A DNA stretch of 64,000 nt from Ranitomeya imitator (Eukaryota). Below the pieces are notes generated by a model. That model ran no database searches, was not told where the DNA came from, and saw nothing but the letters and a program-made list of their open reading frames with translations. The position numbers were made by a program, and so were the translations under genes. Where the stretch lies: contig NC_091283.1 of NCBI RefSeq assembly GCF_032444005.1, forward strand, positions 39,990,001-40,054,000. The letters are read 5' to 3'. Of the stretch, positions 1 through 64,000 are shown piece by piece. Within the stretch, counting starts at the first letter, position 1, and every line of letters starts with the position of its first letter.

Positions 1-99
1 CTTCACGTGGTGCCCGTCTGAGTACCGGGTGGCATCTCGGAAAAGCCGATAGGATACGAATCCGTGAGGGTCTAAGCTGTCGATGAGGGGGAATGCGGT
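1..99 (-). CDS. TIMM50: TIMM50 coding exon 8 (gene continues beyond window start)
   Basis: Translates [33 protein letters not shown], matching the TIM50 FCP1/NIF-like domain; CAG acceptor at 100-102. Confidence 0.95.
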
Positions 100-469
100 C
101 TGCAGAACAAAGCACATTTTAGCCGCAGGTTACAGAAAGATATATGTGTAACATTAACGATAGCTGCACATGCTTGACAAGTCAGAAGATGACATTATTG
201 GTGGGTACAAGACCCCAACTGATCAGGGCCCACATTGCTTGGCACCGAGATATAGGAGACGCCTCCTGCATGTGTCCTATAAGGGTAGATGCTGTAAAAT
301 GCAAACTAGAACCACCCTAATAGGGCGTAGGAAAATCAGAGGATTAATTCGGAACCTCCTCTCCGTGACCCAGAGCGAGGAGGCCGCAGGACACATGATG
401 GTTGGATGTAATACTACATTTTCCTGGTAGCAGAAAAAAAAAACCCCAAGAAAGACGGCTTGCACCTAC

Positions 470-574
470 CATGCCAGTTTCGGCTGTAAATATAACAATT
501 TCATAGAGAGGCGCCAGCTGCTGGAACAGGTTGTCGATGCCAGCTCGCTTCTTGAACCTCCATCCTGTTTCTAA
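470..574 (-). CDS. TIMM50: TIMM50 coding exon 7
   Basis: [35 protein letters not shown]; 105 bp with AG/GT boundaries. Confidence 0.95.
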
Positions 575-975
575 CTGAGAGCAGAGAACAAGATCAGAAC
601 GGGGAACGGACGACACTTAACGAGAAAAAATTATACCCTCTTCCAAACCTGGACATGAACGGAGGAGGTCAGGTGCGGGTGTACGTACACAACCAAGCCT
701 ATTCCACAACAACAACAACAAAAAAAACGGACTAAAAAGTTTAAAATGAGGGATAAACAAAACAAACACACACACAACCTTTCATAAGGCTATGTTGATG
801 AAATGTGTGAACACTGACTAAGTCACAAAGGAGTTAAAGCGCCATCCTCGCCGATGGCCGTGTCTGGTATTGGGTCATTCAAGACCAGGCTCGGCTCCGT
901 AAATTAAAAGCAGGCGCTGATTTCTAATGGCGCACAACCCCATCAAGAGCGCGAGGACTGACGGAGCAGACTCAC

Positions 976-1095
976 CGACCACTCTGGGTGCAGCAGGACG
1001 TTCTTCAGCTCCAGGACCAGCGTGTAGGGCGGCTGGTAATACGGCTCTTTCAAGGGATCCGGGAGCAATTTGGGACTTGTGGGCTCTATGATCAT
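976..1095 (-). CDS. TIMM50: TIMM50 coding exon 6
   Basis: [40 protein letters not shown]; 120 bp, cag/gtgag boundaries. Confidence 0.95.
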
Positions 1096-1181
1096 CTGTA
1101 AAACGGAGAGAGAAGCGATATAATTGGGTGAACAGAGACCCCCAGGTGAGGGCGGAAGCGGCACAGCGGGAGCTCGCTCAC

Positions 1182-1240
1182 CTGCCGATAGTCCTTGAAG
1201 TATTTGTATGTCCTTTTAATTTGCTGTAAAAATGGAGGAT
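1182..1240 (-). CDS. TIMM50: TIMM50 coding exon 5
   Basis: (D)[19 protein letters not shown]; 59 bp, phase compatible with neighbouring exons. Confidence 0.92.
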
Positions 1241-1722
1241 CTGCAGGAAGAAACGGGACGGGAGAAAAGGACTAGAAAAACAAGCCTGCTTACATCCAGC
1301 CCTATAATAGTCATTGCACTAACTGCTGGGAAAGCTATGCATACAAGATCATTGTGGGCAATACGGGGCTTCACCACGCGGAGCACCCCTATAATGAACC
1401 TATATCAGACATGGCGCTGTGCCTTTAGTAGCAGCCGTGACTGGATTACCGCTCGGCCCCAAACACATGAACGGTTCTGATTAGCGGGTCCATTACAGTC
1501 TACAGATCGTAACTAGTGATCTCGACATCTGCGGTGCCAATATAGGGCTGGTCACTGTTCCCCTACAGATTGTGCCGACCCCAGATCTGGTCAATGGGTA
1601 GAAATGGATCCATAGACGGCCAATCACTCATAATACCAAAAGCGGTTCCTGCCGACCCCCCCATACAATCAGCACCTGTGTATGGACCAGGGTACAGATA
1701 ACGGAAATATCCGTGTACTCAC

Positions 1723-1744
1723 CGCTGTCAAACTCATCGGGGAT
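1723..1744 (-). CDS. TIMM50: TIMM50 coding exon 4 (22-bp micro-exon)
   Basis: tag|ATCCCCGATGAGTTTGACAGCG|gtgag = IPDEFDS, cf. human IPDEFDN. Confidence 0.9.
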
Positions 1745-3936
1745 CTAAAAAAGAAAAGATGAACATTAGAGAGCGATCACAACACGTCACCATATGACCG
1801 ATATCAGGACCCCTACAAGGCTGCACTATAAGGATTCATACGGGCCTATACAATATTAGTGGGGGTCTCGCTCGATGCAAGAGTCACCGCCACACAGTGA
1901 AGCTTTGTAGATCCATACTTGCATGCAGGGGGTCGGTATTTGCAGGGAAGAGCCCATATGGCCACCACATAGGACCCTCACACTTGGCACAATTCTGCAG
2001 AAGATGTGAGAGCAGGAACAATGGAGAAGTGTGCTGCTAAACACACACTAAACATCAAAGACCCAGGGGCACCGAGGAGGAGTGTGCCCGAGCCCCGGCC
2101 AGAAGTGTGGCAGTCACAGCAAGGTGAGACCCTGCGCATATCAAAGGCCCGGAGAGGAAGCCAGGGCGTCAACAGGAAGCCGCAGATGAAAGGGACCGTA
2201 ATGGCCACAGACAGAGGTACCTGCAATATGTTAGGAGACCAAACCGCCTGGGGGGACAGTACAGACCCCTCGTTGTCTCCATGTCATGTACTATCCTAAT
2301 ACTACGAGCGGCATCACGGCTTCTGCGGGAGTTGTCACCCACGTTCGGTCACGATATGAAGCAATTTAGCAGGAAATTTGTGTACGATGACCTTTATGAG
2401 TGAAAAGGAGACGGCGAGAGCAACAGGGTCTCATCCACCGGCAGCAGCGCGGGCCACCTCCCTCGTCCTCTTATCCATTACCCTCTAGGTTATGTCACCC
2501 CAGATCTACGCAGACTCTGAAGACACGTCCTGTAGGGAAATCATGGCCGCCCGTCCCGTCCTCCCCTCCACGGCAGTCAAAATAACAGGTTTTATAGTAG
2601 AGACGCTTCTTTGTTTTCTTTTGGCAGCGATTTGATTGGACAGTGCCCGGTTTGGAGAGTTTTTCCCTTATGTATTTTTAATTTTCCTTTTTTATAACCA
2701 TCAAGATTTTTACCAAAAAAGTAGAAGAAAAATGCTCAAAACTCTGAACAATATGAGATGATTAGAGGGGTCGTCCAGGCAGGAACGCTATTCTCCGGTA
2801 TTGCTGGTGCGAGCGAGCAGCCCCATGAATACATGTATGTGATTTGGTCATGTGGTCACTTCTATCAAGAGAAGTCGGGTGAGACCGGTCAGCACGTGAC
2901 CGCAAGTCTGCAAATCACATACATGGAGTCATTTTACCGCTCACTCCAGCAATATCAGGTGTTTGGATTTTTTTTTAGATGAATTCAGGACCGAAAAAGC
3001 GCCCCATAAAATGATCATCCTGCGCAGGGATGTCAGCGCGATATTGCGCACGTCCTGACGCCGCGTGCATGTAGACAAAGAGGAGTTTTTAGCGATTTTT
3101 CAGGCGTTGTTTGGAGTGGTCCCGCATCACACGGCAGAATCCGAATCCTCGGCGTGCGCACATCCACATATCCCAGAACAGTGCAGCCCCCTGAGCGTGG
3201 GAACGGTGCTCCGAGCTTCCTCTTCACATTCCCCTCCTAATAACAGTATAAAATGGCTGTATACCTTCTGTCCGACATCCTCCCCGGCATCAAAGAGGAG
3301 CAGGAGGAGGAAGCGGAGGCACAAGGTCCAGCATCAGAGGAGGACACACTTGTCACCTGACTGAGAAGTGGGCTCCATTATAGATCGTGTGTGATATTCC
3401 CACAGACGGGACGGCCTGGGAACAGATCCCACACAGGAGGAGAAAAAAAACAGGTCTATGTCACTTTTATAAAGGGTTCCTACACCTAAAGCCTGTAATC
3501 TACTGCTCTCTGTTATCAACCGCATATAAACCCGCAAGGACGAGTCGATTGAGATTGTGGAAAGCACACGCCAACAAAGTTCTCGTTTCGTCGATGCTTT
3601 ACAGACACCACAGAATTTGGGGTTGTGCCGCCGCTTCATTTGTTCTCCATGAGACCCCTGATGCCTGACATTGGCTGTAGGAATTAATGAAGTAGGGGCA
3701 CACAAGTAGCCCCCCTGCTTCTTTCCGATAGAGCATTTCAGACCCTTATTCTCAAAAACGGACCCCCCCAACATAACACTTTGGTATTTCAGGGATGTGT
3801 TACACCAAGCCTTGTGCCAGTTTTGGTTGGCACCATGGAAGTTACAGATAAGAGTCAACTGTTGGGACATCATAAGCTAGAAGCTCCCCCCATACGCCAT
3901 ATTATTAGGTGGCAGCAGGACCACTTAGGCGGCCCT

Positions 3937-4035
3937 CCAGGACACGCAGCCCCCCCCCAGGACACGCAGCCCACCCCCAGGACACGCAGCCGCCCCCCAG
4001 GACACGCAGCCGCCCCCCCAGGACACGCAGCCCAG
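3937..4035. repeat. Minisatellite, ~20-bp unit CAGGACACGCAGCCnCCCC, about 5 copies
   Basis: Direct tandem repeat visible in TIMM50 intron 3. Confidence 0.85.
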
Positions 4036-4939
4036 CGCCTTATGTCCGGCTCCTTCACTTTTATGACATATCAATTAGTCGCGTTCTTACACTGATCTAT
4101 GGGAGAGCAGCAGCTGGGACCCCCGGCCAATATGTCGTTGGTTTATGGACGGCACAAGCTGCCCAATAAAACCTGCCTCCATGGTAGAAGTCGCCGTACA
4201 CAGATTACTATTCTTACACTCCACTTTCTCTGGGGTTTTTCCACCACTTATTTGCGGTCATGTGGACTCCATCGATATAGGGGGTTTAACCCCTTACCGA
4301 CATCCACCATATATGTACGGCACAAGTCGGTAGTGGGCTCGCAGGGCGATCGTTCTATGCGCCTGTGACCTGATTGCGGGTCACTGATGGACTGCCCTAA
4401 CAGCCAGGGTCTGTTGAAGACCCCCCCGTGCTTGTCATTATGGATTACGGAGCTCCCTTGAAACGCAGCCTGTGCCCGAGCGATACAGCGGCATTGTTAT
4501 ATAGGGCACAAGCGATCAGATGATCACTAATAAAGTGAAAAATAAGTTTAAAAATATGAAAAAAAAGTTAATATTGCTCCATTTTCCCCATTAAAAATAA
4601 AGATGCTAAAAAACTAATTGGCAAATTCAAAAAGTACGATCAAAATATAAAAATTAATCAACACCGTAAAGACAAAAAAATGTATATATTTTTGGGGGTC
4701 TCTGCAATACCACGAATAATGCTTGTCACATCATGCTGGAAATTTCTGCATAAGTTTTGTTTTTCACATTGACCCTCGCAGAGAATGGCGGAAGGTTCTG
4801 ACTTCTGTTCTTACAGGTCTGACACCCTGGAGGTAACAACCTCAGATGTGCCCATAGTGTGTACTGCCCCCTAGTGCCACGTAGTCAGTAATGACAATTC
4901 TTCATACAGGTCTCTGCCAAAAGTGACACGATTCTAAAA

Positions 4940-5850
4940 ACTGCACAAAACCACATTCAATAAGTGTATTAACCCTTCAGGTGCTTCACGAGAACTAAAG
5001 CAATGTGGAAGGAAAAACATTAACATTTAACTTTTTTTTCACAAAAAATGTACTACTTCACAACCAAACTTTTTCAAATGGACCACAAATTTGTTGTTGT
5101 GCAATTTATCCTGAGTACGCCGATACCCAGTATGTGGGGGCAAATCACTGTTTGGGCGCATGGCAAAGCTCAGAAGGGATGAAGCAACGCTTGACTTTTT
5201 GAACACAAAATTGGCTGGAATCGGGCGCTATGTCGCATTTGAAAACCTCCTGATGTACCTAAACAGTGGAAACCCTGCAACACAGCCCTAACCCCAACCA
5301 CAGCTCTAGCCCCTAACCCTAGCTTCAATCCGAACTGCAAAGAATGGGAAAAAAAATACAATTTTTTTTTAATTTTATTATTTTTAGCTAACTAAGGGGG
5401 TGATAAAAGGGGGGTTTGATTTACTATTTTTTTTATTTTGATTACTGTGATTGGGTCTATCACTGTGATCAAAATGAACGAATAGGAAGAATCTATTGTT
5501 CCCAGGTATTGGCCAGCAGATCTCAGCAGGCACACTGCGCATGTGCCCACCGTTTTCTTCCAAGAAGATGATGCAGAGGGCCGGGGGACAGAGCAGGAGG
5601 GTCCAGGGATGGAGGAGGTACCGAAAGAGGCTCGGGGACCCCATTTCTCTCTCCTCTGATATGAATGGAAAATCTGACTTTTTTTTGGAAATGGCGTTAT
5701 TCGGTGAATAACAGCGATCATGTGACTGGGGAAGAGACCCCAGAGATTTTCCAACAATGGTGGGCGCTATACACTTATTTCTTAGTGTCATCAAAAAGCG
5801 TCGCTGAGGAATAAGCACCCTTAACTGCCGGCGGTCGTTAGGGACAAATC
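4940..5850 (-). mobile_element. Degraded inverted relic of the same non-autonomous family as 11388-19919
   Basis: 5120-5190 is the reverse complement of the ~390-bp unit at 13780-13850; short CCCTAA-like tract at 5286-5322. Confidence 0.55.
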
Positions 5851-6190
5851 TAATTTTCGTTTTTTTTTTCTTTTCCTCCCCTTCTAAGAGCCGTAACCTC
5901 TATGTATTTATTTTTTTTAATATTCGGAGCAGACGAGTGTCGCCCGATTTTTACGCACATGTCTCCTAGAGAAGCCAACATTTCATCAGCCAAATACAAT
6001 AAATTCATGGCGTGACCCATCAGAATAGAATAGATATGTACATAGAATAGATAACTAGAAAGAGGTCAGTGACATATATAATTAGTATAGTCCGTGTGTA
6101 TTTTAATGTAAAATGTATTTAGCTAATAATTCAATAACTTAAAGAAAAAAAAAAAAAAAAAAATCAAGGACATGGGGGGGGGGGCACCCC

Positions 6191-7242
6191 TATAATTAAT
6201 AACCAGCAAAGGCTAGGCAGACAGCTGTCGGCTGATATTAAGGAAGGGGCTATGAACTTTCTCATGCTAGCAGTGATGTCAGTGAGGTGAACGGAGTACT
6301 TCGCCTATAATTCATATCACCCCGAGCCACTAATGCTGCGCAGCTCAGTGTCTTTGCTGGATGCCAGGCTGAAAGCTCGCATCATGCCAACGTTCAGCAG
6401 GACATCTAGATGTTGCAGAGCTAGACTTGTCGCGGGACACAATAGATTATCTTCTCGTTGGACCCGTGAGGAAAATTGTGTTTTATTTTTTTTTTTTTTT
6501 GTCTTTTTACAGGTGACATGGGCTTCAGTTTATTAGATGTAAAGGGGGGTATAACTTTTTTTTTTTATTATTTCAAATAAAAGGTGTCAGTTAGTGATGA
6601 GCGAGTATATTCGTGGCTCGAGATTTCCCGAGCACGCTCAGGGGGGTCTCCCGAGTATTTGTAAGTGTTCGGAGATTTAGTTTTTGTTGACGCCGCTGCA
6701 TGATTTACAGCTGCTAGCCAGCATAAGTACATGTGGGGGTTGTCTGGTTGCTAGGGAATCCCCACATGTAATCAAACTGGCTAATATCTGTAAATCATTC
6801 AGCTGCGGCGATGAAAACGAAATCTCCGAGCACTAAAAAATACTCGGGAGGACACCCGAGCGTGCTCGGGAAATCTCGAGTACCGAGTATATTCGCTCAT
6901 CACTAGTGTCAGTGTTTTTATTTCAATTAAAGGACTATATTGTGGGCGCTTGTTATTTACAATATGACTATGGGGTTAGTAATGGGGGCATCTTATAGAT
7001 GCCTCTCCAATACTAACACCTAGGTTTTATGTCAGCTGCCAACACAAAGCTGACATCAACCCCAATATTATTACCCCACTTGCCACCGCACCAGGGCAAG
7101 TGGGAAGAATGAGGCTATATGCCAGAATTGGCGCATCTTATGGGGTGGCAGAGAGCAGATGTTTTTAGTCTGGGAGGGGGAAAATAGCCTATTAATATCA
7201 GACAACAGCTGTCTGCCTAGCCTTCGCTGGTTATTAATTATA
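6191..7242. repeat. Pair of ~50-bp inverted repeats (6191-6241 and 7192-7242) of a dispersed element
   Basis: tataattaataaccagcaaaggctaggcagacagctg and its reverse complement; the same motif forms a hairpin at ~23300-23420. Confidence 0.6.
6594..6903. mobile_element. Fold-back MITE with ~130-bp imperfect inverted arms
   Basis: GTGATGAGCGAGTAT...ATATTCGCTCATCAC flanked by TA on both sides. Confidence 0.85.
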
Positions 7243-7496
7243 GGGGGGTGTTTCAAACAGTCAGACTGCCACTGATCTAAGAGTCATCAGCTGTGCTGTG
7301 GAGAGGTGATAACTTTTGTCTCACAGTTGGATGAAGTTATACTGGTCTTGTCAACAGCTGCTGGGTGGAAACCATCACAAGGAGGTGGGCACAGGAAAAA
7401 TCTACATTATGTTCCAACTTTATATTCTCAGAGGGAACTATCCCTTTAAATCCACAGTGCAGGTGTGTTTATGTATATTATATATAAACTTCTTAC

Positions 7497-7528
7497 CTTA
7501 TTTCCCTCCGGGTCTACCGCGCTGCTAC
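7497..7528 (-). CDS. TIMM50: TIMM50 coding exon 3 (32 bp)
   Basis: cag|...|gtaag; GSSAVDPEGNK, cf. human GNNPVDENGAK. Confidence 0.88.
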
Positions 7529-7610
7529 CTGCGTCCAGAACACAGATCATGTCAGAAGGACAAGAAAGGCAAAGTAACCCCCCAACCAGTGCACAACACA
7601 GGGTCCTCAC

Positions 7611-7755
7611 CAAATGTATACACCATAAAGCCGCTCCCCAACACGCCCATGACGCCGGCCGCCCGGAGGACAAATTTTTTAGCCCTGGCTTTGTTTTCCT
7701 TCTGTTTCTTCTGCTGTTCCTCCGTTTCAGGATTACTCTGGGGGTCTTCAGTGGC
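7611..7755 (-). CDS. TIMM50: TIMM50 coding exon 2 (includes transmembrane segment)
   Basis: ATEDPQSNPETEEQQKKQKENKARAKKFVLRAAGVMGVLGSGFMVYTF(G); 145 bp, cag/gtgag. Confidence 0.88.
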
Positions 7756-8055
7756 CTGTGGGTGGGAAAAATAAAGAAGTAATTAGTCCACAAGAGAAAC
7801 GTTATGAGAGGGTGAACGTATTGGGGGAGCATGGGACACAAAAGGCGGCATCAGTATGTGGATATGAGGGGGAGAAGCAGAAAGTGACGGCCACCACAGC
7901 ATCTGGGAGGAGGTGCAGATACTCAAACACAGACAGTGATGGCCGAAGGGCTGGAAAGAAAATGTAATAAGCAGCTGATTTGTGTCGGCTATAGGTTGAA
8001 GCGCGCAGAATATATCTTCCCAATAGACACAGGTCAGGTGCATGTCTCCTGTTGT

Positions 8056-8925
8056 GCACGCAGGACCCCAACCGGCACCCCGAGCTCCACACAGTGCACG
8101 CGCTCACCCGGCGCCCGAGCTCCTCACGATGCTCGCGCCCACCCGGCGACCCCGAGCGCCTCACGATGTGCGCGCCCACCCGGCGCCCCAAGCTCCTCAT
8201 GATGCGCGCGCCCACCCAGTGACCCCGAGCTCATCAAGATGTGCATGCCCACCCGGCGCCCCAAGCTCTTCACGATGTGCGCTCCCACCGGCGACCCCGA
8301 GCTCCTCACGATGCGAGCGCCCACCCGGCACCCCGAGCTCCTCACGCCCACCGGCGCCCCAAGCTCCTCATGATGCGCGCTCCCACCCGGCAACCCCGAG
8401 CTCCTCACGATGCGCGCGCCCACCCGGCGCCCCAAGCTCCTCATGATGCGCGTGCCCACCCGGCGACCCCGAGCTCATCAAGATGTGCAAGCCCACCCGG
8501 CGCCCCAAGCTCTTCACGATGTGCGCTCCCACCGGCGACCCCGAGCTCCTCACGATGCAAGCGCCCACCCGGCACCCCGAGCTCCTCATGATGCGCGCGC
8601 CCACCCGGCGACCCCGAGCTTCTCACGGTGTGCATGCCCACCCGGCGCCCCAAGCTCCTCACAATGCACGTGCCCACCCGGCGCCCCAAGCTCCTCACGA
8701 TGCGCGTGTCCACCAGGCGCCCCAAGCTCCTCACGATGCGCGTGCCCACCAGGCGCCCCAAGCTCCTCACAATGTGCATGCTCACCCGGCGCCCCAAGCT
8801 CCTCACGATGCGCGTGCCCACCAGGCGCTCCAAGCTCCTCACAATGCGTGTGCCCACCCGGCGCCCCAAGCTCCTCACGGTGCACGCGCCCACCCGGCCC
8901 CCCCCCCCCCCCCAAGCTCCACACG
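8056..8925. repeat. GC-rich minisatellite, ~34-35-bp unit (CCCACCCGGCGCCCCAAGCTCCTCACGATGCGCG), about 25 copies
   Basis: Tandem repeat in TIMM50 intron 1; source of many spurious ORFs. Confidence 0.92.
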
Positions 8926-9699
8926 AGAAGCTCTGAGAAATGACTCGGACCACCACAGACCTTCTGGCTCGGTGCAATGTTTCATGTTCACAACGGATAA
9001 TCAAGTGAAGAGCCACAGAGGCCGGGGAGGTAGGATTGTGACAGGGAATGTAGATTGTGAGCCCCATCGGGGACAGCGATGATAATGTGTGCTGCGAATA
9101 GGTTAGTGCTATATAAAAATCAAGATTGTTATTTTCCGAGACCGCCTGCAGCGGCTTGTTTTCTGTGATCACTATTTATGTTTTTTTTTTTTCTATGGAA
9201 TTGAGGTGACAAACACTCGTGAATTCTGGAGTTTGGCTTTTCTCTTTGCGGCGCTTACTGATCGGGTTAATTAATTTGATATTTAACAGCTCAGACTTTT
9301 ACGGGCGCGGCGATACTGAACAAAAAGATTTGTTTGTTTTTTACTATTTATAAACCAGCAAAACAGGGGACAACTTTAAATATTTTTTCCTCTGTTTTTT
9401 TTAAACCTGAGATCAGTAAGACCGCGGCCGCAGTGATGGGGGCTTCATCAGACCCCCTGGCTGCTGTGACATTGGCTCCTCGTGGTCGCGTCCTGGGGGT
9501 CCATGGGGGCGACACACCCCGCTCCATTGTCAGGAATGGTGCACAATATCCCAGGGAGAAAAGCAGCTGCCAGAAGGGGGAGTGCCGCTTATCCAGAGCG
9601 GGGGGCACATGACTATGGGGGGCCCAGCAGATAGAAGGGGCGTGTGCACACAGGGGAGGTCAGACAGGTGACAGGTCAGTGACAGGTGACAGCCCTCAC

Positions 9700-9852
9700 C
9701 TCCTTCTGCTGGCTCCGCAGCTTGTCCTGCAGCACAGCCCCGGTCAGACTCTCCCCCGGGCCGGTACTCAGCTGCCGGCATCTCAGCACGGCCCGGCTTG
9801 ACAAGAGTAACCGCACCGACCTCCCGCACGCAGGCACCAGCGAGGCCGCCAT
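9700..9852 (-). CDS. TIMM50: TIMM50 coding exon 1 (mitochondrial presequence)
   Basis: aagATGG start; MAASLVPACGRSVRLLLSSRAVLRCRQLSTGPGESLTGAVLQDKLRSQQKE is Arg/Ser/Leu-rich and followed by gtgag; frame joins exon 2. Confidence 0.88.
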
Positions 9853-9877
9853 CTTTCCTGGCACTGCGCACTGCCAG

Positions 9878-9965
9878 CCAATCCAAAGGAAGCCGGGGAC
9901 ATCCGGAACCAATCAGGACTTCGGAGAGCCAACGGCCAATAAAACGCCGAAAGAGAGCAGCCAAT
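9878..9965. promoter_or_regulatory. TIMM50 promoter: four CCAAT boxes in a GC-rich region
   Basis: CCAAT at 9878, 9909, 9936 and 9961, spaced 25-31 bp, immediately upstream of the start codon. Confidence 0.65.
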
Positions 9966-11578
9966 AGGAAAAGGGGGTGTTTGTTAATTATTTGTCAGGG
10001 TTCGGCGACCATGTTGTGTGTGGCAGAGGGCTGATACTACACGTGGGGGGAGGTGGCGCAGGTTACAGTATGATGGACGCTAATGTATGAGGGGGCACGG
10101 GCCAAACTGAGGAAAACTGCCAAAATAATATCGCTCCCAAGCCCTTCATAGATACAGCCACACTGTGTACAGAAATATCAGTGTATAGTGCTCTAATAAA
10201 ACCGTGTATATTGCCAAATAGTGCTGCCATACAGTGTCACATTATATATGTACAGGCGCTTCTCACTAAATTAGAATATCATCAAAAAGTTTATTTCGTT
10301 CAGTTCTTCAATACAAAAAGTGAAACTCGTATAGAGTCATTACACACAGTGATCTATTTCACATGTTTATTTCTGCTAATGATTATGGCTTACAGCTAAT
10401 GAAAACCCAAAAGTCATTATCTCAGTAAATTAGAATACTTTATAACATCAGCTTGAAAAATTATTTTAAAATCCGAAATGTTGTCCTACTGAAATGTATG
10501 TTCAGTAAATGCAGTCAGTACTTGGTCGGGGCTCCTTTTGCATCAATTACTGCATCAATGCGGCGTGGCCTGGAGGCGATCAGCCTGTGGCGCTGCTGAG
10601 GGGTTATGGAAGCCCAGGTTGCTTTGATAGCAGCCTTCAGCTCGTCTACATTGTTGGGTCTGGTGTCTCTCATCTTCCTCTTGACGATACTCCATAGATT
10701 CTCTATGGGGTTAAGGTGAGGTGAGTTTTCTGCTCATCAAGCACAGTGATACTGTTGTTTCTTAACCAGGTATTGGTACTTTTGGCAGTGTGGACAGGGG
10801 CCAAGTCCTGCTGGAGAATGACATTTCCATCTCCAAGAAGCTTGTGGGCAGAGGGAAGCATGAAGTGCTCTACAATGTCCTGTAGACAGCTGCGCTGACT
10901 TTGGTCTTGATAAAACACAGTGTACCTACACCAGCAGATGACATGGCTCCCAAACCATCACTGATTGTGGAAACTTCACGCTAGGCCTCAAGCAGCTTGC
11001 ATTGTGTGCCTCTCCACTCTTCCTCCAGACTCTGGGACCTTGATTTCCAAATTAAATGCAAAATTTTCTTTCATCTGAAAACAACACCTTGGACCACTGA
11101 CAACAGTCCGGTTCTTTTTCTCCTTGGCCCAGGTAATACACTTCTGGCGTTGTCTATTGGTCATGAGTGGCTGACACAAGGAATGTGACACTTGTAGTCC
11201 ATGTCCTGGACACGTCTGTGTGTGGTGGATCTTGAAGCAATGACCCCAGCAGCAGTCCACTCCTTGTGAATCTCACCCATGTTTTTGAATGGCCTTTTCT
11301 TAACAATCCTTCCAAGGCTGCAGTTATCCCGGCTGCTTGTGCACCTTTTTCTTCCACACTTTTTCCTTCAACTCAATTGTCCATTAACCCCTTAGCGACC
11401 GCCGATACGCCTTTTAACAGCGGCCGCTAAGGGTACTTAAACCACAGCGTCGTTAATTAACGGCGCTGTGGAAAAAGTAAATAGCGCCCCCCAGAGTCGG
11501 ATTTTCTCTGGGGTCTCGGCTGCCGGGGGTAGCCGAGACCCCAGAGAACATGATTCGGGAGTTTTTTTACCGACCCCG

Positions 11579-12340
11579 TGTAGTGAGCTGGCCGGCTGTG
11601 ACTGTTCTATTATCATTGACATAGAATCTGTGACAGACACTGCCCCCGTGTGGCCAGAAGTTATACCTCTGCCGAATGTGATTACAGAGAAACAAACTGT
11701 ATTGGCAAAACTTCCCCCTGTGATGTCATGTGAACAGGAAGGGGAGGAAAAGAGGGAGCCCGGGAAACTGGTGTGTGCAGAGAGAGGTCTGTGTGTGCTG
11801 GCGTCCTCCTGTAGAGGCGATATAGAAGATTGCCTGGATGACCGCTATCTCTTGGAAGCTGACATCCAGATTGTTCCCAGCTCCCACACTGCGGAGCACC
11901 CAACGGTGACATCTTCACAGATCCTGGAGCCCATGAACTGTAAGCGGGTCCTCTGTTGAGAGGCCGAACATTCCACCCTTACCTGTTGAACCCCAAGCGC
12001 TACAGCCTGGACCTGAGGGACGCAGTCTTGTTCAATCCCTGTTGTTTTTCTCTTCGGCTGGAGTGTCCCCCTGCAGTGACAGACAGGCCTGCGACGTGGG
12101 AAGATAACCTCTTGGAACAAAGGAACTGGTAACGTGTGGATAGGGAAAGTGAGGGACAGTTTGTTATTACACGTTATCTCTGTGAATAGGCATATTTTGT
12201 ATTGTCTATTATTGTGTTCCACCGTGTTAAGGAAAATGTATAACAGTAAAGATACGATTGTTAAAATGGAATCTGAGTGTGGAAGTTTTGCTGGGCCAGA
12301 TCATAGATATACATGGGCGACCTTGCCCTCGGTCACTTCA
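11579..12340. mobile_element. Putative solo LTR
   Basis: TGTAGTGAGC...GGTCACTTCA ends (8/10 inverted match) interrupting a motif seen intact at 12650-12680; target duplication imperfect. Confidence 0.4.
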
Positions 12341-12918
12341 CCCACATTTGCGATCGCCGGTAATTAACCATTTACCGGCGATCGCAAAAAAAAAAAAAAA
12401 AACGCGATCTCTTTTTAATTTCTCTGTCCTCCGATGTGATCGCACATCAGAGGACAGAGAAAAGGGGTCCCAGATATCCCCCCGATACTCACCTATCTCC
12501 CCCGGTGCTCCTCGTGGCTCCCGGTGGGCGCCGCCATCTTCAAAATGGCGGGCGCATGCGCAGTGCGCCCGCCGGCCGGCACCGGGAGAATCTTTGGGGT
12601 CTCGGCTGCCGGGGGTAGCCGAGACCCCAAAGAACATGATCGGGGTCGGTTTTACCGACCCCTGTTTTGCGATCGCCGGTAATTAACTGTTTACCGGCGA
12701 CCGCAAAAAAAAATAAAAAATCAAAGTGTAATTCTCTGTCCTCTGATGTGATCGCACATCAGAGGACAGAGAAATAGGGGGATTCAGGGACCCTATTATA
12801 CTTACCGGTGTCCCTGGATCCTCCTGCTGCTCCTCCTGGCTGCCGGGGAAAAGAAAATGGCGGGCGTATGCGTAGTGCGCCCGCCATCTATCGCCATCTG
12901 CCGGCCGACAGGAGAAGA

Positions 12919-13700
12919 GCAGTTGGGGCTAAAATTAGGGTTAGGGCTAGGGTTAGGGTTAGGGCTAGAGTTAGGGTTAGGGTTGGGGCTAAATTTAGGG
13001 TTAGGGTTCTTTCACACTTACGTCGGTACGGAGCCGTCGCAATGCGTCGGCCCGACATACCGACGCACGTTGTGAAAATTGTGCACAACGTGGTCAGAAA
13101 TGGCGGACGCGACGTACAAAAAAACGTTACATTGAACGTTTTTTGTGCCGACGGTCCGCCAAAACACAACTGATCCAGTGCACGACGGACGCGACGTGTG
13201 GCCATCCGTCACGATCCGTCGGCAATACAAGTCTATGGGCAAAAAACGCATCCTGCGGGCACATTTCCAGGATCCGTTTTTTGTCCAAAACGACGGATTG
13301 CGACGGATGCCAAACGACGCAAGTGTGAAAGTAGCCTTAGGGTTAGGGTTGGGGCTAAAGTTAGGGTTAGATTTGGGCTTAGGGTTTGGATTAGAGTTGG
13401 TATTAGGGTTAGGGTTGGCATTAGGGTTACGCTTGGGATTAGGGTTAGGTTTGGGATTAGGGTTAAGGTTAGGGTTGTGATTAGGGGTGTATTGGGATTA
13501 GGGTTAGGTTTGAGGTTAGGGTTGAGATTAGGATTAGGGGTGTGTTGGATTTAGGGTTTTGATTAGGGTTATGGTTAGGGTTCACATTAGGGTTGTTTTG
13601 GGGTAAGGGTTGTGATTATCGTTAGGGTTAGTGATTAGGATTATGGATGAGGTTGGGATTAGGGTTAGGGGTGTGTTGGGGTTAGGGTTGGAGCTAGAAT
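12919..13700 (+). repeat. Degenerate telomere-like (TTAGGG)n array inside the piggyBac-like element
   Basis: Dozens of TTAGGG and variant hexamers, split by a MITE at 13004-13336. Confidence 0.9.
13004..13336. mobile_element. PIF/Harbinger-type MITE
   Basis: tta|GGGTTCTTTCACACTT...AAGTGTGAAAGTAGCC|tta; 3-bp TTA duplication, palindromic body. Confidence 0.8.
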
Positions 13701-13715
13701 TGGGGGGTTTCCACT

Positions 13716-15044
13716 GTTTAGTTACATCAGGGGGTCTCCAAACACGACAGCCAATTTTGCGCTCAAAAAGTCAAATGGTGCTCCCTCCCTTCTGAGCTCT
13801 GCCGTGCGCCCATACAGTGGTTACCCCCACATATGGGGCATCAGCGTACTCGGGATAAATTGGACAACAACTTTTGGGGTCCAATTTCTCCTGTTACCCT
13901 TGTGAAAATAAAAACTTGGGGGCTACAAAATCTTTTTTGTGGAAAAAAAAAATATTTTTTTATTTTCACGACTCTGCATTCTAAACTTCTGTGAAGCACT
14001 TGGGCATTCAAAGTTCTCACCACACATCTAGATAAGTTCCTTGGGGGGTCTAGTTTCCAAAATGGGGTCACTTGAGGGGGGTTACTACTGTTTAGGTACA
14101 TCAGGGGCTCTGCAAAAGCAACATAACGCCCACAGACCATTCTATCTAAGTCTGCATTCCAAAACGGCGCTGCTTCCCTTCCGAGCTCTGCCGTGCGCCC
14201 AAACAGTGGTTTACCCCCACATATGGGGCATCAGCATACTCGGGATAAATTGGACAACAACTTTTGGGGTCCAATTTCTCCTGTTACCCTTGTGAAAATA
14301 AAAACTTGGGGGCTACAAAATCTTTTTTGTGGAAAAAAAAATATTTTTTTATTTTCACGACTCTGCATTCTAAACTTCTGTGAAGCACTTGGGCATTCAA
14401 AGTTCTCACCACACATCTAGATAAGTTCCTTGGGGGGTCTAGTTTCCAAAATGGGGTCACTTGAGGGGGGTTACTACTGTTTAGGTACATCAGGGGCTCT
14501 CCAAACGCGACATGGCGTCCAATCTCAATTCCTGCCAATTCTACATTAAAAAAGTAAAACGGCGCTCCTTCACTTCCAAGCTCTGCGGTGCGCCCAAACA
14601 GTGGTTTACCCCCACATATTGGGTATCGACGTATTCAGGAGAAATCGCACAACAACTTTTGTGGTCTAATTTCTCCTGTTACCCTTGTGAAAATAAGAAT
14701 TTGTGGGCGAAAAGATCATTTTTGTGTAAACAAATGTGATTTTTTATTTTCACGGCTCTACGTTATAAACTTCTGTGAAGCTCCTAGGGGTTTAAAGTGC
14801 TCACCACACATCTAGATAAGTTCCTTAAGGGGTCTAGTTTACAAAATGGTGTCACTTGTGGGGGGTTTCCACTGTTTAGGCACATCAGGGGCTCTCTAAA
14901 CGTGACATGGCGTCCGATCTCAATTCCAGCCAATTCTGTATTGAAAAAGTCAAACGGCGCTCCTTCACTTCTAAGTTCTGCGGTGCGCCCTAACAGTGGT
15001 TTATCCCCACATATGGGGTATTGGAGTATTCAGGAGAAATCGCA
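13716..15044. repeat. About 3.5 tandem ~390-bp internal subunits of the piggyBac-like element
   Basis: cccccacatat(g/t)ggg recurs at ~13826, 14215, 14610 and 15005; first two units nearly identical. Confidence 0.85.
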
Positions 15045-15266
15045 TAACAAAATTTATGAAGACAAACGAACCAAAAAAAGGTAATAAGCCAGCTCACCAT
15101 AGACACAGGTGCACGGAACTCCGTTGCAGGAAATCGGGTGTAGTCCAGAAGAAAAAAAAAGGTTTGAGTTCCAGCTCCATAAAATGCAATCGTTTAATGA
15201 AATCCAACAATTAAAATGAGACATATAACAATGCTCCCTCCGGTGAACAACTCCAAGTGAGGAGCA

Positions 15267-15308
15267 ATAGGCGACGCGTTTCGATGCGGAGATCTTTTTC
15301 AAAGCCAT
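15267..15308 (-). ncRNA. Variant minimal type I hammerhead-like motif in Penelope pLTR (further copies 19022-19058 minus, 19071-19107 plus)
   Basis: GGC-TTTGAAAAA-GAT(CTCCGC)ATC-GAAA-CGCG-TC-GCC; stems I/II and palindromic stem III present, CUGANGA box non-canonical. Confidence 0.55.
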
Positions 15309-15446
15309 ATCTAAATCTGTTTGAGCTTCTCCTATATACTGGGAGCCACCAATCAGATTCAATTCATTCATCACATGACATGACATAGAATCCTGATAAA
15401 AACAATGTGAATCTGTACAGATACGTTTAAAATATTCACTCTATAC

Positions 15447-18035
15447 TCAACAATAATGTAACATGGTTTCTATACGTTTATTTAATCCCTTCGGATGTCT
15501 AGTATTTACATGAAAGATCCAATACGCTTCTCGTGTGAGGAGACGTCTCCTCATATCGCCACCTCTCCGGGGCATATTAACCTGTTCTATAGCCTGGACC
15601 TGAAAACTAGCGGTACTGCGTGCATGGCAAGCTACGAAATGTCTAGAAGCAGCTGATATATTCCTGTTGTTGCCGGTTATATTGTTAATGTCATATAAAT
15701 GCTCCCTAATACGGGTTTTTAATTTCCTAGATGTGCAGCCAATATATGACATATTACATTTGTTGCAATCAATTTTATATACCAAATTTGTGGAGTTACA
15801 ATTTATATACTGTTTAATATTAAAATCAATTGTACCTTCCACATTTTGAAAAGTTTTAGTTACTTTAGCATGCTTACATGTGCCACAATTGTTTGTGCCA
15901 CACCTAAAGAACCCTGTATAGTCCAACCATGTTTTTTTCTTTTCCATTATATGTGGTTGATATAGACTGGGGGAAATTTGGCTTCCTATAGTTGGAGCCC
16001 TCCTTGAGACTATATTTACACCAGATTTTAGAATATTATTAAGTTTATCATCCTCATACAGTACAGGCAAATATTTGTGAATAATATTTTTTATTTCATT
16101 ATATTGAGGACTAAATTGAAAACATATATAAGGTTTATTAACCTGATTTGGATCTGTTTTTCTCACTGCTGTTATTAGATCTTTACGATCTTTTTTTTCC
16201 ACTATTTTTTTTGCTCTATTAATTACCCAATTGGGATATTTGCGATTTTTTAGTTTATTTTCAATCTGTTTGAATTCCCCCTGAAGATCCTGCACTGATG
16301 AACAATTCCTTTTAATTCTGGTGAACTCACCCACCGGGATAGTCTTGATGGTATGTTTACTGTGGCTACTTTGTGCATGCAAAATAGTATTGCCACTAAC
16401 TGGTTTGTGATGAGTTTTAGTGATGACATTCTGCCCAACAGATCCCCTAAGATCCAAATCCAAAAAAGATATCCCAATTTGATCGGTTCTATACGTAAAC
16501 CTGATATTGTAGTGATTACTATTGAGATAGTCCACAAACTGTGGTATGGCAGATACATCACCCTTCCAAATGATGAGGGTATCATCTATGTATCTGCCAT
16601 ACCACAGGATGTCATCCACATAAGGATTCCCGACCGAAAAGACAAATTCCATCTCCCAGAATGACATGACCAGGTTAGCCAGGGAGGGTGAGTACTTAGC
16701 ACCCATGGCCACTCCCACTTTTTGTAAATAAAATTGGCCATCAAATAAAAAGAAATTGTTAGATAGCAAAAATTGAATAACAGTTAACAAATAATTGATT
16801 AGATCCATGGAAAAATTACTAAATCTGGTGAGATGATATTGTGTGGCTTCTAATGCCAACCTATGGGGGATACATGTATAGAGGGAAATAACATCACAAG
16901 ACACCCATGAGTAATTGTCCTGCCATATTTTACCATCCATACTTTTGAGTACTTCCTTGGAATCTTGTATGTATCCAGGAGTGCGCTTTACCAATGGTTG
17001 GAGACATGAATCTACCCACTGGCATAGTTTTTCGTTACACGAGCCTACTCCTGACACTATTGGTCTCATAGGAGGGATCCCCTCTTTTTTATGAATTTTG
17101 GGTACCCCATATATGATAGAAAGAATTGGATTTTCTACCATAATATATTCTATTTGTTTTTTGGTTAGTACTCCTAAATTCTGTCCCTCCTGTATGATAA
17201 GATCCCTTTTCTTTATGATTTCACTGGATGGATTGGATTTCAACTTCTCATATGTGTTAGAATCTGACAATAATTCTTTCATTTTATTATAATAATCAGA
17301 TGTATTTAACACTACTACTACTCCCCCTTTATCAGACATTTTGATGGTAATGTCCGTCATATCTTTCAATTCTCTCAGTGCATTCTTATATCTCTTAGGT
17401 ATGTTGTTATATCTCCTTCAAATGTTATTTTTATTTTCATTATACAGTTGTCTAAGTTCTTTCTCTACACTCTCTTGAAATCGATCCATGCATTCAGATC
17501 TATCTTGCACTGGATAATAGTATGGATTTTTAGTCTCAAAAGCTTGAGAAAAATTAAGTTTTTCAGAATCAGATATCCCCTCTGATTTAAGATCCTGTAG
17601 CATAACCAATGTCGTCTGATCCTTGAAGTCCATGTCCGAAAATTCATTTATTGTACCATTAGGAATAACGTTCTCCATATGTTGGCTTGCATCCTCCAGA
17701 TTCTCTCCCAAAAAATGTTTTTTAATAGTCAGATTTCTGACAAATTTATTTATGTCCATAATGGCTATGAATAGATCAAAATTTTGATCTGGCACAAAGT
17801 TTAAACCCAGGGATAATACCTGGGTCTGATCTGCCGTCAAGGGTCTGGTTGATAAATTAAGTACATTTGTATAGCTATTTATTTCTTGTAAAGCTTCTTG
17901 TTGCGTGTTGTCATCCCTCTGTCGTTTGTGCTTTCTACCCCCCCGCCTCCTGCGTTTTTTGATTGGCGGTGATTGTATTTTGGGGTAGCCGTCCTTTTTT
18001 CGCTGGTAGAAATATCTGATACATTGCTCTGGTTG
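15447..18035 (-). pseudogene. Penelope RT + GIY-YIG endonuclease frame with one in-frame TGA (17418-17420)
   Basis: DVISLYT, GVAMGAKYSP, RYIDD, VYKIDC..YIG; track ORFs 17418-17840 and 15447-17369 share one frame, which is open from ~18035 with no ATG of its own at the start. Confidence 0.85.
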
Positions 18036-18685
18036 TCAGATGAATCTGGGTCTGAAGACGTGAAATAAACATGTGATTTAGTCCTTTTTCTAAAGTTACT
18101 GCGTTTCTGGTGAGACTGACTTTGTTTTAATATGGATCTAGGAGTTCCACTGGCATCTGTCCATTTGCCCCATTCATAGACCACATTGGCTTGGTAATCA
18201 CTGGAATCTCTAGTAAATTTTCTTTTTTTTCGTTCCATAATTAAATCTTCCAATGCTGTCACCTTTTCTTTTATTTTGACCATGGATAGATCATACTGTG
18301 GATCTGTTTTATATTCTGCCAGCATTGAATTCATTTCATCCATTTCTTGTTGGATACTTTGTAGTTTCTTTTCCTCATATTTAATAATCAATTTCATGAG
18401 GTTACAGGAACAATTACTTAGGATAGAGTTCCATTCATCAGAAAACTGTTCAGAATAAATAGTTGTTGGTAGTTCCTTGATACGCAATCCCCTAGGTATC
18501 ATTTCTTTAGCCACATAATTGCTTAAGGTGGTCTGATCCCACCACACTTTTGTTTCCTGTATCATTAAAGTCTCTAGTTTACTGAGATTTTCATTAAGAA
18601 CTTTGTTCTCCATCTGGTCTATCTGCTGATTGGCAAACACCTGTGCAGCTTTTCGTAACCTGTCTCTAGACAGATCTGTAGCCAT
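17879..18685 (-). CDS. Penelope upstream ORF1 (268 aa, helical, basic/Ser-rich tail)
   Basis: ATG ~120 bp after the 5' pLTR; overlaps the RT frame by ~155 nt. Confidence 0.7.
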   Translation of the reverse strand: MATDLSRDRLRKAAQVFANQQIDQMENKVLNENLSKLETLMIQETKVWWDQTTLSNYVAKEMIPRGLRIKELPTTIYSEQFSDEWNSILSNCSCNLMKLIIKYEEKKLQSIQQEMDEMNSMLAEYKTDPQYDLSMVKIKEKVTALEDLIMERKKRKFTRDSSDYQANVVYEWGKWTDASGTPRSILKQSQSHQKRSNFRKRTKSHVYFTSSDPDSSDNQSNVSDISTSEKRTATPKYNHRQSKNAGGGGVESTNDRGMTTRNKKLYKK

Positions 18686-21021
18686 GCTACTATATAGAGT
18701 GAATAAGCGTCCTCACTTGATTAGAAGTAACACCGGTTTAGTGATAATCAACACTGAATATAAGTGTATACAGGGAGCAAAAAATGGGGGCACGGCTATC
18801 CAGCAATATGAAGACAAACGAACCAAAAAAAGGTAATAAGCCAGCTCACCATAGACACAGGTGCACGGAACTCCGTTGCAGGAAATCGGGTGTAGTCCAG
18901 AAGAAAAAAAAAGGTTTGAGTTCCAGCTCCATAAAATGCAATCGTTTAATGAAATCCAACAATTAAAATGAGACATATAATAATGCTCCCTCCGGTGAAC
19001 AACTCCAAGTGAGGAGCAATAGGCGACGCGTTTCGATGCGGAGATCTTTTTCAAAGCCAAGCCATGACATGGCTTTGAAAAAGATCCCCGCATCGAAACG
19101 CGTCGCCTATTGCTCCTCACTTGGAGTTGTTCACCGGAGGGAGCATTGTTATATGTCTCATTTTAATTGTTGGATTTCATTAAACGATTGCATTTTATGG
19201 AGCTGGAACTCAAACCTTTTTTTTTCTTCTTAACAAAATTTATGGTTACATTTCTGTTTTTACACTTGTGAAAATAAAAAAAAATGGTTGTGATTTAAAA
19301 TGTTTGCAAAAATAAGTTAAATGTTCATTTTTTCCTTCCACATTGTTTCAGTTCCTGTGAAGCACGTAAAGGGTTAATAAACGTCTTGAATGTTGTTTTG
19401 AGCACCTTGAGGGGTGTAGTTTTTAGAATGGTGTCACACTTCATTATTTTCTATCACATAGACCCCTCAAAATGACTTCAAATGTGATGTGGTCCCTAAA
19501 AAAAAAGGTATTGTAAAAATGAGAAATTGCTGGTCAACTTTTAACCCTTATAACTCCCTAACAAAAAAAAATTTGTTTCCAAAATTGTGCTGATGTAAAG
19601 TAGACATGTGGGAAATGTTATTTATTAACTATTTTTCTGTGACATATCTCTCTGATTTAAGGGCATAAAAATACAAAGTTTGAAAATTGCAAAATTTTAA
19701 ATTTTTTTGCCATATTTCCGTTTTTTCATAAATAATCGCAAGTAATATCGAAGAAATGTTACCACTAACATGACGTACAATATGTCACGAAAAAACAATC
19801 TCAGAATCATCAGGATTCGTTGAAGCGTTCCAGAGTTATAACCTCATAAAGTGACAGTGGTCAGAATTGCAAAAATTGGCCCGGTCATTAAGTACCAAAT
19901 TGGCTCTGTCACTAAGGGGTTAATACTTGGATACAGCACTCTGTGAACAGCCGGCTTCTATAGCAATGACCTTCTGTGGCTTCCCCTCCTTGTGGAGTGT
20001 GTCAGTGACGCCTTCTGGACATCTGTCAGGTCAGCAGTCTTCCCCATGATTGTGGAGCTACTGAATCAGACTAAATGGCTTTTCTAAACGCTTAGGAGCC
20101 TTTGCAGGTGTTTTTGTTAATTATTCTAATTTACTGAGATAATGACTTTTGGGTTTTCATTGGCTGTAAGCCATAATCATCAACATTAACAGAAATAAAC
20201 ACGTGAAATAGATCACTCTTTTTTGTATTGAAGAACTGAAATAAATTAATTTTTTGATGATATTTTAATTTTGTGAGATGCACCTGTAGATATATACTGC
20301 CACATAATATACAGTACCATAACACTAATGTGCAGAGCCAATACTATACAGTGTCTGCATGCCATGATGTAGTAAACGAATAGTACCTCCATGCCGTGAT
20401 TGAAATTGTTATCTGCACCCCATCTGCCCCCACACAAAAAAAAAAAGTTATCCTCTATTTATAGTTTAGGGGATAATCTGCTAATCCCTGGGACCCCCAG
20501 AAATCCTGACATCAGGGCTTTGGAGTCCCGTCCTGATTGGATCAGAGGTGGGCTCCATGCACGGCCCCCCCCCCCCCCCCTCCCACTCCATTCATTTTCT
20601 ATGGGACTGAAGAGTACAGAGCCCAGCTATTTCCATCAGCCCCATAGACAATAAGGGGAGCTGGGTGATGTTGGGGGGGGCTCTTCGTGTTAGCCTCATT
20701 CAGATATTACCATTTTTCATCAATGTACAGCATCCAATTTTCATCCATTTTTTACCCTAAGTGCGGCATCCATTTTCCCCATATGCAAAGGATCCAAGAA
20801 GTATCGTTTTTCCTTGCGGAGAGTGACATGATAAGCATGTTGAGGTGAGTAGACTTAAAGCCGCAATGCTCCTCTGGGAAATATGCAAATTGTCTCTTCA
20901 GAGAGGAAGAGGACTAGAACTCTAGTGCCACCTATTGGAAGTAGCGATCCTAACAGTCAATGTCGACTCTTTAACGAGCCTTGTCACATGACTTAGGACA
21001 AAAACCAAACCAGAATCTCAA

Positions 21022-21066
21022 TCTGCAGACACTGTGTTTCGGGGCACTGCCCCTCGTCAGTGCAAA
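21022..21066 (-). ncRNA. Type I hammerhead ribozyme
   Basis: TTTGCA-CTGACGA-GGGG(CAGTG)CCCC-GAAAC-ACAGT-GTC-TGCAGA; all core nucleotides canonical, GUC cleavage triplet. Confidence 0.85.
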
Positions 21067-21272
21067 GTGTGAGATCTGGTTTGGCTGATAGGTGGCGCTA
21101 GAGTTCTAGTCATCTTCCTCTCTGAAGAGACAATTTGCATATTTCCCAGAGGAGCATTGCGGCTTTAAGTCTCCTCACCTCGACATGCTTATCATGTCAC
21201 TCTCCACAAGGAGAAACAATACTTCTTGGATCCCGGTCAGACTCCTCTCAATCAGCCAAACCAGATCTCCAC

Positions 21273-21315
21273 TTTGCACTGACGAGGGGCAGTACCCCGA
21301 AACAGTGTCTGTAAA
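21273..21315 (+). ncRNA. Type I hammerhead ribozyme
   Basis: TTTGCA-CTGACGA-GGGG(CAGTA)CCCC-GAAAC-AGT-GTC-TGTAAA; 6-bp stem I, 4-bp stem II, short stem III. Confidence 0.85.
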
Positions 21316-23939
21316 TTGAGATTCTGGTTTGGCTATTATCCTAAGTCATGTGACAAGGCTCGTTAAAGAGTCGACATTGACTGTTAGGATTGCTACTTCC
21401 AATAGGTGGCGCTAGAGTTCTAGTCCTCTTCCTCTCTGAAGAGACAATTTGCATTCCTGATATGCAAAAAAACTCTGACCACTTTATTCACAGAGCCATT
21501 GACCACCATGGGCAAGTTTGATAAAGACTTGGATCCAAATCGGACTTGTCTCATGGGCATGAAAAATGGTCGTATGAACAGGGCCTATGGCAGTGCTGTC
21601 TACAGCATCTATATAGCAGTGACATCTCCAGTAACAGCCACAGAGCCCTGGCAGAGAGGAATAGCCGCTGCTACCTGGCATAAGGCTCCTTACCGAAGAC
21701 TGGAGGGAGTCTCTCCAGTAGAGCATACTCTGTGGCTGACGCTGCCACCTGCTGGCCATATAGTATAAGACTCCTCGTACTACATCCAGTGTATAAAAGT
21801 GCAGAATAACCAGGATCTTAAAGGGGTTTTCTCATGTTTGTTTTGCTGGTCCGTGAGGCACTGTCCGCTCCTAAAGATTTACAGTGCAGGCATACTGAAC
21901 CGGTCATCTTCAGAGCAGCGCTTGCAGACGTTTGCTCCTCAGAGCTCATACCCATCAGCATGAATAAAATTGGTCCGATGTAGCTCCTGAAAAGTCAGAT
22001 GAGTGGCATGCGATTTTCATGCGAGTGTAAGGTGGCCAGGGTGGTATTCGTAGCAACGAGCTGTAGTGTTCCCGCCCCCTGGCGCCCCACAGATGAAATG
22101 CAAAGTCCATTCTGCCACAGCACACTTACAGGCCCTGTCAGATTCCCCTCAGCAGCTGCCATGTCGGCTCCGCATCCATGAGCTCCACAAATCACTTCAG
22201 AGACAGGTCTTTATCCAACAGCTTAACTTTACTAGACCTCAGCGTATTCACCACACGAGCAGCACAATTCACACCGAGCCACTTAGCCTGCACTTTCCCT
22301 GCCTTCCGCGCAGACTCTATTCTTCTGTAACCTTTCTCTCTTTCTTCCTGGCGTTCGCTGTCATACCTCAGGTCAAACTCTGTCCTGTCTGTGCCTTCCT
22401 TTTCCCTGCCATCCGGGCAACCTCTTTGGATAGTCCGTGTCCCATCTGTGCCTTCCACGTCACCAGCTCCCTGTCAGCCCCGGGTTCCAATTGGGAAAGG
22501 CGCCGGTTACGCCATCTCAGCTGCTCCCTCCTCGGTCTTAGACCCCAGACCCTTATTGGGGATGGTCCAGTTGAGCTGGTGCCCGACTGCACTATTCTCC
22601 AGCCTGGGGCCCCTTACTGCCATAGCAGATTTATCCCCATGGCCTGTAAACTGTCTGCTTCACTGCTCCTCACATCTCGCCCTGGGCAGAGCTGCCTGTC
22701 CCACACCTCCCTGCTCTGTAACTCCTTCCATCTGCTTAACCCCTATACTGCCTGTATCAAACTAACACTTCTATCTATTCTATCCTATCTCTATAATGCA
22801 TCATGCCCCTCTCTATTTTAATCCCCTACGGTCCTAAACTGTCCCTAAGCTTACACAATACATAACAAATGCATCACATTACAGTATACACACAATACAG
22901 GAACATTAGAAAACCACACATTACATTAATAAAACATCAGGGTGCCGCACGTAAGACATGTGAACAGCGTCCAGAAGAGAGAAGGCACGTGAGGATCCCC
23001 GCCACCTCCTTACATGAGCACAAACAATCTTTCTAACCTAGCATCTGTCTGACTTCCAAATGCAATTTTAACACAAGTTTTTACATAGAGTAATTCTCTG
23101 TCGTTTAAAGATAGTTTTCAAAGTAAATATTTTTCAACATATATAATTAGTACAGTGCTTGTGTAGCTTACTACAAATAAATTACAGAAAAAAATGACGT
23201 GGAGTCACTGAAAATTTTGTTAAACAGCTGAGGAAATGCAGACAGCTGGGGGCAGATGTTTCTAGCCTGGGAAGGGAGCAATAAACAAGGAGCTTCCCAG
23301 GCTATTAATATCAGCTGACAGCTGTCTTCTTAGCCTTTACTAATTATTAATGTGTGGAGCACCTCTATAATTAATAACCAGCAAAGGCTAGGCAGATAGC
23401 TGCAGGCTGATATTAATATCCTATGAAGGGGCTATGGATATTGGCCCCCTCCTACACTAAAAACATCAGGTCTCAGCCGCGCAATCAGCTAAGATCTCCG
23501 CGAGACACTGATGCTGCACTATGACGCGCAATTCAATGTCTCTGCTGGGCAACTGGGTTATCTGTTATGAAAGGCAATTCAGAATCACAATGGACATGGA
23601 GGTCAGAGCACATACAGTGAACTGACAATAACCCAAAATAATAGAACGAGCTCTGAGACGTGGGAACTCTGCAGACCGCAATCCCTAAGCCTATCAAACC
23701 ACACTAAAGGTAGCCGTGGAGCGCTCCTGACCAGAACCTAGGCGCCTCGTCACAGCCTGAGAAACTAGCTAATCCTGAAGATAGAAAAATAAGCCTACCT
23801 TGCCTCAGAGAAATTCCCCAAAGGAAAAGGCAGCCCCCCACATATAATGACTGTGAGTAAGATGAAAACACAAACATAGAGATGAAACAGATTTAGCAAA
23901 GTGAGGCCCGACTAGCTGAACAGAACGAGGATAGGGAAG

Positions 23940-26900
23940 TGTTGTGAATACTGTGGCTGAATTCACTCCTGTGGTCACAAGTGGTACTGCAGCTTCTGAG
24001 CTTCCTCCCTCAGGTGTTCTGGTGAGCTCGTTAACTGCTTCATTACTTAACTCCGCCTGATGCTGCTATCCTTGCTCCTTGTCAATGTTTCAGTGTTGGA
24101 TCTGAGCTTCTCCTGATTGTTCCTGTGACCTGCTGCTCTGTATAGCTAAGTGCTTTTTGCTTTTTTGTTGCTTTTTTTCTGTCCAGCTTGTCTTTTGTTT
24201 TGCTGGAAGCTCTGAGACGCAAAGGGTGTACCGCCGTGCCGTTAGTTCGGCACGGTGGGTTTTTTTTGCCCCCTTTGCGTGGTTTTGCTTTAGGGTTTTT
24301 TGTAGACTGCAAAGTTCGCTTTACTGTCCTCGCTCTGTCCTAGAATATCGGGCCCCTCTTTGCTGAATCTATTTCATCCCTACGTTTTGTCTTTTCATCT
24401 TACTCACAGTCATTATATGTGGGGGGCTGCCTTTTCCTTTGGGGAATTTCTCTGGGGCAAGTCAGGCCTATTGTTCTATCTTCAGGCTAGCTAGTTTCTT
24501 AGGCTGTGCCGAGTTGCCTAGGTAGTTGTTAGGCGCAATCCACAGCCGCTTTTAGTTGTGTTTAGGATAGGATCAGGTGTGCAGTCTACAGAGTTTCCAC
24601 GTCTCAGAGCTCGTTCTTGTATTTTTGGGTATTTGTCAGATCACTGTGTGCGCTCTGATCGCTAACCACACTGTGTTTCTGGATTGCCTTCATAACACCT
24701 GTCATTAGCTTACATAACAGTACAAGGAGCCTAACTAATGATTCTCAATAGAGGGAAAGAAAAAGTTCTGACATCATTTTTTTTTTTTTTTCTGCTCTGT
24801 GTTCACTTTTTTTTTTCCCCCCTAGACATTTGGGTGATTCTGGACACAGGTGTGGACATGGATATTCAGGGTCTGTGCTCTTCAATGGATAATCTCGTTA
24901 TAAATGTACAAAAAATTCAAGATACTATTGATCAGAAATCTATGTTAGAACCAAGAATTCCTATTCCTGATTTGTTTTTTGGAGATAGAACTAAGTTTCT
25001 AAGTTTCAAAAATAATTGTAAGCTATTTCTGGCCTTGAAACCTCATTCTTCTGGTAATCCTATTCAACAGGTTTTGATTGTTATTTCTTTTTTGCGCGGC
25101 GACCCTCAAGACTGGGCATTTTCTCTTGCGCCAGGAGACCCTGCATTGAGTAGTGTCGATGCGTTTTTCCTGGCGCTCGGATTGCTGTACGATGAGCCTA
25201 ATTCAGTGGATCAGGCTGAGAAAAAGTTGCTGGCTTTGTGCCAGGGTCAGGATGATATAGAAGTATATTGTCAGAAATTTAGGAAATGGTCAGTACTCAC
25301 TCAGTGGAATGAATCTGCGCTGGCAGCTTTGTTCAGAAAGGGTCTCTCTGAGGCTCTTAAGGATGTCATGGTGGGATTTCCTATGCCTGCTGGTTTGAAT
25401 GAGTCTTTGTCTTTGGCCATTCAGATCGGTCGACGCTTGCGCGAGCGTAAATCTGTGCACCATTTGGCGGTACTGCCTGAGGTTAAACCTGAGCCTATGC
25501 AGTGCGATAGGACTATGACTAGAGTTGAACGGCAGGAATACAGACGTCTGAATGGTCTGTGTTTCTACTGTGGTGATTCCACTCATGCTATTTCTGATTG
25601 TCCTAAGCGCACTAAGCGGTCCGCTAGGTCTGCCGTCATTGGTACTGTACAGTCCAAATTCCTTCTGTCCATTACCTTGATATGCTCTTTGTCGTCGTTT
25701 TCTGTCATGGCGTTTGTGGATTCGGGCGCTGCCCTGAATCTGATGGATTTGGATTATGCTAAACGTTGTGGGTTTTTCTTGGAGCCTTTGCGGTGTCCTA
25801 TTCCATTGAGAGGAATTGATGCTACACCTTTGGCCAAGAATAAACCTCAATACTGGGCCCAGCTGACCATGTGCATGGCTCCTGCACATCAGGAAGTTAT
25901 TCGCTTTCTAGTGTTGCATAATCTGCATGATGTGGTCGTGTTGGGGTTGCCATGGCTACAAACCCATAATCCAGTATTGGATTGGAATTCCATGTCGGTA
26001 TCCAGCTGGGGTTGTCAGGGGGTACATGGTGATGTTCCATTTTTGTCGATTTCGTCATCCACCCCTTCTGAGGTCCCAGAGTTCTTGTCGGATTATCAGG
26101 ATGTATTTGAAGAGCCCAAGTCCGATGCCCTACCTCCGCATAGGGATTGTGATTGTGCTATCAATTTGATTCCTGGTAGTAAATTCCCTAAAGGTCGATT
26201 ATTTAATTTATCCGTGCCCGAACACGCCGCTATGCACAGTTATGTGAAGGAATCCCTGGAGAAGGGACATATTCGCCCATCGTCATCACCACTGGGAGCA
26301 GGGTTCTTCTTTGTAGCCAAGAAGGATGATTCGCTGAGACCGTGTATTGATTACCACCTTCTTAATAAGATCACTGTTAAATTTCAGTATCCCTTGCCAT
26401 TGTTATCTGACTTGTTTGCTCGGATTAAGGGGGCTAGTTGGTTCACTAAGATAGATCTTCGTGGTGCGTATAATCTGGTGGGAATCAGGCAAGGAGATGA
26501 ATGGAAAACTGCATTCAATACGCCCGAGGGTCATTTTGAGTATCTAGTGATGCCGTTCGGACTTGCCAATGCTCCATCTGTGTTTCAGTCTTTTATGCAT
26601 GACATCTTCCGTGAGTATCTGGATAAATTCCTGATTGTTTACTTGGATGACATTTTGATCTTCTCAGATGATTGGGAGTCTCATGTGAAGCAGGTCAGAA
26701 TGGTTTTTCAGGTCCTGCGTGCTAACTCTTTGTTTGTGAAGGGATCAAAGTGTCTCTTCGGTGTGCAGAAAGTTTCATTTTTGGGGTTCATCTTTACCCC
26801 TTCTACTATCGAGATGGATCCAGTTAAGGTCCAAGCCATCCAGGATTGGATTCAGCCGACATCTCTGAAAAGTCTGCAAAAGTTCCTGGGCTTTGCTAAT

Positions 26901-29698
26901 TTTTATCGTCCCTTCATCTGTAATTTTTCTAGCATTGCCAAACCATTGACCGATTTGACCAAGAAGGGTGCTGATTTGGTTAATTGGTCTTCTGCTGCTG
27001 TGGAAGCTTTTCAGGAGTTGAAGCGTCGTTTTTGTTCTGCCCCTGTGTTGTGTCAGCCAGATGTTTCTCTTCCGTTCCAGGTCGAGGTTGATGCTTCTGA
27101 GATTGGAGCAGGGGCGGTTTTGTCACAGAGAGGTTCTGATTGCTCAGTGATGAAACCATGTGCTTTCTTTTCCAGGAAGTTTTCGCCCGCTGAGCGTAAT
27201 TATGATGTGGGCAATCGAGAGTTGCTGGCCATGAAGTGGGCATTCGAGGAGTGGCGTCATTGGCTTGAAGGAGCTAAGCATCGCGTGGTGGTATTGACTG
27301 ATCATAAGAACTTGACTTATCTCGAGTCTGCCAAGCGCTTGAATCCTAGACAGGCCCGTTGGTCGTTATTTTTTGCCCGCTTCGACTTTGTGATTTCGTA
27401 CCTTCCGGGCTCTAAAAATGTGAAGGCGGATGCTCTGTCTAGGAGTTTTGTGCCCGACTCTCCGGGTTTATCTGAGCCAGCGGGTATCCTCAAGGAAGGA
27501 GTCATTGTGTCTGCCATCTCCCCTGATTTGCGGCGGGTGCTGCAAAAATTTCAGGCGAATAAACCTGATCGTTGTCCAGCAGAGAAACTGTTCGTCCCTG
27601 ATAGGTGGACTAATAAACTCATCTCTGAACTTCATTGTTCGGTGTTGGCTGGTCATCCTGGAATCTTTGGTACCAGAGAGTTAGTGGCTAGATCCTTCTG
27701 GTGGCCATCTCTGTCACGGGATGTACGTACTTTTGTGCAGTCCTGTGGGATTTGTGCTAGGGCTAAGCCCTGCTGTTCTCGTGCCAGTGGGTTGCTTTTG
27801 CCCTTGCCGGTCCCAAAGAGGCCTTGGACACATATTTCGATGGATTTCATTTCTGACCTTCCCGTTTCTCAAAAGATGTCAGTCATTTGGGTGGTCTGTG
27901 ATCGCTTTTCTAAAATGGTCCATCTGGTGCCCTTGGCTAAATTGCCTTCCTCCTCTGATTTGGTACCTTTGTTCTTTCAGCATGTGGTTCGGTTGCATGG
28001 CATTCCTGAGAATATTGTTTCTGACAGAGGTTCCCAGTTTGTTTCAAGGTTTTGGCGAGCCTTTTGTGGTAGGATGGGCATTGACCTATTCTTTTCCTCG
28101 GCTTTCCATCCTCAGACTAATGGCCAGACCGAACGAACCAATCAGACCTTGGAAACATATCTGAGATGTTTTGTTTCTGCAGACCAGAATGATTGGGTGT
28201 CCTTTTTGCCGTTGGCTGAGTTCGCCCTTAATAATCGGGCCAGCTCGGCTACCTTGGTTTCTCCATTTTTTTGCAATTCTGGGTTCCATCCTCGTTTCTC
28301 TTCAGGACAGGTTGAGTCTTCGGACTGTCCTGGTGTGGATTCTGTGGTGGATAGGTTGCAGCAGATCTGGACTCAGGTAGTGGACAATTTGATCTTGTCC
28401 CAGGAGAAAGCTCAACTTTTCGCTAATCGCAGACGCCGTGTGGGTCCCCGACTTCGTGTTGGGGATCTGGTTTGGTTATCTTCTCGTCATATTCCTATGA
28501 AGGTTTCCTCTCCTAAATTTAAACCTCGTTTTATTGGTCCGTATAGGATTTCTGAGGTTCTCAATCCTGTGTCTTTTCGTTTGACCCTCCCAGACTCCTT
28601 TTCCATACATAATGTATTCCATAGGTCGTTGTTGCGGAGATACGTGGCACCTATGGTTCCATCTGTTGAGCCTCCTGCCTCGGTTTTGGTGGAGGGGGAA
28701 TTGGAGTATATTGTGGAGAAGATTTTGGATTCTCGTGTTTCTAGACGGAAACTCCAGTATCTGGTTAAATGGAAGGGTTATGCTCAGGAAGATAATTCCT
28801 GGGTTTTTGCCTCTGATGTTCATGCTTCCGATCTTGTTCGTGCCTTTCATGCGGCTCATCCTGGTCGGCCTGGGGGCTCTAGTGAGGGTTCGGTGACCCC
28901 TCCTCAAGGGGGGGGTACTGTTGTGAATTCTGTGGCTGAATTCACTCCTGTGGTCACAAGTGGTACTGCAGCTTCTGAGCTTCCTCCCTCAGGTGTTCTG
29001 GTGAGCTCGTTAACTGCTTCATTACTTAACTCCGCCTGATGCTGCTATCCTTGCTCCTTGTCAATGTTTCAGTGTTGGATCTGAGCTTCTCCTGATTGTT
29101 CCTGTGACCTGCTGCTCTGTATAGCTAAGTGCTTTTTGCTTTTTTGTTGCTTTTTTTCTGTCCAGCTTGTCTTTTGTTTTGCTGGAAGCTCTGAGACGCA
29201 AAGGGTGTACCGCCGTGCCGTTAGTTCGGCACGGTGGGGTTTTTTTGCCCCCTTTGCGTGGTTTTGCTTTAGGGTTTTTTGTAGACTGCAAAGTTCGCTT
29301 TACTGTCCTCGCTCTGTCCTAGAATATCGGGCCCCTCTTTGCTGAATCTATTTCATCCCTACGTTTTGTCTTTTCATCTTACTCACAGTCATTATATGTG
29401 GGGGGCTGCCTTTTCCTTTGGGGAATTTCTCTGGGGCAAGTCAGGCCTATTTTTCTATCCTCAGGCTAGCTAGTTTCTTAGGCTGTGCCGAGTTGCCTAG
29501 GTAGTTGTTAGGCGCAATCCACAGCCGCTTTTAGTTGTGTTTAGGATAGGATCAGGTGTGCAGTCTACAGAGTTTCCACGTCTCAGAGCTCGTTCTTGTA
29601 TTTTTGGGTATTTGTCAGATCACTGTGTGCGCTCTGATCGCTAAGCACACTGTGTTTCTGGATTGCCTTCATAACACCTGTCATTAGCTTACATAACA
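23940..29698 (+). mobile_element. Ty3/Gypsy chromodomain LTR retrotransposon B, intact (LTRs 23940-24719 and 28919-29698)
   Basis: 780-bp LTRs with about 5 differences by eye; TSD gggaag; PPT AAGGGGGGGG. Confidence 0.96.
24738..29039 (+). CDS. Single-ORF Gag-PR-RT-RNaseH-IN-chromodomain polyprotein (1433 aa; functional start possibly MDIQG)
   Basis: [27 protein letters not shown] zinc finger, GPY, EYIVEKILDSR...YLVKWKGY. Confidence 0.95.
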   Translation: MILNRGKEKVLTSFFFFFLLCVHFFFSPLDIWVILDTGVDMDIQGLCSSMDNLVINVQKIQDTIDQKSMLEPRIPIPDLFFGDRTKFLSFKNNCKLFLALKPHSSGNPIQQVLIVISFLRGDPQDWAFSLAPGDPALSSVDAFFLALGLLYDEPNSVDQAEKKLLALCQGQDDIEVYCQKFRKWSVLTQWNESALAALFRKGLSEALKDVMVGFPMPAGLNESLSLAIQIGRRLRERKSVHHLAVLPEVKPEPMQCDRTMTRVERQEYRRLNGLCFYCGDSTHAISDCPKRTKRSARSAVIGTVQSKFLLSITLICSLSSFSVMAFVDSGAALNLMDLDYAKRCGFFLEPLRCPIPLRGIDATPLAKNKPQYWAQLTMCMAPAHQEVIRFLVLHNLHDVVVLGLPWLQTHNPVLDWNSMSVSSWGCQGVHGDVPFLSISSSTPSEVPEFLSDYQDVFEEPKSDALPPHRDCDCAINLIPGSKFPKGRLFNLSVPEHAAMHSYVKESLEKGHIRPSSSPLGAGFFFVAKKDDSLRPCIDYHLLNKITVKFQYPLPLLSDLFARIKGASWFTKIDLRGAYNLVGIRQGDEWKTAFNTPEGHFEYLVMPFGLANAPSVFQSFMHDIFREYLDKFLIVYLDDILIFSDDWESHVKQVRMVFQVLRANSLFVKGSKCLFGVQKVSFLGFIFTPSTIEMDPVKVQAIQDWIQPTSLKSLQKFLGFANFYRPFICNFSSIAKPLTDLTKKGADLVNWSSAAVEAFQELKRRFCSAPVLCQPDVSLPFQVEVDASEIGAGAVLSQRGSDCSVMKPCAFFSRKFSPAERNYDVGNRELLAMKWAFEEWRHWLEGAKHRVVVLTDHKNLTYLESAKRLNPRQARWSLFFARFDFVISYLPGSKNVKADALSRSFVPDSPGLSEPAGILKEGVIVSAISPDLRRVLQKFQANKPDRCPAEKLFVPDRWTNKLISELHCSVLAGHPGIFGTRELVARSFWWPSLSRDVRTFVQSCGICARAKPCCSRASGLLLPLPVPKRPWTHISMDFISDLPVSQKMSVIWVVCDRFSKMVHLVPLAKLPSSSDLVPLFFQHVVRLHGIPENIVSDRGSQFVSRFWRAFCGRMGIDLFFSSAFHPQTNGQTERTNQTLETYLRCFVSADQNDWVSFLPLAEFALNNRASSATLVSPFFCNSGFHPRFSSGQVESSDCPGVDSVVDRLQQIWTQVVDNLILSQEKAQLFANRRRRVGPRLRVGDLVWLSSRHIPMKVSSPKFKPRFIGPYRISEVLNPVSFRLTLPDSFSIHNVFHRSLLRRYVAPMVPSVEPPASVLVEGELEYIVEKILDSRVSRRKLQYLVKWKGYAQEDNSWVFASDVHASDLVRAFHAAHPGRPGGSSEGSVTPPQGGGTVVNSVAEFTPVVTSGTAASELPPSGVLVSSLTASLLNSA

Positions 29699-30133
29699 GG
29701 GAAGATAACTTTGCGGTCAGCACAAAAACCTATAAAAAACCACGCAGAGGGGACAAAAAGACCCTCCGCACCGACTAACGGTACGGAGGTGGTCCCTCTG
29801 CGTCTCAGAGCTTCCAGCAGGCGAGAAAAACCAATAAAGCAAGCTGGACAGAAAAATAGCAACAAAATAACATAAGCAAAACTTAGCTTTGCAGAGCAGC
29901 AAGCCACAGGAATGATCCAGGGAAAAAACAAGTCCCACACTGAAACATTGACAGGAAGCATAGATCAAAGCATCAGGTGGAGTTAAGTAGAGAAGAAGCT
30001 AACGAGCTCACCAGATCACCTGAGGGAGGAAACTCAGAAGCTGCAGTACCACTTTCCTCCACAAACGGAAGATCCCAGAGAGAATCAGCCGAAGTACCAC
30101 TTGTGACCACAGGAGTGAACTCTGCCACAGAAT

Positions 30134-33100
30134 TCACAACAGTACCCCCCCTTGAGGAGGGGTCACCGAACCCTCACCAGAGCCCACAGGCCGACCAGGA
30201 TGAGCCACATGAAAGGCACGAACAAGATCGGGAGCATGGACATCAGAGGCAAAAACCCAGGAATTATCCTCCTGAGCATAACCCTTCCATTTAACCAGAT
30301 ACTGGAGTTTCCGTCTTGAAACACGAGAATCCAAAATCTTCTCCACAATATACTCCAATTCCCCCTCCACCAAAACTGGGGCAGGAGGCTCAACAGATGG
30401 AACCATAGGTGCCACGTATCTCCGCAACAATGACCTATGGAATACGTTATGTATGGAAAAAGAATCTGGAAGGGTCAGACGAAAAGACACAGGATTAAGA
30501 ACCTCAGAAATCCTATACGGACCAATAAAACGAGGTTTAAACTTAGGAGAGGAAACCTTCATAGGAATATGACGAGAAGATAACCAAACCAGATCCCCAA
30601 CACGAAGTCGGGGACCCACACGGCGTCTGCGATTAGCGAAAAGTTGAGCCTTCTCCTGGGACAAGGTCAAATTGTCCACTACCTGAGTCCAAATCTGCTG
30701 CAACCTGTCCACCACAGTATCCACACCAGGACAGTCCGAAGACTCAACCTGTCCAGAAGAGAAACGAGGATGGAACCCAGAATTGCAGAAAAACGGTGAA
30801 ACCAAGGTAGCCGAGCTGGCCCGATTATTAAGGTCGAACTCAGCCAAAGGCAAAAAGGACACCCAGTCATCCTGATCAGCAGAAACAAAGCACCTCAGAT
30901 ATGTTTCCAAGGTCTGATTGGTTCGCTCGGTCTGGCCATTAGTCTGAGGATGGAAAGCCGAGGAAAAAGACAAGTCAATGCCCATCCTACCACAAAAGGC
31001 TCGCCAAAACCTCGAAACAAACTGGGAACCTCTGTCAGAAACAATATTCTCTGGAATGCCATGCAAACGAACCACATGCTGGAAGAACAAAGGCACCAAA
31101 TTAGAGGAGGAAGGCAATTTAGACAAGGGTACCAGATGGACCATCTTAGAAAAGCGATCACAGACCACCCAAATGACTGACATCTTTTGAGAAACGGGAA
31201 GGTCAGAAATAAAATCCATAGAGATATGTGTCCAAGGCCTCTTCGGGACCGGCAAGGGCAAAAGCAACCCACTGGCACGAGAACAGCAGGGCTTAGCCCG
31301 AGCACAAATCCCACAGGACTGCACAAAAGCACGCACATCCCGCGACAGAGAGGGCCACCAAAAGGATCTAGCCACTAACTCTCTGGTACCAAAGATTCCA
31401 GGATGACCAGCCAACACCGAACAATGAAGTTCAGAGATAACTCTATTCGTCCACCTATCAGGGACAAACAGTTTCTCCGCTGGGCAACGATCAGGTTTAT
31501 TAGCTTGAAATTTTTGCAGCACCCGCCGCAAATCAGGGGAGATGGCAGACACAATTACTCCTTCCTTGAGGATACCCGCCGGCTCAGATAAACCCGGAGA
31601 GTCGGGTACAAAACTCCTAGACAGAGCATCCGCCTTCACATTTTTAGAGCCCGGAAGGTGCGAAATCACAAAGTCAAAACGGGCAAAAAACAACGACCAA
31701 CGAGCTTGTCTAGGATTCAAGCGCTTGGCAGACTCGAGATAAGTCAAGTTCTTATGATCAGTCAATACCACCACGCGATGCTTAGCTCCTTCAAGCCAAT
31801 GACGCCACTCCTCGAATGCCCACTTCATGGCCAGCAACTCTCGGTTGCCCACATCATAATTACGCTCAGCAGGCGAAAACTTCCTGGAAAAGAAGGCGCA
31901 CGGTTTCATCACTGAGCAATCAGAACCTCTCTGCGACAAAACAGCCCCTGCTCCAATCTCAGAAGCATCAACCTCGACCTGGAACGGAAGAGAAACATCT
32001 GGTTGACACAACACAGGGGCAGAAGATAAACGACGCTTCAACTCTTGAAAAGCTTCCACAGCAGCAGAAGACCAATTGACCACATCAGCACCCTTCTTGG
32101 TCAAATCGGTCAATGGTTTAGCAATACTAGAAAAATTGCAGATGAAGCGACGATAAAAATTAGCAAAGCCCAGGAACTTTTGCAGACTTTTCAGAGATGT
32201 CGGCTGAGTCCAATCATGGATGGCTTGGACCTTAACAGGATCCATCTCGATAGTAGAAGGGGAAAAGATGAACCCCAAAAATGAAACCTTCTGCACACCA
32301 AAGAGACACTTTGATCCCTTCACAAACAAAGAATTAGCACACAGGACCTGAAAAACCGTTCTGACCTGCTTCACATGAGACTCCCAATCATCCGAGAAGA
32401 TCAAAATGTCATCCAAGTACACAATCAGGAATTTATCCAGGTACTCTCGGAAGATGTCATGCATAAAGGACTGAAACACTGATGGAGCATTGGCAAGTCC
32501 GAACGGCATCACGAGATACTCAAAATGACCCTCGGGCGTATTAAATGCAGTTTTCCATTCATCACCTTACTTAATTCGCACCAGATTATACGCACCACGA
32601 AGATCTATCTTTGTGAACCAACTAGCCCCCTTAATCCGAGCAAACAGATCAGATAACAATGGCAAGGGGTACTGAAATTTAACCGTGATCTTATTAAGAA
32701 GGCGGTAATCTATACAAGGTCTCAGCGAACCATCCTTCTTGGCTACAAAAAAGAACCCTGCTCCTAATGGCGACGATGACGGGCGAATATGCCCCTTCTC
32801 CAGGGATTCCTTCACATAACTGCGCATAGCGGTGTGCTCAGGCACAGATAAATTAAACAGTCGACCTTTTGGGAATTTACTACCAGGAATCAAATTGATA
32901 GTACAATCACAATCCCTATGCGGAGGTAGGGTATTGGACTTGGGCTCATCAAATATATCCCGGTAATCAGACAAGAACTCTGGAACCTCAGAAGGGGTGG
33001 ATGACGAAATTGACAGAAATGGAACATCACCATGTACCCCCTGACAACCCCAGCTGGACACCGACATGGATTTCCAATCTAATACTGGATTATGGGCTTG

Positions 33101-34321
33101 TAGCCATGGCAACCCCAACACGACCAAATCATGCAGATTATGCAACACCAGAAAGCGAATAACCTCCTGATGTGCAGGAGCCATGCACATGGTCAGCTGG
33201 GTCCAGTATTGAGGCTTATTCTTGGCCAAAGGTGTAGCATCAATTCCTCTCAATGGAATAGGACACTGCAAGGGCTCCAAGAAAAACCGACAACGCTTAG
33301 CATATTCCAAGTCCATCAAATTCAGGGCAGCGCCTGAATCCACAAATGCCATGACAGAATATGATGACAAAGAGCAGATCAAGGTAACGGACAGAAGAAA
33401 TTTTGACTGTACAGTACCAATGGTGGCAGACCTAGCGAACCGCTTAGTGCGCTTAGGACAATCAGAGATAGCATGAGTGGAATCACCACAGTAGAAACAC
33501 AGACCATTCAGACGTCTGTGTTCTTGCCGTTCAACTCTGGTCAAGGTCCTATCACACTGCATAGGCTCAGATTTAAGCTCAGGTAATACCGCCAAATGGT
33601 GCACAGGTTTACGCTCACGCAAGCGTCGACCGATCTGAATGGCCAAAGACATAGACTCATTCAAACCAGCAGGCATAGGAAATCCCACCATGACATCCTT
33701 AAGGGCTTCAGAGAGACCCTTTCTGAATATTGCTGCCAGCGCAGATTCATTCCATTGAGTGAGCACTGACCACTTTCTAAATTTCTGACAATATACCTCT
33801 ATCTCATCCTGAGCCTGACAAAGAGCCAGCAAATTTTTTTCTGCCTGATCCACTGAATTAGGCTCATCGTACAGCAACCCAAGCGCCAGGAAAAACGCAT
33901 CGATATTACTCAATGCAGGATCTCCTGACGCAAGAGAAAACGCCCAGTCCTGAGGGTCGCCGCGCAAAAAAGAAATGACGATCCTAACCTGTTGAATTGG
34001 GTCACCAGAAGAGCGAGGTTTCAAAGCCAGAAATAGTTTACAATTATTTTTGAAACTCAGAAATTTAATTCTATCTCCAAAAAACAAATCTGGAATAGGA
34101 ATTCTCGGTTCAAGCAAAGAATTCTGGACCACAAAATCTTGAATATTTTGAACTCTTGCCGTGAGCTGATCCACACATGAAGACAGACATTTAATGTCCA
34201 TTGCTACACCTGTGTCCTGAACCACCCAAATGTCTAGGGGAAAAAAAAGACAAAACACAGTGCAAAGAAAAAAAAATGGTCTCAGAACTTCTTTTTTCCC
34301 TCTATTGAGAATCATTAGCAC
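30134..34321 (-). pseudogene. Element A gag-pol with a single in-frame TAA (32567-32569)
   Basis: Gag CX2CX4HX4C, protease FVDSGA, RT YLDD, RNase H, integrase, chromodomain; TAA lies where element B has CAA. Confidence 0.92.
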
Positions 34322-36611
34322 TTTTGGCTTCCTGTACTGTTATGAAAGGCAATTCAGAATCACAATGGACATGGAGGTCAGAGCACATACAGTGAACTGA
34401 CAATAACCCAAAATAATAGAACGAGCTCTGAGACGTGGGAACTCTGCAGACCGCAATCCCTAAGCCTATCAAACCACACTAAAGGTAGCCGTGGAGCGCT
34501 CCTGACCAGAACCTAGGCGCCTCGTCACAGCCTGAGAAACTAGCTAATCCTGAAGATAGAAAAATAAGCCTACCTTGCCTCAGAGAAATTCCCCAAAGGA
34601 AAAGGCAGCCCCCCACATATAATGACTGTGAGTAAGATGAAAACACAAACATAGAGATGAAACAGATTTAGCAAAGTGAGGCCCGACTAGCTGAACAGAA
34701 CGAGGATAGGGAAGATAACTTTGCGGTCAGCACAAAAACCTATAAAAAACCACGCAGAGGGGACAAAAAGACCCTCCGCACCGACTAACAGTATGGAGGT
34801 GGTCCCTCTGCGTCTCAGAGCTTCCAGCAGGCGAGAAAAACCAATAAAGCAAGCTGGACAGAAAAATAGCAACAAAATAACATAAGCAAAACTTAGCTTT
34901 GCAGAGCAGCAAGCCACAGGAATGATCCAGGGAAAAAACAAGTCCCACACTGAAACATTGACAGGAAGCATAGATCAAAGCATCAGGTGGAGTTAAGTAG
35001 AGAAGAAGCTAACGAGCTCACCAGATCACCTGAGGGAGGAAACTCAGAAGCTGCAGTACCACTTTCCTCCACAAACGGAAGATCCCAGAGAGAATCAGCC
35101 GAAGTACCACTTGTGACCACAGGAGTGAACTCTGCCACAGAATTCACAACAGTTATCACGTTGGACAGGTGAGGAATATGGTTGTTTATTTATTTTTTTG
35201 CAGGGGAAAAGTGCTTCAGCTGAATATTGTTGTTTATTTTTTTACAAGGGACATGTGCTTCAGCAGCGTCATCTTTGAGGAGGATTTTTTTCTCTTCTCC
35301 AGGAAGATGGCGCCGGCAGCGCATGCACAGTAGCAGCTCTCAGATCACAGCTATAGACACCGATAGCTGCCACTACCCAGGCGCGGCGGGATCCATTTTC
35401 AATTTTTTTTTTCCGTAGCTGGATAACATCAAGAAAATGTATTATTGGCACACTAACCACGTCATTATGCTGCAGAGCAGGTGCCACGGCTGACGCCTGC
35501 CTGCAGAAGCGTTTTTTGTCTCTTTTTTCAGTATGTTAGGTATTTATTATGCAAACTAGGGGGCAGGTCAGTGAGGGATCAGTTTCAAAAAACTGACCGT
35601 CACATCCAAACATAGACTAAGTGTGAACAGGTGCTTAACCTAGAGTCACCAACTCATATACAGTCAAATAAATAAGGCAGCACACTGCGGCGCTAAAACA
35701 TGCAAACATGAAAATTGAACTGCATTACTGCGCTAGAAATATGAAAAAATGAGAGCGTTTCGTGCATAAAGTGTAGGACCTGGTATACGAAAGGACCTGG
35801 TATAAGAGAGATGCCCTAATGTGGCTACCAGGTACACATGAATTGGCCATTTTATGCGCTAAACGCAGTTTTTTGAAATTTGTATTCACTAGCCTTCTGA
35901 CTGAGCACTCCGCCTCTTAGCCACAGGTGTTTTAATCGCAGCAGGTCCATTACCCCTCCACAGAGAGAGAGAAATTTAGTCTCAGAAGAGGTTTCACAGG
36001 TACCCATTCAGATGAAGACGTTGTGTAGGACCTGGTATACGAGAGATGCCTTAATGTGGCTACCAGGTACACATGAATTGACCAATTTAAGAGGTAAAAG
36101 CTCTCATTTTTCATATTTCTAGTGCAGTGGTGCAGTTCAATTTTCATGTTTCATGTTTGCATCTTTTAGCGCCGCAGTGTGCTGCCTTATTTATTTGACA
36201 GTGAGGGATCAGTGACCTGTCAGCAGTCTGCAGTATGAATATATAATCAGAGCACCACATACCCCGGCCCCACCTTAGGGCGCGAGAATCTCATTATTTA
36301 CAAACTGAAAATAAAGATTAAGAAACAACCACAAGACGGATTTCATTAATCCAGGTATCATTTTAATCAGTATAACGGTGCCGACCTGACACTGTCTGTA
36401 GGTTACTATGAACAATCCTGCTGACAGGATCCCTTTAAGTGTTTTTTTTTTGCAGCCTTTTGATTGGATGGTACAAAGTTCGGAGCCTTTTCGATGTGGA
36501 GCTGCTTCAAAGAAGTGAGAACTTTTCTTTTCCCTCTGATTCGGTGATTTTCACAACCTGAAGAGGAAGAAAAACGGCTTTGCAATAGAAAGGAATAAGA
36601 AGAGTCTTTAA

Positions 36612-36972
36612 GGCTACGTTCACATTAGCGTTACGCTAATGTGCGTCGCTGTTGCGTCGGCGACGCAGCGGCGATGCAGCGGTGACGCGCCCCTATGTTT
36701 AACATAGGGGACGCGTGCGTTTTTTTGTTTGCGTTTTTCGACATGTGCGTCGTTTTCTTGTTTGCGTTTTTCGACATGTGCGTCGTTTTCGACGCTAGCG
36801 TCGGACGCACGAAAATGCAACAAGTTGCATTTTTCGTGCGTCCGATTTTCGTCAAAAAACGACGCACGCGTCGCAAAACGCAGCGTTTTTGCGCGCGTTT
36901 TTGGTGCGTCGCGCGTTGCGTCGCCGTTGCGTCGCCGACGCACCGGCGCGCAACGCTAATGTGAACGTAGCC
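36612..36972. mobile_element. PIF/Harbinger-type MITE
   Basis: taa|GGCTACGTTCACATTAGCG...CGCTAATGTGAACGTAGCC|taa; long palindrome. Confidence 0.88.
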
Positions 36973-37304
36973 TAAGGCGGGTTTTGTTTTGTTTTTTTGC
37001 AACTCTTCAGCTTTTTTTTTGTAGTAGTTCTACTAAAAAAAAAGCTCTTCAAAGCACTCCATGTGTACATGTTCTTAATTGCTCCAGGGCTGGTGGGCTG
37101 ATATAGAAGTAGATACTGGCAAAAGGCCTCTGATCGGGAGAGATCACGACCGGGAGTGCGGAGTTACAATCATAAAAGCAGTAATTATAAGAAAATAACA
37201 ATGTTCATGCGTTTAATGATATTGGCTTCAATCCACATGTAAAAGAAAACATGTCTGAAAGCAATGCAATGTATCCAACAGGAGGAAACCGAAATACAAC
37301 CACA

Positions 37305-37970
37305 TGTAGTAATAATAATAGTAATAAAAATAATAATACAAATAATAATAGTACTCAAAATAATAATAGTACTAAAAATAATGATAATAAATATAATAAT
37401 ATGAGAAATAACAGCAGTAATAAAAGTAATAGTAATAATAATGATATAATAATAAAAGAGTAATAATAATAGTAGCAAAAGCAATAATACAAAAAATAAA
37501 ATTAATGATTATGATAATAGTAATACTAAAATAAGAGTAATGATAATAGTAATAATTTAATACAAATAAGTCATAATGATAATAATGGTGATAATAAAAA
37601 TAATAATGATTATAACAGTAGTCATAATAATTTTTTATTTTAATATAATAATAGTAATACAAATAAAAGTAATATTAATTATAATAATATATAATAATAA
37701 TAAAAATAATGGTAATATAATAGTACTGTAATACAAATAAAAGCAATAGTAATAATGATAATAGTGCTAATAATAGTAATAATGATGTAATAATAAAAGT
37801 AATAAAAAAATAATGATTGTAATATTAATCTAATAATAATAGTAATGCAAATAAAAGTAAAAATAATGATAATAGTAATAATGATGATAATAGAATAAAA
37901 ATAATAATAGCAATATAATAATAATAATATAATAAATGTAATTTTAATATATAAATATATAATAATTAAA
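37305..37970. repeat. Degenerate (AAT)n low-complexity tract
   Basis: AAT/AGT/GAT triplet run. Confidence 0.9.
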
Positions 37971-38127
37971 ATATCCAGAACAAAAATGAGACAGAACATC
38001 CAACTGGCAAAGAAGTGAAATGATACTTGGACGTTCTGCCTCATCTTTGTTGTGGGTGTTTGTGAAGAGAGTACAGAGCCGGTGACCGTCGGAGGTTCTC
38101 GCACCCACAGAAGTGGAGCTGCTGCTA

Positions 38128-38133
38128 TTTATT
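38128..38133 (-). promoter_or_regulatory. Candidate poly(A) signal of IFN-lambda A, downstream of ATTTA motifs
   Basis: AATAAA on minus strand about 410 nt after the stop; ATTTA at 38142, 38147 and 38172. Confidence 0.5.
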
Positions 38134-38545
38134 TACATTATTAAATTAAATATCAATTCATTACAAAAATATAAATATTTAGAAAATACAAAAAAAATCT
38201 TTTCCTAGATTCAGAAATCATTTCTGGATATGATGAAGTTCTAGAGGAGTTTCTTCTTCTGTGCACCCTGAGCTGTAGAATCAGTGATCACTAGTGATGT
38301 TTTCATATTTTTCATATTAAAGCTTAAAGTGAACTTTTCAGGACAGTGTTTTCTAGTTATATGGCCGTATAAGTCTAAGTACAACAGATGGATCACTATT
38401 TGTTTATTGTTGTACAAAGTCCAACCACTAGTTTTGGTGATGTCCAGGTGGGATTGGCATTCCAAAAACTGACGTCTTCATTTGACCTTGGAGGGTGAAG
38501 AACATCCTCTAGACTCGTAGATCTACTTTTAATCCTTTTTGGTGC

Positions 38546-38635
38546 TTAGTTCCCATGAGCCCAACACGCAACGTCTTGCACCAATAATGGGATGAGGCCG
38601 AGTAACACTGCGTCCTGGAGACATTGTGAAGATTC
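38546..38635 (-). CDS. IFNL: IFN-lambda copy A coding exon 5
   Basis: tag|ESSQCLQDAVLLGLIPLLVQDVACWAHGN*; resembles mammalian ESPGCLEASVTFNLFRLL..DLNCVA. Confidence 0.85.
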   Translation of the reverse strand, partial: ESSQCLQDAVLLGLIPLLVQDVACWAHGN

Positions 38636-39265
38636 CTACAAAAGAATGACATCATGAGAATCCCTCATTTATTTTGCATATTCAAGGTCACAGCCAAGGC
38701 CAGCTCCATGTATATGCGGATCTTGGGTGGTAGAGTCACTTTCTGTCCCTAAGTTTCCTCCTGATAATCAAGCATTGAACATTTCTTCTCACCATGGGCC
38801 ACAAAGCCCAGTGGGCTCTGTTATTAACCCACCTTCCCCTGTAGAGTAGACCATATACTGATGGGTGTAATGGTCTCCAAAGTGGGGTGTGCATCAAAAC
38901 AATAGTACAATAGTTCCCTTGCAACCTCTTGGACCCACTAGACCCACATTGGATACCATCCTCCTCCAGCTGGCACCTCTGAGGGTTGGTGGTGCTAATG
39001 CACTCCCAGTGTCCAATGATGTCTAGTGCCAGCGTAAACTAGCTGGACATTGGAATCATCCATCCTTATGTCTACTACCTTCAACTTCTCCCTTCTACTT
39101 TACCAAGACTGTAGATGTCTATCCCGCTGTCCACCATTGCCATGCTGCCTTCAATTATCTGTCCTACATCTCTCCTCTGGACACTGCGCCTTCTAGATAT
39201 TACATTCATTATATTCCACTTAGTTTGAGACAAGAACATTCACAATTCTTGTGCAGGACACTTAC

Positions 39266-39346
39266 CACGTCCTTAAAGTGCTGAAGATGGTGAAACCAAG
39301 CCTTCAACTCATCGGAGGGAGTCTCACTGATTTCTGATGACTCTTT
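39266..39346 (-). CDS. IFNL: IFN-lambda copy A coding exon 4
   Basis: cag|KESSEISETPSDELKAWFHHLQHFKDV|gtaag. Confidence 0.82.
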
Positions 39347-39428
39347 CTGCCAGACAGAAGATGATGATAAGTGATGGATGATATGTCTAGTACAAACAAA
39401 CTAGGAAGAACAGGAAATTGGAACTTAC

Positions 39429-39572
39429 ACAGATCGTGAGATCATCTCTCAGTTTAAGGAAGATCATAAGAGACTGGGATCCGACATCTGTAGCACCAGA
39501 CGTGGACTTGCTCTGCAGGACATCAAGTGCTTGTGACACTCGATCCAAGATGAAGATGAGACGATCACTGGG
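39429..39572 (-). CDS. IFNL: IFN-lambda copy A coding exon 3
   Basis: aag|PSDRLIFILDRVSQALDVLQSKSTSGATDVGSQSLMIFLKLRDDLTIC|gtaag. Confidence 0.82.
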
Positions 39573-39664
39573 CTTTGGAGAAGATTAGAGTGTCACCTGG
39601 TTATTTTGGGGTTTCAGGTGGTGTTGGGGGGTCAGTAAGAGGAGCAAGACTGCTATGTACTTAC

Positions 39665-39742
39665 CATTAGGTCACACACAGATGGCTTGTGTCTCATCAT
39701 TCTTCTGTAGCATTTGATGGCAGTGGTGGACATGTCCTTCTC
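39665..39742 (-). CDS. IFNL: IFN-lambda copy A coding exon 2
   Basis: cag|EKDMSTTAIKCYRRMMRHKPSVCDLM|gtaag. Confidence 0.83.
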
Positions 39743-40022
39743 CTGTGGAAAAAGCAGGATTTTGTTTTTAGCTTTTCAGCATATAATATATTCAGTAGTA
39801 GAGACATCATTTAGAATATCTACTATATAGTTTATTATCCAGAGGGAGTGGAATGTCAGGAACCGACGCTCAATGCTTCAAGGCATCGGTGAATGGAAGC
39901 AGCTATTACTAAAGCCACCATGTAATACATAGTGTAGAAGATTTGGATCGGTTCCTGATTTTGGCGCCACCTGGACATCCATGATTTGACTCCTCTCTAT
40001 ATAACACATCCTCTCTCCTTAC

Positions 40023-40166
40023 ATGTTCATTCTGCAGTTGTCGGATCACCCTGATATCAGCGGACGATACTGATTGATATCTGGACATCGGGCAGCGTCT
40101 CTGGTGTGGAAGTCCGGTCACTGCCACAACTACAAGACTGAAGACGACCACCAGTCTGACGTCCAT
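40023..40166 (-). CDS. IFNL: IFN-lambda copy A coding exon 1 (signal peptide); 178-aa protein in total
   Basis: gccATGG; MDVRLVVVFSLVVVAVTGLPHQRRCPMSRYQSVSSADIRVIRQLQNEH|gtaag; cf. GCHIAQFKSLSPQEL in mammalian IFNL. Confidence 0.85.
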
Positions 40167-40379
40167 GGCTGGAGAATTGGTGTCGATTTGGAGTTTTTCT
40201 CTTCCTATGAACCTGGGTATAAGAATTTAATACATAAAACCTGATTATTATCCATCGTGTAAATGTCCTCAGCACTGATATATTCTGTATGTACACCCAG
40301 TAGAAGATGCTCACCTGCCCGGTCGTCTTTCTTCTCTCTGCGGCTCGTAGCTCTGTCTCATGTCTACCCATGTTTCGTC

Positions 40380-40540
40380 TTTTATATTTCAATCTCCAGG
40401 AGAAAAAATTCTTCATTTTCAGAATGTGCAGATATTTTCTATGTACGTCCAGAATACAAGTGACAGCAGACAAGTGACAGCAGCCATGGGAACCTACCGC
40501 TTTCTGTTTCCCTGCTGTACAGGTGAGAAGAAGACGTCAC
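40380..40540 (-). promoter_or_regulatory. IFN-lambda A promoter (TATA, GAAACAGAAA IRF site, CRE-like site)
   Basis: TATAAAA 40380-40386; GAAACAGAAA 40501-40510; TGACGTCT 40532-40539. Confidence 0.65.
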
Positions 40541-40794
40541 GTCGCTGGGAGGAGACTCGTACAGGTGAAGCATCTGCACAAGAATCCTCCCGGTGCTGCA
40601 TGAAAGAAAGGGTTAATTGTGATGGTTTCGTCTCTCCGGTTAATGTTCAGAATGTTCTGTTCAGAGCAGGGACGAGGATCTGCAAGGACTTTTTGTAGGA
40701 AGAAATTGTACTTAGAGAACGTACTTACTGATTAGATGTTCACTGAGTATTCCCGACTGTCGAGTGCACCTGAGGCTATCTTAGGTGCAGGGAG

Positions 40795-42389
40795 GTAGCC
40801 CATCCACCCAAAAGTAGCCCATCCACCCAAAAGTAGCCCATCCACCCAAAAGTAGCCCATCCACCCAAAAGTAGCGCATCCACACAAAAGTAGCCCACCT
40901 ACACAAAAGTAGTCCACCCACCTAAAAGTAGCCCATCCATGCAAAAGTAGCCCACCTACACAAAAGTAGCCCATCCACCCAAAAGTAGCCCATCCACCCA
41001 AAAGTAGCCCATCCACCCAAAAGTAGCGCATCCACACAAAAGTAGCCCACCTACACAAAAGGAGTCCACCCACCTAAAAGTAGCCCATCCATGCAAAAGT
41101 AGCCCACCTACACAAAAGTAGCCCATCCACAGAAAAGTAGCCCATCTACACAAAAGTAGTCCACCCACCTAAAAGTAGCCCATCCATGTAAAAGTACCCC
41201 ATCTACACAAAAGCAGCCTATCCACAGAAAAGTAGCCAATCTATGCAAAAGTAGCCCATCCAAGCAAAAGTAGCCCATCCAAGCAAAAGTAGCCCATCCA
41301 CAGAAAAGTAGCCCATCCACAGAAAAGTAGCCAATCTATGCAAAAGTAGCCCATCTACACAAAAGTAGTCCACCCACCTAAAAGTAGCCCATCCATGTAA
41401 AAGTACCCCATCTACACAAAAGCAGCCTATCCACAGAAAAGTAGCCAATCTATGCAAAAGTAGCCCATCCAAGCAAAAGTAGCCCATCCAAGCAAAAGTA
41501 GCCCATCCACAGAAAAGTAGCCCATCCACAGAAAAGTAGCCAATCTATGCAAAAGTAGCCCATCCACGCAAAAGTAGCCCATCCACAGAAAAGTAGCCCA
41601 TCCACAGAAAAGTAGCCCATCCACAGAAAAGTAGCCAATCTATGCAAAAGTAGCCCATCCACGCAAAAGTAGCCCATCCACAGAAAAGTAGCCCATCCAC
41701 AGAAAAGTAGCCCATCCACAGAAAAGTAGCCAATCTATGCAAAAGTAGCCCATCCACGCAAAAGTAGCCCATCCACAGAAAAGTAGCCCATCCACAGAAA
41801 AGTAGCCAATCTATGCAAAAGTAGCCCATCCACGCAAAAGTAGCCCATCCACAGAAAAGTAGCCCATCCACAGAAAAGTAGCCAATCTATGCAAAAGTAG
41901 CCCATCCACGCAAAAGTAGCCCATCCACAGAAAAGTAGCCCATCCACAGAAAAGTAGCCAATCTATGCAAAAGTAGCCCATCCACAGAAAAGTAGCCAAT
42001 CTATGCAAAAGTAGCCCATCCACGCAAAAGTAGCCCATCCATGCAAAAGTAGCCCATCCACAGAAAAGTAGCCCATCCATGCAAAAGTACCCCATCCACA
42101 GAAAAGTACCCCATCCATGCAAAAGTACCCCATCCACACAAAAGTAGCCCATCCACACAAAAGTAGCCCATCCACACAAAAGTAGCCCATCCATGCAAAA
42201 GTACCCCATCTACACAAAAGCAGCCTATCCACAGAAAAGTAGCCAATCTACGCAAAAGTAGCCCATCCACAGAAAAGTAGCCAATCTACGCAAAAGTAGC
42301 CCATCCACGCAAAAGTAGCCCATCCACAGAAAAGTAGCCAATCTATGCAAAAGTAGCCCATCTACACAAAATTAGCCCATCTACCCAAA
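40795..42389. repeat. 19-bp minisatellite AAAAGTAGCCCATCCACnn, about 84 copies
   Basis: Tandem array with recurring variant blocks. Confidence 0.95.
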
Positions 42390-43897
42390 GCAATATGGTG
42401 TGTACAGGAGACAACGCCCACAGTGGGTATAAGCCAGAAGTAGGCTAATCTCATCCACTGGATATGTCAACACAAAAAAACTTAAAGGGTTTTTTGATTT
42501 CCGAAAATCCCTGTTCCCTCCTCTGTAGTTTGTTAAAAAAAAAATAGACAGCACTTTACTCACCCTCACCGGGTCCAGCGCCGAGTCTCCACCACTGCTA
42601 CCGATGTTATTGTTCGCAGTCGACGTGACGTCAGTGCTGTAGACAATAAAAGACCCAGAGAGCAGCGGAGGAGACTCAGCTCTGGACCAGGGGAGGGTGA
42701 GTAAAGTGCTGTGTGTTTTTAAATAATCTGCAGCCGGGTGGACAGAAGTTTTTCTAAAAATGGGAAACATCTTTAGGGTATGTGCTCTTTCTGGCAGATT
42801 CGCCTAATAAAGTACTTAGCGTTCCAAATAATGAACGTTATGCACAGCAATGTCAAAAACGACTTGCTGCGCACATGTTCCATCTTTTGTAACGCTGTGA
42901 AATGGCTAAAATGGCGACTATTCCCATTCTTCACGCGGCTTCTGCTTACGAACAAAAAGACAGCAAAGAAGAAGCCTATGGAAAATACCGCCGGCATAGC
43001 CGTAATGATTACTCAGCCTCTTTGCATTTTCTAGATAATTATCTTTTGCACTTAACACATACTTTCTTAAAAATGACCCATCTCTTGCCATAAAATACTC
43101 GGTTTTCCTGATTCCGGCGATGTTTTTCTTGTGTTCCTGCCCCTCTCCGTTCCTGAGATATGGCCTCCTCTTCCCTGTATATAAATCTAACCTTTTTAGC
43201 CAACTGGGCGTGTTCCTCAACTTTTCTTTGTGACCATTTTGAAGAATTTGCCAAGCAGACGTCACCATGTCTTGCCTCACCCACTCTTATGGAGCTAATC
43301 AGGACTGGGGCAAAAAAAAAAAAAAGTTGCAGACATTTTGCGCAATTTCAGGCTGTTTTATGGCAGATTCCTGGAATATTCTCCTCTATGAATCGGCTCT
43401 GGATTTATTTGCATTTCCATCAGATAAAACAATGACGTATTTCTGACGAGTGACAGGTCGTGGAAGTGTCCACTTGGCGGATAACTGTGAATCTTTATTT
43501 CTGGAGGCGCTTGGTTCTCATTATGGAAATCCAGATACAAATCAGGCAATGCTTCATGGGAAAAATGTATGCAAATTAGCTGCCCTCCAGAAAGAAGAAT
43601 GTTCTCTCCCTCCTGCCCCCTAGCAGAAAGTCAGTGTGGAGCACCCTCAGGGCAAAATCTGCTCAGACACCGATCTACTGTTTAGGTGAAGTTTTTATGT
43701 GAAATGTTTTTTTAAATGATTGTTTATTATTTTTATTTTCATATAATAATCTCTGGTTACTTTCCAGGAAGCAAAAGAAAGTGCTGATCCTACGGAGATG
43801 TATAGAAATATGTTCTAGGATTACTCTGACCCGGGAGGAGGTGAGCTGTGACATCAGCTATTGTGGATGGTGGATCCTGTGTGATCTACTGTATATA

Positions 43898-45433
43898 ACA
43901 TAGTAACATAGTAACATAGTAACATAGTTAGTAAGGCCGAAAAAAGACATTTGTCCATCCAGTTCAGCCTATATTCCATCATAATAAATACCCAGATCTA
44001 CGTCCTTCTACAGAACCTAATAATTGTATGATACAATATTGTTCTGCTCCAGGAAGACATCCAGGCCTCTCTTGAACCCCTCGACTGAGTTCGCCATCAC
44101 CACCTCCTCAGGCAAGCAATTCCAGATTCTCACTGCCCTAACAGTAAAGAATCCTCTTCTATGTTGGTGGAAAAACCTTCTCTCCTCCAGACGCAAAGAA
44201 TGCCCCCTTGTGCCCGTCACCTTCCTTGGTATAAACAGATCCTCAGCGAGATATTTGTATTGTCCCCTTATATACTTATACATGGTTATTAGATCGCCCC
44301 TCAGTCGTCTTTTTTCTAGACTAAATAATCCTAATTTCGCTAATCTATCTGGGTATTGTAGTTCTCCCATCCCCTTTATTAATTTTGTTGCCCTCCTTTG
44401 TACTCTCTCTAGTTCCATTATATCCTTCCTGAGCACCGGTGCCCAAAACTGGACACAGTACTCCATGTGCGGTCTAACTAGGGATTTGTACAGAGGCAGT
44501 ATAATGCTCTCATCATGTGTATCCAGACCTCTTTTAATGCACCCCATGATCCTGTTTGCCTTGGCAGCTGCTGCCTGGCACTGGCTGCTCCAGGTAAGTT
44601 TATCATTAACTAGGATCCCCAAGTCCTTCTCCCTGTCAGATTTACCCAGTGGTTTCCCGTTCAGTGTGTAATGGTGATATTGATTCCTTCTTCCCATGTG
44701 TATAACCTTACATTTATCATTGATAAACCTCATCTGCCACCTTTCAGCCCAAGTTTCCAACTTATCCAGATCCATCTGTAGCAGAATACTATCTTCTCTT
44801 GTATTAACTGCTTTACATAGTTTTGTATCATCTGCAAATATCGATATTTTACTGTGTAAACCTTCTACCAGATCATTAATGAATATGTTGAAGAGAACAG
44901 GTCCCAATACTGACCCCTGCGGTACCCCACTGGTCACAGCGACCCAGTTAGAGACTATACCATTTATAACCACCCTCTGCTTTCTATCACTAAGCCAGTT
45001 ACTAACCCATTTACACACATTTTCCCCCAGACCAAGCATTCTCATTTTGTGTACCAACCTCTTGTGCGGCACGGTATCAAACGCTTTGGAAAAATCGAGA
45101 TATACCACGTCCAATGACTCACCGTGGTCCAGCCTATAGCTTACCTCTTCATAAAAACTGATTAGATTGGTTTGACAGGAGCGATTTCTCATAAACCCAT
45201 GCTGATATGGAGTTAAACAGTTATTCTCATTGAGATAATCCAGAATAACATCCCTCAGAAACCCTTCAAATATTTTACCAACAATAGAGGTTAGACTTAC
45301 TGGCCTATAATTTCCAGGTTCACTTTTAGAGCCCTTTTTGAATATTGGCACCACATTTGCTATGCGCCAGTCCTGCGGAACAGACCCCGTCGCTATAGAG
45401 TCACTAAAAATAAGAAATAATGGTTTATCTATT
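43898..45433 (-). mobile_element. 5'-truncated CR1-type LINE inserted in the 90-bp tandem repeat
   Basis: RT 44017-45354 (YLDFSKAFD, GVPQGSVLGP, FADD); (CTATGTTA)n tail; nearly identical to 61073-62601. Confidence 0.93.
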
Positions 45434-45905
45434 ATATAGAGGTGTTATCAGTCATTGTACAGGAGGAGGAGGAGGTGAGCTGTGACATCACCTATTGTGA
45501 ATGGTGGATCCTGTGTTATCTACTGTATATAGAGGAGTTATCAGTCATTGTACAGGAGGAGGAGGTGAGCTGTGACATCACCTATTGTGAATGGTGGATC
45601 CTGTGTTATCTACTGTATATAGAGGTGTTATCAGTCATTGTACAGGAGGAGGAGGTGAGCTGTGACATCACCTATTGTGAATGGTGGATCCTGTGTTATC
45701 TGCTGTATATAGAGGTGTTATCAGTCATTGTACAGGAGGAGGAGGTGAGCTGTGACATCACCTATTGTGAATGGTGGATCCTGTGTTATCTGCTGTATAT
45801 AGAGGTGATATCAGTCATTGTACAGGAGGAGGAGGTGAGCTGTGACATCACCTATTGTGAATGGTGGATCCTGTGTTATCTACTGTATATAGAGGTGTTA
45901 TGAGT
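45434..45905. repeat. 90-bp tandem repeat, about 5 copies (further partial copy 43830-43897)
   Basis: gaggtgagctgtgacatcacctattgtgaatggtggatcc unit. Confidence 0.92.
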
Positions 45906-46069
45906 CATTGTACTCTTGTCTATGATAATAGATAATAATAACACTGCTGCATTGTCATCTGTACAGAACTGAATGTGTAAGTCTATTATAATGCCAAGTG
46001 ACCCGGGTTCTGGTTTAGGCAATACCCTTCGTTGTGGCACAAGGCTTGTTGCAGCCTCAATAACGTTCA

Positions 46070-46434
46070 GGGTATGTGCAGAGGATCGGGAACTGGCAGC
46101 GCTTTGGACACAGCGCATGTTCGCTGCCGACTATTGAACGCAGATGAATCTCCATGTGATCACTGACCTGTGCGGAGTCACCGTGTCCAGTACATTGCAT
46201 ACAGGTGAAATGTATGTTGCGGAGGCTTGCGTTCCTCAAGAGAAATTGACATGCCGTGGTCTGGAGAGACGCCCGTTTCTGCGGGTAAGCGGTGGGCATC
46301 TGTGGACGCAGAGTGGACATAGGATTTCTGAATATCCCATCCACTATGCTTTAACATCTGGACACTGCAGGTTGGACGCTGCACAAGTACACAGCGTCCA
46401 TCCCGCAGCGTTTACTGATCGTCTGCACATACCC
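46070..46434. mobile_element. Harbinger-type MITE
   Basis: tca|GGGTATGTGCAGA...TCTGCACATACCC|tta. Confidence 0.7.
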
Positions 46435-46891
46435 TTAGGGTAGCCATCTCTAATAGGCGGCACTAGAAGTTGGACTAGAAGTTGCATTTCGTGTCAGATG
46501 TTGGATTGCTGGAATAACTGGTTACCAAGAAGAAAAGAATAACAGAGTGATCGGCTTTCAGGTTCTGGCAAGCTTTCTTATAACGCTACTGCAGATGTGG
46601 GGAGGGGGATTATAAAGGCAGCACAGTTGTCCAGCAGAACAATCTGCAAAAATAGTGAGAAAATCCCACACGTTACACGCAACAGAACCAGCGCGTCATA
46701 TGAAAAATCAGATGTGTTGGAATGGGATGGATTCGATGGACGTAGTTACTCCATGTGACGGGGGATCCTGGTTACATACAGATATCACATACAGTATGGA
46801 GGTAGTGACTGAGTGATGGTGGACCCTGGTTACATCTCTGTATATCGCAGGGATTCCTCCTGTCACCTGTACGAGTCTCCTCCCAGCGACG

Positions 46892-47037
46892 TGACGTCTT
46901 CTTCTCACCTGTACAGCAGGGAAACAGAAAGCGGTAGGTTCCCATGGCTGCTGTCACTTGTATTCTGGACGTACATAGAATATATCTGCACATCCTGAAA
47001 ATGAAGAATTTTCTCTTCTGGAGATTGAGATATAAAA
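46892..47037 (+). promoter_or_regulatory. IFN-lambda B promoter (CRE-like, IRF/ISRE-like, weak kB-like, TATA)
   Basis: TGACGTCT 46892; GAAACAGAAA 46921; GGTAGGTTCCC 46933; GAAAATGAAG 46997; TATAAAA 47031. Confidence 0.65.
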
Positions 47038-47248
47038 GACGAAACATGGGTAGACATGAGACAGAGCTACGAGTCGCAGAGAGAAGAAAGACGACCGGGC
47101 AGGTGAGCATCTTCTACTGGGTGTACATACAGAATATCAGCGCTGAGGACATTTACACGATGGATAATAATCAGGTTTTATGTATTAAATTCTTATACCC
47201 AGGTTCATAGGAAGAGAAAAACTCCAAATCGACACCAATTCTCCAGCC

Positions 47249-47392
47249 ATGGACGTCAGACTGGTGGTCGTCTTCACTCTTGTTCTTGTGGCAGTGACCG
47301 GACTTCCACACCAGAGACGCTGCCCGATGTCCAGATATCAATCAGTATCGTCCGCTGATATCAGGGTGATCCGACAACTGCAGAATGAACAT
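47249..47392 (+). CDS. IFNL: IFN-lambda copy B coding exon 1 (signal peptide); 178-179-aa protein in total
   Basis: MDVRLVVVFTLVLVAVTGLPHQRRCPMSRYQSVSSADIRVIRQLQNEH|gtaag. Confidence 0.86.
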
Positions 47393-47685
47393 GTAAGGAG
47401 AGAGGATGTGTTATATAGAGAGGAGTCAAATCGTGTGTGTACAGGTGGTGCCAAAATCAGGAATCGATCAATGGATCTTCTCCACTATGTATTATGTGGT
47501 GGCTCTCGTAACAGCTGCTTCCATTGACCGATGCCTTGAAGCATTGAATGTTGGTTCCTGACATTTCAGTCCCGATGGATAATAGACTATACAGTAGATA
47601 TTCTGGATGACGTCTCTTTCACTGAACATATAATATACGTTCGGTGCTTAAAAGCTACAACAAATACTTCTCTATCTGTCCACAG

Positions 47686-47763
47686 GAGAAGGACATGTCC
47701 ACCAGTGCCATCAAATGCTACAGAAATATGATGAGACACAAGCCGTCTGTATGTGACCTAATG
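47686..47763 (+). CDS. IFNL: IFN-lambda copy B coding exon 2
   Basis: cag|EKDMSTSAIKCYRNMMRHKPSVCDLM|gtaag. Confidence 0.85.
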
Positions 47764-47855
47764 GTAAGTGCATAGTGGTCTCGTTCCTATTACTGACCCC
47801 CAACTCCACCAGAGACCCAAGAAATAACCATGTGACCCTCTAATCTTCTCCACAG

Positions 47856-47999
47856 CCCAGTGATCGTCTCATCTTGATCTTGGAACGAGTGTCACAAACA
47901 CTTGATGTCCTGCAGAGCAAGTCCACATCTGGTGCTACAGATGTCGGACCCCAGTCCCTCATGATCTTCCATAAACTGAGAGATGATCTCATGATTTGT
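47856..47999 (+). CDS. IFNL: IFN-lambda copy B coding exon 3
   Basis: cag|PSDRLILILERVSQTLDVLQSKSTSGATDVGPQSLMIFHKLRDDLMIC|gtaag. Confidence 0.85.
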
Positions 48000-48081
48000 G
48001 TAAGTTCCCATGTCCAATTCTTCCTAGAGTGTATGTATGAGACATTTCACCCATCACTTATCATCGTCCTTTTCTGTCCAG

Positions 48082-48165
48082 CAGAAAGAGTCAACAGGAA
48101 TCAGTGAGACTCCGTCCGAGGAGCTGAAGCCTTGGCTGCACCATCTCCAGCACTTTAAGGACTTG
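48082..48165 (+). CDS. IFNL: IFN-lambda copy B coding exon 4 (CAGCAG acceptor; start 48082 or 48085)
   Basis: (Q)KESTGISETPSEELKPWLHHLQHFKDL|gtaag; cf. RLHHWLHRLQE in mammalian IFNL. Confidence 0.84.
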
Positions 48166-48569
48166 GTAAGTGTCCTGCATGAGAAATGTGGATGTTCCAT
48201 TTTTATTATGATAAAGATTTATGCACTCGGGCAATATCAAATCCAGAAGATATGGGTTTCCGAGAAGAGCTAGAAGCCAATTGATTGATGGAGAAGGTAG
48301 CATGGAACTCTTTGAGAGTCAGGTGGTTTTCTAGTTTTAGTGGAGTAGATAAGAGGCACGAGCGGAAATGCTTGTCTGTAATTGCCATTAGGTTGCACAT
48401 ATTGATGATTACTAATACAAATATTTTCCCATGTAAATTGGGTTAAAAATACTGTATGTTCTAATGACGATAAGAGAACTTCTCATCATGGAGTTGGTGT
48501 GGTATGAAGATTAGGAGAATTTTCATGACTTCAATTTGCATTATAAAAGTTTTTTAAATTATTTTGTAG

Positions 48570-48659
48570 GCATCTCCACAATGTCTCCAGGATGCTGTGT
48601 TACTCGGACTCATCCCAATACTGGTGGAGGACGTTGGGTGTTGGGTTCATGGGCAGTAA
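48570..48659 (+). CDS. IFNL: IFN-lambda copy B coding exon 5
   Basis: tag|ASPQCLQDAVLLGLIPILVEDVGCWVHGQ*. Confidence 0.86.
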   Translation, partial: ASPQCLQDAVLLGLIPILVEDVGCWVHGQ

Positions 48660-48959
48660 CTTAAAAAGAAGTTTAAAAGAAGATCCACAAGTTTAGAGGA
48701 TGCTCTTCAATTTCCGAATTTGAAGTCATGGTCCATCTTCCCTGAACATCACAAAGTCTATTATCTTCATCCTGTAATTTATGACCACCATCATTGGAAG
48801 AAGAAGGAGAAAGAGAAGAGTCATTCTCCATGTGTCAGGAAGTCCACACAGAAGAAGCTTCTCTAAAACTTCCTGAGATCCATCTATATTTTCTGGATAT
48901 TCTAGGAGAATCAAGGAACTAATGTTTTTCACTTCCCCCTGCACAAATATGACAATGCT

Positions 48960-49066
48960 ATTTCTATTTTATATATTTATTGCATATTTGCTTATTATAT
49001 TGATATTATTTATTGCTTTGAAATGGATTTATTTGAATGTCTGTTTTTCGGAAATACTAAAATAAA
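48960..49066 (+). promoter_or_regulatory. AU-rich 3' UTR and AATAAA signal of IFN-lambda B
   Basis: Several ATTTA pentamers; AATAAA at 49061-49066. Confidence 0.6.
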
Positions 49067-49087
49067 ATTTTCTGTTGTAAAGACCAA

Positions 49088-49525
49088 TCTATATATATAA
49101 TTGTCTAAGGGTTTTTCCGTCTGTCTGTCCTGGAAATCCCGCGTCTCTGATTGGTCGAGGCCGCGAGGCCTCGACCAATCAGCGACGGGCACAGTATCGA
49201 CGTAGAAATACCACATCTCTGATTGGTCGAGGCCGCCAGGTCTCAACCAATCAGCGACGGGCACAGCGATGATGATGTCATAAAGGACGTAGACATCCCG
49301 CGTCTCTGATTGGTCGAGGCCGCCAGGCCTCAACCAATCAGCGATGGGCACAGTATCGACGTAGATGTCATAATGGTTGCCATGGCGACGATGTCATAAA
49401 GGTTGCCTCGACCAATCAGCGATGGGCACAATCTGCCGCGAATTCTGGAATCATCATTGTCCATATACTACGGGGATATGCATATTCTAGAATACCCGAT
49501 GCGTTAAAATCGGGCCACAACCTAG
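49088..49525 (+). mobile_element. Non-autonomous Helitron
   Basis: A|TC start, internal short repeats, CCCGAT(gcgttaaa)ATCGGG hairpin then CTAG|T end; no TSD. Confidence 0.78.
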
Positions 49526-49980
49526 TCTACTATATAATTGTCTAAGGGTCACTTCTGTCTGTCTGTCATGGTTATTCATTCGCTGATTGGTCTCGGCAGC
49601 TGCCTGTCATAGCTGCCGCGACCAATAAGTGACGGCCACAGTCTGGAAGAAAATGGCCGCTCCTTCCTCCCCGCAGTCAGTGCCCGGCGTCCACATACTC
49701 CCCTCCGGTCAGCGCTCACACAGGGTTAATGGCAGCGTTGACCGCAGTGTAACACACTCGGTTAACTCTGCTATTAACCCTGTGTGACCACCTTTTTACT
49801 ATTTATGCTGCCTATGCAGCATGAATAGTAAAAATATCTAATGTTAAAAATAATAAAAAAAATAAAAAATAGTTATATGCTCACCCTCCGGTGGCCCCCC
49901 GGATCAGAAACCGGCCTTTTCCGCTCCGCGCGACGTCCCGGTGACCGCTGCATGCATTGCGGTCTCGCGAGATGATGACG
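49526..49980 (+). mobile_element. Second, 3'-truncated related Helitron directly abutting the first
   Basis: Starts TCTAC-TATATAATTGTCTAAGGGT, the same 5' motif; no hairpin-CTAG end found. Confidence 0.55.
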
Positions 49981-52070
49981 TACGGTCATGCACTAAAAGA
50001 TATTAATCTTACCAATGCTGTTTTGGGCACCGATGCTCCAATGAGCAGTGTTTTTGCTGCTATTCCTCGCATTTTGCATCATCTTTGTGATCTATAATGA
50101 ACCTTAGGGGCAGCACTTAAGGATTAAAACCGCTCCACCCCATGTCCTGCCATGCACTGGATTACTATAGGTCACCGTTTTGCGTCTATGATCCTAGAAA
50201 AAACATTTTATCTCTTGCACATTCGCTGTCCTCTTAAGATTTCAGGGACTCCACAATACCTTTTGCTGCGATTTTATATGATGGCTACGGGCGGTTTAGT
50301 GATTGTGCTCACATCTCCAGCCATTCTTCTACTCTTGGTGAGCAGAGACTTCACAAAACTCCTCACGTATTATGTAAGTCATGCCCGTGGAGTAAAGTCT
50401 GTCAGAGGCCATCAGCTCAAGAAGGCTTCACGAGACTGACTTGGTCCTCCATGATGTGGATGAATGGATCCCAAGGGCGGATTAATAGTAGCCAGGGCCC
50501 CGGGACGGATTAGAAGGTATAGCCCCCTTCCCCAGGTACCTGATGTATCACGTGACATGTCACATGATCTGACCAGAAAAAAGAAGCCTAACAAGGTCCA
50601 AGAAGAAACATACATAATGTCCTTGTCATACAAAGCATAACCCTTCAGATTATAAATGGACGGTCAAGTGGCAGAGCAAATAAACCACAAGCCGCGTTCC
50701 CACAAGCTGGCATATAAAGTACGGAGCCACGATCGCCGCCATACAGCTCCGTCAGCAGAAAAATAAAGGTATAGCTCTCAGAATAAAGCGATGCAAAAAT
50801 AATAATTTTTTCTATAAAAATAGTTTTTATCGTGTAAAAGCGCCAAAACATAAAATGCCAATATAAATGGGGTATCGCTGTAATCGTACTGACCCGAAGA
50901 ATAAAGCTGCTTTATCAATTTTACCACACGTGGAGCAGTATAAAAAATAAACCCAAAAAAAACAATTGTTCATTCTACCTCCCAAAAATAGGAATAGAAA
51001 GCGATCAAAAAAATGTCATGTGCCGAAAATAGTATCAATAAGAACATCAACTCGTCCTACAAAAAAGAAGCCCTCACTCGACTCTGTAGGCCACAATGTG
51101 GAAAAATTATAGCTCTCAAAATCTCAAAATATGGTGAGGCAAAAACTAGTTTTTGCAATAAAAAGCGTCTTTTAGTGTGTGACAGCTGCCAAACATAAAA
51201 ACCCAATATAAACCTGGTATCACTGTAATCGCACCGACCCGAAGGATAAAGTCGCCTAATCAAGGGCGTGGCTATGTAGCTGAAGAGAGAGGTTGCACCC
51301 TGGGAGAGCTCCTAATATCCTGACTACTTCCTGCCATTAAGACCCCTTCTAAGTGTAAGTTACCTGTCAGGTCTGAAGCCCTTTGGACCCTGGAAGGTGT
51401 GCGGCCACTATAAAGGAGCGCTGTGAGGACCTGAGAGACGCTGGGAGCCGAGGGAGCCTACATGGCCAGCGTGATACATGTGAGGCGGCGGCCATTTTAC
51501 AAGCGCGCGCTCTAACAAGCTACAGAGCGGCGCCAAAGTCTGCCGGCGCCGGGACTCCCCCCTGAGCCGTGAGAAATCCCCGGTACCTGCGGGTGAGTGC
51601 GGCGGAGCTCTGGTGCGCTGAGAACTGGAGGGACTTGGACGGTGGTGTCTGTGTGAGGTGGCGGCCACTACATAAGTGCGCGCTCTCACTATAACTGCAG
51701 CGCTGTCTAGGAGGTGAGCACGCATTCTGAACTTTATTAAGGGGACGGGCGGTGAGTGCTCTGGAAAATTGGGCCCCGTGCTCCCCTATCAGGAAGACAC
51801 TTACCCTACCGGTGCTATTACTTTGGAGGGTTTGGCCCCCTCCTTGCTGTTGCCTCTGCGGGTGCTATGGGTCCCCCTGGTGCACGGAGCTCCAGTGAAG
51901 ACTGGGAACTGCTGCATTTATTACTCTGAGCACTTCGCCCATTTAGTGCTGCCTCATAATATAATATAATATAAATACTTTATACCAGCCCTGCCATCTC
52001 TGTGACTGGAACTTGGCACTATTTCATAATATAACTTCAGCTATTTTGCTGCCTCTCACTTCTATCAGCT

Positions 52071-52955
52071 ATGCAACACTCTAAGGGATCAGGAGCTGCT
52101 GACAAATTGAAAAGAGATGCCAGGGATGACCCCTCGGATGGTGTGCAAACCCTTAGAAACAATCCCTCGCAGGCTCAACGCAAAAGCCGCCCTTCTGATA
52201 GTAATGAGGAGGGTGAACAAGAAGAACTGACCCTCAAACAGGCATCTGAACAATTAATGCAAGCTATCTCCTTAACCAGATCATCTCTTACTGAAAAAAT
52301 AGAGGATGTGCACACTGAGGTGGGCCATCTAAGGCAGGATATGCAAGCCATGAGAGGACGTATCACAGAGGTGGAAACGAGAGTGTCACAAATAGAAGAC
52401 ACCATCACGCCCATGGAGGCTAAGTTGACAAAGCTGGCTGGCTCTATAATTGCCTGGAAACAAAAAGCAGATGATTTGGAGAACAGACTTCGTCGAAACA
52501 ATATCCGAATTATTGGTCTTCCGGAAGGCTCAGAGGGCCAGAAACCTGGGCAATTTCTAGAGGGCTGGCTTAAGGCCTCTCTGGGAGATGAAGTCTCCTC
52601 AACATTCTCTGTGGAAAGGGCCCACAGGGTTCCCCCGCTGAGACCTTTTTTGGCACGTCTTCTCAACTGCAAGGATAGAGACGCTATTCTACGACTGGCA
52701 CGGCAGAAAAGCCCTATCAAATTTCATAACGCCACAATCTCGATCTTTCCGAATTTTTCTATGGAGCTTCAGAAACAGCGGGCGCGGTTCATGGAAATAA
52801 AGAAACAACTCAGAGACCAAAACGTCATGTACTCTATGATTTATCCAGCTCAACTACGAATTGTTCATGAGGGTTCTTCTATATTTTTCATTGATCCGGA
52901 GGAAGCGGCTGAATGGCTTCAGAACCACAGGGCGTCTAATGCAAAGAAATCCTAA
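52071..52955 (+). CDS. L1 ORF1p (294 aa; coiled coil and RRM-like region)
   Basis: DLENRLRRNNIRIIGLPEGSEG, VERAHRV, MIYPAQLRI motifs. Confidence 0.88.
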   Translation: MQHSKGSGAADKLKRDARDDPSDGVQTLRNNPSQAQRKSRPSDSNEEGEQEELTLKQASEQLMQAISLTRSSLTEKIEDVHTEVGHLRQDMQAMRGRITEVETRVSQIEDTITPMEAKLTKLAGSIIAWKQKADDLENRLRRNNIRIIGLPEGSEGQKPGQFLEGWLKASLGDEVSSTFSVERAHRVPPLRPFLARLLNCKDRDAILRLARQKSPIKFHNATISIFPNFSMELQKQRARFMEIKKQLRDQNVMYSMIYPAQLRIVHEGSSIFFIDPEEAAEWLQNHRASNAKKS

Positions 52956-55548
52956 TGTATTCATGATACTACCAGAATTCTTTTTTTTCCCTTTTTCTGA
53001 TAAGCTGCATAATGGAGCTCTCTGTCTGGGCGTCCAACCCAACAACAATACCGGACGCTGAACCTAGCGAGGGCATCCCCGTTTTCACTTAGTAATAGGA
53101 GCACAGGACTTCACTCCTATATTGTTTTTTGCTGTTTTCTCTTTTATGTTTGTTCTGTTATTTAGGTAGAAATCGCCGCCAACAGCTCTCTTGTCCTTTG
53201 TGTGATGCCCCTAGACTCTGCCCGGACACTAATGCATATATTTTGATGTGTAAGTATGGGATCTGAAATAGTATGTATGACCTGGAATGTGCGGGGTATT
53301 AAATCTCCCCGGAAAAAAATCAAGGTATCTTCACAGATCAAACGCTATCATCCTCATGTTGTGACTTTGGTAGAGACACATTTGACTAGAGACACGGCCC
53401 GATGTGTACAGAAACCATGGGTACAATGGTCCATCCACGCGTTTGACACTAGCTACTCGAGAGGGGTTTCATTGCTAATTTATAGAGATGTTAGATGGGA
53501 AGTTAGGGAGGCCCGGAGGGACTCTGGTCGTTTTGTTTTTGTATATGCATTAATTAACTCTCGTGAATACGTAATACTATGTGTTTATAAACCTCCTCCA
53601 GCTAATATATCAGTTCTTCGGATGGCAATGGGTTTTGCCCTAAACTTCCCAGACGCAAATGTCATTTGTATGGGGGATTTTAATCTAGTTATGGATAACC
53701 GTCTTGATAGACTGAGATTGGGTGATGAGATAGTTGGAGAACCCCCCTCTCAGGCTCCATCCATAATTGGCTTTATTTATGGAGGGAAGTGGATGGCTGG
53801 ATCTGTGGAGAATACGCCACCCTGAGATAAAAGAATATACCTGTCATTCATCCACCAGACGCTCTCTTTCTCATATAGACTATATATTTGGATCCGAGGG
53901 ATTGGCAATGTGGGTGGATGGCATTGAACATGGTAATAGGGGAATATCTGACCACAGCCCGGTCATCCTTAAACTTAAATATGGACAATCAAATAATGGC
54001 ATAGTCTGGAAGTTGAATCCATTCTGGCTGAAATTAATAGACTCCAATGATAGGACTGTTGACCAGTTGAATTGCTTCATTTCGTCCCACCCGGAGCCCC
54101 AAAACACCAATCTATTTTGGGACGCCCTTAAGGATATCTAAGGGGATGTTTATCTTCTACAATCTCTTATATAAAAACGGTGACCTCAAGGGAAGATGAA
54201 GAGATGGAGCAACGACTGAAAGACTCGGAGACCACATATATATCTGATCCAACTAATGGTAATAGAATCGAGTGGCTAACTTCCCAGAGGTTATATGCTC
54301 AGCATACAGACACTAAATCTAAACGTAAATTATTTTTCACTCGTCAATCCTATTTTGAACTAGGGAACCAAGCTAGCAAATTTTTCGCCTTTTTGGTACT
54401 CCAACACAACATATCTAATACTATACTACAGATTCAAACACCAGACGGATCACTGGTATCCTCAACTGAAGAAATACTTCACTGTCTCCACGACTATTAC
54501 AAGTCGTTATATACATCTAAGTGTGACTTTGATATTCTGGAAAGCCTGGATTATTTATCGGATGTAACATTTCCCGCACTGAGTTCAGCCCAGCGAGCCT
54601 TCATGGATGCTGAGTTCACCTTGGAGGAGATAGATTGGGCTATAACGGATATGGCCACTGGGAAGGCTCCTGGTCCAAACGGGTTTCCCACTGAACTATA
54701 TAGGAAATATCGTGACACACTAGCACCACTTTTATTGAGTGTTTCGGGGGATGTGGGAGGAAGGATCTATGCCCGACACCTTTTACGAGGCAAACATTAT
54801 TATACTTAGGAAGGAGGGGAAGGACCCTTTGGAATGTGGATCTTACCACCCTATATTGTTGGTAAATGTAGATTATAAAATTTTTACTAAAATTCTAGCT
54901 ACTAAACTCGATTATATTGGACCTTACACATCCAGACCAGCCAGGCTTTATGCCGGGTAAAAATACTTCTATTAACATTAGACGAGTCCAGTCAGTGGTT
55001 CAATATAGCTCATTGGTACCAGACAACTGCTGGGCATTAGCATCGCTGGATGCGGCCAAAGCCTTTGACTCCCTCGAGTGGCCCTTTCTATCAACATGTC
55101 TGCAAAAATATGGTTTCGGTGATAAATTCTTAAAATGGTTAGGTCTATTATATATGAAGCCTAGAGCCCGTATATTTGTAAATGGCTCCATTTCTAAACC
55201 CTTCTCACTATACAGAGGGACCCGCCAGGGGTGTCCCCTTTCCCCGGCCCTTTTCGCCCTCGCGATAGAGGCACTGGCGATACGCATAAGGTCCTCTCCA
55301 GACATTAGAGGTATAGACATAGCTGGTCGTGTGGACACCATCGGTCTATACGCTGATGATATGGTGATATTTATGGATAAGGCGGAGGAAACATTGCCGC
55401 AGGTAATTGCCACTATAGATAAATTTAGTAAGTACTCAGGCTTGTACATAAATTGGGACAAATCCGGGTTGATGCCCCTCTCCCATATCCCAATGCCCCA
55501 TCTTGAAACTCCTCCCTCCTTATTGTACCCAGTTTCAAGTATCTAGGC

Positions 55549-56335
55549 TGTTGTGAATTCTGTGGTCAAGCTCCCTCCTGTGGTCATGAGTGGTACTTCG
55601 GCTGGTTCTGTCTATGAGCTTCCTCTGGTGGATGTGAGTGGGGCTGCGGCTTCTGAGTTTCCTTCCTCAGGTGACGAGGTTAAGTCGTTAGGTGCTGCTC
55701 TATTTAACTCCACCTAGTTCTTTGTTCCTGGCCTCCTGGATCGTTCTTGTGGCCTGTCTGCCCTGCATAAGCTAAGTTCTGCTTGTGTTACTTTTGTTTG
55801 CTATTTTTTCTGTCCAGCTTGCTATATTGGTTTTTCTTGCTTGCTGGAAGCTCTGAGACGCAGAGGGAGCACCTCCGTGCCGTTAGTCGGTACGGAGGGT
55901 CTTTTTGCGCCCTCTGCGTGGTTGTTTGTAGGTTTTTGTGCTGACCGCAAAGCTATCTTTCCTATCCTCGGTCTATTCAGTAAGTCGGGCCTCACTTTGC
56001 TAAAACCTATTTCATCTCTGTGTTTGTGTTTTCATCTTTACTCACAGTCATTATATGTGGGGGGCTGCCTTTTCCTTTGGGGAATTTCTCTGAGGCAAGG
56101 TAGGCTTATTTTTCTATCTTCAGGGCTAGCTAGTTTCTCAGGCTGTGCCCGAGGCGCCTAGGTCTGGTCAGGAGCGCTCCACGGCTACCTTTAGTGTGGT
56201 ATGATAGGATTAGGGATTGCGGTCAGCAGAGTTCCCACGTCTCAGAGCTTGTCCTATGTTATTTGTAACTATCAGGTCACTTGTGTGCTCTTAACCACCA
56301 GGTCCATTGTGTTTCTGAATCACCAGTTCATAACA
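55549..56335 (+). mobile_element. Solo LTR of a third subfamily related to elements A/B
   Basis: TGTTGTGAATTC...TTCATAACA; TSD ctaggc; splits L1 FKYLG|IHVS. Confidence 0.92.
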
Positions 56336-57029
56336 CTAGGCATCCACGTTTCTCAATATAGTAGATCTGAATTACAACTTAATATATTCCCATTGTTAGA
56401 ATTGGTCAAATCTAAATTTGCAGCTTGGAATAAACTCCCACTATCTGTAGCCGGTCGTATCAATCTAATTAAAATGATACTGCTCCCCAAGCTCAGTTAT
56501 TGCCTTCAACACAGTGCTGTGCTAATCCCTAAATCCTTTTTTTGTGAATTTGAACTCCCAAATCACAACTTTCATATGGGGGAGGTCTAGGCCCAAACTC
56601 AAGTTATCTACGCTGCAGAGACCAAAACAGGGGGGTGGAGCGGCGTTGCCGGATTTTTATCTATATTACTTGGCTGGTCAGGCTAGAGCAATCAATAAAT
56701 GGATGCCCAATAATTGTCTCCCTAACTCTGAAAGCCACCTGCTTTATTCGGCCCAAATTGACTGTCCACTAAACTTCCTGGAACTGGAGAAAATTAGCGT
56801 CCCCCGTTTACTACCCCTACTTCGTCTGGCACGATCAGTTTGGAGGCAAATTAAAAAAACTATTGGATTCATAGATATTATAGCGGAAATGCCCCTGTGG
56901 AAAAATGGCTATTTTCCAGCCCTGTTGAATTACCCGTCCACTGACGTTTGGATTGTGCATGGTGTCTCCTCAATACGTGACCTATATGGCGGTGGGATCT
57001 TTGTGTCTTTTGAGCAATTGCAAACTAAA

Positions 57030-59479
57030 AACAAAGCGAAGTCTATATATTGACTGCAGGTCACATAGACGATACCACTATAAATCATATAACTAACAAA
57101 GCATAAGTGGAAAAATTAAAACGTAACTTTTATTATGACTAAAGTCACACACAAAAAAAACTCAAACCAAACACCCAAGTAAATAAAAATACTGGGGCAG
57201 AGTCTCAGGCAATTGGTGTGGTGCCCACAGAGACTAATTATCCCAAAATAATGTCCTCCACAGCATAGTGGAGATATCATAAGAACTAGAAATTGACATA
57301 TGGAGCTGGAGTAAAATAACGTCAACAGCACACAACGTCAAGCTAGTTACATTAACAAGCAATAAAAACCATCAAATAGTCGCCTATAGACAGTGCCACT
57401 GATGGCTATAACTAATATAAAAAAGGAACAATCTCACCGGTTCCAAGATGAGGGCCCAGGAGCACCGGATAATTTTCTGGTCAGAAGAAAGTCCGGAAAA
57501 GTGATGGAGACGACAGTCCCTATGTCAGTCCCTATGGGGCTATCGATAGACTATCCCCAAAGCTCCTGCCCTTACAAGGGCAGTCCACAGCTACCCCTGT
57601 CCAAACATGCCCTGCACTCTCCCTGTATATTCCGTCCCGACGCGTTTCATCCAAGCAGAATCCTCAGGGGACTTTCTTGTGCATGGAGATAGAGTGCTAA
57701 AAAGGAGGGACACTAAGTCCTGCCAACCTCAATGCTGTCTTGCAGAGAGTGAACACGGCAATGGGCTAATGCTTATATAGCAAAAAGGGGAGGCGGATAT
57801 CATGTGTTAATATAACCACTTCCCATAGGGAATCATATGGCAGCTAAAGGTAACCATGACGACTGGGTAAACCAAATAGGGGAACCCACTAAATCTTATC
57901 ATATAATGTGCCAAAAACGTACATTGCAGACCACAAAAGTGTAGTTAAAATGCGGCAAAAGTACCTAACAGTGCGCCCCTATATTGTATACATGAGGGCC
58001 CCTGCTTGTGCTGCAAGCCTGATACCACGCTGTAAATTCAAAAGTAAGACGCCATCATAAACAATGTGGCGCCGCCAGTACATCCTGTGGCAAGGAACGC
58101 CCCAGAAATGAAGGTCGCCGGGCAACCCACAGGACGCTGGGCGCAGGAATCAGGCCATTCTACCTAGCGTATCCGAGCGCCGGAAGTAGGCGTTGCCGAG
58201 CAACGGAGACGCAAGCCGCAGCCCCTGTAAGTCGGAATGCAGCGGGCGTCCCGGATGTTAAAATTACCCGGCAACCCACAAGACGCTAAACGCAGGGATT
58301 GGCCAGTGACTAAGGCCAATAATCCCTGCGTGTTCAAGCGCCGGAAGTAGACGTTGCCGGGCAACGAAGACGCCAGCCGTAGCCCCTATCAGCCGGAATG
58401 AAGCGGCATGACTGGGCGGCACATAGAGGAACAGGCGCCACACTGACAGCCCACCCCCCACGAGTACGCGCGCGCCAGAAAGAGCAAACAATAGCTCCTA
58501 TAACCGACGCGCGCGCATCGGAAGGAGGGGTTACTAAGCAACAAAAGGGCGCACATTAGTGGCTATAGATAAAATTGGTAAGCAACAGATGGACACTAAG
58601 CGCAATAATAGCACCAAGTAGCAGTATCCCAATAAAAGGGACTGACAGCAATAGGTGTAGTTTAGGCAAACCCTAAAAGCTTAACAAGAATATATCACGG
58701 TGCTAAAAATACACCAAGGATTATGAAGATATACCCCTATATAAGAGCGATGGGCAGCTCCCACATAAAACCACATGCCCACTGTACCAAAAAAGAAAGG
58801 GAATGCAACGCTACGTACTGTGTGCCCTTGCGTGAACAAATATATATGTACACCGCATGCCCGGGCGAAAAAAAACCCCCAAGACAGCGGTCACATAATG
58901 TAAAACGCAAACTAGACACACATATCTAGGCACCTACGGCCACGGAAAAATTGGCCACCACGCTGTATAGATAACCCACAATCAGACAGAGCGCCAAAAG
59001 CAATGGAATAATCATCCAGAGAAAAGGGGCGCCTCGTGAGTAAGAGTGGGTGTGATATACTACAGTAATGGATATAATTTGTATGATTAACCAGATAGCA
59101 AAAAGAATGATAACTGCCATATGAAAACCCATACCGAGAATGAATTACGGTATATTATAAATGAGTAAAACCATTGTTGATCATGAAAATCCCATAACAA
59201 AATTGGGTGGAAATAAATAGGACTTAGGCATACTAAGATAACACTGACTGTGTAACACCTCCATATGTCAATTTCTAGTTCTTATGATATCTCCACTATG
59301 CTGTGGAGGACATCATTTTGTCCTTTCTGGGGATAATTAGTCTCTGTGGGCACCACACCAATTGCCTGAGACTCTGCCCCAGTATTTTTATTTACTTGGG
59401 TGTTTGGTTTGAGTTTTTTTTGTGTGTGACTTTAGTCATAATAAAAGTTACGTTTTAATTTTTCCACTTATGCTTTGTT
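57030..59479 (-). mobile_element. 2.45-kb RT-less element with hammerhead motif and ~210-bp inverted repeats (Penelope-derived non-autonomous candidate)
   Basis: 17-bp TSD agcaattgcaaactaaa (57013-57029, 59480-59496); arms 57094-57305 and 59259-59480. Confidence 0.75.
57634..57672 (-). ncRNA. Minimal type I hammerhead-like motif
   Basis: GTCCC-CTGAGGA-TTCTGCTTGGAT-GAAA-CGCG-TC-GGGAC; perfect stem I, canonical core, imperfect stem II. Confidence 0.65.
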
Positions 59480-60435
59480 AGCAATTGCAAACTAAACATG
59501 GTGTACCGAGATCCCAGTTTTTTCGATTATCTACAACTAAGGTCAGCCATTCAATCGCATATGAGACATACAGGCGCAGGTCGAGCTATATCCTCTCTAC
59601 CCTTGATAGGAATTCTCAACTTGCAGGGTCCCCAATGCGTTATCTCCTCTCTATATACCTATATGCTATCATCGGGAGCTGTATCCACCGTAAGATCTAT
59701 TAAGGGGAAATGGGGGGGGACTTCTTTCCGATATACAAGAGGAGGAATGGGAAGATATGCTTGAATCTGAAATTAAAGTATCTCCATCAGTTAATAATAG
59801 GATGACCCAGCCATACATAATACATCAATCGTACTTAACCCCGATACGACTTTTTAAAATGGGTCGATTCCAAACACCAGAGTGTCTGCGATGTCACTCA
59901 ATGGATGCAGACTTTATTCACATGGTATGGAGGTGCCCTATCATTCTTCATTACTGGAAAGAGGCGACGTCACTATTAACATCTTTGCTATTAATTCCTG
60001 TCCCCCTTGATCCATTGATTTGCATATTTGGAGTATGGGGGGGTTGGAGACATGGGATCATTATACTGATATTTTCTTACGAGAGACGCTCTTTATGGCA
60101 CGGAAGGTGTTGGCACTGCGGTGGATGGGGAGCTCATGTCCATCTCTGAGAACTTGGATCGACCTGGTAAATTTGGTTATTCCATATGAACGTACGTTGT
60201 ACCAGAACAGAGGGCGTCCGGGCGAATTTGAAAAAATCTGGGGTAGATGGAATTCTTCCCATCTTACTCTATAGATATGTCATAATCGGCTTTGGTGCTG
60301 GTTGGGGGACAGACACGAGGTAAAGTTTCCTTTCTTTTCCAGTATTTCTAACGCGGCAAATTAGTAGTTATTGTAGTTACAGTTATAATTCAAGACTTAT
60401 GTTTTTAAGTTTCTATTTACATAAATAAATGTAAT

Positions 60436-62601
60436 CTGGTAGACTGGGACAATATCCTCAGAAATGAGAATACAGATAATAAATGGGAAATGTTTAAGAA
60501 CATCCTAAATAGGCAGTGTAAGCGGTTTATACCTTGTGGGAATAAAAGGACTAGAAATAGGAAAAACCCAATGTGGCTAAACAAAGAAGTAAGACAGGCA
60601 ATTAACAGTAAAAAGAAAGCATTTGCACTACTAAAGCAGGATGGCACCATTGAAGCTCTAAAAAACTATAGGGAGAAAAATACTTTATCTAAAAAACTAA
60701 TTAAAGCTGCCAAAAAGGAAACAGAGAAGCACATTGCTAAGGAGAGTAAAACTAATCCCAAACTGTTCTTCAACTATATCAATAGTAAAAGAATAAAAAC
60801 TGAAAATGTAGGCCCCTTAAAAAATAGTGAGGAAAGAATGGTTGTAGATGACGAGGAAAAAGCTAACATATTAAACACCTTCTTCTCCACGGTATTCACG
60901 GTGGAAAATGAAATGCTAGGTGAAATCCCAAGAAACAATGAAAACCCTATATTAAGGGTCACCAATCTAACCCAAGAAGAGGTGCGAAACCGGCTAAATA
61001 AGATTAAAATAGATAAATCTCCGGGTCCGGATGGCATACACCCACGAGTACTAAGAGAACTAAGTAATGTAATAGATAAACCATTATTTCTTATTTTTAG
61101 TGACTCTATAGCGACAGGGTCTGTTCCGCAGGACTGGCGCATAGCAAATGTGGTGCCAATATTCAAAAAGGGCTCTAAAAGTGAACCTGGAAATTATAGG
61201 CCAGTAAGTCTAACCTCTATTGTTGGTAAAATATTTGAAGGGTTTCTGAGGGATGTTATTCTGGATTATCTCAATGAGAATAACTGTTTAACTCCATATC
61301 AGCATGGGTTTATGAGAAATCGCTCCTGTCAAACCAATCTAATCAGTTTTTATGAAGAGGTAAGCTATAGACTGGACCACGGTGAGTCATTGGACGTGGT
61401 ATATCTCGATTTTTCCAAAGCGTTTGATACCGTGCCGCACAAGAGGTTGGTACACAAAATGAGAATGCTTGGTCTGGGGGAAAATGTGTGTAAATGGGTT
61501 AGTAACTGGCTTAGTGATAGAAAGCAGAGGGTGGTTATAAATGGTATAGTCTCTAACTGGGTCGCTGTGACCAGTGGGGTACCGCAGGGGTCAGTATTGG
61601 GACCTGTTCTCTTCAACATATTCATTAATGATCTGGTAGAAGGTTTACATAGTAAAATATCGATATTTGCAGATGATACAAAACTATGTAAAGCAGTTAA
61701 TACAAGAGAAGATAGTATTCTGCTACAGATGGATCTGGATAAGTTGGAAACTTGGGCTGAAAGGTGGCAGATGAGGTTTAACAATGATAAATGTAAGGTT
61801 ATACACATGGGAAGAGGGAATCAATATCACCATTACACACTGAACGGGAAACCACTGGGTAAATCTGACAGGGAGAAGGACTTGGGGATCCTAGTTAATG
61901 ATAAACTTACCTGGAGCAGCCAGTGCCAGGCAGCAGCTGCCAAGGCAAACAGGATCATGGGGTGCATTAAAAGAGGTCTGGATACACATGATGAGAGCAT
62001 TATACTGCCTCTGTACAAATCCCTAGTTAGACCGCACATGGAGTACTGTGTCCAGTTTTGGGCACCGGTGCTCAGGAAGGATATAATGGAACTAGAGAGA
62101 GTACAAAGGAGGGCAACAAAATTAATAAAGGGGATGGGAGAACTACAATACCCAGATAGATTAGCGAAATTAGGATTATTTAGTCTAGAAAAAAGACGAC
62201 TGAGGGGCGATCTAATAACCATGTATAAGTATATAAGGGGACAATACAAATATCTCGCTGAGGATCTGTTTATACCAAGGAAGGTGACGGGCACAAGGGG
62301 GCATTCTTTGCGTCTGGAGGAGAGAAGGTTTTTCCACCAACATAGAAGAGGATTCTTTACTGTTAGGGCAGTGAGAATCTGGAATTGCTTGCCTGAGGAG
62401 GTGGTGATGGCGAACTCAGTCGAGGGGTTCAAGAGAGGCCTGGATGTCTTCCTGGAGCAGAACAATATTGTATCATACAATTATTAGGTTCTGTAGAAGG
62501 ACGTAGATCTGGGTATTTATTATGATGGAATATAGGCTGAACTGGATGGACAAATGTCTTTTTTCGGCCTTACTAACTATGTTACTATGTTACTATGTTA
62601 T
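60436..62601 (+). mobile_element. 5'-truncated CR1-type LINE in the L1 3' UTR
   Basis: (CTATGTTA)n tail at 62578-62601; uninterrupted RT ORF; 5' boundary approximate. Confidence 0.92.
60490..62487 (+). CDS. CR1 ORF2 fragment (RT domain, 665 aa, no endonuclease domain)
   Basis: KSPGPDGIHPRVL, YRPVSLTS, QHGF, DFSKAFD, FADD. Confidence 0.88.
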   Translation: MFKNILNRQCKRFIPCGNKRTRNRKNPMWLNKEVRQAINSKKKAFALLKQDGTIEALKNYREKNTLSKKLIKAAKKETEKHIAKESKTNPKLFFNYINSKRIKTENVGPLKNSEERMVVDDEEKANILNTFFSTVFTVENEMLGEIPRNNENPILRVTNLTQEEVRNRLNKIKIDKSPGPDGIHPRVLRELSNVIDKPLFLIFSDSIATGSVPQDWRIANVVPIFKKGSKSEPGNYRPVSLTSIVGKIFEGFLRDVILDYLNENNCLTPYQHGFMRNRSCQTNLISFYEEVSYRLDHGESLDVVYLDFSKAFDTVPHKRLVHKMRMLGLGENVCKWVSNWLSDRKQRVVINGIVSNWVAVTSGVPQGSVLGPVLFNIFINDLVEGLHSKISIFADDTKLCKAVNTREDSILLQMDLDKLETWAERWQMRFNNDKCKVIHMGRGNQYHHYTLNGKPLGKSDREKDLGILVNDKLTWSSQCQAAAAKANRIMGCIKRGLDTHDESIILPLYKSLVRPHMEYCVQFWAPVLRKDIMELERVQRRATKLIKGMGELQYPDRLAKLGLFSLEKRRLRGDLITMYKYIRGQYKYLAEDLFIPRKVTGTRGHSLRLEERRFFHQHRRGFFTVRAVRIWNCLPEEVVMANSVEGFKRGLDVFLEQNNIVSYNY

Positions 62602-63621
62602 AACATATATGGTGCAGATGACCCGACATACACAATTTATAGTTACAAGAGAACACTTGTTCTAAATAAAAATATGCATTTTATTGCATGTTTAGCAATG
62701 CATAAAATTATAGGTACATTATATTATGTTCAATAATAATGGATACAAATGTGTATGTAAGTTTATTTTGTTGTTAATAAACGAATTAAAAAAAAAAAAA
62801 AGTCGCCTAATCACGTATACCTCATGAGGAACGGCGTGAAACATCAAACCAATTCTTCACCTGCTATTGATTTGTTTATTCCGCTTCCCAAAAGACGGCA
62901 GTAAGGATTCGTTCACGTTTATCCTGCCACCTATGCTGAGCGCTAATATACCAGGGTTTCCATGTAAATCTCTGAAATACTTGATTCAGACAGAACCCCC
63001 AGCAGAAGTTTCCCTAGAATGAGGCAGATGGAGGCATTGTGGACGCTATAGGACCTATGTTCCAGTGGTGTCCATCTTTTTAGGCAAGCATAAAAGCGCA
63101 GTCGACCACAGTTTTGTCCACTTTTGAAAAGAAGGACACCGCTGAACAGAGGCCAGACGGACTCCAGAGCAACTCTTTTGCCTCATTATAGTAAATGGAT
63201 CCCTCATGGGTTTCATCTGTCATGTCACTCACAGATTTAGATGGAAACCCAAAGTAAGTGCTCAGCGTAGAGCGCTGGATAAATGTGATCCCAAACGTTA
63301 TGTAAAATGTTCCCAATAGAAAAGTTCAACTCAATCCACAAAAAAAGCAAGTCCCCACTTCGGTCTGTCATCTGTTAACGGAAGTATAGGGGGCATCCAT
63401 GTTACTGGTAGCACAAAGGCTCTGGAAAAGCGAAATGGCTCCACATCCCTCAAAAGAAATTCAGCAAATTCTGCACTCCCAAATCAAAATGTCCCCCTCT
63501 CTTCTGAGCCCCAGTGTGCCTAAACAGCAGTTAAGTGTCCACATGTTTGGCATTTCTGTAGTGATGAGAGCCTGCCTAATTTACAGGTGCGTGTCTTCAG
63601 AAGCGTGAGCTGGGCATAATG

Positions 63622-63977
63622 TACTGGTCACTACAGCGTACTGGTCACTACAACGTACTGGTCACTACAGAATACTGGTCACTACAACGTACTGGTCACT
63701 ACAGCGTACTGGTCACTACAGTGTACTGGTCACTACAGCATACTGGTCACTACAACGTACTGGTCACTACAACGTACTGGTCACTACAGCATACTGGTCA
63801 CTACAACGTACTGGTCACTACAGCATACTGGTCACTACAGTGTACTGGTCACTACAGCATACTGGTCACTACAACGTACTGGTCACTACAACGTACTGGT
63901 CACTACAGCATACTGGTCACTACAACGTACTGGTCACTACAATGTACTGGTCACTACAGCGTACTGGTCACTACAGC
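63622..63977. repeat. 17-bp minisatellite TACTGGTCACTACA(A/G)(C/T)(G/A), about 21 copies
   Basis: Direct tandem repeat. Confidence 0.93.
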
Positions 63978-64000
63978 AGCAGTTTGCAGTTTTCACTCAG

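What the first reader, a model, noticed from the sequence alone, without database searches (positions are those of the whole stretch)
20790..21459. 314-nt retrozyme-like unit with canonical hammerhead ribozymes on both strands
Seen: a non-coding 670-bp insertion made of a 314-nt unit (direct repeat at 21088 and 21402) preceded by an inverted copy, between atatgcaaa duplications. It holds two hammerheads with perfect CUGACGA and GAAAC..GUC cores, a GGGG/CCCC stem II and a 6-bp stem I whose substitutions keep pairing (TGTAAA vs TGCAGA). Established: newt satellite 2 and metazoan non-LTR retrozymes are small hammerhead-containing units made as circular RNAs and thought to use Penelope-type RT. 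Inference: an anuran retrozyme-like family copied from a tandem or circular template. Alternative: a rearranged solo Penelope pseudo-LTR. This locus has only one ribozyme per strand, so it could not release a monomer circle by itself.
Basis: partly seen in the sequence, partly recalled or inferred. Interest (0 to 1): 0.8.

Follow-up and report, generated by a model that had tools for sequence, protein, structure and literature searches.

The report
Dead-end hammerhead retrozyme insertion, Penelope-style
This 670-bp stretch is one old, non-coding insertion of a 314-nt hammerhead-ribozyme repeat (an amphibian-type "retrozyme"), laid down as two head-to-head copies in the same way as a full Penelope-like retrotransposon 1.5 kb away; it is a real example of an already described kind of element.

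Summary
Positions 20790-21459 consist of a minus-strand arm (20790-21089, about 297 nt) joined head-to-head to a plus-strand arm (21088-21454, 1.17 units of a 314-nt period). They lie between ATATGCAAA duplications. Each arm carries the same type I hammerhead with a complete catalytic core, a 6-bp helix I, a 4-bp helix II and a 2-3-bp helix III. No such motif appeared in 300 random 64-kb windows.

Rfam gives only a sub-threshold Hammerhead_1 match, for the minus arm (18.8 bits against a cut-off of 34). "Both strands" describes an inverted duplication, not a ribozyme in each polarity of the unit.

Both arms read through the unit junction and the cleavage site, so the template was longer than one unit: an uncleaved multimer or a circle. 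A young Penelope-like element (15055-19230) in the same window has the same layout: partial tandem, inverted head-to-head piece, and a 10-14-bp AT-rich duplication. It shares no sequence with the unit.

Non-LTR retrozymes averaging 316 bp are already reported in all sampled amphibians and attributed to Penelope-like elements. This is therefore a new member of a known kind. The locus itself is inert: there is one ribozyme per strand, the predicted fold does not favour the hammerhead, and a read-through transcript would form a long hairpin. Family-wide copies, circular RNA and cleavage could not be tested.

The parts
20775..20789 (.). Left copy of the target-site duplication. ATATGCAAA at 20781-20789 is an exact match; the 15-nt version matches the right copy at 13 of 15 positions.
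20790..21089 (-). Minus-strand arm: about 297 nt covering unit positions 164->314->1->146. It is nearly one full unit, lacking only positions 147-163. Its 3' end abuts the left flank.
21022..21066 (-). Type I hammerhead of the minus arm: core CUGACGA at 21060-21054, predicted cleavage after C21028, helix III ACA-cag-UGU.
   Evidence: Rfam Hammerhead_1 match at 18.8 bits covering the full model, below the cut-off
21088..21401 (+). One complete 314-nt unit (46% G+C, non-coding). This is the first period of the plus arm.
21402..21454 (+). Start of a second period (53 nt, 98% identical to 21088-21140). It shows the template was longer than one unit.
21273..21315 (+). Type I hammerhead of the plus arm: helix I 21273-78 with 21310-15, core 21279-85, helix II 21286-98, GAA 21299-301, helix III 21302-08, predicted cleavage after C21309.
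21254..21334 (+). Extended helix I. Beyond an internal loop, outer stems lengthen helix I, ending in a 12-bp stem (AGCCAAACCAGA paired with UCUGGUUUGGCU). The 81-nt domain folds at -38.1 kcal/mol (z = -6.3), but with GCACUG paired to CAGUGU instead of forming the hammerhead junction.
21133..21140 (+). Perfect octamer motif ATTTGCAT. It recurs at 21447-21454, where the plus arm ends, and as its complement at 20883-20890. It may be a promoter element; this is a lead only.
   Evidence: newt satellite 2 has an snRNA-type promoter according to PMC2220036
21455..21459 (.). Five bases (TCCTG) between the end of the plus arm and the exact 9-nt duplication. They are either filler or a diverged part of a 15-nt duplication.
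21460..21468 (.). Right copy of the target-site duplication, ATATGCAAA.
15055..19230 (-). Context, not part of the element: a full-length Penelope-like element with the same insertion layout. It has 253-nt pseudo-LTRs that are 100% identical (15055-15307 and 18807-19059), an inverted 166-nt head-to-head piece (19065-19230), a duplication (cat)aaattttgtta, and a reverse transcriptase plus GIY-YIG open reading frame at 15447-17369.

Best explanation
The 670 bp are one retrotransposition product of a non-autonomous, 314-nt element that carries a hammerhead: a metazoan non-LTR retrozyme. The enzyme of a Penelope-like element probably inserted it.

Inferred course:
1. The enzyme cut an AT-rich target (ATATGCAAA) with staggered nicks.
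2. Both freed 3' ends primed reverse transcription of the ribozyme-sense RNA.
3. One cDNA started at unit position 146 and ran 297 nt. The other started at position 53 and ran 367 nt.
4. The two cDNAs met head-to-head at a 2-nt overlap (AT, 21088-21089).

Both cDNAs cross the unit junction and the uncut ribozyme site, and one is longer than a unit. The RNA template was therefore an unprocessed multimer from a tandem master copy, or a religated circle.

In such elements the weak-helix-III hammerhead is thought to cut multimeric transcripts by pairing two ribozymes. A host tRNA ligase then closes the monomers into circles.

This locus is a decayed dead end. It has a single ribozyme per strand, and any read-through transcript would fold into a long hairpin that locks the ribozyme in double-stranded RNA.

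**Shown:** the architecture, the motif, the duplication, the template longer than one unit, and the neighbouring element with the same layout.
**Inferred:** every RNA-level and enzyme-level step.
For: - **Period and arms:**
- **Hammerhead motif:** complete core with a 6-bp helix I, 4-bp helix II and 2-3-bp helix III. This matches the 'canonical metazoan type I' description in PMC4209133 (6 bp, 4 bp, a 1-2-bp stem with a small palindromic loop).
- **Not chance:** 0 hits in 300 random windows.
- **Rfam:** full-length, sub-threshold Hammerhead_1 alignment of the minus-arm motif.
- **Helix III:** it is a near-palindrome (ACAGUGU in one arm, ACACAGUGU in the other) that could pair between two ribozymes.
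- **Unit properties:** 46% G+C and non-coding. The circular fold is -96.8 kcal/mol, z = -4.2, as described for retrozyme circles (PMC7229834).
- **Duplication:** 9-15 bp and AT-rich.
- **Termini:** they are offset by 93 nt within the unit, so they are not terminal inverted repeats of a DNA transposon.
- **Neighbouring element:** the Penelope-like element at 15055-19230 shows a partial tandem, an inverted head-to-head piece and a 10-14-bp AT-rich duplication. Its pseudo-LTRs are 100% identical, so its insertion is recent.
- **Literature on layout and mechanism:** this layout is typical of Penelope-like elements (PMC8557442). A purified Penelope-like protein cleaves and extends both target strands, starts reverse transcription inside the RNA, prefers AT-rich DNA and uses uncleaved RNA (PMC11167929).
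- **Literature on the family:** retrozymes occur in all 7 amphibians sampled, average 316 bp, and are related to pseudo-LTRs (10.64898/2026.07.22.740005).
- **Decay pattern:** the arms differ by 14 substitutions, of which 11 are transitions and 5 are CpG-decay type. This fits one insertion event followed by decay in the genome.
Against: - No second copy of the unit exists in the window or in any collection I could search. The existence of a family and of tandem master copies is therefore assumed.
- The unit has no sequence similarity to the only Penelope-like element at hand or to two related contigs. The partner enzyme is unidentified.
- Rfam's curated threshold is not reached.
- Nearest-neighbour energies favour a competing hairpin, with GCACUG paired to CAGUGU, over both hammerhead forms. 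The single hammerhead scores -4.2 and -7.9 kcal/mol against -15.0 and -16.2 for the hairpin. The double hammerhead scores -20 and -27 against -33 and -44 for the best two-strand fold.
- In the literature only 1 of 9 Xenopus retrozyme dimers cleaved in vitro (10.64898/2026.07.22.740005).
- The exact 9-mer of the duplication also occurs inside the element, so the boundary is less clean than it looks.
Confidence: 0.65

Rival explanations
1. This is a 5'-truncated insertion of an autonomous Penelope-like element. Its pseudo-LTR or 3' untranslated region would itself contain a 314-nt internal tandem repeat with hammerheads. The locus would then be a 'solo pseudo-LTR' rather than an independent non-autonomous family.
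For: The insertion layout is the same as that of the full element in the window. Such elements are usually 5'-truncated and carry hammerheads in their pseudo-LTRs, sometimes in tandem (PMC4209133, PMC8557442). In Xenopus, 24 of 57 retrozyme families match pseudo-LTRs of Penelope-like elements (10.64898/2026.07.22.740005).
Against: Both arms independently show the 314-nt period with no trace of coding sequence. There is no similarity to the neighbouring element or to two related contigs. The hammerhead is the canonical 6/4-bp type linked with retrozymes, not the minimal type usual in vertebrate Penelope-like elements (PMC4209133, PMC7761336).
Confidence: 0.2
2. This is a remnant of a satellite array that was shortened and partly inverted by DNA-level rearrangement, with no retrotransposition into this site.
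For: Retrozyme units do form satellite-like arrays (PMC7229834). The window holds other satellites and telomere-like repeats nearby.
Against: The structure has sharp boundaries and a 9-15-bp flanking duplication. It holds only about 2.1 units. The arms meet head-to-head, as in the neighbouring retrotransposon.
Confidence: 0.07
3. This is a foldback or miniature inverted-repeat DNA transposon that carries a hammerhead-like sequence by chance.
For: It has long inverted arms and a 9-bp duplication.
Against: The termini are not inverted copies of one another. The arms are circular permutations offset by 93 nt, and one arm exceeds a unit. The chance expectation for the motif is below 0.004 per window.
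Confidence: 0.03

Closest known systems
Metazoan non-LTR retrozymes, such as axolotl Rtz331/Rtz353 and the Xenopus families (PMC7229834; bioRxiv 10.64898/2026.07.22.740005)
   Same: The unit size fits: 314 nt here, against 330-350 nt in axolotl and an amphibian mean of 316 bp. The unit is non-coding and below 50% G+C. It has one type I hammerhead per unit with a weak helix III, a highly self-paired predicted circle, and a duplication longer than 4 bp.
   Different: This locus is not a tandem array. It holds 1.17 units plus an inverted arm, so it fails the 'two consecutive units with complete ribozymes' criterion for an active retrozyme. In the wording of Li et al. it would count as a monomer derivative. 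I did not find the head-to-head layout mentioned in the retrozyme papers I searched (term searches). Sequence relatedness to any described family could not be tested.
Penelope-like elements and their pseudo-LTR hammerheads (PMC4209133, PMC8557442, PMC11167929)
   Same: The layout matches: partial tandem plus an inverted 5'-truncated copy, an AT-rich target, a duplication of about 10-15 bp, a hammerhead in the repeated part, and a template RNA left uncut at the ribozyme site.
   Different: There is no reverse transcriptase or GIY-YIG coding sequence. The period is 314 nt rather than 3-4 kb. The hammerhead is the canonical type, not the minimal one. There is no sequence similarity to the element in the window.
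Newt and salamander satellite 2 (Epstein and Gall 1987, recalled from memory; discussed in PMC7229834)
   Same: Both are amphibian repeats of about 330 bp with a type I hammerhead whose short helix III makes it work as a dimer. Satellite 2 has an internal promoter of the snRNA type (PMC2220036), and the unit here has a perfect octamer ATTTGCAT.
   Different: Satellite 2 forms long arrays; this is a dispersed single insertion. Homology could not be tested because no satellite 2 sequence was at hand. A promoter role for the octamer is only a lead.
Viroid-like and HDV-like circular RNAs with ribozymes in both polarities (PMC7936874)
   Same: Both involve hammerhead ribozymes and a presumed circular RNA stage.
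   Different: The unit here has a ribozyme in one polarity only. The second motif is an inverted DNA copy. Nothing suggests RNA-to-RNA replication.
Plant LTR retrozymes (PMC4918200)
   Same: Both are non-autonomous retroelements that carry hammerheads and are spread through circular RNA.
   Different: Plant retrozymes have type III hammerheads inside real LTRs, a primer-binding site and polypurine tract, 4-bp duplications and Ty3/gypsy machinery. None of these features is present here.

Membership tests
Hammerhead ribozyme, type I (Rfam RF00163) | All conserved core nucleotides are present: C3 U4 G5 A6 N7 G8 A9, G12 A13 A14, the A15.1-U16.1 pair, and H17. | tested here: met
   Both arms carry CUGACGA ... 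GAA A..U C.
Hammerhead ribozyme, type I (Rfam RF00163) | Three helices surround the core, with helix I open and helices II and III closed. | tested here: met
   Helix I has 6 bp and is extended by further outer stems, helix II has 4-5 bp, and helix III has 2 bp (plus arm) or 3 bp (minus arm) with a 3-nt loop.
Hammerhead ribozyme, type I (Rfam RF00163) | The match reaches Rfam's gathering score. | tested here: not met
   The window gives no match at gathering thresholds. The minus arm scores 18.8 bits against a cut-off of 34. The plus arm has no Hammerhead_1 match at E up to 10.
Hammerhead ribozyme, type I (Rfam RF00163) | The catalytic fold is the favoured fold, or the RNA is shown to cleave itself. 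| tested here: not met
   The minimum-energy fold pairs GCACUG with CAGUGU. The hammerhead fold is 4.5-8.2 kcal/mol worse in the 81- to 83-nt context, and the double hammerhead is also disfavoured. Cleavage itself cannot be tested here.
Metazoan non-LTR retrozyme | The unit is 150-450 bp, non-coding, below 50% G+C, and has one type I hammerhead. | tested here: met
   The unit is 314 nt with 46% G+C. The longest stop-free run is 69 codons. It carries one hammerhead.
Metazoan non-LTR retrozyme | The locus is a tandem array with at least two consecutive units, each holding a complete hammerhead (the criterion for an active retrozyme). | tested here: not met
   The direct arm holds 1.17 units and there is one hammerhead per strand. 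The template must nevertheless have been longer than one unit.
Metazoan non-LTR retrozyme | The element belongs to a multi-copy family in the genome. | not testable with these tools
   The host genome was not available. No other copy exists in the window or in the metagenome, viral or protein collections.
Metazoan non-LTR retrozyme | The element is expressed as linear and circular RNA of unit length. | not testable with these tools
   No expression data were available. The predicted circle is strongly structured.
Penelope-like element (autonomous, or a truncated copy) | Reverse transcriptase plus GIY-YIG coding sequence, or a remnant of it, is present. | tested here: not met
   A tblastn search with 63 Penelope-like proteins against 20700-21550 gave nothing below E 0.06.
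Penelope-like element (insertion signature) | The insertion is a partial tandem with an inverted 5'-truncated copy at the 5' end, and a duplication at an AT-rich target. | tested here: met
   The pattern is described in PMC8557442 and is seen in the full element at 15055-19230.
Penelope-like element (insertion signature) | The sequence is homologous to the pseudo-LTR of a known Penelope-like element. | tested here: inconclusive
   There is no similarity to the one element in the window or to two related contigs. Repeat libraries such as Repbase or Dfam were not available.
Viroid-like or HDV-like circular RNA | One unit carries self-cleaving ribozymes in both polarities. | tested here: not met
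   The complement of the unit has no hammerhead. The motif on the other strand lies in the inverted arm.

The most novel reading that the evidence does not exclude
The locus may be a direct footprint of a retrozyme RNA, multimeric or circular, integrated by two-strand target-primed reverse transcription of a Penelope-like enzyme. On this reading the retrozyme copies the geometry of its helper's two internal start sites. The 3' ends of the two arms lie 93 nt apart in the retrozyme and 92 nt apart in the neighbouring Penelope-like element, with the minus-strand arm extending further 3' in both. A survey of such head-to-head retrozyme insertions would then give the first structural evidence, rather than only phylogenetic evidence, for who mobilises animal retrozymes and from what template.
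Probability: 0.25. Interest if true: 0.5.

Novelty: new member of a known kind. Interest (0 to 1): 0.3.

Why it matters
Animal retrozymes are thought to be mobilised by Penelope-like elements. The evidence for this is co-occurrence and sequence relatedness of pseudo-LTRs, not the shape of insertions. This locus shows a retrozyme-sized unit inserted with the full Penelope signature: two arms primed from both target strands, a template longer than one unit, and an AT-rich duplication. A young Penelope-like element inserted the same way lies next to it. The template was uncut at the ribozyme site, which fits the in vitro finding that hammerhead cleavage is not needed for insertion. As a single decayed copy, the locus adds an illustrative case rather than new biology.

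Tried and rejected
- **Rfam at gathering thresholds, whole window:** no match. In E-value mode on 851 nt the only match was a chance Whalefall-1 hit.
- **Metagenome scan with the 25-nt ribozyme core:** one hit, L001. It is a high-G+C bacterial contig with its own hammerhead of a different topology and is unrelated.
- **Viral-contig scans:** two scans, with the core and with a 30-mer of the unit, found nothing.
- **Searching protein databases with stop-free translations of the unit,** hoping for spurious gene calls on other copies. The word-index search found nothing. The full HMMER search gave only four weak matches to short stretches (15-44 residues) of much longer proteins, which I take to be compositional.
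- **Looking for the parent element:**
  - The unit does not match the window's Penelope-like element.
  - The unit does not match two related Logan contigs, L002 and L003, and these contigs show no convincing canonical hammerhead.
- **Paralogous empty site for the flanks within the window:** none found.
- **tRNA-like origin:** none.
- **Exact-match look-up of the Ty3/gypsy open reading frame to name the species:** not on record.
- **Supplementary table of the 2026 preprint:** the held file is an oligonucleotide order form with no retrozyme sequences. Coats et al. 1994 is not held.
- **DNA transposon with terminal inverted repeats:** rejected, because the termini are offset by 93 nt within the unit.
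- **Ribozymes of both polarities:** rejected, because the complement of the unit has none.

Full report
**1. What is in the sequence**

Positions 20790-21459 are built from one 314-nt period.
- The plus arm (21088-21454) holds one full unit (21088-21401) and the first 53 nt of a second. That second stretch is 98% identical to the first, at a spacing of 314.
- The minus arm (20790-21089) is the reverse complement of unit positions 164->314->1->146. It amounts to 297 nt of the 314 and crosses the same unit junction.
- The arms meet head-to-head at 21088/21089 with a 2-nt overlap.
- The structure is flanked by ATATGCAAA at 20781-20789 and 21460-21468. The duplication extends to 13 of 15 matches over 15 nt.
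- The unit has 46% G+C and no reading frame longer than 69 codons.
- The region shows no similarity to 63 Penelope-like proteins.
- There is no tRNA-like part and no other copy of the unit in the 64-kb window.

**2. The hammerhead**

Each arm carries the same motif in its own sense.
- The plus arm reads: helix I UUUGCA with UGUAAA, core CUGACGA, helix II GGGG-cagua-CCCC, GAA, helix III AC-agu-GU, and cleavage after C21309.
- The minus arm (21066-21022) has ACA-cag-UGU in helix III, and the 3' strand of helix I reads UGCAGA.
- All invariant positions are present.
- My descriptor scan finds only these two motifs in the window on both strands, and none in 300 random windows of the same dinucleotide make-up.
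- The dimensions match the published description of the canonical metazoan type I hammerhead: 6-bp helix I followed by an internal loop, 4-bp helix II, and a 2-3-bp helix III with a short near-palindromic segment (PMC4209133).

Rfam is less generous.
- Nothing in the window reaches a gathering score.
- The minus-arm motif aligns over the whole Hammerhead_1 model at 18.8 bits, against a cut-off of 34.
- The plus-arm motif, 2 nt shorter in helix III, gets only an 11.9-bit alignment to the RAGATH-1 hammerhead model.

- The two motifs are copies of each other, so the unit has a ribozyme in one polarity only.
- The helix I differences are one-sided transitions to wobble pairs between copies that are 95% identical, so they are weak evidence of selection. 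Nine of the 17 differences between the arms fall in the 90-nt ribozyme region, although none touches the core.
- The predicted minimum-energy fold is not the hammerhead.
  - GCACUG (the end of helix I plus C3-G5) pairs with CAGUGU (helix III).
  - This fold is 8.2 kcal/mol (plus arm) and 4.5 kcal/mol (minus arm) better than the hammerhead fold in the 81- to 83-nt context.
  - A double hammerhead formed by two copies scores -20 and -27 kcal/mol. That is still worse than the best two-strand fold, at -33 and -44 kcal/mol.

These energy models ignore tertiary contacts. The result nevertheless agrees with three published observations:
- amphibian hammerheads cleave poorly as monomers (PMC7229834);
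- only 1 of 9 Xenopus retrozyme dimers cleaved in vitro (10.64898/2026.07.22.740005);
- a hammerhead of a Penelope-like element needed its protein in order to cleave (PMC11167929).

**3. Surroundings**

The window is rich in transposable elements. It holds two Ty3/gypsy copies and two LINE-type reverse transcriptases.

The key neighbour is a full Penelope-like element on the minus strand at 15055-19230.
- The homologues that carry an organism name are mostly from anurans and a salamander, at 32-47% identity across most of the query. One Ranitomeya protein reaches 76% over 19% of the query. The best hit overall is an unnamed Logan protein at 51%.
- In three close homologues scanned, Pfam shows reverse transcriptase plus GIY-YIG.
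- It has 253-nt pseudo-LTRs that are 100% identical.
- It has an inverted 166-nt piece joined head-to-head to its 5' end.
- It has a 10-14-bp AT-rich duplication, (cat)aaattttgtta.

This is the textbook layout of Penelope-like insertions (PMC8557442), and it is the layout of the 670-bp element in miniature. The two share no sequence. The neighbour therefore shows that this kind of machinery has recently been active in the genome. It is not the parent of the 314-nt unit.

**4. How the locus most likely arose**

Both flanks of the element are 3' ends of ribozyme-sense copies. Hence both target strands primed cDNA synthesis on RNA of the same sense. This is what a purified Penelope-like protein does in vitro: it cleaves and extends both strands, starts inside the RNA at sites not homologous to the target, and prefers AT-rich DNA (PMC11167929).
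- One cDNA began at unit position 146 and the other at position 53.
- Both read through the uncut cleavage site (unit position 222/223) and the unit junction, and one is longer than a unit.
- The template was therefore an unprocessed multimer or a religated circle, not a cleaved linear monomer. This fits the in vitro finding that unprocessed RNA is the main substrate (PMC11167929).
- The arms now differ by 14 substitutions, of which 11 are transitions and 5 are of the CpG-decay type, plus two small indels. This fits one event followed by decay in methylated DNA. The insertion is clearly older than the neighbouring element.

**5. What the locus can do now**

Very little.
- A plus-strand transcript has one ribozyme and cannot release a monomer.
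- A transcript through both arms is predicted to fold into a long near-perfect hairpin (-438 kcal/mol, z = -32) in which the ribozyme is paired with its antisense. Such a hairpin could at most feed small-RNA pathways; this is an inference.
- The unit as a circle is predicted to be strongly structured (-96.8 kcal/mol, z = -4.2), as reported for retrozyme circles.

**6. Comparison with what is known**

Non-LTR retrozymes with type I hammerheads, units of 170-400 nt and circular RNAs were described in 2020, including 330- and 350-nt units in the axolotl (PMC7229834).

A 2026 preprint (10.64898/2026.07.22.740005) reports that:
- they occur in all seven amphibians sampled, with a mean consensus length of 316 bp;
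- there are 57 families in Xenopus, with many solitary 'monomer' copies;

The element here fits that class in unit size, composition, ribozyme type and duplication. It fails the 'active' criterion of two consecutive complete units. Its family size, expression and homology could not be tested.

I therefore file it as a decayed, dispersed member of a known kind. The one feature I did not find mentioned in the retrozyme papers I searched is the head-to-head, two-arm insertion layout (term searches). That layout is standard for Penelope-like elements themselves.

**7. Rivals**

- **Truncated Penelope-like element with an internally repetitive 3' end.** This cannot be excluded without the genome (confidence 0.2).
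- **Rearranged satellite remnant (0.07).** The duplication and the sharp boundaries argue against it.
- **Foldback DNA transposon (0.03).** The offset termini and the very low chance expectation for the motif argue against it.

**8. Limits**

No eukaryotic genome, repeat library or expression data were available. All attempts to find further copies failed or hit unrelated sequence. The species was not identified. An amphibian host, probably anuran, is inferred only from transposon protein homologues.

Noticed in passing
window 15055-19230 (minus strand): A full-length Penelope-like element with 100% identical 253-nt pseudo-LTRs, an inverted 166-nt head-to-head piece (19065-19230) and the duplication (cat)aaattttgtta. 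Despite its youth, the coding region is interrupted: there is a frameshift between 17879 and 17840 and an in-frame stop at 17418-17420. Either a defective copy was mobilised in trans, or the region contains an intron.
   Followed up: partly
window 15282-15273 and 19034-19025 (minus strand): The pseudo-LTR of that element carries GAAACGCGUC, the 3' half of a hammerhead with a palindromic helix III. The upstream strand reads UUUGAAAAA instead of CUGANGA. It could be a U3/A8 variant with extra bases or a dead motif. No descriptor or Rfam model matched it.
   Followed up: partly
window 15055/15147 and unit positions 53/146 of 21088-21401: The 3' ends of the two arms lie 92 nt apart in the Penelope-like element and 93 nt apart in the retrozyme-like element. 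In both, the minus-strand arm extends further 3'. The two 'tails' share no sequence. With only two cases this may be coincidence.
   Followed up: partly
window 13772-15054 and 19232-about 19440: A satellite with a period of about 390-395 bp (at least 4 copies, 74-87% identical). The Penelope-like element inserted into it.
   Followed up: no
window 12904-13700: Degenerate arrays resembling the telomeric repeat TTAGGG (6-, 12- and 18-nt spacings). They suggest an interstitial telomeric or subtelomeric setting.
   Followed up: no
window 12347-12885: Two copies of a repeat of about 312-319 bp (about 94% identical), each containing several G+C-rich palindromes and poly-A runs.
   Followed up: no
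window 24738-29039 (+) and 30134-34321 (-): Two Ty3/gypsy elements in opposite orientation. The first has an intact 1433-codon gag-pol frame with a chromodomain. The second is split within the reverse transcriptase.
   Followed up: no
window 44017-45354 (-) and 60490-62487 (+): Two reading frames with strong RVT_1 reverse-transcriptase matches, which I take to be LINE-type rather than Penelope-like.
   Followed up: no
window 21133-21140, 21447-21454, 20883-20890: A perfect octamer motif (ATTTGCAT) in every copy of the unit. The plus arm ends exactly at it, and the target duplication ATATGCAAA is the reverse complement of the unit's TTTGCATAT. The 9-mer occurs 6 times in the window against about 1 expected, and 4 of those are in or beside this element.
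   Followed up: partly
L001 48-72: A bacterial metagenome contig carries a hammerhead whose core and helix II are identical to the frog-like one over 25 nt. Its overall topology is different (helix III open). I take this to be convergence, not homology.
   Followed up: yes

What the first reader, a model, noticed from the sequence alone, without database searches (positions are those of the whole stretch)
38546..48659. Two intact, head-to-head intron-containing IFN-lambda paralogs linked to TIMM50, largely invisible in the ORF track
Seen: splicing five phase-0 exons gives 178-179-aa secreted proteins with six Cys and IFN-lambda-like helices on both strands. Established: a five-coding-exon, phase-0 layout is typical of type III IFN/IL-10-family genes, and human IFNL genes and TIMM50 both lie in 19q13.2. 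Inference: this is an amphibian type III IFN cluster, probably poorly annotated, with two functional paralogs (23 substitutions plus a possible 1-aa indel, about 87% identity).
Basis: partly seen in the sequence, partly recalled or inferred. Interest (0 to 1): 0.75.

Follow-up and report, generated by a model that had tools for sequence, protein, structure and literature searches.

The report
Two frog interferon-lambda genes, head-to-head

Summary
Gene A is on the minus strand at 40166-38546 and gene B on the plus strand at 47249-48659. Each has five GT..AG, phase-0 coding exons, encodes 178 aa and has six Cys. The two differ at 23 residues (87.1% identity).

They are type III interferons:
- Four exons of gene B and three of gene A hit only Pfam IL28A, colinearly.
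- The matching public full-length models score 122-125 bits, against a cutoff of 27.
- The only significant solved relatives by sequence are human IFN-lambda3 and lambda1.
- The top eight matches to the AlphaFold model are all human IFN-lambdas.

TIMM50 exons lie at 344-1164 on the minus strand.

The genome is Ranitomeya imitator. Both genes are already RefSeq models: XP_069610563.1 "interferon lambda-3-like" and XP_069610564.1 "uncharacterized protein". "Poorly annotated" therefore holds only for gene B's name.

- The duplication predates the Ranitomeya/Dendrobates split.
- Both copies are under purifying selection (omega 0.18-0.29 between orthologues).
- The promoter plus exon 1 has been homogenised between the copies (98% identity, against 83-89% downstream).
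- One spliced public contig confirms junctions 2-3, 3-4 and 4-5 of gene B and the 179-aa NAGNAG form. It replaces exon 1 with a leader 11 kb upstream.
- The exon 1-2 junction and inducibility remain untested.

The scan had already noted other IFN-lambda genes elsewhere on this chromosome.

The parts
38546..40166 (-). IFN-lambda gene A (RefSeq XP_069610563.1, 'interferon lambda-3-like'). Five coding exons: 40166-40023, 39742-39665, 39572-39429, 39346-39266, 38635-38546 (stop included). 178 aa from the conserved MDVRL start.
   Evidence: exons, GT..AG, phase 0. (IL28A hits per exon). (P0057 contains exactly these exons; IL28A 124-125 bits).
47249..48659 (+). IFN-lambda gene B (RefSeq XP_069610564.1, 'uncharacterized protein'). 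Five coding exons: 47249-47392, 47686-47763, 47856-47999, 48085 (alt 48082)-48165, 48570-48659. 178 or 179 aa.
   Evidence: (P0036 is 100% identical to all five exons). (IL28A 122 bits). (spliced contig confirms junctions 47763|47856, 47999|48082, 48165|48570).
48082..48084 (+). NAGNAG tandem acceptor of gene B exon 4. The upstream AG adds one Gln (179-aa form).
   Evidence: sequence ccAGcAG. (the contig joins 47999 to 48082). (R. variabilis B also has cagcag; gene A and D. tinctorius have tggcag).
46863..47248 (+). Shared 5' flank of gene B: a conserved promoter or 5' leader. It holds the IRF-type site GAAACAGAAA at -328, TATTAAA at -66, and the annotated extra coding exon 47056-47102 with its 100-nt intron 47103-47202.
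   Evidence: 95-98% identical to gene A's flank. (94% mean identity across four frog genes)..
40167..40568 (-). Shared 5' flank of gene A, the mirror copy. It holds the IRF-type site at -344, TATTAAA at -66, and the annotated extra coding exon 40361-40315 with intron 40314-40213.
   Evidence: (the annotated CDS starts at 40361).
48660..48993 (+). 3' UTR of gene B as far as the transcript contig reaches. ATTTA motifs lie at 48777 and 48975 inside that reach, and at 49008 and 49027 just beyond it.
   Evidence: the contig runs to 48993..
36378..36612 (+). Non-coding leader joined to gene B exon 2 in the only transcript contig. Only its last 30 nt (36581-36610) were located directly. The start is inferred from the 233-nt length. 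It ends at the left inverted end of a MITE, and the apparent donor is AG|GC.
   Evidence: 233 loose letters before 47684. (unique exact match at 36581-36610)..
344..9912 (-). TIMM50, 5' part of the gene. Exons lie inside ORFs 344-616 and 943-1164. A probable first exon with a presequence-like start lies in ORF 9676-9912, in a GC-rich stretch.
   Evidence: Pfam NIF. (the only PDB hits are yeast Tim50, colinear). (GC 0.61 at 8-10 kb). The first exon is by inspection only.

Best explanation
These are two intact paralogous interferon-lambda (type III IFN) genes of Ranitomeya imitator. They are arranged head-to-head about 7 kb apart and lie about 29 kb from the 5' end of TIMM50.

Inferred mode of action, by homology with Xenopus and mammalian IFN-lambdas: each gene makes a pre-protein of about 178 aa with an N-terminal signal peptide. 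The mature product is a helical class II cytokine held by conserved cysteines. It is secreted after virus sensing, probably through IRF-type sites in the shared promoter. It signals through IFNLR1/IL10RB to induce antiviral genes.

The pair arose by an inverted duplication before the Ranitomeya/Dendrobates/Phyllobates split. Both copies have been kept by purifying selection. The promoter plus exon 1 has since been homogenised between them by gene conversion.

Shown here: gene structure, family membership, fold, synteny, age and constraint of the duplication, and three of gene B's four splice junctions.
Inferred: secretion, inducibility, receptor use and antiviral activity.
For: - Structure.
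- Family, exon by exon: the exons hit Pfam IL28A only, colinear along the profile (1-27, 55-101, 109-127, 130-157).
- Family, full length: public models P0036 and P0057, identical to the exon sets, score 122-125 bits over the whole profile.
- PDB by sequence: apart from one chance-level hit (E 0.31), the only hits are human IFN-lambda3 and lambda1, with 3HHC at E 4.9e-11. Five of the six Cys align to human Cys.
- Fold: AlphaFold2 pLDDT 85.6. Foldseek top 8 are all human IFN-lambda3/1/4, TM about 0.8. IL-20 and IL-22 reach 0.65-0.69 and type I IFNs about 0.5.
- Relatives: 52 anuran proteins, 39 of them named interferon lambda-like and others named interleukin 28B, type III interferon or Interferon, including Xenopus tropicalis interleukin 28B gene 1. 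The six Cys are invariant in 38 of them.
- Synteny: TIMM50 in the window. Type III IFN loci are linked to SYCN/SUPT5H (PMC8863823).
- Age: tree. Head-to-head order is kept in R. variabilis.
- Constraint: omega is 0.43 for A versus B, 0.18 for the B orthologues and 0.29 for A versus D. tinctorius.
- Gene conversion: the 5' 540 bp is 98.1% identical between A and B, against 96% between orthologues. Downstream, A versus B is 83-89% while orthologues are 93-98%.
- Transcription: a 965-nt spliced contig, 100% identical to gene B.
Against: - No transcript evidence for gene A.
- None for exon 1 or the exon 1-2 junction of either gene.
- The one gene B contig carries a different, non-coding leader instead of exon 1.
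- The RefSeq model of the R. variabilis B orthologue also starts inside exon 2.
- No induced RNA-seq could be examined.
- There is no signal-peptide predictor among the tools.
- No strict NF-kB consensus lies in the shared promoter.
- Public models add a 31-aa N-terminal extension, which would bury the signal peptide if it were real.
Confidence: 0.9

Rival explanations
1. The genes encode a different class II helical cytokine that merely shares the five-exon, phase-0 layout: an intron-containing type I IFN, type IV IFN-upsilon, or an IL-10-family member.
For: The five-coding-exon, phase-0 layout is common to all these families (PMC8863823), so gene structure alone does not discriminate.
Against: Pfam gives IL28A only. 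The PDB sequence search gives IFN-lambda only. In the fold search, IFN-lambdas take the first eight places, well ahead of IL-20/22 and type I IFNs. IFN-upsilon sits between ADARB2 and PFKP, not near TIMM50/SUPT5H (PMC8863823).
Confidence: 0.02
2. Gene B, or both genes, is mainly made as an exon-1-less transcript. It is therefore either a non-productive, decaying gene or the source of a signal-less isoform, not a normal secreted IFN-lambda.
For: The only contig found joins a leader ending at 36612 to exon 2 and skips exon 1. The RefSeq model of the R. variabilis B orthologue (P0058, 127 aa) starts at the Met in exon 2. Exon-1-less IFN-lambda models also exist in Bufo, Aquarana and Anomaloglossus.
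Against: - Exon 1 is intact in both Ranitomeya B genes.
- The B lineage has omega 0.18.
- Exon 1 encodes helix A and the first conserved Cys, so a product without it would lack the first Pfam IL28A positions.
- The leader has an in-frame stop and several short upstream ORFs (read from the sequence).
- Its donor is a weak AG|GC at the end of a MITE that D. tinctorius lacks. The leader was not found within 10 kb of the R. variabilis gene.
- The run is probably unstimulated tissue, where the normal IFN mRNA is not expected.
Confidence: 0.1
3. The annotated 209-aa proteins are the true products. Translation would start at 47056/40361 in an extra 5' exon, giving a 31-aa hydrophilic extension in front of the hydrophobic segment.
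For: RefSeq and an independent ENA annotation of an older assembly both predict it. The 100-102-nt intron has a GTGAGC donor and a CCCAG acceptor in both genes and in R. variabilis A (P0041).
Against: - The extension is read in a different frame in another R. imitator paralogue (P0025) and in other frogs, so it is not conserved as protein.
- The supposed intron is as conserved as the supposed exon, as expected of a promoter.
- TATTAAA lies at -66 from the MDVRL ATG.
- That ATG has an optimal context, CCAGCCATGG, whereas the upstream ATG has GTAGACATGA and is preceded by three more ATGs.
- Most anuran models are 177 aa and start at MDVRL/MDIRL.
Confidence: 0.12

Closest known systems
Xenopus intron-containing type III interferons (X. 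tropicalis 'interleukin 28B (interferon lambda 3), gene 1'; X. laevis IFNL1-9)
   Same: The protein is about 179 aa and contains the Pfam IL28A domain. The Xenopus sequences are 47-51% identical to gene B. In Xenopus these genes are induced by poly(I:C) and virus (PMC4928184).
   Different: They belong to a different anuran lineage: the pipid clade is the outgroup in the tree. Expression and activity of the poison-frog genes are untested.
Human IFN-lambda3/IL-28B and IFN-lambda1/IL-29 (PDB 3HHC, 5T5W, 9BPV, 3OG6)
   Same: Same Pfam family and same fold, TM about 0.8. Five of the six frog Cys align with human Cys. The gene family lies in the same chromosomal neighbourhood as TIMM50/SUPT5H (PMC8863823; human 19q13.2 from my own knowledge).
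   Different: Only about 21% identity in the structural alignment. The frog proteins have six invariant Cys, one of them (VCDL in exon 2) without a human partner in the alignment. Receptor use is not tested.
Orthologues in other dendrobatids (R. variabilis XP_077137649.1 and XP_077148619.1; D. tinctorius XP_073404782.1; P. terribilis P0039)
   Same: Same gene pair. The A orthologues are 93-97% identical in DNA and the B orthologues 93.5-97.7%. The head-to-head order is kept in R. variabilis.
   Different: The spacer is about 37 kb in R. variabilis against 7 kb here. No B-type gene was found within 10 kb of the D. tinctorius A gene.
Rainbow trout intracellular type I interferons made by alternative splicing (PMC3828176)
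   Same: Transcripts of an intron-containing IFN gene that lack the signal-peptide exon.
   Different: Those are type I IFNs with shown activity. Here there is a single contig whose leader is non-coding, and the predicted product also lacks helix A. This is a resemblance only.

Membership tests
Type III interferon (IFN-lambda; Pfam PF15177 IL28A) | Sequence matches the IL28A profile above the curated cutoff over its full length | tested here: met
   P0036 and P0057, identical to the exon sets, score 122-125 bits against a cutoff of 27, over profile positions 1-157. Single exons hit IL28A only, in colinear order.
Type III interferon (IFN-lambda; Pfam PF15177 IL28A) | Closest solved relatives by sequence and by fold are IFN-lambdas, not IL-10-family or type I IFNs | tested here: met
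   By sequence, the only significant hits are IFN-lambda3 and lambda1, E 4.9e-11 to 1.4e-6. Foldseek ranks 1-8 are IFN-lambda3/1/4 with TM about 0.8. IL-20/22 reach 0.65-0.69 and type I about 0.5. Model pLDDT is 85.6.
Type III interferon (IFN-lambda; Pfam PF15177 IL28A) | Five coding exons with all introns in phase 0 | tested here: met
   Three junctions of gene B are confirmed by a spliced contig. The feature is shared with other class II cytokines, so it is necessary but not sufficient.
Type III interferon (IFN-lambda; Pfam PF15177 IL28A) | N-terminal signal peptide; secreted protein | not testable with these tools
   By inspection only: MDVR is followed by 12 hydrophobic residues, then TG-LP. 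The Pfam domain starts at residue 22. There is no signal-peptide predictor, and public models place 31 aa in front of this start.
Type III interferon (IFN-lambda; Pfam PF15177 IL28A) | Conserved cysteine framework | tested here: met
   The six Cys are invariant in 38 anuran IFN-lambdas. Five align to Cys of human IFN-lambda3. Disulfide pairing was not tested.
Type III interferon (IFN-lambda; Pfam PF15177 IL28A) | Genomic neighbourhood of the type III IFN loci (SYCN / SUPT5H region) | tested here: inconclusive
   TIMM50 is in the window. That TIMM50 neighbours SUPT5H in human is my own knowledge. SUPT5H and SYCN themselves are not in the window. The locus description comes from PMC8863823.
Type III interferon (IFN-lambda; Pfam PF15177 IL28A) | Induction by virus or dsRNA, and signalling through IFNLR1/IL10RB to ISGs | not testable with these tools
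   There is only a conserved IRF-type element, GAAACAGAAA, in all four promoters compared; 2% of shuffles contain one. No induced RNA run was available.

The most novel reading that the evidence does not exclude
Gene B is expressed constitutively as an exon-1-less mRNA. The transcript starts in a leader 11 kb upstream, runs across gene A on the opposite strand, and is spliced from a donor created by a lineage-specific MITE into exon 2. It would yield either a signal-less intracellular IFN-lambda fragment or a regulatory transcript antisense to gene A. That would make it a type III counterpart of the trout intracellular interferons.
Probability: 0.07. Interest if true: 0.5.

Novelty: already known. 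Interest (0 to 1): 0.2.

Why it matters
This adds little beyond the public record. Multi-gene, intron-containing IFN-lambda families are established in frogs, and both genes are already RefSeq models.

The practical value is curation:
- Gene B deserves the name interferon lambda-like.
- The 31-aa N-terminal extension of both models is probably spurious.
- The pair is an old, conserved, head-to-head duplicate with a homogenised promoter and first exon.

That makes it a tidy case for studying gene conversion and co-regulation in amphibian antiviral genes, which bears on ranavirus and chytrid susceptibility in dendrobatids.

Tried and rejected
- **Exon 3 against PDB sequences:** no hit, even at E 10. 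A 48-aa exon is too short.
- **Word-index protein search on single exons:** not attempted, because its length window (0.55-1.75x) excludes full-length relatives. I used the exhaustive representative search with exon 3 instead. It gave four true IFN-lambda hits and two repeat-protein false hits (P0002, P0006).
- **TIMM50 ORF 344-616 against PDB:** nothing at the default threshold. At E 10 only weak Tim50 hits appeared. The neighbouring ORF settled it.
- **Runs X2-X4:** X2 laid nothing. X3 and X4 covered only exon 2, at about 89%, with unlike flanks, so they come from other paralogues.
- **Leader in other species:** not found within 10 kb of the R. variabilis B gene.
- **Promoter motifs:** no strict NF-kB or full ISRE consensus in the R. 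imitator promoters.
- **'Exon 0' as a conserved alternative coding exon:** considered because Bufo model P0004 begins with a homologous peptide. I rejected it as unproven. The frame differs between paralogues and the adjacent 'intron' is equally conserved.
- **Joining of exons:** Exon searches were by reference. All full-length work used the database proteins P0036 and P0057 by id.
Full report
**Observation**

The mechanical ORF list shows two near-identical ORFs that begin MDVRLVVVF. One lies on the minus strand (39909-40166) and one on the plus strand (47249-47527). An inverted-repeat search shows eight arm pairs, 82-98% complementary, linking 38496-40568 with 46863-48709.

Reading both strands and translating exon by exon gives the following gene models.
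- Gene B (+): 47249-47392, 47686-47763, 47856-47999, 48085-48165, 48570-48659.
- Gene A (-): 40166-40023, 39742-39665, 39572-39429, 39346-39266, 38635-38546.

Every intron is GT..AG and every exon length is a multiple of three. The parts add to 178 aa with six Cys in each gene. The two differ at 23 residues (87.1% identity) and at 41 of 537 nt.

Gene B alone has a tandem acceptor (ccAGcAG) before exon 4. tblastn of the exons finds no third copy in the window. The window contains no N.

**Identity, exon by exon**

- Exons 1, 3, 4 and 5 of gene B and exons 1, 3 and 5 of gene A hit Pfam IL28A; for exons 3-5 it is the only hit, and exon 1 also gives two weaker, chance-level hits (E about 0.1-0.2).
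- The hits fall in colinear order along the profile: 1-27, 55-101, 109-127, 130-157.
- Each single hit is below the 27-bit cutoff, at 14-24 bits.

Single exons are too short for the word-index search, whose length window would exclude full-length relatives. I therefore spent the one exhaustive representative search on exon 3 of gene B. It returned four frog proteins that all carry IL28A at 76-131 bits, plus two repeat-protein false positives.

**Identity, full length**

A word search seeded with the Bufo bufo protein returned 52 anuran relatives. NCBI names 39 of them 'interferon lambda-2/3(-like)'; others are named interleukin 28B, type III interferon or Interferon, and the rest are uncharacterized, hypothetical or unnamed. 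They include Xenopus tropicalis 'interleukin 28B (interferon, lambda 3), gene 1'.

One of them, P0036, is 100% identical to all five gene B exons. Its 90% cluster and a neighbouring cluster identified the two public models.
- P0036 is XP_069610564.1, 'uncharacterized protein [Ranitomeya imitator]'.
- P0057 is XP_069610563.1, 'interferon lambda-3-like [Ranitomeya imitator]'. It contains exactly the gene A exons.

A contig look-up places both genes in GCA_032444005.1, chromosome record CM064360.1. The window corresponds to positions 40,000,001-40,064,000.

These database proteins, used by id, gave the decisive tests.
- IL28A scores 122-125 bits over the whole profile.
- The PDB sequence search returns only human IFN-lambda3 and IFN-lambda1 at meaningful E-values, with 3HHC at 4.9e-11. 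Five of the six frog Cys align to human Cys.
- The AlphaFold2 model has pLDDT 85.6 and pTM 0.79.
- Its first eight Foldseek matches are human IFN-lambda3, lambda1 and lambda4 at TM about 0.8. IL-20 and IL-22 reach 0.65-0.69 and type I IFNs about 0.5.
- The six Cys are invariant across 38 anuran IFN-lambdas.

Type IV IFN is excluded by family and by locus, since it lies between ADARB2 and PFKP (PMC8863823).

**Neighbourhood**

- Two successive minus-strand ORFs, 943-1164 and 344-616, hit only yeast Tim50 in the PDB. They cover consecutive residues 10-52 and 51-82. The second also hits Pfam NIF.
- A presequence-like ORF at 9676-9912 sits in a GC-rich stretch.
- TIMM50 therefore runs on the minus strand from before the window start to about 9.9 kb, roughly 29 kb from gene A's stop codon.
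- Type III IFN loci are described as linked to SYCN/SUPT5H (PMC8863823). That SUPT5H neighbours TIMM50 in human is my own knowledge.
- The DNA between the genes and around them is transposon and satellite sequence.

**History and constraint**

In a maximum-likelihood tree of 40 anuran IFN-lambdas, genes A and B fall in a dendrobatoid-specific clade with 100/100 support. Gene B plus its R. variabilis orthologue is sister to (P. terribilis, (D. tinctorius, (R. imitator A, R. variabilis A))). So the duplication predates the split of these genera, with support of 94/89 and 91/68.

Synonymous distance over exons 2-5 agrees: 0.20 for A versus B, against 0.145 for A versus the D. tinctorius orthologue.

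Both lineages are under purifying selection.
- omega is 0.18 for the B orthologues.
- omega is 0.29 for A versus D. tinctorius.
- omega is 0.43 for A versus B.

The head-to-head order is kept in R. variabilis, where the spacer is about 37 kb instead of 7 kb.

The gene is a mosaic.
- From intron 1 onward, sequences group by gene. Orthologues are 93-98% identical and A versus B is 82-89%.
- In the 400 nt upstream plus exon 1, A and B of R. imitator are 98.1% identical. That is more than either is to its own orthologue (96%).
- This indicates gene conversion of the promoter and first exon within the inverted repeat.

The shared flank is 94% identical across four genes of three species. It carries an IRF-type GAAACAGAAA at about -330/-345 in all four and TATTAAA at -66/-69.

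**Transcripts**

One run search and one read-laying run were allowed. A single run of the same species label holds a 965-nt contig that is 100% identical to gene B. It is spliced at 47763|47856, 47999|48082 and 48165|48570 and continues to 48993.
- Three of the four predicted junctions are therefore confirmed.
- The upstream NAGNAG acceptor is used, giving the 179-aa form.
- The 3' UTR is at least 334 nt and holds two ATTTA motifs, with two more just downstream of the contig's end.

The 233 nt before exon 2 are not exon 1. Their last 30 nt match uniquely at 36581-36610 on the plus strand. That is 11 kb upstream, beyond gene A.
- The junction has a 2-nt ambiguity, and with the normal acceptor the donor reads AG|GC.
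- The donor lies exactly at the left inverted end of a 363-bp MITE at 36611-36973. D. tinctorius lacks this MITE.
- From the sequence, the leader has an in-frame stop and short upstream ORFs.
- The R. variabilis RefSeq model for gene B also starts at the Met inside exon 2 (P0058), although exon 1 is intact in its DNA.

I read this as a minor or non-productive transcript seen in unstimulated tissue. The consequence stands all the same: the exon 1-2 junction, all of gene A's junctions and inducibility are untested.

**Annotation detail**

Both public models are 209 aa. They start at an upstream ATG (47056 or 40361), use a 100-102-nt GT..AG intron, and read into the MDVRL start. I doubt this extension for five reasons.
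- Another R. imitator paralogue and other frogs use a different frame of the same stretch.
- The 'intron' is as conserved as the 'exon'.
- A TATA-like box lies inside the supposed intron.
- The MDVRL ATG has an optimal context, and three further ATGs lie upstream of the annotated one.
- Most anuran models are 177 aa.

**Verdict**

The genes are ordinary members of a known, already annotated family. Earlier notes of this scan had found other IFN-lambda genes 2.8 Mb away on the same chromosome. I found a further tandem pair at 50.09 Mb.

Noticed in passing
window 36611-36973: A 363-bp MITE with 60-nt terminal inverted repeats (AGGCTACGTTCACATTAGCG...). It is absent from the orthologous D. tinctorius locus. 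Its left end supplies the apparent GC donor of the leader that is joined to gene B exon 2.
   Followed up: partly
window 40795-42389 and 45425-45913: Two satellite arrays lie between the two genes. One has a 19-nt unit in about 84 copies and the other a 90-nt unit in 5.4 copies. The 90-nt array is about three times longer in R. variabilis (L002 1-1617).
   Followed up: partly
window 44017-45354 (-) and 60490-62487 (+): A truncated LINE-type reverse-transcriptase ORF (Pfam RVT_1) sits in the spacer between the IFN-lambda genes. Its translation appears identical, by eye, to that of a longer 665-aa copy near the window end, so it is a recent insertion.
   Followed up: no
P0059 (CAJ0930683.1, older R. 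imitator assembly), exon 4 of gene B: The older assembly's model reads WLHPHLQHF where this window has WLHHLQHF. This one-residue insertion is either a polymorphism or an assembly error.
   Followed up: no
L005 (CM064360.1 50,083,916-50,105,569): A further tandem pair of IFN-lambda genes (203 and 177 aa) lies 10 Mb away on the same chromosome. It belongs to the other anuran IFN-lambda clade in the tree.
   Followed up: partly
window 47693-47762 (runs X3, X4): Contigs from two other runs match only exon 2, at about 89%, and continue into unlike sequence on both sides. They are presumably transcripts of other IFN-lambda paralogues.
   Followed up: no
window 8040-8950: A GC-rich tandem repeat (reads as PRAPHDARAHPA.. 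or GAPGGHAHREEL.., depending on strand) lies inside the first intron or 5' region of TIMM50. It accounts for the GC peak of 0.61.
   Followed up: no
P0004 (Bufo bufo XP_040262304.1), P0005 (Aquarana catesbeiana XP_073456983.1), P0053/P0054 (Anomaloglossus): Several public frog IFN-lambda models lack the signal-peptide exon. The Bufo model starts with a peptide homologous to an ORF in the promoter region here (47001-47102, ending at a phase-0 CAG|GTGAGC donor). It is unclear whether these are real isoforms or prediction artefacts.
   Followed up: partly
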